Shown one piece after another: positions 1 to 64,000 of a DNA stretch of 64,000 nt. The DNA is taken from positions 104,254-168,253 of the forward strand of contig CAJINV010000005.1 of NCBI GenBank assembly GCA_905178155.1, read 5' to 3'. Made by a program: the position numbers and the translations under genes. The notes beneath the pieces are model-generated. The model was not told the DNA's origin, did not search any database, and saw nothing but the letters and a program-made list of their open reading frames with translations. Every line of letters starts with the position of its first letter. Positions within the stretch are counted from its first letter, which is position 1. The stretch comes from Amoebophrya sp. A120. Lineage: Eukaryota; Protista; Dinoflagellata.

Positions 1-879
1 TGCTACCCGCTCTCGTCCGCTGCTCTTGTCGGTCCTCTTGGCGGGCGGCTCGCCGGAATTCTCGTTGGCAAACTGTCCGCATTCGGCTGCACTGGTCTGA
101 AGTCTGTCTTCCTTGTTCGAGGTCGCAGTACGTATTGCAGTTGATCGAATAGTCCCCGAGGAAGATGTTGCGCTATCACCAGTTCTAAAAGCCACGCTCC
201 CTGCTTGAAGAGCGATCAGGGCAATGCCTGGACCCGGGAGGCCATCAATGTCGCCTTTGTTGTAGTTAAAACGAAAGCACTGCGTCCTTGGACTGGCAAA
301 AGCTGTGGTGCTGGCAAAACAAACTTTGAGAGGCAACCATACGTCGTTGGTCTGATCTTCTGTGCCCTGTGCGGCAAATTGGTAGAAGAATGATGCGCGG
401 CTTTGGAACGGAGCCTTTTCCAGCTTAAGGTTGGGACATATCTCCGACAGCTGCTGCACGACCCACGCGCACCCTTTTTCGGAAGTGAAGTGTGCTTGTG
501 AAACCGACTGGCCGATTTCTGGCATGCGCCGCTGCCTATCGACCACCCACGGTTCCTCGCATCGCTGTTTTTCGCTAGCACCAAACAGACAAGGAGATTC
601 CACCATATCGCCAGCACGCGGAGAACCAGCAGCAGACCGGTCAAGTGGTAGCTGCTTCTGGCGTAGGCGCCACGGAGCAGGCTTTCGGACACCGAGAAAA
701 TCGGCCATCCCTCTGTACTCCTCCGGGTAGTATTTGCTGGGCCTCGACGGGATATTTCTTGGGCGCGCAGAGCTTGTTGCCCATTTGTCAAATTCGCGGG
801 AGCACCGTAGGCCGAGCCGTCGCACATATGCCCTTGCCTCTTCAAAGGGCAGTCGAGGGATGCGCCTCATGTAGACCAT
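1..879 (-). CDS. Partial CDS (3' end runs off the window); paralogue of the adjacent 1248-2762 gene, with an N-terminal integrase-repeat-like motif
   Basis: Not in the ORF track because it has no stop in the window. Manual translation from ATG at 879 gives MVYMRRIPRLPFEEARAYVRRLGLRCSREFDKWATSSARPRNIPSRPSKYYPEEYRGMADFLG...EKGCAWVVQQLSEICPNLKLEKAPFQSRASFFYQF...WLPLKV, open to base 1. It aligns by eye with the next gene. Confidence 0.8.
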   Translation of the reverse strand, partial: MVYMRRIPRLPFEEARAYVRRLGLRCSREFDKWATSSARPRNIPSRPSKYYPEEYRGMADFLGVRKPAPWRLRQKQLPLDRSAAGSPRAGDMVESPCLFGASEKQRCEEPWVVDRQRRMPEIGQSVSQAHFTSEKGCAWVVQQLSEICPNLKLEKAPFQSRASFFYQFAAQGTEDQTNDVWLPLKVCFASTTAFASPRTQCFRFNYNKGDIDGLPGPGIALIALQAGSVAFRTGDSATSSSGTIRSTAIRTATSNKEDRLQTSAAECGQFANENSGEPPAKRTDKSSGRERVA

Positions 880-1247
880 CTTTGTCTAGAGGGGGATCGT
901 AAGTACCATCACTTGCCTGCTAGTTGTACTAGTAGTACGCCGTTCATTCTATAAAAGGCACATCCAAATTTCCTCAACAATTTTTCTCTGCAAGTGAAAC
1001 CAAGTACAGTAATTAAGTACTCCCACTCGCTTCAACCCTCCGCGGAGAACCAGGCGAAACTTATGGCTCACACTCAGCAGTCAAATCAGCATAGAACCCT
1101 CTCATCGTTTGAGTCACACGTGTTGGGCAAGTAACGCATGTAAACCGGCGCCAAAAGCCACGTAGGCAATCAATATATCGGATTCGCCGATCGCATTGAT
1201 GCTGCTGGATACTGGAAAATAAAACAGGGAGATGAAGTATTCCAACA

Positions 1248-2762
1248 TCAGTATTGCGAAAAGATTTCTTTCGCGCGCAAAACTGCAGCTACATTACTCT
1301 CCGAAGTGGAAAAATCTAGGTAGAATTCCAGTTGCCGTTCCTGCAATTTTCGTGTCGATTCGCGTCGTGGTGAAACAGTAGGCGGATACAGGCAGAGACT
1401 CATGAGTCCGGAAGAAAGATCCCCTCTTCGTGCAAGGCAGGACTTGAGCTCGCACCGCGGAAGCAGCCAGGCACCCCTCAGCTCGATATTACACACCGCA
1501 GCTGCTGCACTTGCATCCGCGTGTTCTCCTCCAGACTGTCCAGTAGTTTTGTCTTTGTCATCCTGCTCGTTGTGGCTGTGATGAAAGATGACCAGGAAAT
1601 CTGGAGCCTCATCAACGCAGAGGGGAACCGCGCGAGTTCGTCCTGTGATTGTGGGGCACGAAACATTTTTTGTTACCGCGACCCGGTAAGCAGGCACGTC
1701 ACGCTTCTCGCCAACCCACTTGTTTTGCAAGACGCGATGAATCACAGTTCTCCCGTTTATTTCTAATCCGCAACCAAACTTGGAAAATGAACTTCCTTGC
1801 AGGTCCCAATCGCACTTGCGGTAGAGAAACGCGTCCAACTGGCGGAGAAGAAGGTAAGCGACACGAGCCTTGATGGAGAGTGCGCCTAGTGTTGCTGTCA
1901 GCTCTGCGAAGTCGCACGCCTTGCTGGAATGGTCTCTCCACATATCAGGTAAAGTTTTGATGATGTCTGCCGCTGGATGGAGGTCAAGCTTCCGGATGTA
2001 AACTGAACCAGACGGACATTGGCTTTGTGTCTTTATGTCGATATGAGAGGTCGTTGCAGTGTTGGACTCGACGCCCATCAACTCGCACTGTAGCGCCAGA
2101 TAGAGGGAGAGAACTGGTACTCTGTCACGAACAGACTCCGACATAATGACGCGATGGAAAATGAATGCAGCGTTGCGCCTCTGACGGTAAGTTGGTGCCG
2201 TAGCGACCGACAGGCGCAGAGGCAACCACCTCTTTGTTTCCGACTTCGCCCCCTGGAGGTTACTCGACAGTGGGTATTCCGGCCGCGGCAATCGCTCCGC
2301 TTCACTACGGTCTCGAACTCGAAAATAGAGCGTCGCCTGCAAGTTGAAGGGAGCCCGGATCACTTCGACATCTGGGTGCAGCTTCTCAATCTTGTCCAGC
2401 AAAATCGCGATCCCCTCTTCGCGGACGCTCCAGGCATTGCACCGTTGTCGGGGTAGAGAGTCGAAGTCTCTTGGGTAAGACTTGCGCCATCCCGCAATTC
2501 TAGTCGATTCAAGCCAGTCCTTTACCCCTCGCCAATGCTCGCGATACGTGAGTTGTGGGCTCGATGGAATGGAAGATGGACGCGCGCCGCTTGTGGTCCA
2601 CTTCACCCAGTCGAGCCACGTATTGAGTTTTAGTGATCGCGCGTATTCGCGTGCCTCCTCGAAACCAAGAAAACGCCTGTGAACGCCTCGTCGCCGGCGG
2701 GGCAGAGAGAGACGCGGCCGCGGCTGTACGGCAAGGGTCGCTGCCTTCAGCCTAGTGGTCAT
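1248..2762 (-). CDS. Uncharacterised protein with an integrase-repeat-like (PF14882-like) motif and possibly degenerate nuclease-like domains
   Basis: 540-aa ORF, first ATG at 2762. Motif FEEAREYARSLKLNTWLDWVKWTTSGARPSSIPSSPQLTYREHWRGVKDWL. Arg-rich N-terminus. Confidence 0.75.
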   Translation of the reverse strand: MTTRLKAATLAVQPRPRLSLPRRRRGVHRRFLGFEEAREYARSLKLNTWLDWVKWTTSGARPSSIPSSPQLTYREHWRGVKDWLESTRIAGWRKSYPRDFDSLPRQRCNAWSVREEGIAILLDKIEKLHPDVEVIRAPFNLQATLYFRVRDRSEAERLPRPEYPLSSNLQGAKSETKRWLPLRLSVATAPTYRQRRNAAFIFHRVIMSESVRDRVPVLSLYLALQCELMGVESNTATTSHIDIKTQSQCPSGSVYIRKLDLHPAADIIKTLPDMWRDHSSKACDFAELTATLGALSIKARVAYLLLRQLDAFLYRKCDWDLQGSSFSKFGCGLEINGRTVIHRVLQNKWVGEKRDVPAYRVAVTKNVSCPTITGRTRAVPLCVDEAPDFLVIFHHSHNEQDDKDKTTGQSGGEHADASAAAAVCNIELRGAWLLPRCELKSCLARRGDLSSGLMSLCLYPPTVSPRRESTRKLQERQLEFYLDFSTSESNVAAVLRAKEIFSQY

Positions 2763-3663
2763 GCTTGCGTCGTCGTTCCGTTGCGGTCCGTACTTGCGAG
2801 GCCACGACCCGGCAATCCAATCAAAACACAGTTTCCCGAACAAGTAGATGCTAAAATCTGCAACGCACAAGGCGAACGCTGTTCCAAAATCAGAACTATC
2901 TATCTTTTTCGTCGCACCGCACGCGACACGAGCCGACAGGTATAACGATCTTCCACATGTTCGTTGATCTTTTTTGGAGTAGCCACACCAGACCGAGCTT
3001 CCGCGTATTTCTTCCCGTGCTCGTGCATATTAAAATACGCTCTGATTGCAAAGTCATTCCTTCTGTCTTCCTCGACTGGACTCCTCCGCGAATCCGTATA
3101 GTGAGCCGTGTTGGAGCTTTTCTGCTCTCATACATGCCATTCGCAATGGAACTACCGAGGCCCCATTCGCATTCATATTCCCCTTGCCCTTCACTCCTTT
3201 CACGGTTTACAAAATGATAGCACACTTGGTATCGAACAAAAACCAGCTTCTAAGTGAAGCGATACTAGGTCGTTGTCGTTATGGCTTCGATTCCATCTGA
3301 CTTAATCACTGCGCATTTGTTCAAATTTTGGTTTTCATATCATCTTATAGTGTTTTTGCATACGAGCAAAGCTGCGGAAATGCACAGCAAGTCGGCTGGT
3401 AAAGCCAACGGTGTAGTATTCATCGGGGTCTGTCAGTACATACGGAACGATCGACACACTTCTCGTCCATCAGTTAACTTCGTATCACGGAGGTCAGCAG
3501 CAGAAGCAGAAGCACTCCGACGAGAGGGCGAAAAATACAAACACAGAAATACCGGGCACTGTAGAAGTGATGGGTACGTAGCGTAAGAGGCAACCAAATC
3601 AAATGCACTTAAATGAATATTTATATCCAGAAAAAGTCAATGATCGTGCGGTCACCCGCATGT

Positions 3664-6600
3664 TCATATCTCCTCCAAATCATCAAAGTCTCTGGCGAGC
3701 TTCGTCAAACTTGCTCGGTCCACCCCCTTTTCTTCCTTTTTCTCGTGGTGGTGGTGATGGTGTTTGTGGTTCGGATCATCCGAATGATGATGGTGGTGGT
3801 GGTGATGCTGACCGCTTGTTTTGCCGCCCCCATCTGCCGCCTTCCCCTCCGAAATCGTGGCTGACTGCTTCGACGCGGGGTCTTTTTCACTCAAAGTGAA
3901 AGAAACACTTTTCGGGGACACGCCCTCTTCCTTCTTCGGAGCGGGTGGCGGGTGGTATGACGGGTTCTTCTTGGTAAAAGAGTGGGGTGGTGGGTGGTAT
4001 TCTTCGGTCTTTTGCGCAGACGCCGTGTCTATTTCATCCGGAGCCCCTGTTTTGGAAGATGAAGACGCAGGAGCGTCGCCCGGTTGCGGCGGCGGGTGGT
4101 AGGAGGGATTCTTCTTCGTGAATGAGTGCGCCGGTGGGTGGTAGTCTTCGGCCTTCTTTTGCACGGTCCCAGCAGCAGGATCTCCATCTTCAAGCGCACT
4201 TGTTTTCGAGGATGTAGCAGCAGCAGCACCACTTCCGACCACACCGTCCTTCGGCGACTGTGGCAAGATGATCGGCGTGGCTATTAGCCCCGGTTTCGTC
4301 TTTGCCTTCAAACTGCTCCGCGTGTTGGCTGCGGTGGATTCCGCAGAGGGCGGAAGTTGCACCGGTGTGTGCATCAACCCCCTTTTCACCTTCGGTTTGG
4401 ACCAGCCCTGCATCGGTGGATCGGCTTCAACAACCGCAGGCTCTACTACGGTAGCAGGAATCGGGTCCGGATCCAAGGCTGGCACTACTTCTGGGAGTAC
4501 TTCTTCCTCAGGTACCGCCGCACGCTCTTCTTCTTCCACTTGTTCAAGCGCTTTCGGCCGCTCCCACCCGTCCATCTCTGTCGGCGGCGCGAACGCTTCC
4601 CCGGACATGATCGGATCTGTGGACGCGTCCGCAGGTGGCGGCTTCTCTTGCTCCCCCTCGGGCTTGAACTTCGGTGTCACCGGTCTGCTGCGGACCAACA
4701 GCTCTTCCGCAGCCTGCTGCTGTGCACTACTAGTAGTGCCATCGTTATTCTGCGCCGCTGCACCTACTGTCGTTCTTTCGAATCCGAAGCCGAAGAAGTC
4801 ACTCATCTTGCTCGTGAAATCCACCGAATTTCTCGTCTCCTCACCCACCACCGCCCGCAGGATTGTCTGCAGCGCTCCCTCGATCCCGTTCAGCCGCAAA
4901 TTCAAGTGGTTGATCTGGCCGCTGACCTCGTTCAATCTCTCCGTAATCTTTTCGTTCGACGCGTTCATCGTCTCCGACAGCTGCTGCGCCTGCGCCGCAG
5001 ACATTTTCTGCCCAGGTCGGACGAACCCCGCGGTAGGCACAACCGCAGCAGTCGGCGACCCTGAAGGCGACGTTTTTCCGTGCGATGCTGACGAGTGAAC
5101 GTGTTTCCTCTTGTCCTTCGGGTTCACACCGCTGGGCGCTGTCATCTTCTCGTGGTGAATCCCCGCCGAGGGCCCGCTTCCGCCATCCCCGCCGGGGCTG
5201 TGACCTCCACCCCCTCCACCACCGAAATGCGTGTCGTCGTCGTGGACCGCGTGCTTGATTTCCATCATTTCCTTCCGGATTACCGGCACGTCCCGAACCA
5301 ATTTCAAAATCCGCTCCAACTCGATCGGTCTCGCGGACGTGACACATTTCACAATCTGCGTGCAGAACTCATCGATGGAAATCTTCCCGCCGCCGTCCGT
5401 ATCCAACATCTCGAATAACGATTCTGGATCTACCGTTCCCATGATGAAGGACAGTTCATTCTTCAAGTCTTCATTAGACTCCAACCCGGACACCATTTCC
5501 TCCTTCGTCAACTCCCCGGATTGATCCTCGTCGAACAGCTCAAACATCGCCCGCAATTCCGGCATCATGCGCTGCAGCCTCTCCGCTTTATACGCCAATT
5601 GCACTTCCTTGTCCGCCTCGGCCTGCGCGATCGCACCCTCGACGATCACGGCGGTCACGAGGTTCATCAAGGCGATCGAGACGATCAGGATGAAGGCCAT
5701 GAAGAATAATGCAAGAGCCGGTTCCCGCTTGATCAAGGGGAGATAGATCGCCCCCGCGGAATCGAGCGTCACGAACTGCACGAGAGTGACCATTATGACG
5801 AACAAGCCGGAAAAGTTATTATCCACAATGTGCAACAATTCCGCGTCGTCCAAGTACAAATCCCGGTTCTTCGTGATCACCTCCGCCGCCAAAACCGCAG
5901 ACACATACATCAATAGGAAGATCAACACCACCGTGTAGGACATCGTGGTCGCGGACGTTAACAGCCCCCTGACCAACATCCAAAGAGACCGGAACGCGAT
6001 CAGAAGTCTCACCGCCCTGGCCAGTCGAAGTAACCGGAGCACGCGCAACACCAATATCGGCCCCAGTTCGTCAGGGGAATGGGAAAACATGATGGGTAGA
6101 AACCAATTCGCCAAAATCCCGACACCTACCAAAACCGCGTCGAACATGACCCAGCCGGATTTCAGGCACCGCCACCCGAAGGCGTAGAAGCGAAGCCAGA
6201 GCTCGAACGAGTAGATGACCAAAAACAAATGTTCCAAAACGACAAAAGCCGTCGTGTCTTCGTTTTTCACCTCCGCCTGCGTTTCCCACCCGATCGTGAC
6301 GGAATTCACTAAAATCACGAACCCGATGATCAAGTCGAATTTCTGCGTCAGCAGCAACTGCTGTGCGTAGATCCGCCCTTTTAGCCAGTAAATCGCGAAG
6401 TCGCCGGTGAACTTCGTCTTGTGCTGTCGCCGTTCCGCGGCGGCCAGCAACTCGTCCGCATCCTCCAAATCCAGCGCCCCGACCTGTTTTAGCGATAACC
6501 CCTGGTCCTGGACCGCCTGTTCAAGCACACGCTTGTCCGTCGTCATTGCGCGCGAGAGGGAGGGAGTACTACTTTTGTTCCCCCCGAGCCGGCTCTTGCC

Positions 6601-7050
6601 GCTGTCTCCCAACAATGCCGCGGTGTTGCCCCGCGTCAGAATTGCTTTCGGGATATTGGTCTCCTCCTCGTCCTTGATTTTGACCACCTCCCCGTCCGGG
6701 CCGATCACCTCGTGCTGCGACAGATGGGACGGTTTTTCCGCGTGCGACGGTGCGGAGCCCAGTAACCCCGCGAGCAGCCCCTCGCCCGCGTGGTGCGGGT
6801 GGGAGTCCTTGCTTTCGCCGTCAAGGTCGCTGGGTCCTCGTTTCGCAAATTCCTCGTCCTGGAGCTTTTTCAGCGCCGTGGCCTCCGCCTCGGCCTTCAG
6901 CTCAGAAAGCCGCTTCTTCTGGTCCCCGGGCGACATCACCGTGGGGTGGTAGTCTGGCGGCTCCAGGCTGCGGGGCTGCGTTTTCTTGCGCTGCATCCCC
7001 GGGACCGCGGGGGGCCCGGTCTCCGAAGCGCGCCCCATCCACATTGTCAT
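3664..7050 (-). CDS. Single-domain (6TM) voltage-gated cation channel with two C-terminal EF-hands and a His-rich tail
   Basis: S4 LVLRVLRLLRLARAVRLL; pore TLVQFVTLDSAGAIY; S6 VSIALMNLVTAVIVE; EF loops DEDQSGELTKEE and DTDGGGKISIDE. Likely start MTMWMG at 7050; the ORF extends upstream to 7272. Confidence 0.9.
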   Translation of the reverse strand: MTMWMGRASETGPPAVPGMQRKKTQPRSLEPPDYHPTVMSPGDQKKRLSELKAEAEATALKKLQDEEFAKRGPSDLDGESKDSHPHHAGEGLLAGLLGSAPSHAEKPSHLSQHEVIGPDGEVVKIKDEEETNIPKAILTRGNTAALLGDSGKSRLGGNKSSTPSLSRAMTTDKRVLEQAVQDQGLSLKQVGALDLEDADELLAAAERRQHKTKFTGDFAIYWLKGRIYAQQLLLTQKFDLIIGFVILVNSVTIGWETQAEVKNEDTTAFVVLEHLFLVIYSFELWLRFYAFGWRCLKSGWVMFDAVLVGVGILANWFLPIMFSHSPDELGPILVLRVLRLLRLARAVRLLIAFRSLWMLVRGLLTSATTMSYTVVLIFLLMYVSAVLAAEVITKNRDLYLDDAELLHIVDNNFSGLFVIMVTLVQFVTLDSAGAIYLPLIKREPALALFFMAFILIVSIALMNLVTAVIVEGAIAQAEADKEVQLAYKAERLQRMMPELRAMFELFDEDQSGELTKEEMVSGLESNEDLKNELSFIMGTVDPESLFEMLDTDGGGKISIDEFCTQIVKCVTSARPIELERILKLVRDVPVIRKEMMEIKHAVHDDDTHFGGGGGGGHSPGGDGGSGPSAGIHHEKMTAPSGVNPKDKRKHVHSSASHGKTSPSGSPTAAVVPTAGFVRPGQKMSAAQAQQLSETMNASNEKITERLNEVSGQINHLNLRLNGIEGALQTILRAVVGEETRNSVDFTSKMSDFFGFGFERTTVGAAAQNNDGTTSSAQQQAAEELLVRSRPVTPKFKPEGEQEKPPPADASTDPIMSGEAFAPPTEMDGWERPKALEQVEEEERAAVPEEEVLPEVVPALDPDPIPATVVEPAVVEADPPMQGWSKPKVKRGLMHTPVQLPPSAESTAANTRSSLKAKTKPGLIATPIILPQSPKDGVVGSGAAAATSSKTSALEDGDPAAGTVQKKAEDYHPPAHSFTKKNPSYHPPPQPGDAPASSSSKTGAPDEIDTASAQKTEEYHPPPHSFTKKNPSYHPPPAPKKEEGVSPKSVSFTLSEKDPASKQSATISEGKAADGGGKTSGQHHHHHHHHSDDPNHKHHHHHHEKKEEKGVDRASLTKLARDFDDLEEI

Positions 7051-8151
7051 TTCAGAAAGATCGATGAGATTTTTCGGCTTGTTCTTCGAAGTAATGTAGC
7101 AAATTAAGCAGACAACCACGAGGAGTACTGAGATGCTTGGTAAATTGCAAATGTCCGCATACCGAAAGAAAATAATCCTCTCGAGAGATATAATTTTTCT
7201 GTGCGTGTTGAAGAAGGCTCTGCGCAAGAGCAAGCGACAGTTACGACTCTCAACGAAAACGATATGTAGCAACGACGAGTCTATTTTTTAGAAAACGATC
7301 ATGATACGATCCAACGAATCTTCGATAGCCCTGCATCTGCTCCTGCGCCTGCCCAGCGCGTCCCAGAGATTGCTATAAACGACAAGAACATGTGCGATAG
7401 GCGTAGGTAGTTCCAGTGCGGTGGAAAGCAGCAGCGTCTCTCTTACGCGATACTAAAGCGTTCGAAGCGATCCCTGATAAAAGGTCGTATGAGAGAGGAT
7501 ACTTACTAGGAGGGCCCTGATGTTGTAAGGTAGAAGGATCCTGAACATCTATGATGATGACCACATTCGTGAGATAAGGCATTAACCTTTCTTGATCAGT
7601 ACCGACATTTTTTCTCTGTCTCTGACTGCAAGGTCTAGCTGCAAGTTCGAGCAGTTTACATGAAGTCGACCTATCTCCGGAGTACTTAGAACACAGAGTG
7701 AAATCAAACTTTCTCGCGGGGAGTACAGTACTGCTTCTTCATGGAGAAATATAAACAAAAAGACCAGCGGTGCGGCTTTCCCGCAGTCTGAATGGAACCT
7801 GATGAGTCCTCCTGTGTATGAAACTTAGACTTATTCAAGAAAGGCCGCTGTGAAAGCAGCTTGCAAATAATCTCTCTGTCCAGTTTATTTTTGCCTGTGT
7901 CGAAAAGTTCTTTGAGAATCTTTTGAGAAGACCTCGAAACACAACTCTTCTTGACCAATGTGTAATATCTTTCTCTTCCGAAGAACGCAAAATCGTCCGG
8001 AGAACTTTCGCGATTTTTGCAGGAATTTTTGTTAATAGTTTTATCAAGTCTGACACCAAGTTGATAGATTGATACGTTGGCTTCCAAGTTCGAAGAAGCT
8101 GGCATTCATGCGCCCCGCCGATTAATGCGATACTCCCTCCTCTGCTTTGGC

Positions 8152-11100
8152 CTACACCACCAGCGGCCGCACGTTGTCGGACTCGCCCTCAAACCTCCGC
8201 ATGAAGTCCCCGACCTGTTCCCGCAGCTCCGGGTCCTGCTGCTCAATCGGCACACGGAGCAGGCAGGTGCCGGTATCCCTGCCGGTTCCGAGAGAGATGC
8301 GGCGCTTCGTCGCGGCGTCGGCTTCCGTCAGCTCCGCGAGGAACGAGAAAGTGAAAATCAGCAGCCGCCGTGCCGGCGCGTCCTTCCAGTCTTGGTCAAA
8401 CCGGCGGAGGCAGAAGGAAAGCTCCTCGCAGCCGCCGTATTTGAGGAACACGAGCCCCCGGTTGTCGCCCTTCGCGAGGAGGAGGCGAAGGACCTGGGAT
8501 GGGAAGTTTGTAAGAAATAGATTAATTTTGAATTTTCTATACGTGGCGCAATTGGCCTGCACCTGCTATGAAAAAGGAGTTGGCATGCTAAATCAAATTC
8601 ATCACGCACTGTACCTTCAATATGTCCACGGAGCAGTCCGCGTGCATGGGGTGCGCCCGGATGAGCCGCAAGCACCGCTGGATCATGAGGTATTTCATCA
8701 TCTTGCCACTGATCACGTCGTCCGTTTGTATCCCCTGCAGCAACCGGCAGGCGTAGATCACCACGTCCACGCTGCGTTCGTACTGAACGAGAATCTTCCC
8801 ACAAATCGTCTTGATCAAGTCCATCTCCGGCTCGAATTCAATCACCATCTCGGGTGGGAGGCCGCTGTGATATTGTTGCTCATGGTCCTATGTGCACGAC
8901 GCCAAATCAGTGCATTGATTTGATGCAAGGATGTCCCTTTTTTCTACGGGCAAAGCTACTTTTCAACGAATACCAAAAAAATGCTATCATTTTTACCTGA
9001 GATTCTTGAGCGCCTCTAGCGTTATTCTCTCCCGTTTGCTCCCAAACGTTCGCAACGCCGCTACCGAAACCCGCATGATCTGCTCGGTACAGGCCTGCCA
9101 ACACGACTTGTCACGGCAAATGGCCTGCGTCGTGTCCAGGAGGGACAGCGAGAGCTCCACCTTCATCGCCATCTCCCACGACTCGTAGGTAACTTTGGGT
9201 ACTTTGGTCGACCGCTGGTGATGACCCTTCTTCTTGCTCGCGGACCCTTGTTGCGCACCGGCGGAGGATTCTATGCGAGTTAGATACAGTTAAGTTGTTG
9301 GGGGCACATCATCGATCAGAGACGAGTCATTCCAGGAGCGAAGAACGAACAACAGAAAAAGATTTAGAAAATAAAACGACTTACTGCTCGTCAACATGGT
9401 CCCCTGCGTGGAGGAGTGCTGCGTTCTTTTCCCGCTCGGGCTACTCAAGGACTCTTGGTCCCCGCCCGCCTTCCCTGGCGAATTGAACGCCGCACTGGAG
9501 GAGCAAACCCGGTCCCACGAATCAAACAGAGACGCGAGCATGTTGTTCGGAAGCGACCCGATTTTCTTCGTGTTATTCATGAACAAAGTCGCCGAAAGCG
9601 CGTCGGGGTCGTCAAACATCTCCGAAACGCGCGTGTCCAGCTCTTTCACGGGCGACACGGCGACAACCAAATCCTCCAAGCCTTCGACCTCAAATTGCGA
9701 GTGCGACCCGGCCATGCTGGTGACGATCTTCGCCGCGGCTTGCTTGCTCGGGGAAGCTTTGGGAAGCTTGGCAGCGCCGGGGGTGGTGCCGTCTTCAGGC
9801 CTGCGGATTTTGATTATTTCGCTTACTTCAGAAAAAATTTGAGAAATTTCTGGCCCTGTAGTGGTCGTTCCTTCTCCTAACGGAATGAACAAAATGTTGT
9901 CATTCAATCTGACAGACCAAATTCCATTTGTACTTCGGCACTGCTCCCTCCTGCCTCTTGCTGTAGGTCGCGATGACGTAGGTGAGCCGGCGCAGGACGT
10001 GCGTGTACATGTCTTCCTCATCGTCCAGCATTCCTTCTGTAGCCGCGAGCTTCTTCAGCGCTACCCGCAAGACCGCGGTCGCAGACCGCAGCAACATGCC
10101 ATCTGCGAAATCTTCCTTCAGGTCCGAGAGGAACAGAAAACCTTGTTGATGTTTTCGTTTTACACTACATGATCGATGCCTCGCCCTCCGTTTGCTCGTT
10201 GAGCAAAGAAACACTCAAACATTAATATTGCTATTGCACATGCAAATATACAAAATCAGTACTGAAGTCCAGCACGTCCTTCATCAAGGGCCGGAGGTTC
10301 AGTTGTTCCATATTGGCCAGAAAGTAGTTCGATTTGAAAATCGCGGTCAACGTTTGGAAGCCCTCCTTCAGAAACGCCGTCTCGTCGCTGTGGTGCGATA
10401 CTAGATGGAACAATAAGTGCAACGCGTGATCTTCCTTGGGGACCACCTCCCCGCTGTCCCCCGCGACGTGCGTGTCCTGCTTTATCCTCCTGGGAAGCAT
10501 GATCTGCGGAATCGCCATCTCCGGCATGCACGTGCACAGTGCGCGGATCGCCCGCCAGCACCCTGTTTGCAGCGGGGCGGAGACAAAATGGTACTTGCTC
10601 GCTCGTAGTAACAGGTCGACCGAGGGTTTCTTCAAAATGGTTTCCTGATTCTCCTCGACCAAACAGAGTCTCGACATCGCATCCGCAGCCTCGCTCGCGA
10701 CGGTCTCGTGGAGCGCGAGCAGGGGAAGAACAAGGTCGACCGCGTAAAGGTCACTGTCAGAAACCTGTTGCAAGCACTGCAACGCGTCCTCCACACTAAC
10801 GAAATTCCCGCAGCCGTACTCGAGAAGGAGCTGCGCACTGGCACTGCTCTCGCGCGTCAGCGCGCTCTCTAAAGCCTCGGTCCAAAAAAGCGTGAAAAAA
10901 AACTGTTGCTTCACCTGGATGGATTTCGGTGAGCGGTCGTGTTGGGGATGGGCCAATGGACGTTTCGGACTATCAAGATTTTCCTCAGTATGATCACAAC
11001 ATAAAAAAGCATAACTTCGATTTCACCGATTACTAAGAAAAAACCGTGAAGCAGTACAAGTTCCGGCCTTCGCATTTCTGCTCCCGACACGGATAGTGCG

Positions 11101-11495
11101 CGCACCGAATCCACTATGTCGTTGCTCAAGTCTTCGGCGGTGTTCAATGAATTTTGTCCGCCAGGACCACCACCGTCCTGCTCCGACCCCATTCCTAATC
11201 GCGATTCCAGCGTCACCTGGTCGAATAACCGCTTGGCCGCTTTCCAGTCGCCTTCTTCGAGGAAAAGAGACGACGCGTCCTGGAAGCGGGCCCGGGCTCC
11301 CTTGGACAATGCCGGCACCTGCTCGGCGTAATCTTGCAGCCAATCCTTGTACGTCTTCGGCTTCGTAATGAAAGGCGCGGTGGACGACATGGCGGGCAGA
11401 GAGCCGACCTCCGGAAACCCCGGATCGGCCCCGGGTGAAGCTGCTGCACCGGCCGCGCCGGGAGAGGAAGGCATTTTCGGGGTTTTCACTTTCAA
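8152..11495 (-). CDS. Multi-exon gene, probable ARM/HEAT-like alpha-helical repeat protein
   Basis: Successive minus-strand ORFs join in frame across GT-AG introns, e.g. 8494-8614 (DILK|VLRL), ~8864-8996 (KNLS|GLPP) and ~9271-9385 (MLTS|KSSA). Leu-rich helices such as EAADAMSRLCLVEENQETI and LQTGCWRAIRALC. Junctions near 9.9, 10.2 and 10.9-11.06 kb are unresolved. Confidence 0.55.
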
Positions 11496-12170
11496 GACGT
11501 CGTGTACCTTAATCGTAATACCGAGGTCGCGGCGGCGGCAAACAACAGTCAGGCTCTCATTCGCTCATCTTTGCACCCCGGCAAGGCGCTGCAACGACGG
11601 CCGCGCCCGCAGCGGAGTTGCGGGCTTCGCTACGGTCCGTTCGTCGAAAAGAGCTTGAAATGGTTTTCGACAGTCGGTTCTGAGCAGGCAGGGACGCAGA
11701 AGAAAAAGGCAATCACGCTCTTGCTCCAATCTGAACTCAACGAGAGGACACCACGACGTTGAGAGTAAACGATAGAACAAAGTAGACGACTACGATTTTC
11801 AACATTGTTGCCACACAATCTCGGTAAGTAGTGCGCAATCTCGGTAGTAGTGGCAAAAAACTCTACTTGCCACAAGCAGTGTTCCCACTCACAACGAGAA
11901 ACGACAACAACGTAAGACCCAAACACTGCGCACGATCGATCGCTCGTTTCCGATAAGAATCTCTTAGTATCACCCTCCTAGAACAAAGCATGGCGTGTCT
12001 GTCGATCCCAATCGACTGCGCACATATCGTGCTGTTTCAGCTTTTGATTTCAGTCTGTCGTTCACGTTCTTACCAACACCAAGAAAAGTGGCGATAATAA
12101 ATTGTCGTCTTTGCAGCATGTGCCGATTTCGTTTGACAAAAGCTCCTCAGGAGCATTCATCTTCGCAATT

Positions 12171-14705
12171 TCACTTTCTCACACCCCCTCCGCCCTTCCC
12201 ACCGGTCTTACTTGCCTTGGCGCTCATCCGCTTGTCCCGCCTTGCCTTCCGACGGTTCTGCTTCTCCACCGCGGCTATTTCCAAGGCAGGAAGCTGGTCA
12301 GAGGGCAAAGCTGTCAGATCTTGTACTTGTTTGTCACCGCACGATGAAATACCATCCAACACCCGCAGCTCTCGTTTTTCTAGCTTCAGCCACCCGTGTT
12401 GTTGCGCGTCGTCCATGAGCAAAAATGCGGCTTTGGCGGACAACTCCGGAAATTTTTCGACGATCTTGTCCTTCAGCAAACCGCGCTTGATCTTCTCGTT
12501 TCTACTAGGGGCGCCTTTCTCACCAACAGCGAGGTGCAAAACGTTTCCTAGCACAAACGCCGCCAGCGCCCGTCGCTCGTCGAGCGTCAAGGCGGCTCCT
12601 GAGGCAGTCGGTTTCTCCGACGGAGACGCCGGTAGGTCTTCAGGATCTGAGCCTGAAGCCATATCATCGTCATCGTCTCCTTCAGAGTCATTGGCTTCAC
12701 CGTGGCAGGTGTTCTTCTGCAGCACTATAAGATTTTCCCTTGCCTGTTTCTGGTTTTTCACCAGCTTCGGGATCTCATTCAAAACCCTGTTGAACGCCTT
12801 TTTCACGCCTTTTGGAGCAGCGTTTGTGCTCGGCCCGTAGAGAACCTTGCCGGTCTTGAATGCGGCTTCGAGTAGCGTAACGCTCGCGTCGTAATGCTCG
12901 GAATTCTGTTCTGTTGCGGGAATCTTCTTTGCTGCAGCTGTAATGACTTCCTGCAGAGTTGCAGCAACCGCTGCCAAATCCTTGCCAGTGACCAGAGTCT
13001 GCAGCTTCGCGAGCAGCTTTTCGTCGCTGGGGGAGGTTATTGTGTAATCGGGTGTTGTACCACCAACAGGCACAACTGCGTGCCCGTCACCCTGCTCTGC
13101 GGCCGCCGTTGCAGCTGGAGCGGCTTTCCCTGCAACCTCCTGCTCTGCCCCACCTTTCGAGGAGGTCTCCCTTTCTTGCGCACCAGCACAGCCACCAGCT
13201 CCGGATGAAGCAGAAGCATTCGCCGTCGCACCGCTCGCGGACGCCTTAAACTTTTTGTCCAACACCGCTTCTTCAGAAAAGGGGTCGAAGATGTCGCAAA
13301 CTGACGCGTGCTTGCCGTAAAAGATTTCGCGCATGCTGAACTGCAACAATTTCTCGTGCGGCGGCTGCAGTAATTGTTCTCTGAACAAATAGTGTTTCGG
13401 GAAAACTTCGGCAAGTAGGAACGCTATTTCTTCGGCCCGGGACGACTGTTGGGTCTGTGTGTGTTCATCTACAGGCCCAGGCAGCTTTTCTTTCGACGTC
13501 CCGTCATCATCAAGGCAATCTGAACCGAAGGCATCAGAATCAAGGGATTCGTCGTCACCATCGACGTCTGCCATTTTGTTGACGTCAAAACCGTCTAGAC
13601 TACTTGCATCATCCTTCACGCCAGCATCGCCCCGCACGACCGGCGACGCCTCAAGTTCTTTCTCGAAAGAAAATTGTAAAGGACCTGGATGACGAGTCGT
13701 AGCCGTGTCGTCACCATCATCTTCTCCTCCCAGTAGCCACTCCGACACCGCTTCGCGCAGCAAACTTGCGACAGTGGCCTGACAGTCTCTATTCTCCTCT
13801 TCGTCCTCGCCTGCACAGTACACCGCGTCGTAAAATTTCTGTCGTACAGTCGCTGCGAGTTCGGATTCGCCGGAATCTTCGACAAGTTTCTTCGGATTCA
13901 CGCTCAGATTGAACAAAATCTGGTAGATATCGTCCCGCAGCTTCTCGTAGGTGAAGCAGTAGCGGAAGCAGTCCAGGATGTAGCTCTGCATTTCCTCCTT
14001 GTCCTGCGTGTAATACGTCCCGCCCTTGACCCCCTCGAGCAGAGCTGTGCGGAGGAAAATGGCGAGACGGCTTGGGCGGGGTTTCGTGTTGCTGCTTTTC
14101 GACGCGTCGGAGTCGCAGGGTTGGAGCGCTTGGATAAGCTTCGTGAATAGTTTTTCCCTGTCATCCTCCCTGCAGGAAGCTGCGTACTTTGGGAATTTTT
14201 CCGTGAAGAAAGAGTTGAACTCCGCTTCGTCGCAGACGATTTGAGTTGGCGTGTCATCCGCCTTCATCTCTCCACCCGGAGATGGTCGCCATATGGCTTG
14301 CTCCAACAAAACGCAGGCTCCGCCCACGGGCTCCGTTTTTTCCAACAGCCGGTCCTCGTCTCGCAAAACTTCTTGCAACAGAAACTTCTTTGCCAAAAAC
14401 TCACTGTCGAAAAGCAGCGAGGCAATTGGCACGCGGACGGAGGACTTCATGGTAGCTGCTCGCTCTTGCGTTTCCTTTTGATCTGCCATTGATGTCGTGA
14501 AGACACACCGGCCCCATTCCGTCGCTTCGTAAACGTAGTCGGCGTAACGATCCTCGGACGATGGACTGGCTTTGGCAGCTGTGTCAACATCCGATGATAG
14601 TGCATTCCGTTTGTTCTTTCCGTCGCTGCCCGCCGAGCTACCAGTGCTACTCTTGCAGTCCGATTTTTGCACGCCGCCCACCGGCTTGTTCTTACACTTT
14701 GCCAT
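12171..14705 (-). CDS. Uncharacterised ~845-aa protein with acidic stretches and a basic C-terminal tail
   Basis: Uninterrupted 847-aa ORF; likely ATG (MAKCKNK) at 14705; C-terminus RRKARRDKRMSAKASK. No domain recognised. Confidence 0.75.
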   Translation of the reverse strand: MAKCKNKPVGGVQKSDCKSSTGSSAGSDGKNKRNALSSDVDTAAKASPSSEDRYADYVYEATEWGRCVFTTSMADQKETQERAATMKSSVRVPIASLLFDSEFLAKKFLLQEVLRDEDRLLEKTEPVGGACVLLEQAIWRPSPGGEMKADDTPTQIVCDEAEFNSFFTEKFPKYAASCREDDREKLFTKLIQALQPCDSDASKSSNTKPRPSRLAIFLRTALLEGVKGGTYYTQDKEEMQSYILDCFRYCFTYEKLRDDIYQILFNLSVNPKKLVEDSGESELAATVRQKFYDAVYCAGEDEEENRDCQATVASLLREAVSEWLLGGEDDGDDTATTRHPGPLQFSFEKELEASPVVRGDAGVKDDASSLDGFDVNKMADVDGDDESLDSDAFGSDCLDDDGTSKEKLPGPVDEHTQTQQSSRAEEIAFLLAEVFPKHYLFREQLLQPPHEKLLQFSMREIFYGKHASVCDIFDPFSEEAVLDKKFKASASGATANASASSGAGGCAGAQERETSSKGGAEQEVAGKAAPAATAAAEQGDGHAVVPVGGTTPDYTITSPSDEKLLAKLQTLVTGKDLAAVAATLQEVITAAAKKIPATEQNSEHYDASVTLLEAAFKTGKVLYGPSTNAAPKGVKKAFNRVLNEIPKLVKNQKQARENLIVLQKNTCHGEANDSEGDDDDDMASGSDPEDLPASPSEKPTASGAALTLDERRALAAFVLGNVLHLAVGEKGAPSRNEKIKRGLLKDKIVEKFPELSAKAAFLLMDDAQQHGWLKLEKRELRVLDGISSCGDKQVQDLTALPSDQLPALEIAAVEKQNRRKARRDKRMSAKASKTGGKGGGGVRK

Positions 14706-15730
14706 TTTTCTCAATAAATTGCACCAGGGATTATACCCGAGATGAAATCAACGAGCTTCAATTGGTGCTAGATGGTCCACTGTCTGAAATGTCAGCCGGA
14801 AGGGATCGATCGTCGAAATTCATGACCATGAGGCGCCACCTGATTACGGACGGGATCATCCAGAAAAAAGATTTCTTGAGAGGATCTTCTTACTTGTGCC
14901 GAGGTGGTAGATTCTTTACTTTTCGCTTGTGCTTTGCGTTTTGCAATTCCACCTGACAGGATCATTTCTTCTTTAAGCGAGCTTGGTCTTCTGAATGAAC
15001 GGAGATGCGTCATACAAACCACGATTTTACACTTTCTTGAGCTTCCTTTTCTGATTCATCTGGATCGGAAATATAATTTATCACAAGGATCTTTGTTCTC
15101 CCTGTTACAGCAGTCGACTACAGGTTGCTAGAAACCGCTCGATCTTCTGTTCGTCCGTTCACAATCCGTTTCGCACCGGACCAGGCCGACACTTAACTTC
15201 ATACCGACGCTCAGCCCGTACGCCAGTCTCCTCGATATATCCAGAATGGCACTGCGGTTCGGGTTTTGGGCATTTTTCGCTTTCGCTCGCGATTCATACT
15301 TTCGTTGGATCTACTTTGTGTGCACATTTGTACGCAAAAATCACGACCGCGGCAAACAAATTCTGTACGTAACGTGCAGTAATAGGATTCAAATGCTTCG
15401 GCAAAAAAAAGTAAGGATACGAATGCATAATTGCAGGATGTCAGCTCGAGCGATCAAACTTCGAGCATCCCAGACTGTATTTTCATTCCATATGCTGAAT
15501 CACTTTCAGATCCAAGAAAACATACTGCACACGGCATATTCGCGATGATGTTGATACTTCGCATTTTCATTCTAACGCGTCTTGCGTGAAAGCCTCATGA
15601 AGACCAAAACAACGGATTTCCTTCAACTTGAAATTGCTCTCCAGCATTCCGTAGAAATTAGTCGTAGAAGGAGCTGTGACTCAACAAGGGCGGCAGCTAC
15701 ACTAAAAAAACTTCACCCCCGCCCTACTCC

Positions 15731-17791
15731 TCACGACCCTTGTGCCTTCTTACTGCCAGCCTTCTTGAACGCTTCAATGGCCATCAGTCTTGTTTTCTTC
15801 AAGTCTACCATGGGTGCATAGTATTTGAACTTTCCACTTTCCACGCCTGCTGCTGTACCCGCCGCGGATGAAGAGGAAGCACTATTCCCTTGTTTCTCCA
15901 GCGCCTTTTTGTTCACAAACAGCGGGTTTACCGCAGCTAGATTCAAATTCCCTTTCGCCGCCGCTGCGCCGCTGAGGTACTTCCCGTTGTACTTTTTCTC
16001 TTCCCAATTGTGCAGGTCTTTCGTCAACACCCCCGCCACCTCCGGGACGTATCTTTTCGTGTACCCGCACTGGGGATCCACCTTCTGCAACTGCGACTGC
16101 GCGTTCATGATGCGGAAATACGGCGAGCCGTCCGCCCCCGTCGAGCTCGACCACTGCCACCCGCCGTTGTTGCTCATGGGATCGTAGTCGACGAGGTGCT
16201 GTGCGAAAAATTTCTCGCCGATCCGCCAGTCCTGCAGCAGGTTTTTGGTCAGAAACATCGCAGTGACCATGCGGCACCGGTTGTGCATGAACCCCGTCTG
16301 CAGCATCTCCCGCATGCCCGCGTCCACCAGCGGGACGCCGGTGGTGCCGGTTTTCCACTTTTCCAGCGCGGCGTTGTCCCGTTTCCAGTCGATGTCGGCC
16401 ACCGTATACTCTTTCGTGAAATTCTGGTTGGAGAGCAGCGTCTTGCCGTCCAGTTCGAAGGCTGTAAGTAGGTACAATTTCATTTAAAAGACACTGTACT
16501 AATTCGTGAGTAAGAACAGAAGTTAGAGCATCGATTTCCCCCCTGCAAATTCGGAAAAAATCTTCCTGCGAGTATTGTCTGATACCAATTTTTAGTCCAA
16601 CAGAGTATTACAAGAACTTCTGTCTTGACAAGACCAAGTACCTTTCCCCTGCTGCTTCCCGAGCGAGCAGGTTCGCATCCCGGCGAGGATCCAGGGATGG
16701 TGCAGGGTGACGTATTGGTAGAAGTCCCGCCAATACATCTGGCGCAGAAAGCCCTCCTTGCTCGTCGCATCGCTGTCGGCGCGGCAGGTGACAAGCACAA
16801 AGGCCTCCCGCGCGGAGATCAGACCAAATTTGAAGTGCGGGCTGAGCAACGAACACTCCTGCTCCACGCGGTCGCGGTTGCTCAGATATTGATTGAACGG
16901 GTACGTTTCAAGTCGATGCAACGCGGCTTTCCGCGTCGCCGGCACGTGGACGCCGAGCTTGCGTTTGGTTTCACCACTAGATGGTTTCGCAGCTGCGTGT
17001 GCGCTCGCCGCACCACTCCCTCGGTACTGCGCCACTAGCGTCGACAAGTCGAAATTGGCGCCCACGGATGGCGCGTTTTTATTGTTCATTAAAAGCTCCT
17101 GTTCCGCCTGTTGCAGGGAATAAGATGCGCAAGTAGAAAAACTAATTTTCGGGACCGCAGTGGTGAGCAAGTGTTTGTCCACGTCGAATTTTCCTTTCAG
17201 AATCGGTTCCAAGGCCAGTTTTTTCGCCGCGTTGTAAAAAGGCGTGAAAACCCGGTACTTCGTCCCCGTCCCCGACCTCAAGTCGTGCAAGCCCCCTTTC
17301 GTGATGTTGTGATCCTCTATTGCGTGAAACGGCACTTGCAGCTTCTCCAGCTGTTCCTTCAGGCCCTGCTCCCGCAGTTTCGCGTACGGCGTGTAGTCCT
17401 CCGCGATGCTGACGTAGGTAACGGACTTACTCTCCTTCCGTAACGCCTCCACTAAGCGGGTAAGAACATCGGTATGCTTGCCGTAGAACACAGCTAATTT
17501 TTGCTTCAAAGCGGTGTTCAGGTCGTGCAGCGCGGCGAGGAGAAAGGCGAAGCTGTGGCTGCTGAAGTAGTCGCTTTCCTTCGTCTGCTCGGGAGTGAAG
17601 ACGAAGATGGGCAGGACCTTGTCGCATTTTGCGAGATTTGCAACTAACGCGCGGTTGTCCTCGATGCGAAAGTCCCGGGTGAAAATGTGGATGCCGATGT
17701 TGGTTTGCGCAGATGAAGAAGCGTCGACTTTGGCGCGTTTTGCAGCCGAAGAGTCGCCCGACTTCGCAGAACCGGTGCTGCTGCGCTTCAT
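15731..17791 (-). CDS. DNA photolyase (class I CPD photolyase-like), two exons
   Basis: N-terminal IHIFTRDFRIEDNRAL and YRVFTPFY; FAD domain SLLSPHFKFGLIS, WRDFY, GTTGVPLVDAGMREMLQTGFMHNRCRM, DYDPMSNNGGWQW. GT-AG intron 16462-16641 joins KQQGK-A-FELDGK in frame. Start uncertain (17791, or up to 18106). Confidence 0.9.
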
Positions 17792-18786
17792 GGTTCTTTT
17801 TGATAGCAAGAATGTTGCGGCGGTAGTAGGACGAGAAGTCAATACGTCTGTATCAATAACTCGCAAGAGTGGCGAAAAAGATAAAGAAGGGATTGCACTG
17901 TAACTACGTCGATTATCATCTAGTATTACTTCGAGCGACTTCCTTGGCATCAAGCCCAATGATGTTCTGCGTAACAAGTGTGTCTGTAATGCCGCTAGGG
18001 GAAAGGTCTTGTTCGAAACAGCGGTGTAAAAATTTTTTCGTAATAAAACTGGAGGACTCGTGAAGGGGTGACGTGCGCATGTTGCTGATGCGATACAAGG
18101 GGGCATATGAGCGTACGAGTAGAATGGTGAGAATGATGGAGCCTGAAGTTGTGTGTGTCATCAGTCAATTCCGCAGTCTGATGTGAAACTGGGTATGGTA
18201 CACCGCATTCACGCCTCATAGTCCCCGCACACGGCAACAAACGTGTCTGTGGGATTGGTATGGCGGCGTAAAGGTTAGTTGCACTTGCATATGAATGAGT
18301 AGTAGTTCATGAATCTAAAATCTGCACCACCTTCCAACTATGCGTCGCTAATAGGTGAAGCAATCCGCCAATGTTCTTGGCTTTCAGCCTTTACTGAACT
18401 TCAAGTCTGGAATAGCATGATGAAATTCGCCTCCAAATCAGTAGAATATTATACCCATCATCGTTGCTGATTTCTTGAAGAACTGGTCCACAGATGACTG
18501 TCGAAAAAGTATAGGAAACAAGTACAAGTTGTTTGAAAAATGCAAAGAAAGTTCCAGTCTTCGTTGCTAGGCAACTGCATTCTGACATCGTTACCCTCGG
18601 TATCTTCTACAACGAATGGCGATCATTTAGTCCATAGAACTTAGCACGCCGCTCTCTGCCTTCATAGACACAAACAAATAAATTCGATTTTTCTCGTCAA
18701 AAGCAGGGGTAAAAATCATACCACGGTCCGGCCTTGCCTATCAGCACCCCTTTGTTCAAAAAACCACAGCGTTCTTCTGGCCGCGA

Positions 18787-21700
18787 TCACGCATCGGCCG
18801 GCATCTGGGATCGGTTCACCTTGGTCTTGTCCGTGACCGTCTTTCGGCACAGTGGGCACGTGCTCAGCGACTCGTGCTGCGCGCACGCTTCGCACGCACA
18901 CTGATGACCGCATGGCAGGAAAATGATATCGTGTTCTCTGTCGCAGCAGATCAGACAGGTCTCCGGATTCTGCTCCTTCATCTGCGCAATGCGTCGCTTT
19001 GCGCGTGCAAGTTTGTCTGCGATCTCCTGGCGCCGGCGGTGCTGCTGCTCGACGAGCGGCACTGCGGTTCCCCCCAGGAGGCTCCTTGCCCCGTTAACAG
19101 AGCCGCGCATCAGACGCGCGTACAGGGACGCTGACAACGGCGCCGTCGCCGTCCCATCGTGCTCGAGCCCGATCGAGATTTTTGCTGCGGCAATCACCAA
19201 GTCGGGGCGGAGCAGCGGGGGGTAGAGCCGATATTCCGCAGCTGCTAGCCACGGTGCCGCGCCGGCACGCAGCGAGGCAAACAGACCACCGACATTGCCA
19301 CACCGACGGAAGTTCTCCCGCCCGTGACGCCGATCCAGTTCTGCTAGAAACGAGGCCGGGTCAAAAGTTTCGGGCTCGCAGGCGAGATGCTCGCTCCAAA
19401 ATTGCAAAAAGCTGAAATTCAGCAGACAGGAAAATGATGCGCGGCTTTCTAGCTGCTCTTGCTCACGTTCTAGCTGCTGCATCGCCTCGTGGATCTCCAG
19501 AACGTCCAACACCTGTGCGTAGAGTCAAAATTGCCTATTGGTATTTTTTCACCATTCTACTTTAGCGACAGCAGTGCGATCAATGCGACAAAGCGTCGAA
19601 ACAATGATGATCCTGCTGTTCAATGGGACCGAATTACTTACTCAACATTTTGAAACTGCACATTCATCATGAACATTGTGGTGATACAGCCGTGGTTTTT
19701 TGACACAGAAAAACATGCGAGATACGGTGTCAGTGGAGTCGAAGATTCTCGCCGAAGCTGCGAGAAGTTGTTGCACACGCTGAAACCAGGAAATGTCTCC
19801 CAAATCCAGAATTTGCAGGATGCGCTTCGCTTTCTCCTTCGGGTCGCGGACGTCAGCGCACTCCTGCAGTGCTGCAAGGCCTGTCTGAAATGCGTCCAGC
19901 ACGGAGAGATCGCGGTGTTCCGGCGGTACGGTGTCTTCCGGCAGGACCGGGAAGAGGCTGCTCAGACCGCGCATGTGGGCGTGTCCGTCGACACCCACGG
20001 TCGACGTGAAAAGGCTCGGGTTGAAATAGGGCGCCAGATTGTGGAGATCCACATTGCGACAGGATATGCCGGTTTTGTGGTGCCCCCCAGTTGACTCCTG
20101 TTCGGCGCCGGATGCCGACGTGAGGCCCGGGGCATAGGTGGCAGCTACGTGCGGGGCGAGAAAGCTATCCAGCGCCAGTCGCACGTAGTGTGTATCAACC
20201 AGCTGGGGCCGACTAGGTGCAGCAAGCAAGCCCGCAGGCTCGGGCGATGCGTTGTCAGAGACGACAGAGCTCTGAGCGAAGCCCCGACTGAGGGCCGCAC
20301 GCACCGCGTTGGCTTTCATGATGGTTTGCAGAGAGATTTGATCAACCACTCTCTTTTCCGCGTCGCAGCACCTGAGCGGTAGCTCCCCGCTCAGTGAAAG
20401 ATCGCCGAGCCGAAGTCGCGTGATCGCACCTGTCGCTAATTCGAAATCGACTGCCAAGCTGTACTCCTGCGGGGCAAAACACAAACACAGCTTGGTGGCA
20501 AGTAAACTGTCCTCGTCGGCAAGCAACGTGACGCCTTCCACGCGGCTGTTTTCAATCGCTTGCGGTCCCATAAGACCGAAGACGTCTTTCTTCGTCACTT
20601 CTTGTGTATTTTGTACCACTCTACTAGCAAAGACCCCCACAAGAACGCCCGGCTTCGGTTTGGCTTCTGCGCTACGCAGCAGCGAGGCGTTCGTCCACGC
20701 AGCGACATCGTTTGACCCGAGAGCTTTATCCAGAGCCTCCGTGAGGCACTGGTCGAATCCCGTCGCAACTGCCATCGCGCACGGATTTTTGTTGGAAGCA
20801 CAATACGCCACACGCCTGACTTGCTGCTTGCAAACCAGCGCGTCTCCTAGGTCGAATGGTGAATATGCCGCAAGTGGTCGTGCGCTGGAGAAAATATCAT
20901 TCCGGTCTGCAGAAGAATTCCTTTGCTGTGCACAAGCGAGAGCCTTTCTGAAAGCAGCCGAACCTCGATTCAACTCCTTCTGGTTCGCTGCATTTTCCGC
21001 CGTCGACAGCATGTCCTCGGGTGCGAAGAGCTCCCACTGAATCTTCAAGCTGCTGGTCGGCCGTCCGAGCACGATTTCCTGATACTCGTCCTTTGTCGCA
21101 TTGCTCAGTATCGCTAAGTTTGCGCTGAGACCACTCGCCTCGCCCCGCTTGCAGTTCAGGGGAAACCGTACTTGCGCATTTCCCGCACGACCGCTGGCGT
21201 ACAGCTCGAGTAACTGGCACCCTTCCGGTAAGAACCGCAACTTCGATTTGACGCCACTGTACGCCTGTTTCACTTCCGCTGACAACGCACCTACTTCGGG
21301 ATCCTGTTGCCCGTGGTCCGCGACTGTCCCCAAGGTTGGCATGTTCGGGCCTCCTGCTCCGCGGTCCCGTCGAGCACAAGACGTCGAGCAGTCCTCGTCG
21401 GTTGCTTTGTCAGACTTGGTCTCCGCGAAAACAATATGAACGCGCCCCTGCACGGTCTCGCCGTTCTGTTTACCGAAGCCCTTCCGGCCTTTCTGCCCTC
21501 CCTTCTGGGAGTTGTCGGCATCGAAAACGAGCTTCTGGACCTCACAATCCTTTGCGACGGAGCCCAACACTTCGTCTCGAAGAACGCTTTTCCACTTGTC
21601 TGCCGCGACAAGCTCTCTCGGCATTTCGATCGGGAGTGTGACGGCGCGACGCGGATCCACTTGGTGCATGGCAACGAGCCGCTGCATCTCTTTGCCCCCC

Positions 21701-24700
21701 GGGTTTGCTGCCCCCTGTTTTGGTCGCCCGATGAGGAAGTTCGGACTAAACGTCGCCGTAAGGACAGTCAGGAGGACTTCGACGGGCGCGGCAAACAACG
21801 AGCCGATATGCGTTGCGGTGTTTCTTTCCCCTACGCTCACTAATTCCGGGTTCAGCACTGCTCGCAAAACCTCCACTTGGAGAAACATCTCCGACTCCGC
21901 GTGCAGAAAGGGTTCGATCCGATCCAAAAGCTCGACGAGCTTCACCAGGAGCACAACCAACTTCTTTGGCACAATGGCACCAGCATACTGACTCGCAAAG
22001 CGCTTGGAAAACTGCCAGAACAAGCTGTACTGCGTGTGCGGCTGCAGCAGCTTGCGGCGCTCGGCTCTCAACCTCGCAACTTCCTCCAGCGAGTCGGCGT
22101 ATGCTTTCTCGAGCATCTTCCATTCTGCGTCCGTGTACCAGCCTATGAACGCTTCCCCAGCTGCCGGACGACCAGCTTCACCCTCAGAAGCGCGAGATGC
22201 GCGACCGCCGGATCCGGCCTTTCCGAAAACAGACACGCGCACCTTCTCAGCTACTGAAGAGACTTGCTGCAAAATTCCGGAGTTCTGTGCAGGTGTCTCT
22301 TCCACGGGGACCTCTGTTACACCTACTACCACTCCCGTGCCGCTGTCAGTAGAGCTGCTACTACCGTGGTGTCCATCTTGGCTCACCGGCTCCTCGTGTA
22401 CATCTTCGTACGTGAGATCGCTTGTTGCTTTCTGCAGCGAGCTTTTCGATGCTCGTTTCCAACGCCCATGCATTTCAGAATACAGACGGCCCTGCTTCTG
22501 GTTTTCTTTCAGCAGGTGTTCCTCATTGATACGCAGCTGCTCCTTGATTCGATCGGCCTCTGCGACTTTGTACCGCGCGAACTGCACCAGCCACTCAGCT
22601 AGCAGGTTCCGCAGCATGAGCGGCTCGGAGCACGCCCCTGCGTCAAATATTCTTCGCACTGTTGCGGAGGCGCGGTTACGCTTTCCAAGTTCCGCATCGT
22701 CTTTAATGACAAGGTGTGACGGCTGCGAGAACGGCTCCGGCTGCGATAGGCCCACAACCACAAGTAGAGCGTCTGGCAAACAGCCGAAAAGAGCCCCGTC
22801 CACGATCAGCCGGCACAGCCGCGCATCAATCGGCAGCGCTATCATGAGGTGCGCGAGAATGGTCGGGTCTGCATCGTCGCCAATACCGGTCAAGGCCCCC
22901 ATTTGAGAAAGGGAATCCACGGAGTGCTCGAGCTCCTTCAAGTCAGGAGGCTCCGGAACCAGAAGCAAAATTTCGCGCGGTTGCAGTTTCTTCGGCCGCT
23001 CCCAGCGGCTAGCCGCCGGCTGGACGTTGCTGGAGACCACGCTTGTTCTGGTGGATTGGGAAATCGGCGTTTGCGCTGGGAACTCAAGCTCTTCTTGTGT
23101 CGCGCGGTCCGCCGAGCCCGATCCGCTAGCTCGCCTTCCGTTCGAGGAAGCAGGCGGTGGGCTCTGCAGTGAAGGAGTGGCAACATGATCGGAATGCGAA
23201 GACGAAATCCCGGTGGAGTTCGACCTCGACGCACGGCCGCGTACTCCATCCGAAATTGCAGACACTCGTCCCCGATGAACACGCCTCCATTCCGGTGGGA
23301 GTGGCAATGGGGGTAGGCGCTGCGACAAAAATTTCGCTTGCATGTACGTCTTCTCAAGGCTGGCCACCTGGATTTCGGGCGGATCAAAGGGGCGCCGAGA
23401 GTTGAAGAGCCCGCGGCTCATGAGGCGAACACACACTCCGGGGAACACGCGGCCCGCGCGGCCGGCTCGCTGCTCCATCGACGCCTGCGAAGCCCACACA
23501 TCTTCCAGGACCGCCGAGTGCTTGCTGCTGTTGTAGACCTGCTGCCGCTTCAGCCCCAGGTCGATCACTACGCGCACGTTCGGGATCGTCAGAGAGGATT
23601 CGGCGATGTTGGATGTTAGGATGACGTGCGCCGTGCCTGGCGGAGGTGGCAAGGAAACCGCACGCTCCTGGTCCTCCTGCGGTATCGTCGAGTGGAGTGG
23701 GAACACCTCGTAGGTAATGCCGGGGTCAAAGCCGTGCCGGTTGTACAGCGAATAGCTCGGGTCTTCATCGATGTACCACGCGAGATGCTCGCTGAGCTCC
23801 GTGATCTGCGCGATGCCGGGAAGAAAGATCAAAATGCTCTCACCGCCTTCAGCCAGATCGCGCACGAGATCTGTTATGCATTCCTTCCAGTGGCTCGGGG
23901 GTTCTGGCCTCCTCGTCGTGCTCGCACGACGGCGATTCGCTCCTGCTGTCGCGTCGCCGTCGTCTTCACCCTGTCCCTGAAGATGATGGGGGCCGCGAGA
24001 TAAGTTCTCCTCCGCTCGTAAAAACTTCTCCTGGAGCCAAACGCTACGTTGGCGCCCCTCAACCTCGATGCGCAATTCTGAGTACTTCCGATCAGAGTGC
24101 CGGCCGTCCGTCCAGTCGTCCAGGTACAGCACCTGCACGGGAAAGCGCTTTGCCCCCACGGCTATCGGCTGGACAGTAGGCGCCGGCACGCCGGGTCTCC
24201 GCTCCGAGGGGCCAGAGATCGAGTTCAGCTCCCCAAAGTATTGCGCAAACAAGTTGCCCTGCAACGTAGCGCTCATGACAATGAGCTTGAAATCTGCAAC
24301 AAGGGCGAACAGCCGGAGGATTAAGCTGGCGAAGTCCGCGTCGATGCTGCGCTCGTGAACCTCGTCGAGAATGATGTGCGTGAATTGCTTAAGCCGCGCC
24401 GGGTTTTGTACGCTGCTTTCGAGCAGGTGCCCCGTGGTGCACAACAATATCTCGGTCTTGTCGGAGTCCCGCGCAGAACCCCCAATGCGGTACCCCACAG
24501 ATCTACCGGGCCCTTCCTCCCCCAGCAGCACTGCGATACGTTGCGCTAACGTCTTACACGCCATTCTCCGTGGCTGCGTCATCAAAATGCGCGGTTTCCG
24601 GTGACAGCTAGCGTCCTGGAGGTGCATTTCGCGGACGAACACGGGCACTCGGGTGCTTTTCCCACAACCAGTTTCGCCGCGAATGAAGGTTACGCGCTGT

Positions 24701-26316
24701 AAGGCGATCGTCCTTTGAATGTTCTCCTTGTGTTCGTCGATCGGAAGCGCGACTGTCTGCAGATCCGGCGGCCTGGTGGCTGGCCCTGGTTGTGCTTCGC
24801 GGTGTCGCGGGTTCCAGTTCCGACTGTGCGTAGCCGAGTACACAGTTTGGTTGTGTTCTGTTGCCCACCTGGACTGGTTACTGGAAGCGCTAGTGCCATG
24901 CTTTCGGTACGAATCGGGAAAGAAATCCGCTAGCGAGGCCGGCTCCCGCATTTCAGGCGCGAACCTCCTCGCGGACTCCGATGACGCTGAGGATCTCCGC
25001 CAACTCCCGGAGCTGCAGCTGCTTGTTCCGCTACTTCGGCCCTCGGATTTACAGCCTTGCGATGTAGGTCCTCCTGACCACCGCTTCTGCTTGGAAAACG
25101 GTGGAAGTTTGCGGTTCCCGGAGCGCCGCACCGCGGTTCCGTCGCTTTTGACTTCGACATCGCGCGAACCTTCCATTGAAACATCAATGACTGCGGGGAG
25201 AACATCGTCTGCGATTTCCAATTTTTTGATGGCATTGCAGTTTCGCAATATTTCCAATGACAGCCAGCCCGCCGGATTTGTCTCTATCTCTTTCCGAAAG
25301 AAATCGTCCTTTCTTAGATTTTCATCGCTAAGGTAATACTCGATCTGACGCCGCAGCTGTGCCTGTTTCGCTTCGTCAAGGACGGGCGCAGCTGCTGCGG
25401 ACGAAGAAGTGCTTGATCTTGTTGGCACTGGAGGAGCACCCGAGCCAACCGGAGGTGGCGTCGTAGAAAGCGCTAAATGACCGCCCGTCGATTCGCATTC
25501 GTCAAAAACGCCCCGTAGCAAGCGCATTTCCGTTTCCTTGCATCGTTTCTTCTTCAGCTTGTGTACCCCTTTCGCACGCACCTCGGTGTCGAGTTTGCGC
25601 AGTGATGCAGCAATCTCGGGAAAACGCTCGGTGTCGAGTTTGTCGAGCGCTGAGGCATGTGGCCCTTCGTAGTCCTCGTCGTAATCTCTGTATCGCAACA
25701 CAAAAAGCCCCACGTCGGTCAGAATCTTTCGTACTTCATCCTTGTCTCCGTTTGACACAGCAACGTGAAGTGCTGGCTCTTCCCAGTGCAAGTCGAGACC
25801 CATCTTTGCACGCTCCATCGCGTTCCCCTCGCGCGTGACGATGCGGATATCCCTTTCTAGGGCCGGAAACTTCGCGAAAAAGTACGCGTACATGCGCCTA
25901 ATGCGCGTCCCGGCGCTGCGCCCGCCACCGAAAATATCAACGAGTTCGGGGTACTCGATGAAATGCGCCTCGGCGTTGCGGATCATCCACAAAAGGTCTT
26001 GCAGCCCGTAGCCCGACTTCACTTCTCCGGTGTTCCGGTCGAAATGTCCCCAGATCTTCTCCACGACGATACCATCAAGCTCCTGCCACCAGGACTTGTA
26101 CTCAAAATAGAACTGCCACGCCGCAAACTGGTGGTACTTGTAAGCGCCGTCGCGGTCCTTGCTGGACATGCGCTTGCACAGGCTGAGCAGCTCTTTGTTA
26201 CGGAGCTCCTCTTCGTCGGAGAACTTTGCATCCTCATCAAGCACGCTTCCGCTCAACGCAGACCCTGTGCTGGACGCGGCGCCATAAGTGGAGGAGGACG
26301 AGGAAGAGGAAGGCAT
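18787..26316 (-). CDS. Multidomain DEAH/RHA RNA helicase fused to a KEN (RNase L/IRE1-like) domain, ankyrin repeat, La motif and C-terminal C3HC4 RING
   Basis: KEN-like LQDLLWMIRNAEAHF...YAYFFAKFPAL; ANK-like PALHVAVSNGDKDEVRKIL; La QIEYYLSDENLRKDDFFR; helicase GETGCGKST, TQPRR, DEVHER, MSAT, TSNIAESSLTI, QRAGRAGR; RING CLICC...PCGHQCACEAC...CPLCR. GT-AG intron 19513-19725 (STDT|VLDV) links the RING exon in frame. Confidence 0.88.
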
Positions 26317-26862
26317 CTTTGTGCTAGCATTCACAACTTCGATGCCCCCGTCCTTAGTATCGGCGCAGAAAATTGCACGAACATCTCACGACAAAGAAAA
26401 CGATAACGAAAAATGCTTTTAGTCATGTACACTAGCGATCGACGCGAAGCTAAATACTGATCTCGGAATAAAATGAATCCAAAATCAGTGGGGATCAGAA
26501 CTCGCACTTCGCCGCACTGGTCGTCTTGCAGCTGATCTTGTTGGAGAGGATTGCTTTTTTGGAAGAGTTTTTCCCATTGATTTCTTTATGTTTCCCAAAA
26601 ACCAGGTACATCGTTGATTGCTTCGCCTTCGCGATACTCACGTTGGTACTCCCTAAGAAGTCAGTCTGGGTCGCTAGAGAATATTTGAGAGAAGCAAAAG
26701 TAGTCCCTTCTCAAGCGCTGCACACGTCGAAACCACTCTACTTTCCTGGAAGTTCAATCAGAATACCTAAGTCGTATGCGTAGCCCAATAAATCAAAAAG
26801 CAAGCGTTCGTCACTACTGCACAGTTTCCTTTATCCTTTCTTGTTTGAAGCAAACGCAAAAA

Positions 26863-29206
26863 TCATGGCTTCTGCCTCCACTTCGTTCTCTTCGACTTCA
26901 TTTCCGACTCGCCCTCTGGTTGTGCGGGTGGTCCACCCTCCCCGTAATTGTACTGTGCTCCCCCAGAGGACCCCCCGATGTTGCTGTCGTGGTAGTCCAT
27001 GCCGTGGAACCCGTTTGGCGTCCACCGGTCGTTTCTGTTCCCGGACCCGCGCTTGCCCTTCTTGCCCTTGCCCTTAGCTGAAGAACCGTTGTTGGCAGAA
27101 AAGTCCTCGTTTTTGTCGTAGAAGAAGGTTTTTTTCGCGTCCACGATAGGGTTCACGTAGTAGTCCGGAAGCAGCGGCTTAATCCGCGAGTCCACCACTT
27201 CCCAGGGGGTGTGCAGTAGCAGCTTGCGCGTCGCCGGGTCGGATTTCGCGACCTGAAATAGAAAAGTTCAAGTTGGCATGGGGACCGGCTATATTTCGTT
27301 CGCAAAAATCGCAACTGATGATGTACCCAACTGCGGCAACAACTCGTTGCAAAAATCGCAACCGACATTTGTCTGCACGCAACTACTTTCGGGACGAATC
27401 GAATAAAAGAAAACTTGCCTATAGCAAAAGTCAACAGCCATCTACTTGCATCACATCACAACAAGCTACCTCCAGTCCCTCCTTCAGTTCCCAGATCCAG
27501 TGTTCCATGAATTTCCCCTCTGCCTCGTACTGCTTGCTCTGTTTCACGACGTTAAACACGTTGTCCCGGGTCTGGAACCCCACGCCCGCGATCGTGATCC
27601 AGTTGCCGTAATTTGCCGCCACGTCGTGGTCCAACAGCGCGTGCTCGAAGTACTCCGCGCCCCACCGCCAGTCGATCTTCAGCGTGAACACCAGAAAGCT
27701 GGCCACGTTCTGCCGGCCCCGGTTGCTCATGAAACCGGTTTTGCGCAGTTCCCGCATCTGCGCGTCGACAAAGGGGAACCCGGTCTGCCCAAGAACCCAC
27801 TGGTTGAACTTCCGCACGTCGTTGTCCCACTTCCGCGTCCTGCCGGTCAGCCCGCCTTCGTAAAAGAAGTAGTTCTGGTGCTTCTGGATCGCGAAGTGGA
27901 GAAAATCCCGCCACAGCAGCTCGAACACCACCCAATAGGTCGATTCGTTTCTGGTGCCCGTCGTGTCCTCGTACAGCGCCAGCTCGTGGACGATGGTGCG
28001 GGGGGACACGCAGCCCGTCGCGCTGTACATGGAAAATTTCGTGGAGTAGTACTTCCCGAGGGAATCGTTCCGGGTCTTCTTGTATGTGGCCACCGCGTGC
28101 GTGTTCCAGAAATAGTCCTTTAGACGCTGCAGCGCGGCCCTCTCGCCACCAGTGTAGCTGGGTTTGGTTCCGGGCTGGAGGTCTTCGATCGTCGCCTCAG
28201 GGAGATGAGAGGCACGCCGGCTCTGCTCTTGATGTCCATCCGTAGTTTTCTCCATTGTTGCAACTCGCAGCAGCTCTGCCCAAATGGCATCTGCGGAACC
28301 TCCATTCACTGGAAACTGTCGGCCCTTCGAAGAAGATGAGTCTTTCTCGACGAGACCTTCATCCCCGAACAAACTTCGCAAGCTGACCACTTGCAACGGT
28401 GCTGGATCTCTGTTCCCGTTGCTGTTGTTGATGAGACAACGGGGTGCCACGTCGGCCATCACCGCTTTCTCTTCCGCTATTGCAAGCGACCGCGCGACAG
28501 CGGGACAATAGGTCCGACAAAACTCCCACGCGGGCACGGTGTTGGACTCGCGATCTTTTGTTAAACACTGCTCGACGACTTGGCGGAAACTGGTGTATTG
28601 GTCCTTTAACACCGGCTTCTTGCCGTCCGCGAAACTCCCGTCCAGGGGCCGAAAAGGGAAATTTTCTTCCGCAATGAGGGTGTCGTCCGTCACCAGGTGC
28701 ATCTTCGTGGCTTTGTGTCTTTTCGCAATCCGCTCCGCGCTCTTTTCCGCCTTCTCTTCGTAACTCCCGCGTTCCCGCGTGCAGACGATGTGTGCGAAAT
28801 GATCGCCAAATTTCTCCACAAAACTCGGCAGATCCAGCTCCGAGAGCCAGAGGAGTGGTTCTTCGGACTTGCTTGGCGCAGGGGGTGCGGCAGAAGGCGT
28901 AGCACATCTGCGCCGAAGTGTCTGCAGCGATTGTTCAATGTCATCGAAGCAGTCCTTGTAAAACTGTCGCCGCAAGGGCCCACAAGCTGGTAACTTTGTT
29001 TCGTTCCCGAACCGACTCCACTCCCGCTTTTTGTCCAGACACGCGACGAAGCACACCGGTAGCCCGAAGCTCCGCGCCTTCTCGATTCCGCGGCTGTCCG
29101 ACAGTCGCAGGTCGCTCTTGCGAAAGATGTACAGTACTGCGGACTGGGCCGCTCCGGCCGCTCGTGTGGGAGGTTGAAAACCGCTCATGGGGGAAGTTGG
29201 AGGCAT
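26863..29206 (-). CDS. CRY-DASH: Cryptochrome DASH, two exons
   Basis: GGERAALQRLKDYFW, YKKTRN, STKFS, NESTYWVVFELLWRDF, TGFMSNRGRQNVASFL, DVAANYGNW, FNVVKQSKQY. GT-AG intron 27253-27469 continues into VAKSDPATRKLLLHTPWE. Basic Gly-rich tail. Confidence 0.92.
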
Positions 29207-29915
29207 AGATGTTGAGTGAATCTATTCTTCAAAGTGGATTCACAAAAGAGTCCTCGTGTCACTACTTCTAAAAGAGTACGAATCTAGTTCTTGATCCTGC
29301 AGCTGTAACTACGTCTCCCCTCTCAGTCAAGAAGCGCAGCTGGAAGACAACTTTATCAAGTTTTGCGTTTGACAATCATTCCAATAGGTCGTGGTCGGTT
29401 CTAACAAGGGAAGTTGCTGATGTCGTGCGTCGTGTACTACTACAGAGCTAGAAAAGCGAGGGGTGTATCAAAGGGTAGCTTACTTAGAATGAAAAATGCG
29501 AGCGGGGTAACATCAAATCTGGGTAGTGGACCTGAAAAAAATGTAGTCATTGCTGGGTTGCAAATCTGACGACCCGGAAAAATACGCTGCAAAGATGCGG
29601 TTTGGCAAAGGACCCAAAAAGTGGCCTCAACGAAGAACATTGTCCGATCTAGCTCTACTGGTGGTTGACACCAAGACCGATTTTGCATTTGAACTACTGC
29701 ACCACGTAAATGCTTTTCGAACAGCACCTCTTGCTCTCTGTAGTGGCTCTGAATGCTGCTGCTCATGTTGCTTTCATCTTTCTTGCATTTGCAATCGCAC
29801 CGAGAACGAAGTCCTGCTGGTGCTTCAAACTTGTCCTCTATTCTCGTGTTCATACGTAACCGCCGTTCGTTGATGAACGAACTACCGGTACTGTTGTGTG
29901 TGTCACATTACAGAA

Positions 29916-32900
29916 TCAGAACTCGTTTTCCTCGTCGCTCCTGGCCTCCCCTGTGCCCGACGGGGCCTCCTTCGAAGCAACTGACTCCGCATCCGCGTCG
30001 CGTTCCAGCGGTGCGTTCCTTTGCTGCTCTCCTTGACCTTCATCACTATCCACCCCTTCCTGTCCCGCTTCTGCAGCAGCACCCTCTCCCCCGGTCGCAG
30101 GTGTGCCGTCGTCGGCGCCGGTGTTGGCGGAACCTTCTCGATGAACATAGAAGTACCAATACCCACCCGAAACCGCCGCTCCGAGGAGCGCGAGCGAAAA
30201 CAAGATCCAGAGCCACGGAAGGGTTGAGGGCTCTTCTTCTTCCTTCTTCGAGGCGGGTTTTGCTTCGTGCAAGTCGCAGTCAGAACCCTCGCAGGACATA
30301 CCTGGATTGGGAGGAGATCATGATCAATACCGTTGGAATAGTAGTAATTTTAGCTGGTAATTTGCTGGATGTTACTGAAAATTGCAGACGCAGACGACCA
30401 CTCACAACAAAAAATCTGCCATAATTCAACAAACATCCTCCATACCTGCAATATGCAGCACGGCGTAGGACAAACTCCAGTCCTCGAACGCTATGTCGAG
30501 TAGGTGGCGATTTTTCGTGGAATCCTCGCCCACGTACTCGTAAGGCACCTGCTTCGCGTCGACCAGATTCGTGTTGGTCGAGTTGAAATGCACGACGCAC
30601 GAAATTTCCATGCGAAAAGAGTTCGCAACATGCTCAGCAGATTTTTGCACCTCGACGGCGGAGGAAGAGGCAGCAGGCGTGCCTTCCGTGGTTATCCCCT
30701 GTTCTGCGTCCACGGACGCACGTTTGGCATGAACATTGCCACTTGTGGTGACGTTACGTTCGGCGACGAGCAACGCTTGCTTCTTCCCAGTGGTACTTGT
30801 CTCGAGCAAAATGGGCTGCACGGGCAAAACGTCAGTCACATCCACTGCGTGAAGGGTCACGTTGCTGTCGTGCTCGAGTAAAATCGCATGCACACCCTCC
30901 TCCATCGCACGATAGAACTCTGTCGCTCCAACAATCTGCCAGTAGTCGGTTTGCCCCGGGATGCTCAGACTGAGGGACATTTTGAAGGGCCCGTAGCCGA
31001 GTTTGGAGGATTCCATCTCAGAAACTGCCCCTGGAGCCGACGATGAAGCTCCGTTGTTTGTTGCTGCGTGTTCAACACGATCATCCTGTGTGTGTTTGCT
31101 GTTTTTGTCACCGGAATGATTTTTGCCCGTGCCCCTCTGCGACCTCGTTGCAGTCGCGGCTGTTATCGCTGGCGGAGGAACGTACTTGAAACTTCCGTCG
31201 CTGTTCTCCTTCGCTAGTGGCACGTTGTTCTGGCAAAACTCCCGCTTCTCCGGATCCAGGATGAGGTCGAACACCGAGCGCGCGGTCGGCGGCAGGGCGA
31301 CGTACCGTGGTGTGACTTGCTGCAATCGGACAAAGCACGTCGATGCGGAGTCGTTGGTCAGAGACGGGGCCACGGGCGCGAAAAAGATTTCGCAATCAAC
31401 TATCGCGTTGGACAGTAGCGACGGAGTAGTTGAGGCGTTATTCTGAAGAACGGTGGTTTGGTTCACAACTCCAGAGGACGAATTCCCGCTGGTATTGGAA
31501 TTGTTTCCTGTAACATTCAACCCCTGTCCACTCGGCACAATGACTTGAAAGCCTCGACAGTCGTTGTTGGTTATGCAGAACTGGGCACAAACATCTAAGG
31601 CACTTGTTGTGTGCACCACCGCTGCACTAGAGGTGTTGGTGCCGGTGCAACTGTGGCTCCCATACGGCTTGAAGAAGGACGCAGGGGCAGTATTGGGCGT
31701 CGATTGCTGGCCAGTAGATGCTGGTTGTCCGCTGGGAGTTTTCGTTGCTGCGGTAGAACCGCTGGAAACGGAACTTGGTGACCCTGAAGAACCAGAGCCG
31801 CCTGCGCCACCGAAACTGCCCCCGCCGCCACCACTGCCCCAAGAACCAGCACCCGTTCCTGGCCAGAAGGAATACACTGGCCAACCGGTACCGGATCCCC
31901 CACCGGGAGAACCAGGATTGTTCCAGCTGCCACCACTTCCGGCCGCGATCGGCCCAATGATATTAGCATTGCCGCCACTGTTCCCGTCATCCGTCTTCAC
32001 GCTGGTGTGCACCTTGATACTGATCGGAAACCCGCCCGCGCCACCGCCCGCCGTCCAGGTCGTGGTTGTGTTTTGTGTGCTGTTGCCCCCGGTCGTACTG
32101 CTCCCGCCTGACGAAGTGCTTCCGGCCGCGACCGTCGGGACGAAAGGCAAGTACGGATCGCCGTTCCGCATGTGGTAGATGTAATGATAATCGGTGGACG
32201 GGCGGTGCGGTGAGTAGTAGTAACCGCCATGACTGTTTTTGCATGGCGCTGGGGGCCCAATAGAAGTACCGCTGTCTTGATAAAAATGGTACCCCGGCGG
32301 AGGTTTATTTCGAAACCCGGCCGCCCGCGGATCCGTGTTGGCCCACTGCGCTATTTCCCAGTCGCGGAGCGCCTGCGAGTTCCCGTCCGCGCGCAGGTGT
32401 TGGTCTGTGTAGGCGTCGCGGGCGTTCTGTTGCGCCCGCAAGTATGCGAAGTACTGATTTTGGTCTCGGACGTTCACGCCATACGGGTCTTGGTAGTTCG
32501 GTGAGCGAATCGGAAACGCACTGTGATCCCGCGGACCGAAATTCGCATGTGGTGGTGGTGCGGGAAGTGGCATGACGTCGGGGCAGACACCGGCACCATC
32601 GATGTACACTGGTCGGACATTCGCGCCGGGCGCGACGCAGCTGATGCAGTTGTCCGGGCGAGTAGGGTTGCGACTCCAGCCACACTGGCTGCAACTGCGG
32701 TGGCAAGCGCAGCCGAAGATCAAGCGCTCGAGGTCATCGAAGCATTGGCTGTACGGGTTGACGGAGTGTCCCGTAGCGGAAACAGCTTGCTGTTGATGCC
32801 TCGTCTCCTGCTGCTGCAAACTTTTACTGCGCGCCACAGACGAGGCATGACTTTGTGTAGCTCTTTGATGTCTTGTAGCCAGAGAGGAAACTTCGAGGAA

Positions 32901-35900
32901 GCTTGTCGCCGCGCCTGCTACGACTTCTGGCGACGTTTCTTCTTCTTCGTCGTCGTAGAAGTCAGAGACGTCGTCAAGGGCTTCCGCTGTCCCCACATTA
33001 TCTCCGTTGCGAGCATGCGCACGCTGCTTATACGGATAACTGGCAGGAAACGCATTTGCATCCTCGTTCACAATCACATCGCCGCCGCCGCGCCACTGCG
33101 AGGCCGAGGATTGTAACCGGAAGGCGTCATCGGCTACTGCAGGGGAGGCCCTTGCGTCACCGCGGCGAGTAGTTTCAACACGACTTTTCCGGTGCGATCG
33201 ACTGTTTCTAGCTGCAGCTTCATCCTGGGCCGAGGATGAGTCTTGCTCCCTCGATGCAATATCACGTTCTCCTAGAGCGACGCCGTCTTCTTGCTCTCTC
33301 CTATGCAACGCCCGACTGATGTGTTGAGGACCCCGAACCGCACCACCTCTTGCTGCAAAGGAGTACGGCTTCTGCTGGTGCGCCGGCGCAAAGTGCACCG
33401 GTCCGGGAATGACCGCGAACCAATCCGCCTGGCTTGCCTTCCCGGACAAACACGGCAAGACCTCCTGTTGCTCGACACAAAGGTACTTTCCGCACCCGAC
33501 CGTGGCGCCGTTTCTACAGTGCAGGCGGATCTTGTACAGGAGCAATCCGGTGGTTGACTTCAACCGCCGCGGCTTCAGCTCGAATTCATAACGCATCGCC
33601 TGCGGCGCAGCCCGACCGTCGGTGATGACCCCGCTGGAGAGCCCGACGGCGCCGCGGGGCGGGAGGAGGCGTTGGTCCTGCGTGTCGTAAACCAGATCGC
33701 GGGAAAACAGGTTGGAACTGAGGGAACAGTCGCTGGCGTGAAAAAAATTCTGCGGCATGCTGTTCAACATCTTGCCGCCGGCTGCTCTATTGTTTTGCGA
33801 CACGGAGCCAGTCGTGGTACCCTCAACATTCGTTCTTGTTTCTAGGAAAGACGTGCTGGAACTTGCTGCGCCATGTTTCATCTCATTCTCCTCCGCCGAG
33901 CGCACCATCCACCCCCGAAACTCCGCTGCGTCGGCGGGGTCGCCCTCGTCCACCCTGCACGCACCCGGGCTCGCCGCAAGCAGGGGGTACCGCAGGCCGT
34001 TGGTGTACTGCGAGCGGAACCCGGGGCACACTTGCTTCACACCGTGTCCAAGCTGCACGAGACTCTGGCTGTCGAGCGAGTAGCACCCAGCCGGCTTTTT
34101 CCCGCAGTGGAATATGTGCGCTCGGAGCTGGATCCCGGGTGAGGGTGGGTCGTTGCTTCTTCCAGTGGTCACTGTCGCTTGTCCGGAAGCAGCTGTACCA
34201 CCTCCCGCGCTTTGATGCTGCTGCCCACCTCCAGGAACTGCAACGCCCCCTTGTGACTGACCACCACCACTTGCGCCACCTCCACTTGACGCGTTGATAC
34301 TGGCCTGTTGCCCAGTCGCAACACCAGTTGGCGAGTAGAACCCGTAGTACGGGTTGAAGCCGCCGGTCAGAAACCCGGGATACAAGCTGTTGTAGTTATA
34401 CGGCTGCCCTGCGGTTCCAAAGCCACCACCTCCCGTCTGGGTGCCGCCAAGCGTCTGCGAAATCGCCCCGCTGATGAGATTCTGCAAGGCCTTCTCCAGG
34501 TCCACCTGGGCGCTGGAGGAAGACTGCTGCGCGTGCACCTGCCGGGTGACCTCCTGGGCAATCAGGTTTTGCAAAGCGTCGGTAAAAGAGGTGGTGGAAT
34601 TATTGTTGGCGCTCTTACTGGTTGCAGCACTCGCTGCCAGCAGGGAGGAAACCCAGTTCGCGGCGCTCGATGCTCCGCCTTCTTGCAGCCCCTTCGAGTG
34701 GTCCTTCACACCTGTAGTCGCAAGGATGTGCGAAGAGACCTCCTGTGCCAATCGGCTGATTGCGCCCGAAAAGTCTTGCGGTGGAGCAGCAGCGGCAGGC
34801 CCTCCGCCACGGAAAAAAACTTGCTTTTCGTTTTGCATCCTTGACGGCGCATTTGCCTGTGCAGCTTGTTGCGGCAGATAATTCTGCGGGGCATTATTTC
34901 TCGTCTGCTGCACAAGGTTTGCGATCAGTGAGTCGAGCCCGGCGGGAAGCGGAAGGTGAGGAGGTTGCGTCAGCGGGGTGGTACCAACAGCACCCGGATT
35001 TATGTCTTCTTCACGAGAGACAGCCGCAACCTTATCGTAGTGCGGAAGGTTGCCGGTAGAAGTATCTTCCGCACCTTTTCCTTGCGGCACCGATGCCGCA
35101 ACGTACTGGTCCTTGGGGTAGCGATCAATCGCACCTCTATCTGGACTAACTTCAGAATTTGCTGAAGCATCAGGAACCGTCGGCCTGTTTTCTAACGTTT
35201 CGTCGAATATTTCGTCCGTTGCACTGGCTTCCGCTTCCGCGACATCGCCGTCAACGTTCATTTCCTGCTTGAAAGCTGGCGCAGTTTGACGCTGCCCCGG
35301 CTGCGGTTTTCTCCTTTTCCCGTGCTTCCGATGGTCCTGGCGAGGCTCAACGCCAAGTCGCTTGATTACCGGCTCATCTGCATGCGAGTCGCCAAGAAGT
35401 GCCTCTCCGGCACCGTGAGAACGGTGGTGCTGCGCAGGTCTCTTCTTGTGCTTCCTCCTTCCGTGCGCCACCACGTCTCCCTGCTCCGACAATACCGCAC
35501 CCACTACTGCGGCGTGGGAACGCGAAGTAGAAGCCCCCTCGGCTTTTACAGCAGTACGTTCTTCTGCAGATGAATTCTCGTCTCCTTTGCCTTTTGCCTT
35601 CGCTTTTTCCCCGCGGTGCTGCTGTGCTGAGATCTCGTGTCGCAGTGGCTTTTTCGTTCCATGCCCGCGTCTTTTAGTCTGCGACAGTGCAGAAGTGCCA
35701 GTTGAACTAGAACTACTGGCACGGGTGTGTTTCACAAGAACTGTGTCCGAGTGCGTGTGCGTTGCTGACACGCGCGACTTGGCGCCTGTTTTTCCTTTGC
35801 GCGCCCCTCTCTTCCTCGTCTTGCTTTCCCGGGAGAACGCCGCCTGCAGCTTGCCTTTCTTTTCGGGTCGGATTCTAGTCTCTACTCTTGCTTTCGTTGC

Positions 35901-36218
35901 TGTTGGAGCCAACTTCGATTTCATCTCGGGCCGTAGCGCATCCTGCAGTTCCTCCCCCTCATCGGATACAGAAGATACCTCTGTAGTTGTGGCCGAATCG
36001 GTGGTCGCTTCCTGGGAACCCGGTGGATCGGCTTCAACATTTCTTAATTCGGTGCGCAACAACGCGCCGGGCCTCCGAGGATGGTGGACCGGCGCGGCCG
36101 TATTCTCGGCCGAGACGGGACCGATGGTCGTCTGCAAAAGGAAAACAAGCAACAGTGACACGGCAAGAAGCACTGGTCGAAAAATAGAGACGCAGTCGCA
36201 AGGAAGAGAGCCCAGCAT
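29916..36218 (-). CDS. Large secreted type-I membrane protein with furin-like Cys-rich and PAN/apple-like domains
   Basis: Signal-like VLLAVSLLLVFLLQTTIGPVSA; CHRSCSQC...CISC; CAQFCITNNDCRGFQ...CEIF...C. GT-AG intron 30302-30445 (HIAG|MSCE) adds TM helix LPWLWILFSLALLGAAVSGGYWYFYV and an acidic tail. Confidence 0.8.
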
Positions 36219-36827
36219 CTTCTTCTCTTGTGTCGTGCTCCCGAGATATTTTACGAAGATCAAAAACGGCGAAGAACTACGTCTCAGAATAAGACACCAC
36301 ACCAAGTGCGTCGCACTGAGCCTATCTCACTACGATGAAGCTTGTGCTGCAGTTTGTTCATCAACCACAACGAATCCGAAGCGCTCTCTTAACAGCTCAG
36401 CGCTACAACGTGTCCGATACCGGGACGCGATTGCGTATAAACAACAATCACTCGTCTGCCGACTGACGACTCTCATCTCAGTCAGTACCGCACATGCACT
36501 GCAACGAATCCGACGCGATAAGATCACTAAAGCTCACTCGTTTACTGCTCTCCTCGTCGTGAGGACGAGAGTACTCGACATCTGCGAAGTCGAGAGAGGT
36601 CTTTGCAAACGACCACGCGGCCACCCCATCAGAACTAACACAAAAATTCTCGGCGCAGCAGGGGATGTTTGTTTCTCTTGATCCCGCAGATTAATACGTG
36701 CCGTGTTCATTTTGTGGGTCACTACATCTGCTCTCGCCGCATCAACAGCAGCACGACGGGAGAATGATTCATAATTGTCTCACAGAAGAAAATGCACGCC
36801 TTTTCCTCTCCAGCAGAAAGCGATTGA

Positions 36828-39212
36828 TTAGTAGTGGTCCCCTCGATGTGAGAGCGATTTCCGAACTGGTCGGGATTTAGTGTGGTCACCTTGGAATCTT
36901 GGCGTCGCGGTTACCTCCCCACCGGCGTAGTCCCACGAGTTCCGCCGCTTTGCCCACTGGCTCTTCCGCGTTTCGTAGACTATGTTCGTGTTTGCCGGGT
37001 GCTCCTTCGACGAAACGTTGGATCTCTCCCCACCGGCGCCCTGGCCCCCCGCGCCGAGCGACACGTCCTCCAACGGGGAGCAGTACTTCCCACTGTGCTC
37101 GGGACCACGAGACGAGGCCGCAGTGCTGATTACACTCTGGGAAAGGTCCGCGGGGTCGTGGTGGGTACCGTAAGGATGATGTAGTTGCCGAGGACCGTCT
37201 CGGCTGTAGGCGGGGTCGTTCATCTCGTGGTCGTCGTGTATTAGATCTGCATTAGGCAAGGGATAGTTCGGCTGCTGTGGCTGGTGATTGCCGTCGCTGT
37301 TGTAGTACCCCTGCGCTTGGTCGTTACTGTACCAGCCCTGGTTCATGATCAAGCGGTCCTCAACTTGCAGCTCTGCTCCGTCTTCGTAGTAGCACTCTTC
37401 CTGGTAGTGACCACTGTAAGGATTGTTGTAGTGCAAGTTATCAGGCTGATGCTGGTCAACAGGCCGCTGTCCTCCTGCCTCGCCTTCCTGTCCAGTGAGC
37501 GGCATCCCCCTCCCATAGCCCGGTTGAGCTGGCGGCGTGGAGGACGTGGAGATTCTCGCCGATGCGTTCCATAGTACCTCGTCGGCTGCAACTCCGGCAG
37601 CTTGTTGCTGCTCCGCTGGTACAACCAGTGGTCCTGCACCATCTGGAGGAGCTCCAGTGCAGCGTGTTCCCTCCGTAGGCGCATTGCTCCCCCCCGTCCC
37701 GAAACTCGCACTGATTCGACCTGGAAGCAACGTCGCTTTTTCCCACCCCCGCTTCACCAAGCACGCGGCCTTCGCGCCGGTGCTGGCGATGGAGCTGGAG
37801 AACAGGCCGAGCGTTGTGAAATTGTTTTCGTCCCCACCTGTGGTCGCCGATCCCGCGCCGCCGAGCGCGGCGCTGCTCTCTTCCACCATTAGCGGGGAGC
37901 ACGCGCGGACCTGAAACGGCGTCGGCACGATGGGCCGTCTGCGCTCGTATTGCTCGGACGCCAAGCGGATCGCCTGCACCCAATCCAAGCCTTCGTCCAC
38001 CTGCACGTCCTCGTCGCACAGTGGCCGTGCTGTCGGATCCTCCGTGACCGCGCTGCTTCTCGCTGCGGCCACGCTGCGAGATGAAGCTGGCGCCTGCAAT
38101 GTGATCCCGTCATTGCCTGTTGTAGATTTTTCGCCTATTTCTTGTTCTTCGTCCTTGATACCGTTATTGTCGTAGAACCGGTCGTCCAGCGGCGTGACGC
38201 GGATACACCGGCCGCCGCGGGTACGGATCACCAACTCCGGGACGCCAGCTTCTGTTTTGGTTTCTTCCTCTGCTGCTACTAGCGTGCCGCTTCTCGCCGT
38301 TGTGCTGTCCGCAGTCCTGGACGAAAACGTCAACACCCTCCCGGCTTGCTGCAAGCAGTCCCAGGGCCGCCGGCTCGCCGTGCGCGCGGTGGAACTCGAC
38401 GAGGAATGGGCATCTGTTGCTGAGGCTGCTTGAAGATTCCCACTTCGGAGGTCTTCATCTTCCGTTTCTTCTTTACTCACGGAAACATCATCGTGTTCTG
38501 CAGAAAACGCATGCTTCCCTTCACTTTTCCCAGAAAGAGCGGCTCTATTGCCTTGCACCCTTTCGAGCGGCACCGGTAAGGAGGCACGGCGGTGCGCAGC
38601 TTGGCTTGTTCCGGCCTCGAGCTGCTTCTGCCTTGACGCGGCGTACGGGTCGGGCGAGAAGCAAGTTTTTGTTGTCGCGGGAGAGAGCTCGAGCTGCGGA
38701 GAATGACGCAGCGCTGGACTAGTAGCACCGAGCATTTGACGGCCTATGGGCACGGACAAAAGTTGTGCGGTTTTTGGCTTCGGTGGCGATAAACGCAATA
38801 CTCCTTCTAAAGGAGGTTCTACTTCTTCTTGCACTGCATTCCCTTCTCGCTGAGACGGATGTGCTCGAGGGTTTTTCGCTTGTGGTCCAACTCCGACCTC
38901 CAACATGATGGTATCGTCCTGCCCTGTTACACGCCCCGCCCCACCACTGCTGCTACACCTGTTCGGTGGCAAGACGTAGTACACATCCGCGATCTCCTGA
39001 ATTGGCCAGGTCTCCGTCGGACTCTGCGTAATCAGGTTGTGGGGGCTCTCGAAGCTGCACAGCGTCCCGTCCAGGCACAGCACAAACCACCGCTTGCGCC
39101 AAACGCCGAGAAACCGACTCCGCTTGTAAACCCACCCTTCCTTGAGAACGCCACGGTCCTGCCTCGCGCCGTGTTGCTGGGCGGGGGACAGAAAGTGCAC
39201 CACGGCGGTCAT
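36828..39212 (-). CDS. Pleckstrin-homology (PH) domain protein with a long low-complexity insertion
   Basis: VLKEGWVYKRSRFLGVWRKRWFVLCLDGTLCSF near the N-terminus; PH C-terminal-helix-like EGLDWVQAIRLA about 350 aa later. The 39405-39959 ORF may be an upstream exon. Confidence 0.78.
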   Translation of the reverse strand: MTAVVHFLSPAQQHGARQDRGVLKEGWVYKRSRFLGVWRKRWFVLCLDGTLCSFESPHNLITQSPTETWPIQEIADVYYVLPPNRCSSSGGAGRVTGQDDTIMLEVGVGPQAKNPRAHPSQREGNAVQEEVEPPLEGVLRLSPPKPKTAQLLSVPIGRQMLGATSPALRHSPQLELSPATTKTCFSPDPYAASRQKQLEAGTSQAAHRRASLPVPLERVQGNRAALSGKSEGKHAFSAEHDDVSVSKEETEDEDLRSGNLQAASATDAHSSSSSTARTASRRPWDCLQQAGRVLTFSSRTADSTTARSGTLVAAEEETKTEAGVPELVIRTRGGRCIRVTPLDDRFYDNNGIKDEEQEIGEKSTTGNDGITLQAPASSRSVAAARSSAVTEDPTARPLCDEDVQVDEGLDWVQAIRLASEQYERRRPIVPTPFQVRACSPLMVEESSAALGGAGSATTGGDENNFTTLGLFSSSIASTGAKAACLVKRGWEKATLLPGRISASFGTGGSNAPTEGTRCTGAPPDGAGPLVVPAEQQQAAGVAADEVLWNASARISTSSTPPAQPGYGRGMPLTGQEGEAGGQRPVDQHQPDNLHYNNPYSGHYQEECYYEDGAELQVEDRLIMNQGWYSNDQAQGYYNSDGNHQPQQPNYPLPNADLIHDDHEMNDPAYSRDGPRQLHHPYGTHHDPADLSQSVISTAASSRGPEHSGKYCSPLEDVSLGAGGQGAGGERSNVSSKEHPANTNIVYETRKSQWAKRRNSWDYAGGEVTATPRFQGDHTKSRPVRKSLSHRGDHY

Positions 39213-40557
39213 GTCCGGGTGCCGAAGCGTGATGTTGCACCACGCTGCGAGCAAAAACGCTAAATCTTCAATGCTCCTGTGGTAAAAAGAAATTTGCTCG
39301 AGTTGTAAGTTTGCAAATAAATAGTGTCAGTTCGGACTTTCCTTTTCAAAGAATCTCTTGTCAGCCATGCAAGCAGTCATTCAACTTCATTCCACAATGC
39401 AGTTTCAGAGTTTGTTACGGGAATACAAAACTTTCCAAACCAAGTCGAAAAAATACTCTTTCGTGAATCCCCGAAAACTAAGACGTGTCTCCTTGTTCTG
39501 GTGTTTCCTTTTCCAGGGCATGTAGGGATTCGAACTGTGTGTTGGCTGTTTCTGGTAGAGATCCAGCTGCCTTTCCGGTCCCCCCGTCCATATTGCCGCG
39601 ATGACGTCGCAAACATCCAACACGATCGCGGCAGAGAGCTGCGTGGGCGGGGTAGCTGCGCTACTTGAATCACCACCAACGCCTCCTGTCGATTCATCAC
39701 GGTGGTCTTCCTCACCGCCAGCCCTAGAGGATCTAGATGAAGACGACCCGCCGCCTCCACTACTCCCTACAATACCTCCGCTACGCCATCCGAGCTGCGA
39801 TTCAGAGACACGGAAAATTCCCTGGTGCAAGGCGCTTTGATGATCGCTGCCAAGTGCGGTGCCGTGCGGAACGCCAGCAGCTCTGGTGTCGCTACAACCC
39901 ACATGGTCGTCGAATCCGACGGCGCTGATGCCGCTAATCTGAAAATACTTGGAGGCCATCGTGCTATTTGGGAGGTCCTGGCCTGTAACGCTTTCGTCAT
40001 TTACTTCCGATGTACTATCTCATACTGGTTTACGTTCATTCTGTACTAGTACCATTATTTTTATTCCTACTTCCTGTAGTTTCAATTCATGCTTCACCGC
40101 TAGTACGTAGTGTACCTCTGCTGGACCTCTGCCTTGTCTAGCGCACGTTCTAGTTCCTTTTATCTTTCGCTTGTCTTTACTGAGAAAACAAAGCTACGCC
40201 AGTTTTGCTTTCGTCTCTTCCGCAAAATAATCGCACCGGCTTCTGGTGTGTGATGATGAAAAGAAAAAACGCTACGCAACGCTTAGTGAAACGACGTAAC
40301 TCACTCTCACGAAAATTTTCCTCGTCGGACATCGAACAACATGCGACAGTTTGTCCGCCTTTTGTTACGACTGTCAGCCTATGTATTACCATCAACTTCA
40401 GCCGGAAAGTTTTTATTTTCATGTTCCGTCTTTACTGCTTTTAGTTTTAGTTTTCAACAACGAACTCAATTCTGTCTCAATCTCCATATCCTCACAGAAT
40501 CAGTTTGTTCGCACAGTTTTAAAAGATTTGAGTTTTACTAGGTATCCGTTTGCTCCA

Positions 40558-40641
40558 GTTGAAAATTCCATGCATTGCAATATCTAAAGTTTCCGGTTGA
40601 AAATTCCGTTGGATAAAGTTTCTGCAATATCTAAAGTTTCC
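40558..40641. repeat. Imperfect intergenic tandem duplication (~48-bp period)
   Basis: GTTGAAAATTCC and TGCAATATCTAAAGTTTCC each occur twice. Confidence 0.7.
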
Positions 40642-41390
40642 ACGAAAGACCAGCAGCTGCAGCAGCGGCCTGTACAGTGCTGCTCTTGGCTGAGCTGCTA
40701 CTGCTCAACACTTTCTCGGTTATTGAAATATGTCTGTCTGTACAGTACCGTAAGTTGAAAACACGAAGAAATGAAAATAAGTGATTCCGGTGAATTGCAT
40801 GTCAAAATATCAAACGTTTCGGTTACCTGTGTGCAGAAGCTCCTCGAAAAGGCACTCAAGCTCTGCGCTATTGAATGGTGATATTGGATTTGCACCCTGG
40901 CATTTTTACCGCTAATTTTCACTGTTTCGAATTCGATATTGTACACTTGCATTACTTAGTACCGCATTTCTGTGCATTTCAATTTTGTTAAACCACATTT
41001 TTACAAGACTTTGAGACGATTGGACTCGATGAGCCTGAGCCTGACGGCAGATTGTACAATGTTAATTTTCATTTCTCAGGTTGCACTTCTCGTCATCGTT
41101 TTCCTGCATGCAATATCGCCGATAAAGCAGTTCGGAATCAACAGTCTAGCACCCGGAAGCTTTTGCCTGTCCCGTTTCGTCCGGATTTGGCATACGGCTT
41201 CCTGCCTCGGATTCTTCTGTTGATAACGACTACTTTCTGATACTTGGTACATGAAGATACGCTAGTAGATAAATTCGAAATAATGTCAACAAAATTTCTG
41301 CATCTGTAAGTTTCTGTCGAAGTCTATGTCACGTTGAAACCGCGATCTTATTCTTCCATCATCATGTCCATCTCCGTTGTCACTACGCTC

Positions 41391-44300
41391 CTATTTCTCC
41401 TCCCCTTGCAGACCTTGCAATTTTTTGTTCATCATATGCCTGGAGGCCCTTGCGAGAAGTTTCGAGGGTCCGGGCAGGCTGTTAAACGTGCCCGATATCC
41501 CCTTCACGCCCCCCGCCTCTCGCAGCTCTTGTAGCGAATGCGAATTCTCTGAATTCACAGCCGGGGAGTCCAGGACGTCCAGCGCGGGCGCCGACGGGGC
41601 AGTTGCTCTCTCCGGTTCCACCGCCGACTGGTTCTTCTTGCGTTTTTGCAACTCCGCCTTTTCCCGCTGCTTCTTTGTCCGCATCAAAAGGGAGGATTTT
41701 TCCTCGTAAAACAGCATGGTCTGCTGTTGCTGTTGCTCCGCCTCCGCGTTACTCCGCATGTCTGCGGTGGATCCCGGGGGACCGGGTGCTGCTCCCTGCT
41801 GTGCTTCGTTGCTCTGATCCTTTTGTAATTCCACCGGTTGTTCGGATTGCTCCGCCGGAGCGGCTCCACCTCCCGATGAACTACCTCCAGCTGGTGGTTC
41901 CTGCTCGGGACCCGATCTCCAATCCTCCGTAGCATTCGACTGGGTCGTCGGATCCCCGCCGATCCCGCTTGGCGGCGGCGGCCGGCGCGCCAGGTAGCGC
42001 GCTTCCGCCTGCTTGCCCTTGATGGCTTGAATCCTGCGGTAGTTCCCTTCGGGAGACAGCGGTGAGTACATGTGCCCGTGGAGCCCGGCCTGCGGTCGTG
42101 CGCGGGTGCCCAGCTGCCGGTGCGGCTGCAGGGTTTCAAACAGCCCCACGGGGTTGACCTGGTTCTGCGTCACCGTCGGACTTTGGTAATTGGTCCCTTG
42201 CAGCACCGCTTGTGCCACGGGGCTCTTGACCGCCGCCCCGATGGAGTCGCTGAGGCCACTGACGAGGTTCCCAAACTGGTCCGTGTCGCGTGGGGGATCG
42301 AGCTGACTGATTACCTTGTTTTCGTACTGGTGGGTGTCGCGTGGACTGTTGGCCCGGTTTCTTGCGGCGTTCGCGCGGTCCAATAGCTTTCCGACATGGT
42401 GTGCACCCAAGCCGCCGGGACCGCCAGCCAGGCGCTGGCGCACGTAAAACTCTTCTTCTGTGTCGCGCGGGGGATCGACTTGGCTCAGCACTTTGTCGTA
42501 CTGGTGGGTGTCTCGCGGGCTGTTAGCTCGGTGTCTCGCGGCGTCTGCGCGGTCCAACAAGTTTCCCACGTGATGCGCGTGCAAACCACCGGGACCGCCC
42601 GCCAGGCGTTGGCGCTCAGCATAAAGCTCTTCTGCTTCTCTCTCCGCCTGCAAGGTATCCCGTGGACTGTTAGCTCGGTGTCTTGCGGCGTCTGCGCGGT
42701 CCAACAGATTTCCGACGTGGTGCGCGTGCAAACCACCAGGACCGTGGCCCATGCGCTGCGCAACTACCTCGCTGCTCAGGCGACCACCGCTATGTCGTAT
42801 CAGTCCGGACCCCACTCCCCGGTCCACCATATTCTCGCCCATGCCGGAAGCCCCGACTGCGCGGTCGATGATGTTGTCAAAGGCTAGCCCAGAACCCACA
42901 CCGCGATCTTCTGTTAATGCCGCCCGATTCGCCATCTGACTGCGCGGATCTGAAAATGTCGTTCCCCTCGCCAGTTGTGCTGCGTCAGCTTCACTCCCCT
43001 CCTGCAGGTGCGGGTCCACTGCGGGAACACCACCACCACCGGAGGACGAGTCATTCTTGTTGTGCACCATGTCGTCCACGTTCTGTGAGTGCAACAAGTA
43101 TTCCTGGTCGCCGTGCTTTCCGATAAGAACGCCCTGCGCGACGTCCACGATGTTTTTGACCATCGCGTCCTCCTGCGCTGTCATGCTGGAGGAAGGAACA
43201 CTTGACCTTTTCACCAGCCGGTTACCGTCCGCATCGAATTCGGCGTTCATCGCCGCCGGATCCGCCTCGGTATCGGCGATTTTCATGTCCCCGGCGGTCG
43301 CGAGGTTCATGCGCACGTACCTTTCCGGGTCCGTGGGGGATTTCGCGTACCCCATCACCATTTTTTCCATTTCGTCCTCCAGGTTTTTGTGCATCTGCGC
43401 CAACTGCTCGGAAAACGGCGGCGAGGGTTTGGGGGAAACAGAGTGTTCCATATCCGGGATGATGATCTGGCCCCGCATGATCCGAGAATCCACGATTTTT
43501 TTCACGCCGAACGGGGATTCGCCCCTTCGCGGGGAGAGGACGAGCATGCGGTCTTTAAAGTCTCTGCGCTCCACGCCGTGCCTCCGCAGGGACGCAACCA
43601 TCTCGGGCGACAGCCGTCGGGGGGAAAGATCGCCGCTGCCGTCGTAATCGGCGACCAAACCTTTCTTCCGCAGGTACTCATCAATCTCCTCCCCGGATTG
43701 CACTTTGCTGTACCGCTCGGTCCCGGTATCGTTCGGCCCGGTGCCGACGGGCGACACGATCTTGTCCCGAGCTTTCGACATGGCTTGTCCGGCTTTCCAG
43801 TGCAGGTCACGGGCGTTGGACACCTCCTTCAGCTTTATTCGTGGCAGTGCGTGAGGCCAGACCGTCATCGGGTCGCGCTGCGGCGAGCCCGGTGGGCTTT
43901 TCAGGATCCGATCGATCTCCATTTCTGCTTCTGCGAGGGACGGTGACGTCTGCAGCATCAAGTTCGTGGGTGCAGAAATGCCCTGCGGAAACCCGGCGTC
44001 CCGCACCGGCCCCTTGGGTCGCGGCCGGTCGCCGCCGGAATCCTGCAACAAAGCCTCGGCCCCGAGGAGGCCGCCACTAACCTGGTTGGCCCGCGCCCAC
44101 ATGTCGGCGTCCATGTTTTCCGGAATCAAGTGCGGACGCGGGCGGAAAGCGCCCGTACCCGCAAGCCGCCCAGCTTCGTCGGGTCCCTGGCCCGCGCGGT
44201 CTTTCCGCACCCTCGGTGGCGGCGGCGCCGACACGTACTGTTGCTTGCGCAGCTGGTTTCGCAAGGCCGCTAAGTAGCCCGGGTGCGAACCCTTGTGCAC

Positions 44301-47300
44301 GGCGTCCGCATCTAACGTTCTAGCGTACCGCTCCAACTCGAACAACGCATCGGCGGGGACCAGCGGCGTTCCCTTTTCCGGCGGCGCAAACAGCCGCTGC
44401 GCGTCGGCGTACGCCCGCAGCGTATCCAAGTACGCGTCGGCATAAGGATCCAAGCTGTCAAAGAGCAAGTACTGCAGTGGCGGAAGCGGCAAGCCCTCGT
44501 CGCGTTCCACGATACCGACGACCTGCTCGATGGTCGTCAGCAAGTCGTCTCGCACGTTGGGATTGTGTGCGGCGGTGCTGCGGCGCGGCGGGATGTCATC
44601 TTGACTTGCTGGTTGGCCCGCGACCGAGCCGGGAAGGTGGTCCAGGGCCTCGTGCTCGCTCCCGGGTACTGCACCAGACCCGCGCTGGCTGCCCGAGCGA
44701 GCCGAATCCCGCTGACTACCGAGCGCAGAGCCGCGGCTTGGAATAGCTCGACGGGAACTATCTCGGGCAAAGTCGGCATCATCGGCAAGGCCGCTGGGAT
44801 CTCTCCTGCTCGACTGCCGCAAGCTCTCCTGCCTCCCACTGTCGCCCCGGTTGAGACCATCTTGCAGTTGGCTTTGCGGTCGCTCACTATCCCGGACACT
44901 AGGTTCTCTCGCAGTGCTCCCAAACTGGTTCAACCCCGCGTCGAGTTGGCTCCCAGCCGCGTTGCTTGGCTCCCGGCCGCTCGGGTCTCGCGCGGTGCTC
45001 CCGAATTCGTTGAAACCGTCGCCGAGCTGGCTCCCGGCAGCATTGCTTGGCTGCCGGCCACTAGGGTCTCTAGCTGTACTTCCGAACTGGTTGAAGCCCT
45101 CGAGTTGGCTGCCGAACGCGTTACTTGGCTCCCGGCCGCTGGGCGTCCGCGCGCTGGGGTCCCGAGAAACGTCATCAAGGCCCCCTTGCCCACTCGGATC
45201 TCTTCTACTCGAACCGCGCACACTGGCTTCTCGATTGCTCGGGCCGAGCCCACCTTCGTCTTCGAGAAGGTCGCCGCCACTCATCGCACGTCCGCTGGGC
45301 TCTCGGCCACTAGGATCGCGGTTGCTAGGCTCTCGTCCACTAGGGTCGCGGTTACTGGGCTCTCTGCCGCTCGGGTCGCGGTTGCTGGGCTCTCTGCCAC
45401 TAGGGTCGCGATTGCTGGGCTCTCTGCCACTAGGGTCGCGATTGCTGGGCTCTCTGCCACTAGGGTCGCGATTGCTGGGCTCTCTGCCACTAGGGTCTCG
45501 GTTGCTGGGCTCTCTGCCGCTCGGAGCACGTTCGAAACCAGAGTTGAAGGGATCGCTTTCGGGGTCACCGCCGCTCATCCCGCGTCCGCTGGGCTCACGG
45601 CCACTCGGGTCGCGGTTACTAGGCTCTCGGTTGCTTGGATCGCGAATTTCGCCTCCATCGCTTGGCTCGCGCGCGCTTCCGAACCCTCCCTGTCCACTAC
45701 TTGGATCTCTAGTACCGCTTGGATCACGACCGCTCGGTTCCCGGTTGCTCGGATCCCGCGAAGCTTCCTCGCCGTTTCCAAAATCGTCGTCGCCAAATCC
45801 GCCTTCTTGGCCACTCGGATCTCGGCCGCTGGGATCGCGCCCGCTTGGTTCCCGGTTGCTAGGATCCCGTTCCATCTCCCCACCATCGTCGTCTGCAAAG
45901 CCCTGTCCACTTGGGTCGCGACCGCTCGGCTCCCGGTTGCTTGGATCTCGTGGCATTTCCCCGTCGTCTTCCTCCGCAAAGCCCTGTCCTCCGCTGGGCT
46001 CCCGGTTACTCGGTTCCCGGTTACTCGGCTCCCGGTTGCTCGGCTCCCGGTTGCTCGGATCCCGGTTGCTCGGCTCCCGGTTGCTCGGATCCCGGTTGCT
46101 CGGCTCCCGGTTGCTCGGCTCTCGTTCGTCGGGGTCCACCCTGCTGGGGCTGCGGTTGCTCGGTTCTCTCTCGCTCGGGTCCCTCGCCAGCGCCTCGTCG
46201 TGTTGACCACTTGGATCTCGTTCTACTGCGGCCGCCACTGCACCACCAGCACCCGCTCCTCCTTTGCCCATCCCTTTTCCTTTTCCAAAACCGGTCGCTG
46301 CGCCCGGTTGCGGTGCGATGTATTTCGTTGTGATGAACGACCCCTCCCGCGGCACCATCATTTGCAACCCGCCCATTTTGTTCATCGCCCCAACCTTGTT
46401 CAAAGCCGCAGCCACGTCCTCTTCAAATGGCTGATTTATGGGTGAAGGTCCGCGTCGCTTCCCGAAGGAATCTTTGTACCCCAGGTAGTACTCGGACAGG
46501 TCCCGCAAAACGTCGTTGCGGTACGCGAGCAAGTCCCGATCGGCGTTGCTGAAGTAGTTCGGCCCCGGACTTCTGTCGGAGGACCGCAAGAATGATCCGG
46601 TCTCGCCGCCATCGTCGTCCTCGTTGCTCTCCGGGTAGAACATGAAATTTCGCTGGGTAGTTTCACGCTGCTTCTCCAGCACCAACCGGTCCTTCAGATA
46701 CTCCGCGCTTGCTGTCTCCGGCGAGTGGCCATAGGTCCGGTTCAGGCGGTGGTTCTCGATGATCTCCTTGTACTCTGCCGCGTCCACCACGTTGTCATAA
46801 CCCCCGCTGCCCAAGTACCCCTCCCGCGCGAGCTGGTACCGTTCGCGCGCCAGAACGTCCTCAAAGTAGTCCTCCGGCAGGCCGCCCCCCGCGGCGTTGC
46901 GCACCCGCGGCGGCAGGCCGGATCGGATCGCGCGCGGCTTCGTCATCATCTGCCGCATCGCGCGCGGAGACATGGACCGCTTGAACCGCCCTTGGTGAGC
47001 GGACTGCTGTCCTCGCCGGCTACCGGAGCGAGGCCCGGCGTCCGCGATGCGATCGTACGTGGTCCCCACCTGCTGTGCGAGTTTGTCTGACGCGCGCGGC
47101 GTGACGGGTCTTCCCATCCGGTAAATTTCGTCCTGCATGTCCTGGCTGCGCAACGCTTTGACCATGCCTTTGCTCCCCGTCGCCATCTGGCGTTCCTCCG
47201 CGAAACTTGTGATGGAGGACAACAAGACGTCGCCCGTCGTGTTGGGCATACTCTCCATGATGCGGTACGCCATGCCCTTTACCTCCATTTCCGCCCGCTC

Positions 47301-50300
47301 GGCGCCGAGGTCCCGCGCCATGTTGGCCACAACGGTCGTTCCTGACGGTGCGCCCATGGCTCGCAGCTCGACCGCGTGTTTCTCCGCGACGCGCACGTGC
47401 GCGTCGCCGCCGCCGGCGTTCCGGTCCAGCTCCTTGGCGTACTCGATAAACGCCTTGTACAGCGCTTGTCCGTCCACGTCGGGGCGCTGCGCGGCGAGCC
47501 GCGCGGCGAGAACCTTCAACCGCTGCCAAACCGCACCCTCGTCCGGGCCGCCACGGTCTGGAACGGGGGGTGGAATCTCCGGTGAGGTCGCCCGCGCCGC
47601 CGACTGCGTGGTCGCGCGATGATCCACGCCTTGTTGCGCAGTCGATCGCTCCTGTCCTGGTTGAGCGGTCGCCCGCGCCATCGTCGATCGCGGAGGAGAT
47701 GGTGTGGGCTGCCGCGGCTCCATGGGTGTGTTTGCCTGCAGGGCCTGAATGGAGGGGATTACACTGGCGGCCATCGCGACAATCTCGCCCTGGTGATCTT
47801 CCACCGCCGTTGGATACGGTTCGCCCATTTGCCCCGCGTACTCGCGCAAGGCCTGCGTCAGCTGCGTGCCAGTCAGGTTCGGGTGCGCCTCGAGGATTTT
47901 CGGGACGACGCGCGTCTTCATCTCGTTCCAGCCTTCCGTGGGGGTTGCCTTCGTCTCCAGCTGCGACAACCGCTGCGTCACCTGCTCGCGCAACGAGTCC
48001 CGCCCTTTCTCCGCCATCGCCCGCAACTCGTGCACGTGCTGCTGCACTGCGGTGGCGAACCCGAGCCCGCCAGGCTGCTCGGCGTCGAGCTGCGCAGCGT
48101 ACTTTGCCATAGTTTGCAGTAGCAATTCGGGTCCGATGTCCGGGTGGTCCTGCACCAGCCGGGCGGACATGTCGCGCAGCCGCGCCCACTGGTAGCCCGG
48201 GAGCTTCGTTGGCCCGTGAATCGCGAGCGCATTCGCAAAGCCCGGGTCCACGTCGGGAGTGCGTGCTTTCATGCGGTGCTCCAGGTCAGCGACGTATTCC
48301 AGGACCGAAGCCGCGACTCGGAAGTCCTCTAGGTCGGTCTCCTTCAGCTTACGCGCAACCTCGTTGAGGTGGTCCCACTGGGCGGTGTATGAAAATCAAA
48401 AACTTTCTTGTCAGTGGAACGATACTAGGTATCTACGTACCATACTTCTAAATTTTCCAGATGCCATTTAGTCCTAAACTTCGAGTTTCAATTTGATCCA
48501 TCATCTACATGGTTGGCTTCTAGTTCCAGCTATCATCTGTTCTGCCTCACAAAAACCTTTTATTGCGCGAAACAAAGGCAATCAACTGTGGCGCATTAGG
48601 AAATCGTCCGTCTAAATCGCATCCCGATGTCAAACTTCTTTTGATGCAGCAGATACTAAGCCCTAGTGCCACTGAAAAGAAGTTTTCACCTCGATAAGGT
48701 GAACGTTGGGTCCTCACCCTCCGCGTCGTACTCTCCTGTAGCTCCATCTGCCGAGGGAGCCGGAATCGGAGCGTCTGGATTCCACCATCGCCCATTGATA
48801 AACTGCCACTGCCCGCCCTGTTTATCCTCGATCACATCACCCTCTTCCGGGTGCAACAAGTTCCGGTCTCGCAGTTCCAGCACTGCCTGGCTCGGATTTC
48901 CGCGTGGGTGCATCGTCGACCCGCCCTTCGGGGTGATGTTGAATGTCGCGTCCGTCTTTCCGTCCCGCAGTTCTAGGACCGCCTGCCCCGGATTCCCACG
49001 CGGGTGCACCAGTGACCCTCCCTTCGGGGTCATATCAAATGTCGCGTCCGTCTTTCCGTCGCGCAGCGCTTGCACCGACGCATTCGGTCTGGCAGTAGCC
49101 CTTTCGACAGTGTCGCGCCTCTTATTGATCCAGCTCGGTAGCGTCACTGCGCCCGGGTCACGCCCGCTGTTCGGAGAACCTCCGCGCTGTCCAACTTTCT
49201 GCTCCATCAACGCCATGTAATCCTCGATACCGCCTCCGACCTGCCCGTCCAAGTCCACGCTCAGGGGCGGAAGGAAGTCCCCGCTTTGCGAGGACATCTC
49301 GGCCGACGCAAACGGGTTCGCCCCACGGTCGTTGAGCCCGATGCTCGCGGGCCGCGCGGGGGGGTGCGCCTGCCCCGCGTCGTCCAGCGCGGCCTGGTAG
49401 CTGGCGCCAATCGGACCGCCAGCCTGCATCGCATTTCGCGGTGAGGCTTCCGGCCGCGCAGCATCCCGCGCTTCCTGCAAATACCGATTCATCATATCAT
49501 GATGCTTGACCGCGGCATTTCCAACTGCCATGATGTCGGCTTGATTTTGAAGATTCTGCTCTCCGCCCAAATCGGTCCGAAACATCGGCGTTGGAGCCAG
49601 ACCCTGTGGCGCGTAGTTGCGCAGACCCGGTCGATCCGGGACGCTTAGCTGCCCCGAGGGACTAGTGCCTGGGACTAAACTGGTCGTTCCGCCGACGGCG
49701 TTTGGGTCTGCTTCCAGCATTTCGGCCTTTTCGCGCTGCTGCTTGACAATCTGGCGGTCCAAATCCATGACCAGTTTTTCCAGCTCCAAGCCCCGTTCCG
49801 CCAACAGGCTCACGTACCCGGCGTACCGGCCGGTCCGCTTCGCCCGTCCGTCCATCTGCTCGGCCGCGTCTTTCGTATCGGACAAGGCCTGCCGACCACC
49901 CACGCCAGACCGCAGTCGGTCGAACGCGAAGTTCCGCAACGTGTCCCACACCTTCCCGGGCTCGCCGTGCAACAACTCGCCCGAGTACCGGTTGGCCGCG
50001 AACTGGTGCAGGTCGCCGCTGTTCTGCCGCCGGTCGAGCTCCTTGGCGTAGTCCGCCAGCTGGTCGACTGTCACTTGCAGCTTCGTCCGGTCGCCGCCGA
50101 TGAGACCCTTCTTCACCAGGTCCTGCAGGAAGTTCTGCAGGCCCTTGAAGCCGCCGTTCAACTGCGCATTGTTCGCGTACAGGGCCATCAGTTCCGCCAA
50201 CCGCGCCTTCACCACCGCCTCGTACCCCATCGGCGCCTTCACGCGCTGCGCCTCCTGGTCCAGCTCGTTGGCGTACTGCACGATGGCCGGCGCCAGGTCG

Positions 50301-53300
50301 TTGGGCGACACATCGGGGTGCTGCGTGAGCAGGGAGGTCACCAGCCGCATCATGTGCTGCCAGAACGGCTTGGACTGCGGGTGGTGGATTTCCGCGCCGC
50401 TGCGCAGGTTCTTGTAGGCCTCATCGAACCCGTCGCGGATGTCCAAGTCGAACGCGAGTTGCGACCACCTCCGCTGCTTCACGGGGCGTCCGCCCTCCCG
50501 GTAGTCGTTGATCGGCCGGTACATCTGTGGTGGCGGCGCCGGGTCCATGTAGTTTGCGCGGGTGTTCGTCGGGTACACCGGCGTTTTGTTCTTGTCAAAC
50601 TGGTCCTTCAAACCGCGCACGCGGAAGACGCCGTCGTCGCCGGCCGCCGCGCCCGCTGCATCCGCCTCTCCTGCGGCAACATCAAGAGCACCATCTTCAG
50701 TTCCAGCGGCCGCACCCGCTGCGCCAGGCAGTTGTTGTGCCCCGGGAGCACCCGCAGCGGCTGCGCCTACTATGGTGCCATCCGGGTTTCGAATGATACC
50801 ATCGGGCCCTATTGCCGGGCCGGTTTGCTGTTTTGCCTCCTCTTCTTGCTTCAACCTCAGCAACTCCTCCTCCTGTCTGCGCAGTTCCTCCTCCTTTCGC
50901 TGCATTGCAAGTTGGATTTCGTAGTTCGGCTTTTTGAACTTCGGGTAAAGACTGCTTGGCCCACCCATAAAGGCCCGCCCCGCGGCCGGACCAACCGCGC
51001 CTTTCGCGAGTCCGGTGCCAGGCTTCGTAATTCCGGCCGCAACGCGCGCGGAGACGCTTTGCGCCTTACCGGGGGTGGCGACGCCGACTTCGGGGGGGAT
51101 AATCTCCTTGCTAAAGGTGTCGACATGCGTGTTCACGTGCACATCCTGCAAGTCACTGCCTGGCGCGAAGGTGACACTCTTTTGCCCGGGGTGCTGGTAA
51201 AACTCGTGCGAGCCTGGTGCGTCCGCCTGCGGCAGCGTCTCGCCCGCGGCGCCCCGGGGCGTGATGTCTTTGCCCGCGAATACCGGCTGCACGTCCGTCA
51301 ATTCGTCAAGCGGAATTCCGGGCTTCGGCGCGTACAAGTACTCCATACCAGGCACTTCTGCTCGCATGCCCACCACGTAGTCCAACCCGCGCAAAATGTC
51401 GGGCCCCTCTACGGGAATGCCCCGAAGCGCACCTGCTTCGTCCTCGCCGGCAGCGATGTACCCAACTCCGGACCCTTCGCCAATTGGCTCTCGTAGTGGC
51501 AGTACATGCTGCGCTTGCTGCTCCGAATACCGAAGCGCGTCATCCTCGTCTTCGCCCTCCGCGATGCTTCCGATGCCCCCGAAGCCGGATCCCTCGCCCG
51601 CTGGACCGGCTCTTCCAGGACTACGTGGTTGCAGCTGCGCACCTGCAGCCGCCTGTTCCTTTGCCGCGGCGGCCTTCGCGAAGCGGGCCCGCGAGGCGCT
51701 CGGATAAACCGGCGCCGCCCCCGCTTTGCTGTACGCAGGGATCCTTTGCGAAGGTATTCCCCCGTCATTTGGTTTTCGGGGGATTGGCAACAGCGGTCCC
51801 CGCCCGGCAGCAACTGCGCGGTCGCCCACGTGCATCGGCGGCCCCGTCTTTTGGATCATGTTCCCAGCACCCGTGAAGGGGCTACGTGCCGTTGTTCCTG
51901 CGCGGTCGCCCGGCACCTGCGGTTCGCTTCCGAACAACGCACCCACATCTCCGCTCCGCACTGCCGGGTTGGCGGGACTGGCGATAATCTGTCCGCCCGG
52001 TCCGACCAGGGCACCCGAAGACCGGGCGATGCGCGCCAAGTGCGCACGCGCTTCTGCGCTGCCCGCGTCGAGTGGGACACCGCCGCTGTGCTCCAGGTAT
52101 CCTGCCGGGTACGACTTTTGCAGCAACGAATTCCCGTCTTGCTGCAGATCCATCATCGCCTGCTGCGAAAGTTGCGGTGAACCGACCCGCAGCACCTGTG
52201 CCGCATGGTCGGCTGCGGCTGGCGACAACGGCGCATCACCAGAGCGGATCATTCTGCCACCCGCCCCGAGCGGCGATCGCGGTCCCGTACCGGTATGCGG
52301 AGCTAGTCCCGTTTGCAGCTGCTGCTGAAGCTGCATTTGCTCTCGCTGCTGGTGTTGCAGCTGCTCTTGCTGCATCTGTGCCATTTGCTGTTGGTACTGC
52401 GCCTCCTGCTCTTGCAGCTGCATTTCCTGTCGGTACTGAGCATCCTGCTGCTGTTGCAGCTGCATTTGATTCTCCTGCATTTGCTGCAGCTGCTGCTGCA
52501 TTTCCTGCTGCGGTATTTGCTGCTGTTGCATGTGCGACTGCTGCATTTGCTGCTGATACTGGCGCTGCTGCTGCATTTGTTGTTGCAATTGCAGCTGCAA
52601 CCTCTGCTCTTCCGACATGGCCCGCTGCATTTGCGCAACGCGTCGCTGCTCGATCTCCCTTTGCCGTTGCGCAGCAGCTGCCCGTCTTTCCAGTTCGCGG
52701 TTTTCCTCGGAAGTCCGTACCAGCGGCTCGACGATCTCGTCGACTGCTTTTTGCCGCGCGGCGGGATCCATTGATCTCGTTCTCATCAGCGCGGCGATCA
52801 GCGCCTCGATCTGGCTGTGATAGCCGCGTGCAAGGTCCGCCAGCCCCGGTCGCCCCGTCTCCTGCTCGAGCTCGAGAGCGTACTGCACCACGGCACCGAA
52901 AAGTTTCTTCGGAGTCGTGTCCACATTGGCGTCTACCACCTTCGCGTCCACCAGCGCCATACACACACGCTCAATGTGCGCCCAGAAAACAGGCTCGTGC
53001 TCGGTCCAAAACGATTTCGCCTGGTTTTACAAGTGAGCTTGGTTTAGTTCTATCTCTACTTGTTTTTTACTGTTTCTAGTACGTGTCAACATGCGGTCCG
53101 ACGTCCAAGAAACTTTCAGCTACTGAAAGAGAACATATTCATCCTGTCAAGCTCACGATCTTGCTGTCGCAAACGAAATTATACTTAAGTACTTCACTTC
53201 AACATCGAAAAATAAGTACCACGTGCAAGCCGGATCCGACCCTACTCGTGCGTTTTTCTGGCAGGTAAACTGAATCTGTGCCGGATTCTATCGCGCCCAT

Positions 53301-56300
53301 GGCGGAGCCCTCGCCGTCGCGGCTGCCGGCGAAGGCCCCACTGCCCGGGTCCCCGCTCCCCCTGCCTTCGCTGCTCCCGAATCCTCCGCCACTTTGCGCT
53401 TCTTCGCCAAAGCCACCGCCACTTCCGGATTCGCCGAAGCCTGCGGGCTGGCCGTCGTCCTCGGCTTCTCCATCCTGGAAGCCCTCCCCGCTTTCTCCCG
53501 GCTCACCACTCTCGCCACCAAAGCCGCCTGATCCGGTTTGAGGTTGTCCGAAGCCCCCGCCGCTTCCCATGCTTCCCGGCGCATCTTCTAATTGTTCACC
53601 GCTTCCGGTCATGCTGCCCTGTGCGGCTTCTGCCATGCTTCCACGCGCCTCTCCTCCTGTATCATCGTCCTCGAAACTACCGCCTTGCGTGCTCATCGGC
53701 GCTCCGCTCATAGCTGCAGTTCCGCTCATCGGAGCTCCGCTCATACTGGTTGGCGCTCCGCCTCCGCTTACCTGGCCTCCGGATCCACTTCTTGGGCCTC
53801 CGGATCCGCTCCTCGGGCCTCCAGATCCACTTATAGCGGCACCGCCACCGCTGCCGGGGCCACCGGATCCGCTCATTGGGCCTCCAGAGCCACTCATAGC
53901 GGCACCGCCTCCGCTTGTGGGACCCCCGGATCCGCTCATCGGACCTCCAGACCCACTCATAGCGGCACCGCCTCCGCTGCCGGGGCCTCCGGATCCGCTC
54001 ATGACAGCGCCACTTCCGCCTCCCGAACCTGGAGCGCCGCTCATCGGAGCTCCACCTCCACTCCTCATCGAACCTGGACCAGCGCCGCTCATCGGAGCTC
54101 CGCTGCCGCTCCTCGGGGCTCCGCTTCCGCTCATCGGAGCTCCGCTTCCGCTCCTCGGAGCTCCGCTTCCGCTCATCGATCCAGGAGCGCCGCTTGCCGG
54201 ACCTCCACCTCCACTTCTCATCGAACCTGGACGAGCGCCGCTCATCGGACCTCCGCCTCCACTTCTCATTGAGCCGGGCGATCCGCTCATCGGAGCTCCA
54301 CTACCGCTCATAGGCGCTCCGCTACCGCTCATCGACCCTGGAGCGCCGCTCATCGGACCTGCGGCCACGCCGCCTTGCCCGGGCCTTTGCTGCCCTTCTT
54401 GAAACATCCAGTGCGCGTCTGCATCTCCGCCTCCGCTTCCCGGATCTCCTGCCCCACTCCCGGGAGCGTCCATCATAGCAGCACTTCCCCTGGCACCGCC
54501 GCCACTTCCGGGTTGACCCCCGGATCCCGGAGGGGGTGAGCCTGCACGCGATCCCGCACGAGAACCTGCTCCTCTAGATCCTGGAAGACCCGCAGATCCC
54601 GGACCGCCAGACCCCGGAGGCATACTTCCAGGCATCGCACCGGAGCCGGGAACACCACCAGATGCGGGGAAACCGCCGGAGCCGCTACCACCCGACCCCG
54701 GGGGGAGACTTCCGGGGATCGGGCCGATTCCAACCGACGCTAGCGCCTCGGCGTCCGCGGCTTGCTGCATGGGGTCTTCGCGACGGCTGCTGAGCCGCCG
54801 ACTACTCAATCGTTCTGATCCACCGCCCGGGCCTCCGGGATGCGATGGTGCTCCATCGGTAGTCATTCGTCCCGACATAAGCTGTCCCGATTCCAGTCCG
54901 GCACGGGACTCGAGTCCAGCCATCTCATTCAGTGCTGGCTCCTGGATAGCTCCGGTGAACATACCGCCGGGCACTTGTAGGTGCGCTGGAAGCTCGTTGT
55001 ATCCTTCGAGGGCCATGATATCGATGGGTTCCGGGGGCGGTTGCATCGGTTGCTTCGCCGAACGCGCGCCTGGCACTTGACTGTCCCGCATCTCGCTCCC
55101 GTCCTCACCTCCGAGTCCACCTTCTGCTCCGTCAGCTCCCTCTGCTGCAGAAGATATCCCGTGCGAAAGTATCGTACTTGTACGTAGTAATTGCAGTTCT
55201 ACTGCATCTTACCTGAGTGAGCATCTTTCCCGATGATGTAAAAATGCAACTACTAGTAGGTACGATGCTTTTGCACTGGATAGAAGAGCGTCGCCCACCA
55301 CTCCCAGCACTTTTCAATCCCTCTGCGGCAAGGATATCGATCGGGTCCGGCCGCTCCTCCTTCGTCTCCTCGATCAGATTGATTCGTGCACCGCCCATTG
55401 CGCGCCACGGCGTGATCAGATACCCCTGCGGCGGAGCGCGGCCTTCGAGTAAGTGCAGCACCTCTTCCTGGTGCATGCGCAGCGCCTCCAGATACCCGAT
55501 GGCCCAGCCACGAAACTTTTGCACCGAGTCCAGCTGTGCGGCGCAGTGCGCCATGTCCTCGAGCAGATCCGGTCCGAGCAGCCCGGTGCGACCCCGGAGC
55601 CGCCCGTACTCGCGCATTGCGTCCCAGAAGTGGCCGTACCTGGGACCCAGAATGATCTCGCCGCAAAACCGGTCCGCCGCCAGTTCATGCAGCGCTTCGC
55701 TGTCCCGGCCCACTGCGCGCAGCTCCGCGTCCATCACACGAGCGCGTTCCTGAGAAGAGATAGAGAAAGCGCTCAGCATAAATCATCATGATGAGAATTA
55801 TGGTCGACTGTCTTTTTAGCTCCGATGAGAGCGCGGCTTTATTAAGCGCTTGCTCATAACAAAGGGAAGTTTTTGTGACATACAACTGCCTTGCGCTGGC
55901 TTATCATGTGAAAAGAACCTCAAAAAAATGTCCTCCTGCTATACCCTCATCATCATCTCCCCGCCGTCCGGCAACGTGTTGAGCTCGCGGCGCTGCAACC
56001 GCTGCTTCACTACCCAGTTGCGCAAGGTGTCCTTCTGCCTCTGCATCCGGTCCTGCGAGATCGGCGCGCCCGCCGCCAGGATGATGTCGACCCGGCTCTC
56101 CACCATCGGCACCAAATTGGGCTGCGGGTGGTAAAACTCTCGCGTGCCGCACACTTCGTCGATCCGCTTCGCGAACATCCGGACGCCGGCGAGCAGCGTC
56201 TCGCCGTCCAGGTGCAGCACCGCCTGAAACTGCAAAATCGCCCGCGATAGGTTCATCCACGGGTCACGCAGAATGCGCGGCCCCAGCTCCTTGGCGTGTT

Positions 56301-59300
56301 TCTCCGGCGGGTTGCTGGGGTCGTACCGGACGAACTCATTGTTCCGCGCGGTCAGGTCCAAGTGCGCCAGCCCCAAAGCGAGCGCCCGGGCCTGGTTCAG
56401 CGGCGACATGCGCCCGAAGTCCCACGGGGTCGTGCGCGGGTCGAAAGCCTTTTGCATGCGGATGAACTGGTCCCCCATTCCGAGCCCCGCCGGCGCGGGC
56501 AGCTCCAGGTCGCGGTTGCTCACCGGTAGATCGCCGGCCCCGACCGTGGTCGCCTTGATGCTATACTGGTCGAACTCAGTCATGTATGCAAAGGAAAAAG
56601 TGCTGCAGCTATACACATTGTATTGCAGGTCAAGCAAGAAAGAGCAGCTCTGTCATGCCAGCTATGCTCAGAAACCTCGTTTGGTGCGTGTTTTCCCATC
56701 CGTCCCCTCATCATGATCTCTGCACTGCAAGTTTTCTCTGTCATGCAGAAAAAATTTGTGTCGCTGAATCTGAAGTTACAACGAATGTGTATATCTGTAC
56801 CATTTTTAGTACGATATCATGGGCGGCTTGGCGCGGCCCTCGGTTTCCGCGAGCCGCGCGTACTCCCGCTGGTAGGCTTCGAACACGTCCGGGTCCAGTA
56901 TAACCTGCTCATGTGTTGCCATGATCTCAACTGTCTTTCCGACAGAGTCTGGACTTTATCTTGTTGCATGGACAGAATGAGTAACATACAGGGCCGTGCG
57001 CTTTTCGCAATACAAATTTCGCCAGATTCTAGTGCGGTTTGGGGCTCCTGCAGAACCAACTCTAAAAATTCTTCCAAAAGTATGTCAGACTCAGATCTCG
57101 CACGTTTTGCATCACAAGTCTGCTCCGTTTCTAAATTAATCGTAATCATTTGAGACTGCAAGTGCAACACGTGAGCGGGCCATATCCAGTGGCCGGCCGG
57201 TGACCTGCTCGAACTGCTCGGGCGTGTACGGGTGCGCAGTGCGCCAGTCGAAGTCCTTCAGCACCTTCACCTTGGGCACCACCACCTTCGGGAGCGGCGC
57301 CGGGGCCTTCGCGCCCTTGTGCTCTGGCCGGTCGAAAACGTTTCCCTTCTCGTCCGTGTCGTAGACCGACGACCGGGTCAGCAGCCGCTGCTCGTCCTCG
57401 AACTTTTCTCGCCAGGTCAACTCCCTCCCACGGTAGCTGGTGTCGCTCTTCAGCTGCGCCGCCTGCGCTTCCCGCATACCCTTGTGGTCGGGGTCCCGGA
57501 ACTTCCGCGGGTCAATCGGCTTCCCGGGCTGCGGCACGTTCATGGCCGTGGCCGCGTAGCCCTTGTGGTCCTTGCGGCTGTACTATCCAAGAAAAAAACG
57601 CTGCTAGTGTAAATTTCTGATGCGCAACATGCAAGATGATTGCGTCTGTCATGCTTGGCATGCATCGTAGGGTCTATTAAAGGGCGTTTTCACGTGCTAT
57701 CTGCGCATGACAGGTTTTTGCTGTCATGCCCTCGCAAATTTGTAATGCTGTTCCTCCAAAAAAGTTACACCTACAATGTTTTTTTCTTGGATATGTACCC
57801 CTTCACCCCGTACGCGTACCCCTCTCTGCCGGCAAACACCGACCCAACCTCCTTGTCCAAGATACTCTCGCGCTTTACCCGGTCGCGCCAGCTCTTCTGC
57901 GGATCCATCTTTCCCGTCTCGGCGAACCGCTGCATTTTCGTGCGGATGTCCATCTTGCTCTCCTTCATCTCGTCGGGGCTGGCGCCGAACCCCCCGACGT
58001 TCTCCATCGTGAGCGATTGCTATCAGAGTGCATAACTCGTCCCTCGCATTTTTATTTGTCATACTTACAAAAGCGACCCTTTGCAGGTTGTCTGTGTTGC
58101 TAGACATTGTGCACGACGAGGGGAAGTTGTGCACTCTCATAACTGCCGCCTCTCCTCCATCGTCTTCGCGGCGCTGTCCCGCGGCCGACCGGGGCTGGTG
58201 GGCGAGACCTCGGGCGTCGGATCCGCCTCCTCCTCGTACTCCTCAAAAATCTCAAACGTCCCTCTTTCCGCGATCTATCCCATGTAAAAATGTCCCCATG
58301 ACCGCAGCCTTGGCATGCAGCTCTGCATCTACAAAGACACTTGTAATGCACATCCCCATGAGATGGATTTGTCGTCGTGTCTTGCCATTTGTGATTCTGT
58401 GAAACCTAACCAGGAGAAGCAGGCGTCTTTGTGATGCGAATATTCTTCTTAACCTGCACTGCACTACAGAGATAAAGTTGTCATGCATGACTCCAAATAA
58501 GTAAAACAACTTCTGGACTTGTACTGCAAGAGTTCGCAGCTTGACTCTGGACTTTGGGCCCGATTTTTACACAGGATACGATCAGTTCTTGTGTGATTTC
58601 CTCCATCGGCACGAGAATCAGCTCCCCGTGGTCGTCGGGAAACGCGGCGTAAAGCTTCCTCGTGGATTTTGGAGGCTTTTTCTCCCCCACATTCACCAGC
58701 GTCTCCGTGTGTTCGTCCCATCGCCGCTGAGACGCGCCGTCCCGAACCAGAATTTGGTTGTTCCCCAGGTCGAGTAAGTCGTCCTTGTGGTACACTGTAC
58801 CGACTTCAGTGTCGATCTGGTGGTGAAAAGGGTTATTTAGGAAAAATGCAGCAAATTGTTTTTTTTTTTTTCCATCATGATGTAACCCGATTATATCACC
58901 GCAAAACTCAAGCTCAACACAAGAATGTCGCGATGAACTCTGGCTGTCTACTAAAAGTAAAAGTCAAAGTATCGCAAGAAAAAAGTGTTACAGTTACACA
59001 TTTGTTGGAGTTTCTGCATCACAAATTTTCTCTGTCTGGCAGAGAAAACTCGTAATGCGAAGAAGATCATAAGGGAAAATATGTAGGAAACGAGGCTCGC
59101 AAGCATTTCCTGCATGACAAAGGTTGTCTGTATTGCGGCTTCTGCAACACAAAAAATCATACCGTCCCCGCCTTCAATCCCATGGCCTGGATGCAGCGCT
59201 CGTCGATGTCTTTCCCCTTCCGCTGCACGACCTGCTTCACGTTTTTCAGAGCGTCGGAAATCACCCCTTTGGTACTTAACAATTAGCTATGCGATGCAAA

Positions 59301-61370
59301 TTTGTCTGGGCCTGGAGAGATGTGACACGGATTCTGGAACTACGGCACACGCACGGGCAAAGTTTTGCATTGCATGGTTCGCAAAAGCTGCGCGCTTTTG
59401 TCTCCGAAACAGAGTACTTCTCATGCAGACAATGCATGGAAAAGCCTCCGCTTAATTTACCATGCTACGTATTTTTTTCCAGACACAAAAACTGCATGCA
59501 AAATGTCTCCTTTCATCTTCCAGACCTAGACATCATATTTACAGTGCGTATTCGTCTAACGCCTTCTGCCCCTCGTCGTAGATCTGCTGGAGAATTTCCT
59601 CCCTTGTCTTCCGCATTTTCACCTGGTTCAGGTAATCCAAGGCCTGCGCCTGCTCCATCTGCCGCTGCTGAAACTGGTGCTTCTTCTCCATCAGGTCCTT
59701 CTTGAAAGACTCGAGCTCGCCCTCCTGCAGGCGAAAAAACTCGAACCGCACCTGATTTTGCTTTTCGTGTTCCCTATCAAGTGCAAAAATGTCTGGGTCT
59801 GGAAGAGTGCCAGACTTGCCATGCAGGTTTTCCATGACTTATGAGGTCTGGCATGTAGGACATAGCATGACAGATTCTGTGAGAGTTCTATCATGCCTAT
59901 CCTGCATTAGAAACTGCCTCTCGATTAGGTCAAAAGTGGACAGCTTTTGGCAATCATGCAGCGCAGATCTTTACATGATTCACATTTAGCATGACAAGCT
60001 GCTTTGTTCCACACCCAGACATTTTTGCATTTGATATTCTCGCTCGAGCTGCAACTTGTTCGCCTTCATCAACGTGCCAAAAATCTGGTTCCACTGGTTC
60101 GCGTACAGGTCTTATCAAACGCAAAAGTGTCTGCGTCTGGAAGGTTGGAACTTGTAATGCTGTCTTTGGATTCTGAAAAAATCTGCATTGCATGACCAGC
60201 AGCAGGACTCCAGTTTGTGTTACGCGGAGAGGGCATTTCTCATGCGAAATAGGCATTAGGAAGCCCTCTAAAAATCTAATCTGTGTTGCTAGATCATGCA
60301 TTACAGGCATCAGGCGTCATGCAAAAAATGCATGACAAACCTGGCACTCTTCCAGGCCCAGACATATTTGCATTTGATAGGTCTTCGAGGTACATGGACT
60401 GCTCTTTCAGCAAGGCCTCTTCTCGCTGGTCCGACACGACATTCTCCACATTGACCGTCACCCGCGGCGTAACCACCACCTCCCCGTTCTCCATCCCCAC
60501 CTCGTTTTTCACATTCACGGACACGTTTGGGTTGACTTGAACCGGTGTCGCACTGCTCGTTTTCCCTGCCGCGCTACCCGGCGGACCGGCGCGACCCCTG
60601 ACGAGAGATGGATTTTTCAGCTATGAATTAGTGTCTGACGTTTAGTGTTCAACATCGTTTGCAAATTTTTCGTCTTTATCCTCAAGTAAAATTAAAAAAA
60701 GGCCGCTCTACATGAAATGAAACTACAGCATTGTACATGATAATCGTGTCCGTTTCCTTTTTTTTGTCACTCAACTTGATCTTGATCTTCTTTCCCTCCG
60801 GTGCCTTCTGGTAGTCCAACAGGAGGTGATCCACTTCGCGGGCCGCGTTCGCCCCGCCCAGGTTGGAACTGAGCTCCGAGCGGCTTTCCGCCTGGCTGGT
60901 GTTCAAGCTGGACACGTCGTCCTCCGTCTTGTAGATTTTGTCCCTCAGCCGGCTGATCAGCTGCAGCTGCGTACTGGTTCGCCCGGCGGTCCCATCCTTC
61001 TTCAGGTTCAAGTAGCTCAGATTTTCCAACACCTGCATAGAGTTGTCCACGGGGTCGTCCGAGACCCGGTTTCGCAGCATCACGTGTGCCTCCAACAACC
61101 GGGCCGACCGCAACGCGTCCGGTGAAAGACTCCCCTCGCGCACGTAGGACCCGCTCGGGTCCCTCTTGAACGAGGTCCCTCCTTCGTGCAGCGACATGCC
61201 GTGGGGACTGCGCTGGGAGCTGCGCGGGCTGCTGGTTCGCGAGCCTCGCGGGCTCATCCGACTGGACTTCCGCTTCGGGGCGCCTTCGCCCGGGGAGCTT
61301 TGCGGCGCGGAACCGCCGGGAACTGGAGTGTGTCGGTAGTTGTTGATGCAGATCTTTATTTTGGTCGTGC
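41391..61370 (-). CDS. Giant multi-exon low-complexity/repeat protein (about 5,500 aa in this span)
   Basis: The 2293-, 1426-, 630-, 215-, 232-, 135- and 191-aa ORFs and smaller exons join in frame across nine TIR introns and GT-AG introns 53021-53270, 55750-55944, 58817-59162, 59275-59542 and 60598-60775. The same helical module recurs in several exons. Confidence 0.8.
42330..42765 (-). repeat. Three copies of a ~36-aa His/Gly-containing coding repeat
   Basis: [35 protein letters not shown] three times with substitutions. Confidence 0.9.
44950..46225 (-). repeat. Coding 15-bp tandem repeat encoding R(D/E)PS(N/G) pentapeptides
   Basis: Dozens of [10 protein letters not shown] units; near-perfect 30-bp periodicity at ~45300-45520 and 15-bp periodicity at ~46000-46120. 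Confidence 0.95.
48388..48696. mobile_element. TIR (MITE-like) intron, 309 bp
   Basis: Left TATGAAAATCAAAAACTTTCTTGTCAGTGG vs reverse-complemented right TATCGAGGTGAAAACTTCTTTTCAGTGG. TSD CGGTG/AGGTG. Removal gives PTFT-AQWDHL in frame. Confidence 0.8.
48870..49070 (-). repeat. Two-copy 32-aa (96-bp) coding tandem duplication
   Basis: [10 protein letters not shown](D/N)(M/I)TPKGGS(L/T)(V/M)HPRGNP(G/S)QAVLE twice. Confidence 0.85.
52310..52620 (-). repeat. Coding poly-Gln-rich (CAG/CAA) tract
   Basis: [23 protein letters not shown]... in the 1426-aa ORF. Confidence 0.9.
53690..54400 (-). repeat. Coding Gly/Ser-rich repeat (PMSGSG[A/G] units)
   Basis: Repeated ccgctcatcggagc(t) on the plus strand; translation [15 protein letters not shown]... 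Confidence 0.9.
55155..55282. mobile_element. TIR intron, 128 bp
   Basis: TATCCCGTGCGAAAGTATCGTAC vs TATCCAGTGCAAAAGCATCGTAC. Perfect TSD GAAGA. Removal gives [11 protein letters not shown] in frame. Confidence 0.9.
56585..56816. mobile_element. TIR intron, 232 bp (degenerate TIR)
   Basis: TAT...ATA ends sharing the inverted core CAG(C/A)TATACACATT. Perfect TSD TCATG. Removal gives KPPM-TEFDQ. Confidence 0.82.
56899..57184. mobile_element. TIR intron, 286 bp
   Basis: TATAACCTGCTCATGTGTTGC vs TATGGCCCGCTCACGTGTTGC. Perfect TSD TCCAG. Removal gives GRPLD-PDVFE. Confidence 0.88.
57584..57793. mobile_element. TIR intron, 210 bp
   Basis: TATCCAAGAAAAAAACGCTGCTAGTGTAAATTT vs TATCCAAGAAAAAAACATTGTAGGTGTAACTTT (first 16 bp perfect). 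Perfect TSD TGTAC. Removal gives [11 protein letters not shown]. Confidence 0.92.
58021..58141. mobile_element. TIR intron, 121 bp
   Basis: TATCAGAGTGCATAACT vs TATGAGAGTGCACAACT. TSD ATTGC/ACTGC (the mismatch is synonymous, CAA/CAG). Removal gives ERRQ-SLTMEN. Confidence 0.87.
58276..58578. mobile_element. TIR intron, 303 bp
   Basis: TATCCCATGTAAAAAT vs TATCCTGTGTAAAAAT. Perfect TSD CGATC. Removal gives [11 protein letters not shown]. Confidence 0.88.
59288..59542. mobile_element. Degenerate relic of the 59775/60113 TIR family inside a probable GT-AG intron
   Basis: Left TATGCGATGCAAATTTGTCTGGGCCTGGAGAGA and reverse-complemented right ATGTCTAGGTCTGGAAGA resemble the family TIR. No intact TSD. 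Confidence 0.65.
59775..60036. mobile_element. TIR intron, 262 bp
   Basis: TATCAAGTGCAAAAATGTCTGGGTCTGGAA vs TATCAAATGCAAAAATGTCTGGGTGTGGAA (28/30). TSD TTCCC/TTCTC. Removal gives [13 protein letters not shown]. Confidence 0.93.
60113..60379. mobile_element. TIR intron, 267 bp; same family as 59775-60036, apparently in the opposite orientation
   Basis: TATCAAACGCAAAAGTGTCTGCGTCTGGAA vs TATCAAATGCAAATATGTCTGGGCCTGGAA. Perfect TSD GGTCT. Removal gives [13 protein letters not shown]. Confidence 0.93.
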
Positions 61371-61438
61371 ACTTCTGTTGAGGACACTACACAAACACAT
61401 CACAGAGCGCTGCTTGTGTTCCGGAACGGGAGGTAAAC

Positions 61439-63990
61439 GTCCGAAACAAAGAACGTACAGTGTGCTTTGAAAAAATCATTTGTACCAAAGATGTCGTTCA
61501 TGTCAATTCGACTCAAGTCGAACATGCCGTCCTTGCCCACCTGGTCGATCCAGACCCCGTCTAGCCCCTTGAGCCACCGTGCGTAATTCGGCATCCCGCT
61601 TTGCGGACAGATGATTGAATCAATCTCGACCAGCATTGCCTGCGCGATTTGTGGCTGGGACCCGCCCCGCACGAACGTGAAAACCAACGGTCGTCGTGCG
61701 TCAAACAAAAGCTTCAACTGGAACTCCAGCGGGAGCTCAGCGAAACGCCGCCCGATGTCTGTTTTATGGATAGGATGATACCACACTCAACTACCTTGTG
61801 CGAAAACACTTCATAATTCAAGCAGTACGAAGTAACTACTTTTGCACCCTTGTGGTGGAGGGTGGACGACAATATTATTATTAGCAAAACGAAGCCGCAT
61901 CATCAAAAATCAACTTGTTCTCAACAAAGAGAATATGATGACGATACGCCCGACGCCGTGCAGGCGATCGCCTCTTCGGATCCCCTTTGACTCCGCCCAG
62001 CCGTTCGGGTGCACGCTCTTCACTTTGCAAACGCACAAACCGGCCGCGGACCTCTGGATCTCGAGCATCATGCCTAATAGGCACGGGGATACGGAAGTGT
62101 CCGCTACGACGCTGATTTTCGTTTCGTGCACCGGGAGGTTGCCGTCCGAGAGACTCTCTGGCCCGTCCTCGTCCGCCCCCGCATCTATGCCGGGCGGTTT
62201 TTGCTGGGACGAAAACATGGCTCCCTCGCCCTCCCCGCGCCGCGCCTTGCGGTCGTGCTCCTTGTTATAGAACGAACCCTCATCGCGGTAGAAGCTTTCG
62301 CCCTCCCCGTCTCTCCTGGGCGGACTGCGATTCCCCTCTGCGCGGGAGCGTGGGAAGCCGGCTCCTGCCAACTTGTCGGCGAAGGACGCGTCCGCGTTGA
62401 GAACATCGGACTCGAGCACGCTACCTACCTGGTCCCCGCGCCGCTCGGGGTGCATCTGCAGGTCGAGCGCGCGTCGCTCCCTTTCGTTTCGCAGCCTGAA
62501 AAATTTTTCGTAGTGTGGTCGGGCCAAGGTGCTGTACAAACTGTGTGAAAACCGCAAGGAAAAAATTTCATATACATTCTGGGCGGATTTGTTGTACCTG
62601 GTTCGACCTGTACGAAGGACATTTAGTACTGTGACCGAGCGTGATAAAAAAAGCGCTGTATACTTTTTTCTCTGCAGCCGCGCTGATTGTTCTGTCAGGG
62701 GTAATTGGTGTCCTATCTTTGTCAACTCATCCTCCATCGCAGAAGTCATGCCGTCGTCGTCGTCCTCTATGCTTGCAAAATTGTGAGAAACAACGTCGAA
62801 TTTTTCGCGCCTCATCACGCTTCAATGAAAAAATGCATCTTCTTCATTTTTTGCTGTAGAAACAAGGTAGACACAGACTGCGCTGCACGACTACTTCCAA
62901 CATGTCGTCCGCTCTTCGAAAAGAAAAAAAAAGTATGGTCAACATGCAGAGTTCGTGTACTTAACTTGCTGGCTTCAACAAGAACGATAAATTTCGGACT
63001 TTGTTCTCACCCACCAGGAGTCCGCCTGGATATCCTCGAGGCTGCGCGGAAGCGCGCTGTCCGTGTCCCGGAGGAGCATGTAGTCCGGGTGCGTTTCTTC
63101 TGCCATGCGCTGTACCTGGCGAAACATCGTGTGCGACCCCTCGAAGAGAGCAGGTGAAGAGGTAACGGTTGCCGTCGCGTTCTCGTCTTGTGCGTTTTTC
63201 CCACCGTCGGGTGTTCTTTCCTGCTTCCGCGCTTCCATTTCCTCCTGCTCTGTGTCCGACATCGCCGAGGCTCTCTTCCGACTCTTTCGTTTTTTCTTCT
63301 CCTGCTTCATCTTTGTAGTTCTGCTGTCCGACACAGAGGAGCTGTCTTCTTCCCCATTTTCCCCTTCTTCAATGCAGGGGAGCCGCTCGCTAGTACTCAG
63401 GATGACGTGCGGCCTAGGGAGGTTGTCCTCGCGTGCTGAAGCGAAACTAACCACGTGTTGATCGCGGCTTACGGAAGTAGCAGAGAGCATGTCGACATCA
63501 TCTTCGTCAGGGACGTCATGTCCTTCCTCCACCTCGATATTACCGCCGCCGGCGTCAGGAGGATTCATCCTCTCGTGGTCGTCCACCTCGTGTTCAAAAC
63601 TGCTTGGAGTAGTAGTTGTTTCGTGACCAAATGTAGTTGTCCTCCCGTTTTCGACGCGCCCTGCCTGCATCCACTCCGTCTGCTGCTCCATTTCGGCCTC
63701 TTCGACCAGGGAAGCCAGCGAGGTATCTTCGGGGTCGTCGCGCCCTGCAACGACCATGGCTAGGTCGTCGTGAGACACCGGAAGAAGAAATTATGCAACG
63801 AGGGGACAATAGTGCGGATCTGTTATCTGCGGTTGTCAACTACAACCCGCCACAAAAATGAAGATCGCGGAGGCAAATAAGTAGTGTGGCAGCAATTTCT
63901 TCGCCATGTGGTCGTACCTATCGTCAATATTTTTGCGCAGATGATACGGACACGATGAGTTCGTTTTGCTGACCCCCACGTCCTCCGCGG
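61439..63990 (-). CDS. Further exons with a PDZ-like domain; probably the upstream part of the giant gene
   Basis: GLCVCKVKSVHPNGWAESKGIRRGDRLHGVG joins via GT-AG intron 61786-61947 to LWYHP...LLFDARRPLVFTFVR, a PDZ-like pattern. Junctions near 61.4, 62.8-63.0 and 63.8-63.95 kb are not resolved. Confidence 0.55.
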
Positions 63991-64000
63991 CGACGGCTAA

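What the first reader, a model, noticed from the sequence alone, without database searches (positions are those of the whole stretch)
18787..26316. KEN (RNase L/IRE1-type) nuclease - ankyrin - La - DEAH helicase - RING fusion: candidate one-gene RNA defence or surveillance system
Seen: at ~25860-26110 the protein reads SWWQELD...LQDLLWMIRNAEAHFIEYPE...MYAYFFAKFPAL (RNAEAH at 25963-25980). It is followed by an ankyrin-like repeat, a La motif (~25120-25360), an intact DEAH helicase core with an HA2-like region, and a C3HC4 RING on the last exon. Knowledge: the KEN domains of RNase L (DLLKFIRNLGEH...YFQKTFPDL) and IRE1 (DLLRAMRNKKHH...YFTSRFPHL) carry this R-N-x3-H HEPN-type catalytic motif and normally need an adjacent kinase domain to dimerise. 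No kinase is visible here. Inference: RNA binding by the La and helicase modules could drive KEN dimerisation and RNA cleavage, with the RING coupling it to ubiquitination, a logic reminiscent of OAS-RNase L or ZNFX1. I do not know of a described protein with this architecture. Since IRE1-type nucleases start non-spliceosomal splicing at RNA hairpins, a link to the hairpin introns in this window is conceivable but is pure speculation.
Basis: partly seen in the sequence, partly recalled or inferred. Interest (0 to 1): 0.88.

Follow-up and report, generated by a model that had tools for sequence, protein, structure and literature searches.

The report
Kinase-free RNase L nuclease on helicase
A single spliced gene in a dinoflagellate-like protist joins an IRE1/RNase L-type nuclease domain, without the kinase that normally switches it on, to an RNA-binding La motif, an RNA helicase and a RING finger, and likely acts as a one-protein machine that grabs, unwinds and cuts unwanted RNA.

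Summary
The gene (minus strand, 26316-18787) encodes 2438 aa from two exons. Its 213-nt GT-AG intron is skipped in contigs of 3 of 4 runs from one sample, so the RING exon is spliced onto the helicase exon. The N-terminus (aa 33-170) is a KEN domain. Pfam PF06479 scores 25.7 bits (cut-off 23.3). A predicted model best matches Ire1 (Z 9.4) and RNase L (Z 7.5), next hit 4.7. R113/N114/H118 align with Ire1's catalytic R1056/N1057/H1061. No kinase or membrane helix was found. La, a DExH helicase with all motifs and a complete C3HC4 RING are confirmed; the ankyrin unit is weak. Two other proteins share the kinase-free KEN-ankyrin module and keep R-x4-H. New here: the helicase belongs to a Tudor-less spindle-E-like clade in which 34 of 120 relatives carry an N-terminal FEN/XPG-like PIN nuclease domain, while this gene has KEN in that position, an apparent nuclease swap. 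None of the 120 has KEN, La or RING. Activity, dimerisation and target are untested, the full fusion is known from one gene, and the hairpin-intron link has no support.

The parts
19726..26316 (-). Exon 1, coding (aa 1-2197), from the first in-frame ATG after a stop
   Evidence: Unbroken ORF; patchy cover by contigs of one sample
25807..26220 (-). KEN (IRE1/RNase L-type HEPN) nuclease domain, aa 33-170
   Evidence: PF06479 25.7 bits; model aligns to Ire1 981-1108 at Z 9.4 and RNase L 582-722 at Z 7.5
25963..25980 (-). R-N-x3-H motif, R113 N114 H118
   Evidence: Aligns with yeast Ire1 RNKYHH; R and H kept in P0123 and P0125
25681..25779 (-). One ankyrin-like helix pair, about aa 180-212 (weak)
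   Evidence: Motif shared with P0123 and P0125; no Pfam hit; Atlas lead only, for P0125
25117..25356 (-). La motif, aa 321 to about 400; no adjacent RRM detected
   Evidence: PF05383 E 4e-16 over aa 321-367
23281..24747 (-). DExH (DEAH/RHA family) helicase core, aa 524-1012; motifs I GETGCGKST, Ia QPRR, II DEVH, III SAT, IV FLPG, V TSNIAESSLTIP, VI QRAGRAGR
   Evidence: about 40% identical to its best relatives
22993..23283 (-). Ser/Pro/Arg-rich insert of about 100 aa between the core and HA2, absent from relatives
   Evidence: BLAST coverage gap, on average 6 of 124 hits cover the aa 1001-1100 bin
22549..22992 (-). HA2-like region, aa 1109-1256
   Evidence: PF21010; shared with relatives
19513..19725 (-). 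213-nt GT-AG intron, phase 0
   Evidence: Skipped in contigs of X1, X3, X4
18787..19512 (-). Exon 2 (aa 2198-2438 and stop)
18844..18957 (-). C3HC4 RING, aa 2383-2420: all eight zinc ligands and an Arg after the last Cys, preceded by a charged, likely coiled-coil stretch
   Evidence: PF13920 E 9e-13; sequence

Best explanation
The gene encodes one protein with a kinase-free KEN nuclease domain, a La motif, a DExH helicase and a RING finger, which likely works as an RNA-triggered surveillance nuclease against foreign, mobile-element or faulty RNA. Shown: architecture, splicing of the RING exon, KEN fold of the model, intact R-N-x3-H motif, intact helicase motifs and RING ligands. Inferred: (1) La and the helicase bind a single-stranded RNA end and the helicase moves along it using ATP; (2) two copies on one RNA, or a dimer held by the C-terminal coiled coil and RING, bring two KEN domains together, doing the job that the kinase does in IRE1 and RNase L; (3) KEN cuts without metal and leaves a 2',3'-cyclic phosphate; (4) the RING ubiquitinates the complex or bound proteins to clear or reset it. 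In origin, a KEN-ankyrin module would have taken the N-terminal place that a FEN/XPG-like PIN nuclease holds in many members of this helicase clade.
For: KEN identity from four angles: Pfam; a profile search of the PDB whose only 2 hits at E<=10 are Ire1, E 0.085 and 0.089; Foldseek, all listed rows IRE1, best E 0.031; VIA-align over 48,161 chains, Ire1 Z 9.4 (rmsd 3.7, 123 aligned) and RNase L Z 7.5 (rmsd 3.5, 111 aligned), next 4.7. R113/N114/H118 match Ire1 R1056/N1057/H1061, and H1061 carries most of the catalysis (PMC3149027). R and H are kept in 2 of 2 true homologs, at 45% and 31% identity. 34 of 120 helicase relatives share an N-terminal domain; 3 pass the Pfam XPG_I cut-off, 9 of 18 others score weakly to XPG models, and seven acidic positions are kept in 21-27 of 27 rows. 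One more relative carries a 3'-5' exonuclease domain (P0063). So nuclease-helicase coupling recurs in this clade. A Tudor-bearing TDRD9-like group is the nearest outgroup in the FastTree tree. Kinase-free KEN expansions were predicted to be defensive RNases (PMC3710099).
Against: The full fusion is seen in one gene only: 0 of 120 helicase relatives carry KEN, La or RING, and no long KEN-bearing relative was found. Sequence scores for KEN are modest, and Z under about 13 can be a common arrangement for helical folds (note). The model has mean pLDDT 60 from 3 sequences. Ire1's general-base Tyr1043 has no clear counterpart: Y103 lies 10 residues before the Arg, not 13, and the homologs have F or W there. 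N114 is I or H in the homologs. 13 of 17 members of its own subclade lack the PIN domain, so loss and gain may be unrelated events. No gene-family expansion typical of defence genes could be tested, as no genome is held. The flanking genes are photolyase-family genes and give no functional hint.
Confidence: 0.5

Rival explanations
1. The KEN domain is active, but the protein does lineage-specific housekeeping: processing of a defined RNA (rRNA, tRNA, snRNA) or clearing of stalled ribosomes, with helicase, endonuclease and E3 in one chain.
For: La motifs bind cellular transcripts, and the Las1 HEPN processes pre-rRNA (PMC3710099). The closest solved helicases include DHX29 as well as spindle-E. 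The gene is expressed in culture-type runs. The nuclease, helicase and E3 combination in ribosome quality control is recalled, not tested.
Against: A core housekeeping gene should have full-length orthologues; none was found. The clade is patchy and carries many different accessory domains.
Confidence: 0.22
2. The KEN domain is a non-catalytic RNA-binding or decaying passenger picked up by a helicase family that readily gains and loses domains; the protein is an ordinary RNP-remodelling helicase with an E3 tail.
For: No dimerising kinase; Tyr general base unclear; single occurrence; relatives show varied add-ons such as WW, S1, R3H and PAM2; the PIN domain looks partly degenerate in the closest relatives that have it (P0002, P0076).
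Against: R, N and H are all intact, and R and H are kept in homologs at 31-45% identity; the domain is full length.
Confidence: 0.2
3. The fusion is an assembly or annotation artefact, and KEN-ankyrin-La is a separate gene or is spliced out.
For: No contig bridges 25048-25324 or 23940-24216. The two DNA-like runs that hold all words may be the source of the assembly. P0125 looks like a stand-alone 268-aa KEN-ankyrin protein.
Against: 2197 codons without a stop; GC and GC3 of KEN (0.58, 0.78) resemble the helicase (0.60, 0.73); contigs cover parts of KEN, ankyrin and helicase at 99% identity or more, with no joint other than the one intron.
Confidence: 0.05
4. The protein cuts hairpin (non-canonical) introns in an IRE1-like, non-spliceosomal splicing route.
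For: IRE1 cuts stem-loops to start splicing (PMC3149027); Amoebophrya genomes hold many non-canonical hairpin introns (PMC7789003).
Against: All 4 junctions seen between 15000 and 30500 are GT-AG; the gene's own intron has z +1.20; no RNA ligase gene was seen among the 10 ORFs scanned; the same paper reports nearly all spliceosome subunits (passage).
Confidence: 0.03

Closest known systems
IRE1 and RNase L (KEN/HEPN RNases)
   Same: KEN fold and R-N-x3-H motif; an ankyrin-like unit in the same chain, as in RNase L.
   Different: No kinase or pseudokinase, no membrane helix, no luminal domain. KEN is N-terminal and the single ankyrin-like unit follows it, whereas RNase L is ankyrin-kinase-RNase (PMC10400998). 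Helicase, La and RING are added.
Solo KEN expansions of Oikopleura and monocots (PMC3710099)
   Same: KEN separated from its kinase and predicted to be an active defensive RNase.
   Different: Those are described as solo or fused to ubiquitin-like or BRCT domains; no helicase, La or RING fusion is listed in the passages read.
Spindle-E/TDRD9 and the Tudor-less, PIN-bearing DExH clade
   Same: Helicase core; second-best PDB hit is spindle-E (E 1.2e-59); falls in a myzozoan subclade, SH-aLRT 98.
   Different: No Tudor domain; no FEN/XPG-like PIN domain; KEN, La and RING instead.
ZNFX1
   Same: RNA helicase with an E3 ligase in one chain; RNA binding stimulates its E3 activity (bioRxiv 10.1101/2025.09.05.674436, abstract).
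   Different: ZNFX1 is an SF1 helicase (listing) with an unusual RING-like E3 and no nuclease noted in that abstract; here an SF2 DExH helicase, a standard C3HC4 RING and a KEN domain. Analogy only.
DZIP3/hRUL138 HEPN family
   Same: A eukaryotic HEPN domain fused to RING and ankyrin domains (PMC3710099 Table 1).
   Different: A different HEPN family; no DExH helicase or La motif listed.

Membership tests
KEN domain (PF06479, HEPN superfamily) | Profile score above the curated cut-off | tested here: met
   25.7 bits vs 23.3 on aa 1-205; 21.1 on the whole ORF
KEN domain (PF06479, HEPN superfamily) | KEN helical fold | tested here: met
   Predicted model: Ire1 Z 9.4, RNase L Z 7.5, next 4.7; model pLDDT 60
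KEN domain (PF06479, HEPN superfamily) | R-x4-H motif with a polar residue after R | tested here: met
   R113 N114 H118
KEN domain (PF06479, HEPN superfamily) | General-base tyrosine (Ire1 Y1043) | tested here: inconclusive
   Y103 is 3 residues closer to the Arg; F or W in homologs
KEN domain (PF06479, HEPN superfamily) | Dimer-dependent RNase activity | not testable with these tools
   Needs biochemistry
IRE1 | Kinase directly before KEN; membrane helix | tested here: not met
   No kinase Pfam hit, no HRD/DFG/Gly-loop motifs, and the top hydrophobic windows lie inside helicase regions; only 32 low-complexity residues precede KEN
RNase L | N-terminal ankyrin repeats, then pseudokinase, then RNase | tested here: not met
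   Order is KEN then one ankyrin-like unit; no kinase
DEAH/RHA helicases | Motifs I-VI and HA2 | tested here: met
TDRD9/spindle-E orthologues | Tudor domain | tested here: not met
   No PF00567 hit; present in P0106
TDRD9/spindle-E orthologues | Groups with Tudor-bearing members | tested here: not met
   Falls in a separate clade from the Tudor-bearing rows; sampling is limited to search hits
PIN-DExH clade found here | N-terminal FEN/XPG-like PIN domain | tested here: not met
   The profile hits 34 of 120 relatives and not this protein at E<=10
C3HC4 RING E3 | Eight zinc ligands | tested here: met
   C2383 C2386 C2398 H2400 C2404 C2407 C2416 C2419
Ankyrin repeat | Profile match | tested here: inconclusive
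   No Pfam hit; motif and Atlas lead only
La-related proteins | La motif followed by an RRM (recalled definition) | tested here: inconclusive
   La motif met; no RRM found by Pfam in aa 301-438 or the whole ORF

The most novel reading that the evidence does not exclude
A protist has built an RNase L-like immune effector in one gene with no kinase and no second messenger: the helicase itself senses the RNA and switches on a KEN nuclease that replaced the family's PIN nuclease, while the RING couples cutting to ubiquitin. It would be a eukaryotic counterpart of bacterial NTPase-HEPN defence proteins and would open up a PIN/KEN-DExH family of swappable nuclease-helicases.
Probability: 0.3. Interest if true: 0.87.

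Novelty: new variant of a known kind. Interest (0 to 1): 0.68.

Why it matters
The two characterised KEN nucleases, IRE1 and RNase L, both use a kinase fold to assemble. A natural KEN domain wired to a helicase tests whether RNA loading alone can activate this nuclease, and small constructs make that test simple. It also points to a nuclease-helicase family spread over dinoflagellates, diatoms, oomycetes, sponges and others, which the passages read from a PIN classification (PMC5499597) do not mention, and gives a candidate for RNA-level defence in marine parasitic alveolates.

Tried and rejected
Single-sequence fold of aa 23-339: pLDDT 43, not used. Homodimer prediction of aa 33-204: no verdict, score 0.00, alignment not used, own fold uncertain; no evidence either way. 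Parts without contig cover prove nothing. Protein searches for long KEN-bearing relatives found none among 7988 and 7991 candidates; both are word-limited, so this is weak. The representative search gave 4 hits: the window's own fragment P0122, true homologs P0123 and P0125, and P0124, rejected as a repetitive tape-measure-like chance hit. Viral contigs (0 of 90 pattern matches), prokaryote genomes (0 of 135) and BFVD (best E 1.3) gave nothing. The one metagenome locus (L001, 1 of 344) is a false hit on the strand opposite an EF-Ts-like gene (identified by eye). Single-sequence PDB search gave nothing useful. Atlas on the KEN region: best scores 0.88, including Csm6 HEPN clusters, a lead only. 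PADLOC and NCBIfam gave helicase-only matches and one weak RING model. No Pfam family was found in aa 1273-2378. Three look-ups of earlier findings returned nothing. Precedent searches in the paper library found no such architecture; subscription journals are mostly missing, the supplement of PMC10400998 could not be read, and only a 4,325-character file of the PMC3710099 supplement was held, so a listing there cannot be excluded. No whole genome is held, so paralogues, an IRE1 gene and RNAi genes could not be checked.
Full report
Gene structure. On the minus strand an ORF runs from ATG 26316 without a stop to beyond 19725. Contigs of runs X1, X3 and X4 skip 213 nt with GT..AG ends (19725-19513); X2 shows no such joint; the four runs are one sample, and their RNA status is a guess by the tool, but X1 and X2 contigs also skip three neighbouring introns. 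In X1 one 1672-nt contig joins 21195-19724 to 19510-19311, so the RING exon is spliced to the 3' part of exon 1. The spliced product is 2438 aa. Cover of the 5' half is patchy: KEN, ankyrin and helicase pieces are covered, but no contig bridges 25048-25324 or 23940-24216. The link between KEN and helicase therefore rests on the unbroken 2197-codon exon. The neighbours on both sides are photolyase-family genes on the same strand, so no kinase gene lies upstream. The long ORFs that look like genes are all on the minus strand; with the helicase's relatives, this suggests a syndinian or dinoflagellate-like host (inference; unidirectional clusters are described for Amoebophrya in PMC7789003, passages).

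KEN domain. Pfam PF06479 scores 25.7 bits against a cut-off of 23.3 on the first 205 residues, and 21.1 on the whole ORF. A search of 1.84 billion representatives gave 4 hits: the window's own fragment, one chance hit, and two real homologs, P0123 (101 aa, 682-nt contig) and P0125 (268 aa, 935-nt contig). Both continue from KEN into the same ankyrin-like motif and keep R-x4-H; the residue after R is I or H. P0125 matches over 191 columns at 29% identity, E 9e-22, and has only about 30 residues before KEN, so it too has no kinase in front of it in the record held. A profile of the three sequences finds only yeast Ire1 in the PDB (2 hits at E<=10) and aligns R113/N114/H118 with the Ire1 RNKYHH motif. 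PMC3149027 (passages) assigns H1061 as general acid (at least 3x10^5-fold), N1057 and R1056 to phosphate binding, and Y1043 a tenfold effect; a counterpart of Y1043 is unclear here. An AlphaFold2 model from the three sequences (pLDDT 60, about 70-84 in the core) returns only IRE1 in the listed Foldseek rows (best E 0.031, none under 0.001). Against 48,161 chains, Ire1 scores Z 9.4 (rmsd 3.7, 123 aligned, residues 981-1108) and RNase L Z 7.5 (rmsd 3.5, 111 aligned, 582-722); the next row is 4.7. No single score is strong, but sequence and structure pick the same two proteins. No kinase motif and no convincing membrane helix were found.

Other domains. The La motif (E 4e-16) has no RRM detected after it. 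The helicase has motifs I-VI intact, with DEVH as motif II; its best solved relatives are DHX29 and spindle-E. The RING has all eight ligands. About 1100 residues between HA2 and RING have no Pfam match, though parts match relatives weakly.

The helicase family. The search returned 3385 hits among 7980 candidates; I examined the 120 listed. A FastTree tree of 119 of them plus the query (P0015 dropped for coverage) and an IQ-TREE tree of 48 chosen rows place the query on a long branch in a subclade with apicomplexan, Vitrella, dinoflagellate and Amoebophrya sequences (support 0.986; SH-aLRT 98), apart from the Tudor-bearing TDRD9-like rows. None of the 120 has the KEN-ankyrin module, La or a RING. 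However, of 47 relatives with 300 or more residues before Walker A, 32 are linked by BLAST in that region and an iterated profile collects 34; the profile includes its own hits, so the BLAST count is the independent one. Three pass the Pfam XPG_I cut-off, 9 of 18 others score weakly to XPG models, and a 27-row alignment keeps the MGV-GL start and seven acidic positions in 21-27 rows, the pattern I recall for FEN/XPG-like PIN nucleases. The domain occurs in 34 of 107 non-Tudor rows, 0 of 7 rows of the Tudor group, and 4 of the query's 17 subclade relatives, where it looks partly degenerate in the two rows displayed. The query lacks it and has KEN-ankyrin-La at that position. I read this as a nuclease swap; since 13 of the 17 close relatives also lack PIN, loss may have come long before the gain.

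Mechanism. Most likely (0.5) the protein is an RNA-triggered surveillance nuclease: La and helicase engage an RNA end, two copies meet on the RNA or through the C-terminal coiled coil and RING, the paired KEN domains cut, and the RING adds ubiquitin. All of these steps are inferred from family knowledge. Rivals are a housekeeping RNA-processing or ribosome quality-control role (0.22), a non-catalytic passenger (0.2), an artefact (0.05) and hairpin-intron splicing (0.03). Against the last: the four junctions seen locally are canonical and this intron folds no better than shuffles; I did not examine hairpin introns elsewhere in the window.

Precedent. PMC3710099 (passages, section 9 in full, and one short supplement file) reports KEN fused to kinase, ankyrin, CCCH, ubiquitin-like and BRCT domains, solo KEN expansions in Oikopleura and monocots, and a different HEPN family (DZIP3) fused to RING and ankyrin. 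PMC10400998 (passages; supplement unreadable) says most RNase L homologs have a kinase and that ankyrins were gained more than once. ZNFX1 (abstract and outline) is a functional analogue only. PMC5499597 (passages) defines the FEN-like PIN group and, in the passages on helicases, names no DExH fusion. PMC12898128, PMC12787238 and PMC12550465 (passages) added nothing. Seven library searches found no KEN-helicase-RING protein.

Verdict. A real, expressed and apparently undescribed architecture built from known parts: a new variant of the HEPN/KEN effector theme.

Noticed in passing
P0117, P0119, P0121, P0002-P0004, P0048, P0057, P0068 and others (34 of 120 hits): A widespread eukaryotic family with an N-terminal FEN/XPG-like PIN domain fused to a spindle-E-like DExH helicase; usually annotated only as spn-E, TDRD9 or HrpA-like. 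Worth its own study.
   Followed up: partly
P0063 (Calypogeia, 3343 aa): Same DExH helicase clade fused to a 3'-5' exonuclease and a second, SF1-type helicase.
   Followed up: no
P0125 and P0123: Kinase-free KEN-ankyrin proteins on short unnamed contigs; P0125 may be a complete 268-aa stand-alone protein.
   Followed up: partly
window 26863-29221 and 15731-18157: Two photolyase/cryptochrome-family genes, each with one GT-AG intron, flank the gene directly on the same strand.
   Followed up: partly
window 19824: One contig each in X2 and X3 has a 255-letter loose end here; possibly another transcript sharing a short stretch.
   Followed up: no
window 41394-55208: Long GC-rich, repeat-rich ORFs on the minus strand (2334, 1446 and 669 codons); the two scanned have no convincing Pfam family.
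   Followed up: no
window 3667-7287: Ion-channel gene with EF hands.
   Followed up: no

Follow-up and report, generated by a model that had tools for sequence, protein, structure and literature searches.

In the accessible text of Farhat et al. (2021; PMC7789003), the introners of Amoebophrya sp. A120 carry an inverted repeat that starts with TAT, seven nucleotides and AAA, are flanked by direct repeats of 3-5 nt and number 29,850 copies. Their status as introns is supported by RNA-seq, U1 snRNA is missing and the borders are said to "remain unknown"; the same text argues against a general transposase-mediated mobilisation in A120. The PMC12130899 dataset classes most A120 families, in rows 1-40 of its 58, as TIR DNA elements with no superfamily assigned. 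One of its A120 families, family 38, is labelled "Ginger, 5-bp TSD, TA/TA termini", and the accessible part of the article describes it as "reminiscent of Ginger", without the expected Ginger termini. At stake is how introns that lack a splice signal can be removed in a eukaryote in which no U1 snRNA has been detected.

According to the accessible parts of PMC11282704, Fritillaria borealis and euglenids also have introns derived from MITEs, which bear terminal inverted repeats (TIRs) and duplications and are excised although they lack GT-AG ends. Those of Fritillaria prefer AG-AC or AG-AT ends and those of euglenids follow a pyrimidine/purine rule, whereas the target site of the elements studied here shows no preference. 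The introners of Micromonas and Aureococcus are likewise non-autonomous TIR DNA transposons turned introns, but there canonical splice sites are carried or co-opted, which is not the case here. In Amoebophrya A25 the published motifs are TT-NN (PMC7789003, Table S4, as accessible), which suggests that the 5' cut in A25 is fixed at or near the start of the TIR. One A120 family, fam26 (730 bp; accessible data of PMC12130899), has donors GT in 20 and AT in 10 of 32 cases, with all acceptors non-canonical; it departs from the others, and therefore the A120 introners do not all share one geometry.

The window analysed here, a stretch of 64,000 nucleotides of A120 contig CAJINV010000005.1, had been predicted from its letters to contain nine AT-richer TAT...ATA inserts of 121-309 bp within one coding sequence, six with perfect 5-bp duplications and three with a single mismatch. 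A scan for TAT...ATA segments flanked by a 5-bp repeat, with scoring of the TIRs, recovered all nine where they had been placed (Table 1), the mismatches being at 48388, 58021 and 59775; a tenth, degenerate copy had been overlooked. The GC content of the nine was 0.40-0.45, compared with about 0.6 for exons. TIRs had been claimed for every insert: seven scored at least 8, as against none in each of five shuffles, while those at 48388 (score 6) and 56585 (score 4) were weak. The predicted fold paired the ends of nine of the gene's ten elements, the exception being 56585. Five of the nine clustered with metagenome copies, and the other four were singletons in the set compared.

Table 1. Positions in the window of the host coding sequence, its elements and predicted introns, and an insert in the upstream gene
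Feature	Position	Strand	Remarks
Host coding sequence	41391..60611	-	5349-aa open frame with 13 inserts removed; 5' end past 60611 not fixed
TIR element 1	48388..48696	.	309 bp; one-mismatch duplication; weak TIR
GT-AG intron, ordinary, predicted	53021..53219	-	
TIR element 2	55155..55282	.	128 bp; perfect duplication; fold z -10
GT-AG intron, ordinary, predicted	55750..55944	-	
TIR element 3	56585..56816	.	232 bp; perfect duplication; weak TIR; family of element 5
TIR element 4	56899..57184	.	286 bp; perfect duplication
TIR element 5	57584..57793	.	210 bp; perfect duplication; 90% interior identity with one metagenome copy
TIR element 6	58021..58141	.	121 bp; one synonymous mismatch in duplication
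TIR element 7	58276..58578	.	303 bp; perfect duplication; GT-AG readable one base outside each end
GT-AG intron, predicted	58817..59162	-	element-related hairpin fragment inside
Tenth, degenerate element	59288..59550	.	263 bp; duplication 3/5; TAC start
TIR element 8	59775..60036	.	262 bp; one synonymous mismatch; in largest family; fold z -8.8
TIR element 9	60113..60379	.	267 bp; perfect duplication; family of element 8
TAT...ATA insert, upstream gene	62768..63032	.	perfect 5-bp duplication; only one TIR-like end

The 13 inserts removed to give the host frame were the ten TIR elements and the three predicted GT-AG introns; exons of 1446 and 2334 codons remained open. A candidate 5' intron near 60621-60770 was rejected, as it yielded no open frame. 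The closest protein was Amoebophrya A25 CAD7931149.1 (29% identity over 623 columns, E = 4e-45). When a single exon was used as the query, three proteins were returned among 1.84 billion representatives, with the A25 protein as the best match and the sole named relative. The A25 protein was collinear across the junctions at 56585, 56899 and 57584, and again across 48388. As judged by protein similarity, the host gene is the predicted orthologue of CAD7931149.1 and the host organism is Amoebophrya, a parasitic dinoflagellate. Protein searches found neither the annotated protein of the gene itself nor a near-identical relative, only relatives at 71% and 62%, and none of the four host exons scanned matched a Pfam family above the cut-off. 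Elsewhere in the window (1-48000), the long open reading frames were all on the minus strand and there was no clear TIR element; the frames include two photolyase-family genes and genes for an EF-hand ion channel, a RING protein, a La-domain DEAH helicase and a PH-domain protein.

No spliced junction of the host gene was observed, and removal at the RNA level rests on the accessible text of PMC7789003 together with frame logic. RNA runs X4-X6 gave zero depth on the host exons. Run X7 contained identical exon pieces at a depth of 3-5.5, with element-bridging in 0 of 24 pieces (the best 24 of 263) and at 0 of 4 joints. In run X6, 393 reads from both strands matched a 43-base stretch of element 5 (57686-57729) apart from three differences; they shared one constant pair of flanks, as expected for a single abundant transcript containing a related piece of element.

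A 23-base word from the TIR matched 129 metagenome loci (L001-L129), and the 80 listed all came from one assembly; a TIR search of viral contigs gave no matches. To measure duplication length, TIRs were paired without use of the flanking repeat, and some of the misses are mis-paired ends. Among 111 copies of one family, 93 had a perfect 5-bp duplication and 102 had one with at most one mismatch, while lengths of 1-4 and 6-10 were at background; in the main family, then, the duplication is constant in length at 5 bp, which narrows the question of how the introns are removed. A wider scan returned 331 elements, compared with three in one shuffle. Their logo was TAT-[CG]...AAAAA, with A at positions 11-15 at frequencies of 0.77-0.93; TAT was a criterion of the scan and the A-run was not, although many copies had been found via that TIR. 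The longest stop-free frame was below 100 codons in 322 of the 331. By this anatomy, with a duplication of fixed length and no transposase gene, the elements are probable short non-autonomous TIR DNA transposons (MITEs).

They are almost certainly introners of the A120 type, as originally predicted for a MITE-like Amoebophrya element and as borne out by the A25 orthologue, the A120 motif match and the high-copy, dispersed families. The logo of the 331 elements has TAT, seven nucleotides and at least three A, a direct repeat of 5 bp, within the published range of 3-5 nt, flanks all nine elements in the window, and the families are repeated. The likeness to the introners in the accessible text of PMC7789003 extends to a 5-bp repeat example, lengths of about 240 nt, many families and poorly annotated host genes. 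The class is thus already known, and its finding here is a rediscovery. A difference is that repeats and splice motifs are variable in that text, whereas here 93 of 111 copies in a single family have a 5-bp repeat, and sliding inside the duplication reproduced most of the variety of motifs. The A120 families in the accessible data of PMC12130899 share the TA termini, the 5-bp duplication and lengths of about 150, 210, 260, 305 and 320 bp, a likeness at the level of anatomy; they differ in that no integrase homology was found here among the element ORFs scanned.

Removal of each element with one copy of its duplication (element+5) had been predicted to restore the reading frame at all nine sites. 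Codon usage provided an independent call of the exon frames, which agreed with this in 9/9 cases (chance 3^-9), and retention of an insert would cause a stop or a frameshift in every case. In the larger set, 245 of the 331 elements had usable flanks and 149 of these passed a frame-confidence filter; the frame class was conserved at 141 of these 149 insertions. As had also been claimed, precise removal gave GT-AG ends for none of the nine at any of the six cut positions within the duplication, so that, if removal is precise, these are not canonical U2 introns. Neither was there any enrichment of splice dinucleotides at the duplication over 131 sites, after phase correction. The main family was found in both gene orientations (40:23), and only 6 of 92 neighbouring exons had a Pfam match at 1e-6.

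It is very improbable that the inserts are instead cut out at cryptic GT-AG pairs, or that the gene is dead and keeps them. Frame-compatible pairs did lie within 30 nt of six of the nine elements (3-18 pairs each), and at the tenth element there is a good pair in a shifted position; however, there were none within that distance of 48388, 58021 and 60113. The result for 141 of 149 insertions is, moreover, tied to the ends of the elements, and a dead gene is at odds with the long open exons and the existence of an A25 orthologue.

The frame test does not in itself prove precise removal, because excision of the element plus two bases (element+2) keeps the frame as well, at the cost of one extra codon. 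Since 5-2=3, it did so at all nine sites in the window, without a stop. In this rival model the spliceosome would place its cuts one base beyond the two ends, using N-TAT...ATA-N as a degenerate GT...AG, and each insertion would add a codon. The element at 58276 would then become a clean GT-AG intron (G/TAT...ATA/G), and eight of the top nine A120 motifs have the pattern NT-AN. Insertion phase was biased (76:46:34 in 156 oriented insertions, p = 1e-4); the target sequence gives no explanation and precise removal does not account for it, whereas its order is that favoured by element+2, with exact codon duplication. The three mismatches in the window also fall at synonymous or intronic positions, a weak point with a chance of about 0.2.

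We simulated both cuts on 131 perfect-repeat elements and compared the outcome with 13 published A120 motifs. Element+5 with sliding toward GT-AG, under a rule modelled on the presumed behaviour of BLAT, placed GT-AC and CT-AG at the top and also yielded GT-CG, GA-AG and GG-AG (Spearman 0.62); with element+2, the latter three were all absent (Spearman 0.44). Each cut recovered six of the published top nine motifs. The distance to 1994 annotated introns (seven families of at least 96 copies each) was 21-23 for element+5 versus 25-26 for element+2, and GC/GA donors, which make up 10% of these introns, were produced only by element+5. Its fit to the published motif counts is thus only modestly better than that of element+2. 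The A120 introns were placed with BLAT by their authors (accessible text of PMC7789003). Because the target sites carry no splice signal, much of the published diversity of splice motifs is likely to stem from aligners sliding inside the duplication.

Other observations also bear on the position of the cut. In an SNF2 gene (locus L006), element+5 aligned without gaps to all 19 homologues chosen from 120 listed, whereas element+2 added a residue within this indel-free segment. A conserved Phe at an older insertion of this gene speaks for an exonic upstream copy; element+5 was still one residue longer there than the closest homologues. For a second conserved junction, a PDB search was empty at E = 1e-25. 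Element+2 gave a stop at locus L062, and overall the one stop seen, against 1.6-2.0 expected, indicates no avoidance of stops. The positions of 28 mismatches in 23 duplications did not discriminate between the two cuts, and two mismatched duplications provided a hint that the upstream copy is mostly exonic. In the accessible text of PMC7789003, moreover, the TIR offsets vary (1-5 nt), which counts against a cut at one fixed base outside the ends. We consider precise removal, with five flanking bases, to be likely and removal with two bases to be quite unlikely. The two are separable by a single RNA alignment, and the mismatch in the duplication of about one in six elements would mark the cut in RNA reads. 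A literature search with few subscription journals, in which the motif was not queried by name, turned up no publication that deals with the cut register in A120, with the internal motif described below or with conversion to canonical introns.

If removal is precise, its chemistry is probably spliceosomal. At the RNA level, the symmetric ends would pair and so replace recognition of GT-AG, and a modified spliceosome would remove the element with the five flanking bases, cutting at a possibly fixed register inside the duplication. A hairpin-guided endonuclease and ligase, as proposed for the nonconventional introns of euglenids, would also give precise removal. It would fit the absence of GT/AG and target-site signals, the pairing of ends in the predicted folds, the rarity of branch-point-like words (CTAAT in 9 and CTAAC in 11 of 156 elements) and the lack of detectable U1 snRNA in the accessible text of PMC7789003. 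That route seems unlikely to us, however: the same text credits A120 with 83 of 89 spliceosomal proteins and with U2, U4, U5 and U6, GT-AG introns are present in the same gene, and the TIR introns of Fritillaria are said to be spliceosomal (PMC11282704, accessible parts). The explanation as a whole, in which A120-type introners spread as transposons and are spliced, each together with five flanking bases, from the pre-mRNA, which then encodes the original protein again, is one that we hold to be somewhat probable.

The original prediction had allowed structure-guided removal from either RNA or DNA. Excision from DNA before transcription, in the manner of IESs, is extremely improbable, although the anatomy of TIRs and duplication would suit a transposase. 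Transposase excision normally leaves footprints. Run X3 yielded 11,150 contigs on the region, with a summed depth of about 20,000 over elements 8 and 9 versus 0-8 on exons. Loose contig ends stacked at 59774-59775 and at 60379, and their flanks were unrelated. One contig (depth 13; 59769-60037) joined the end of element 8 to its start, and could represent a circle junction or equally a tandem copy elsewhere. Against excision, contigs read through the borders between exons and elements unexcised, and an empty site was found at none of the best 15 of 41 joints. Empty-site junctions were also seen in 0 of 327 cases at the metagenome loci, a weak test in which only 12 flanks were seen twice.

An internal motif, GCATGACAA, was common to the elements. 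GCATGA, or GCATGA(CAA) in its longer form, or the complement was present in 313 of 331 elements, a 30-fold excess over shuffles. It occurred in every one of six unrelated families, with no difference between the strands; in the window it was seen within 56585-60379, and three of the nine elements lacked it. Such strand symmetry would suit a DNA-binding site, and the motif is a candidate site for binding of a transposase. The elements would have spread by cut-and-paste as non-autonomous DNA transposons. From the TIRs, the fixed length of the 5-bp duplication and the strand symmetry of the internal motif, we infer that an integrase-like (Ginger-like) DDE transposase, acting in trans, would make the 5-bp staggered cut.

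Ginger elements end in TGT...ACA. The termini here are TAT...ATA, and thus differ from the Ginger pattern. None of 112 locus ORFs scanned, a subset of the 894 listed of at least 110 codons, gave an rve/DDE match, and this lack of a transposase among the ORFs scanned also counts against Ginger-like spread. A 2459-bp element (L041:476-2934), which has the TIRs of the family and a 5-bp duplication free of mismatches, interrupts a host frame and contains a 415-codon ORF; this was not called a transposase, having no Pfam, Atlas, viral or Foldseek match and a pLDDT of 43. The original prediction had treated the mobilising enzyme as unresolved, and the Ginger label of family 38 in the accessible PMC12130899 dataset makes that question less open.

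In the tenth element, a GT lies 8 nt inside the TIR and a CTAAT...AG just beyond the end. The GT-AG pair at 59275-59542, shifted by 8 nt, excises 268 nt, the same as precise removal of the element. The branch-point-like CTAAT arose within the old duplication, and the first eight bases differ from the opposite end by a Met-to-Leu change and two changes that are synonymous, which gives them the look of exonic sequence. From these features, we hypothesise on a single case that the tenth element may have been converted from an introner to a canonical GT-AG intron; if so, it would directly capture a transposon intron in the course of turning canonical. A broader idea, which we put forward tentatively and with more doubt than confidence, is that the ends of the TAT...ATA hairpin alone set one fixed register, with no splice dinucleotides. 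On this view the reported variety of motifs would be an artefact of aligning a constant 5-bp duplication, and ageing elements could be rescued by sliding to GT-AG, as at 59288-59550. If true, this would cover tens of thousands of transposon introns in Amoebophrya. The TAT...ATA insert in the upstream gene (Table 1), with one non-matching end and with GT donors nearby, is possibly another half-converted element.
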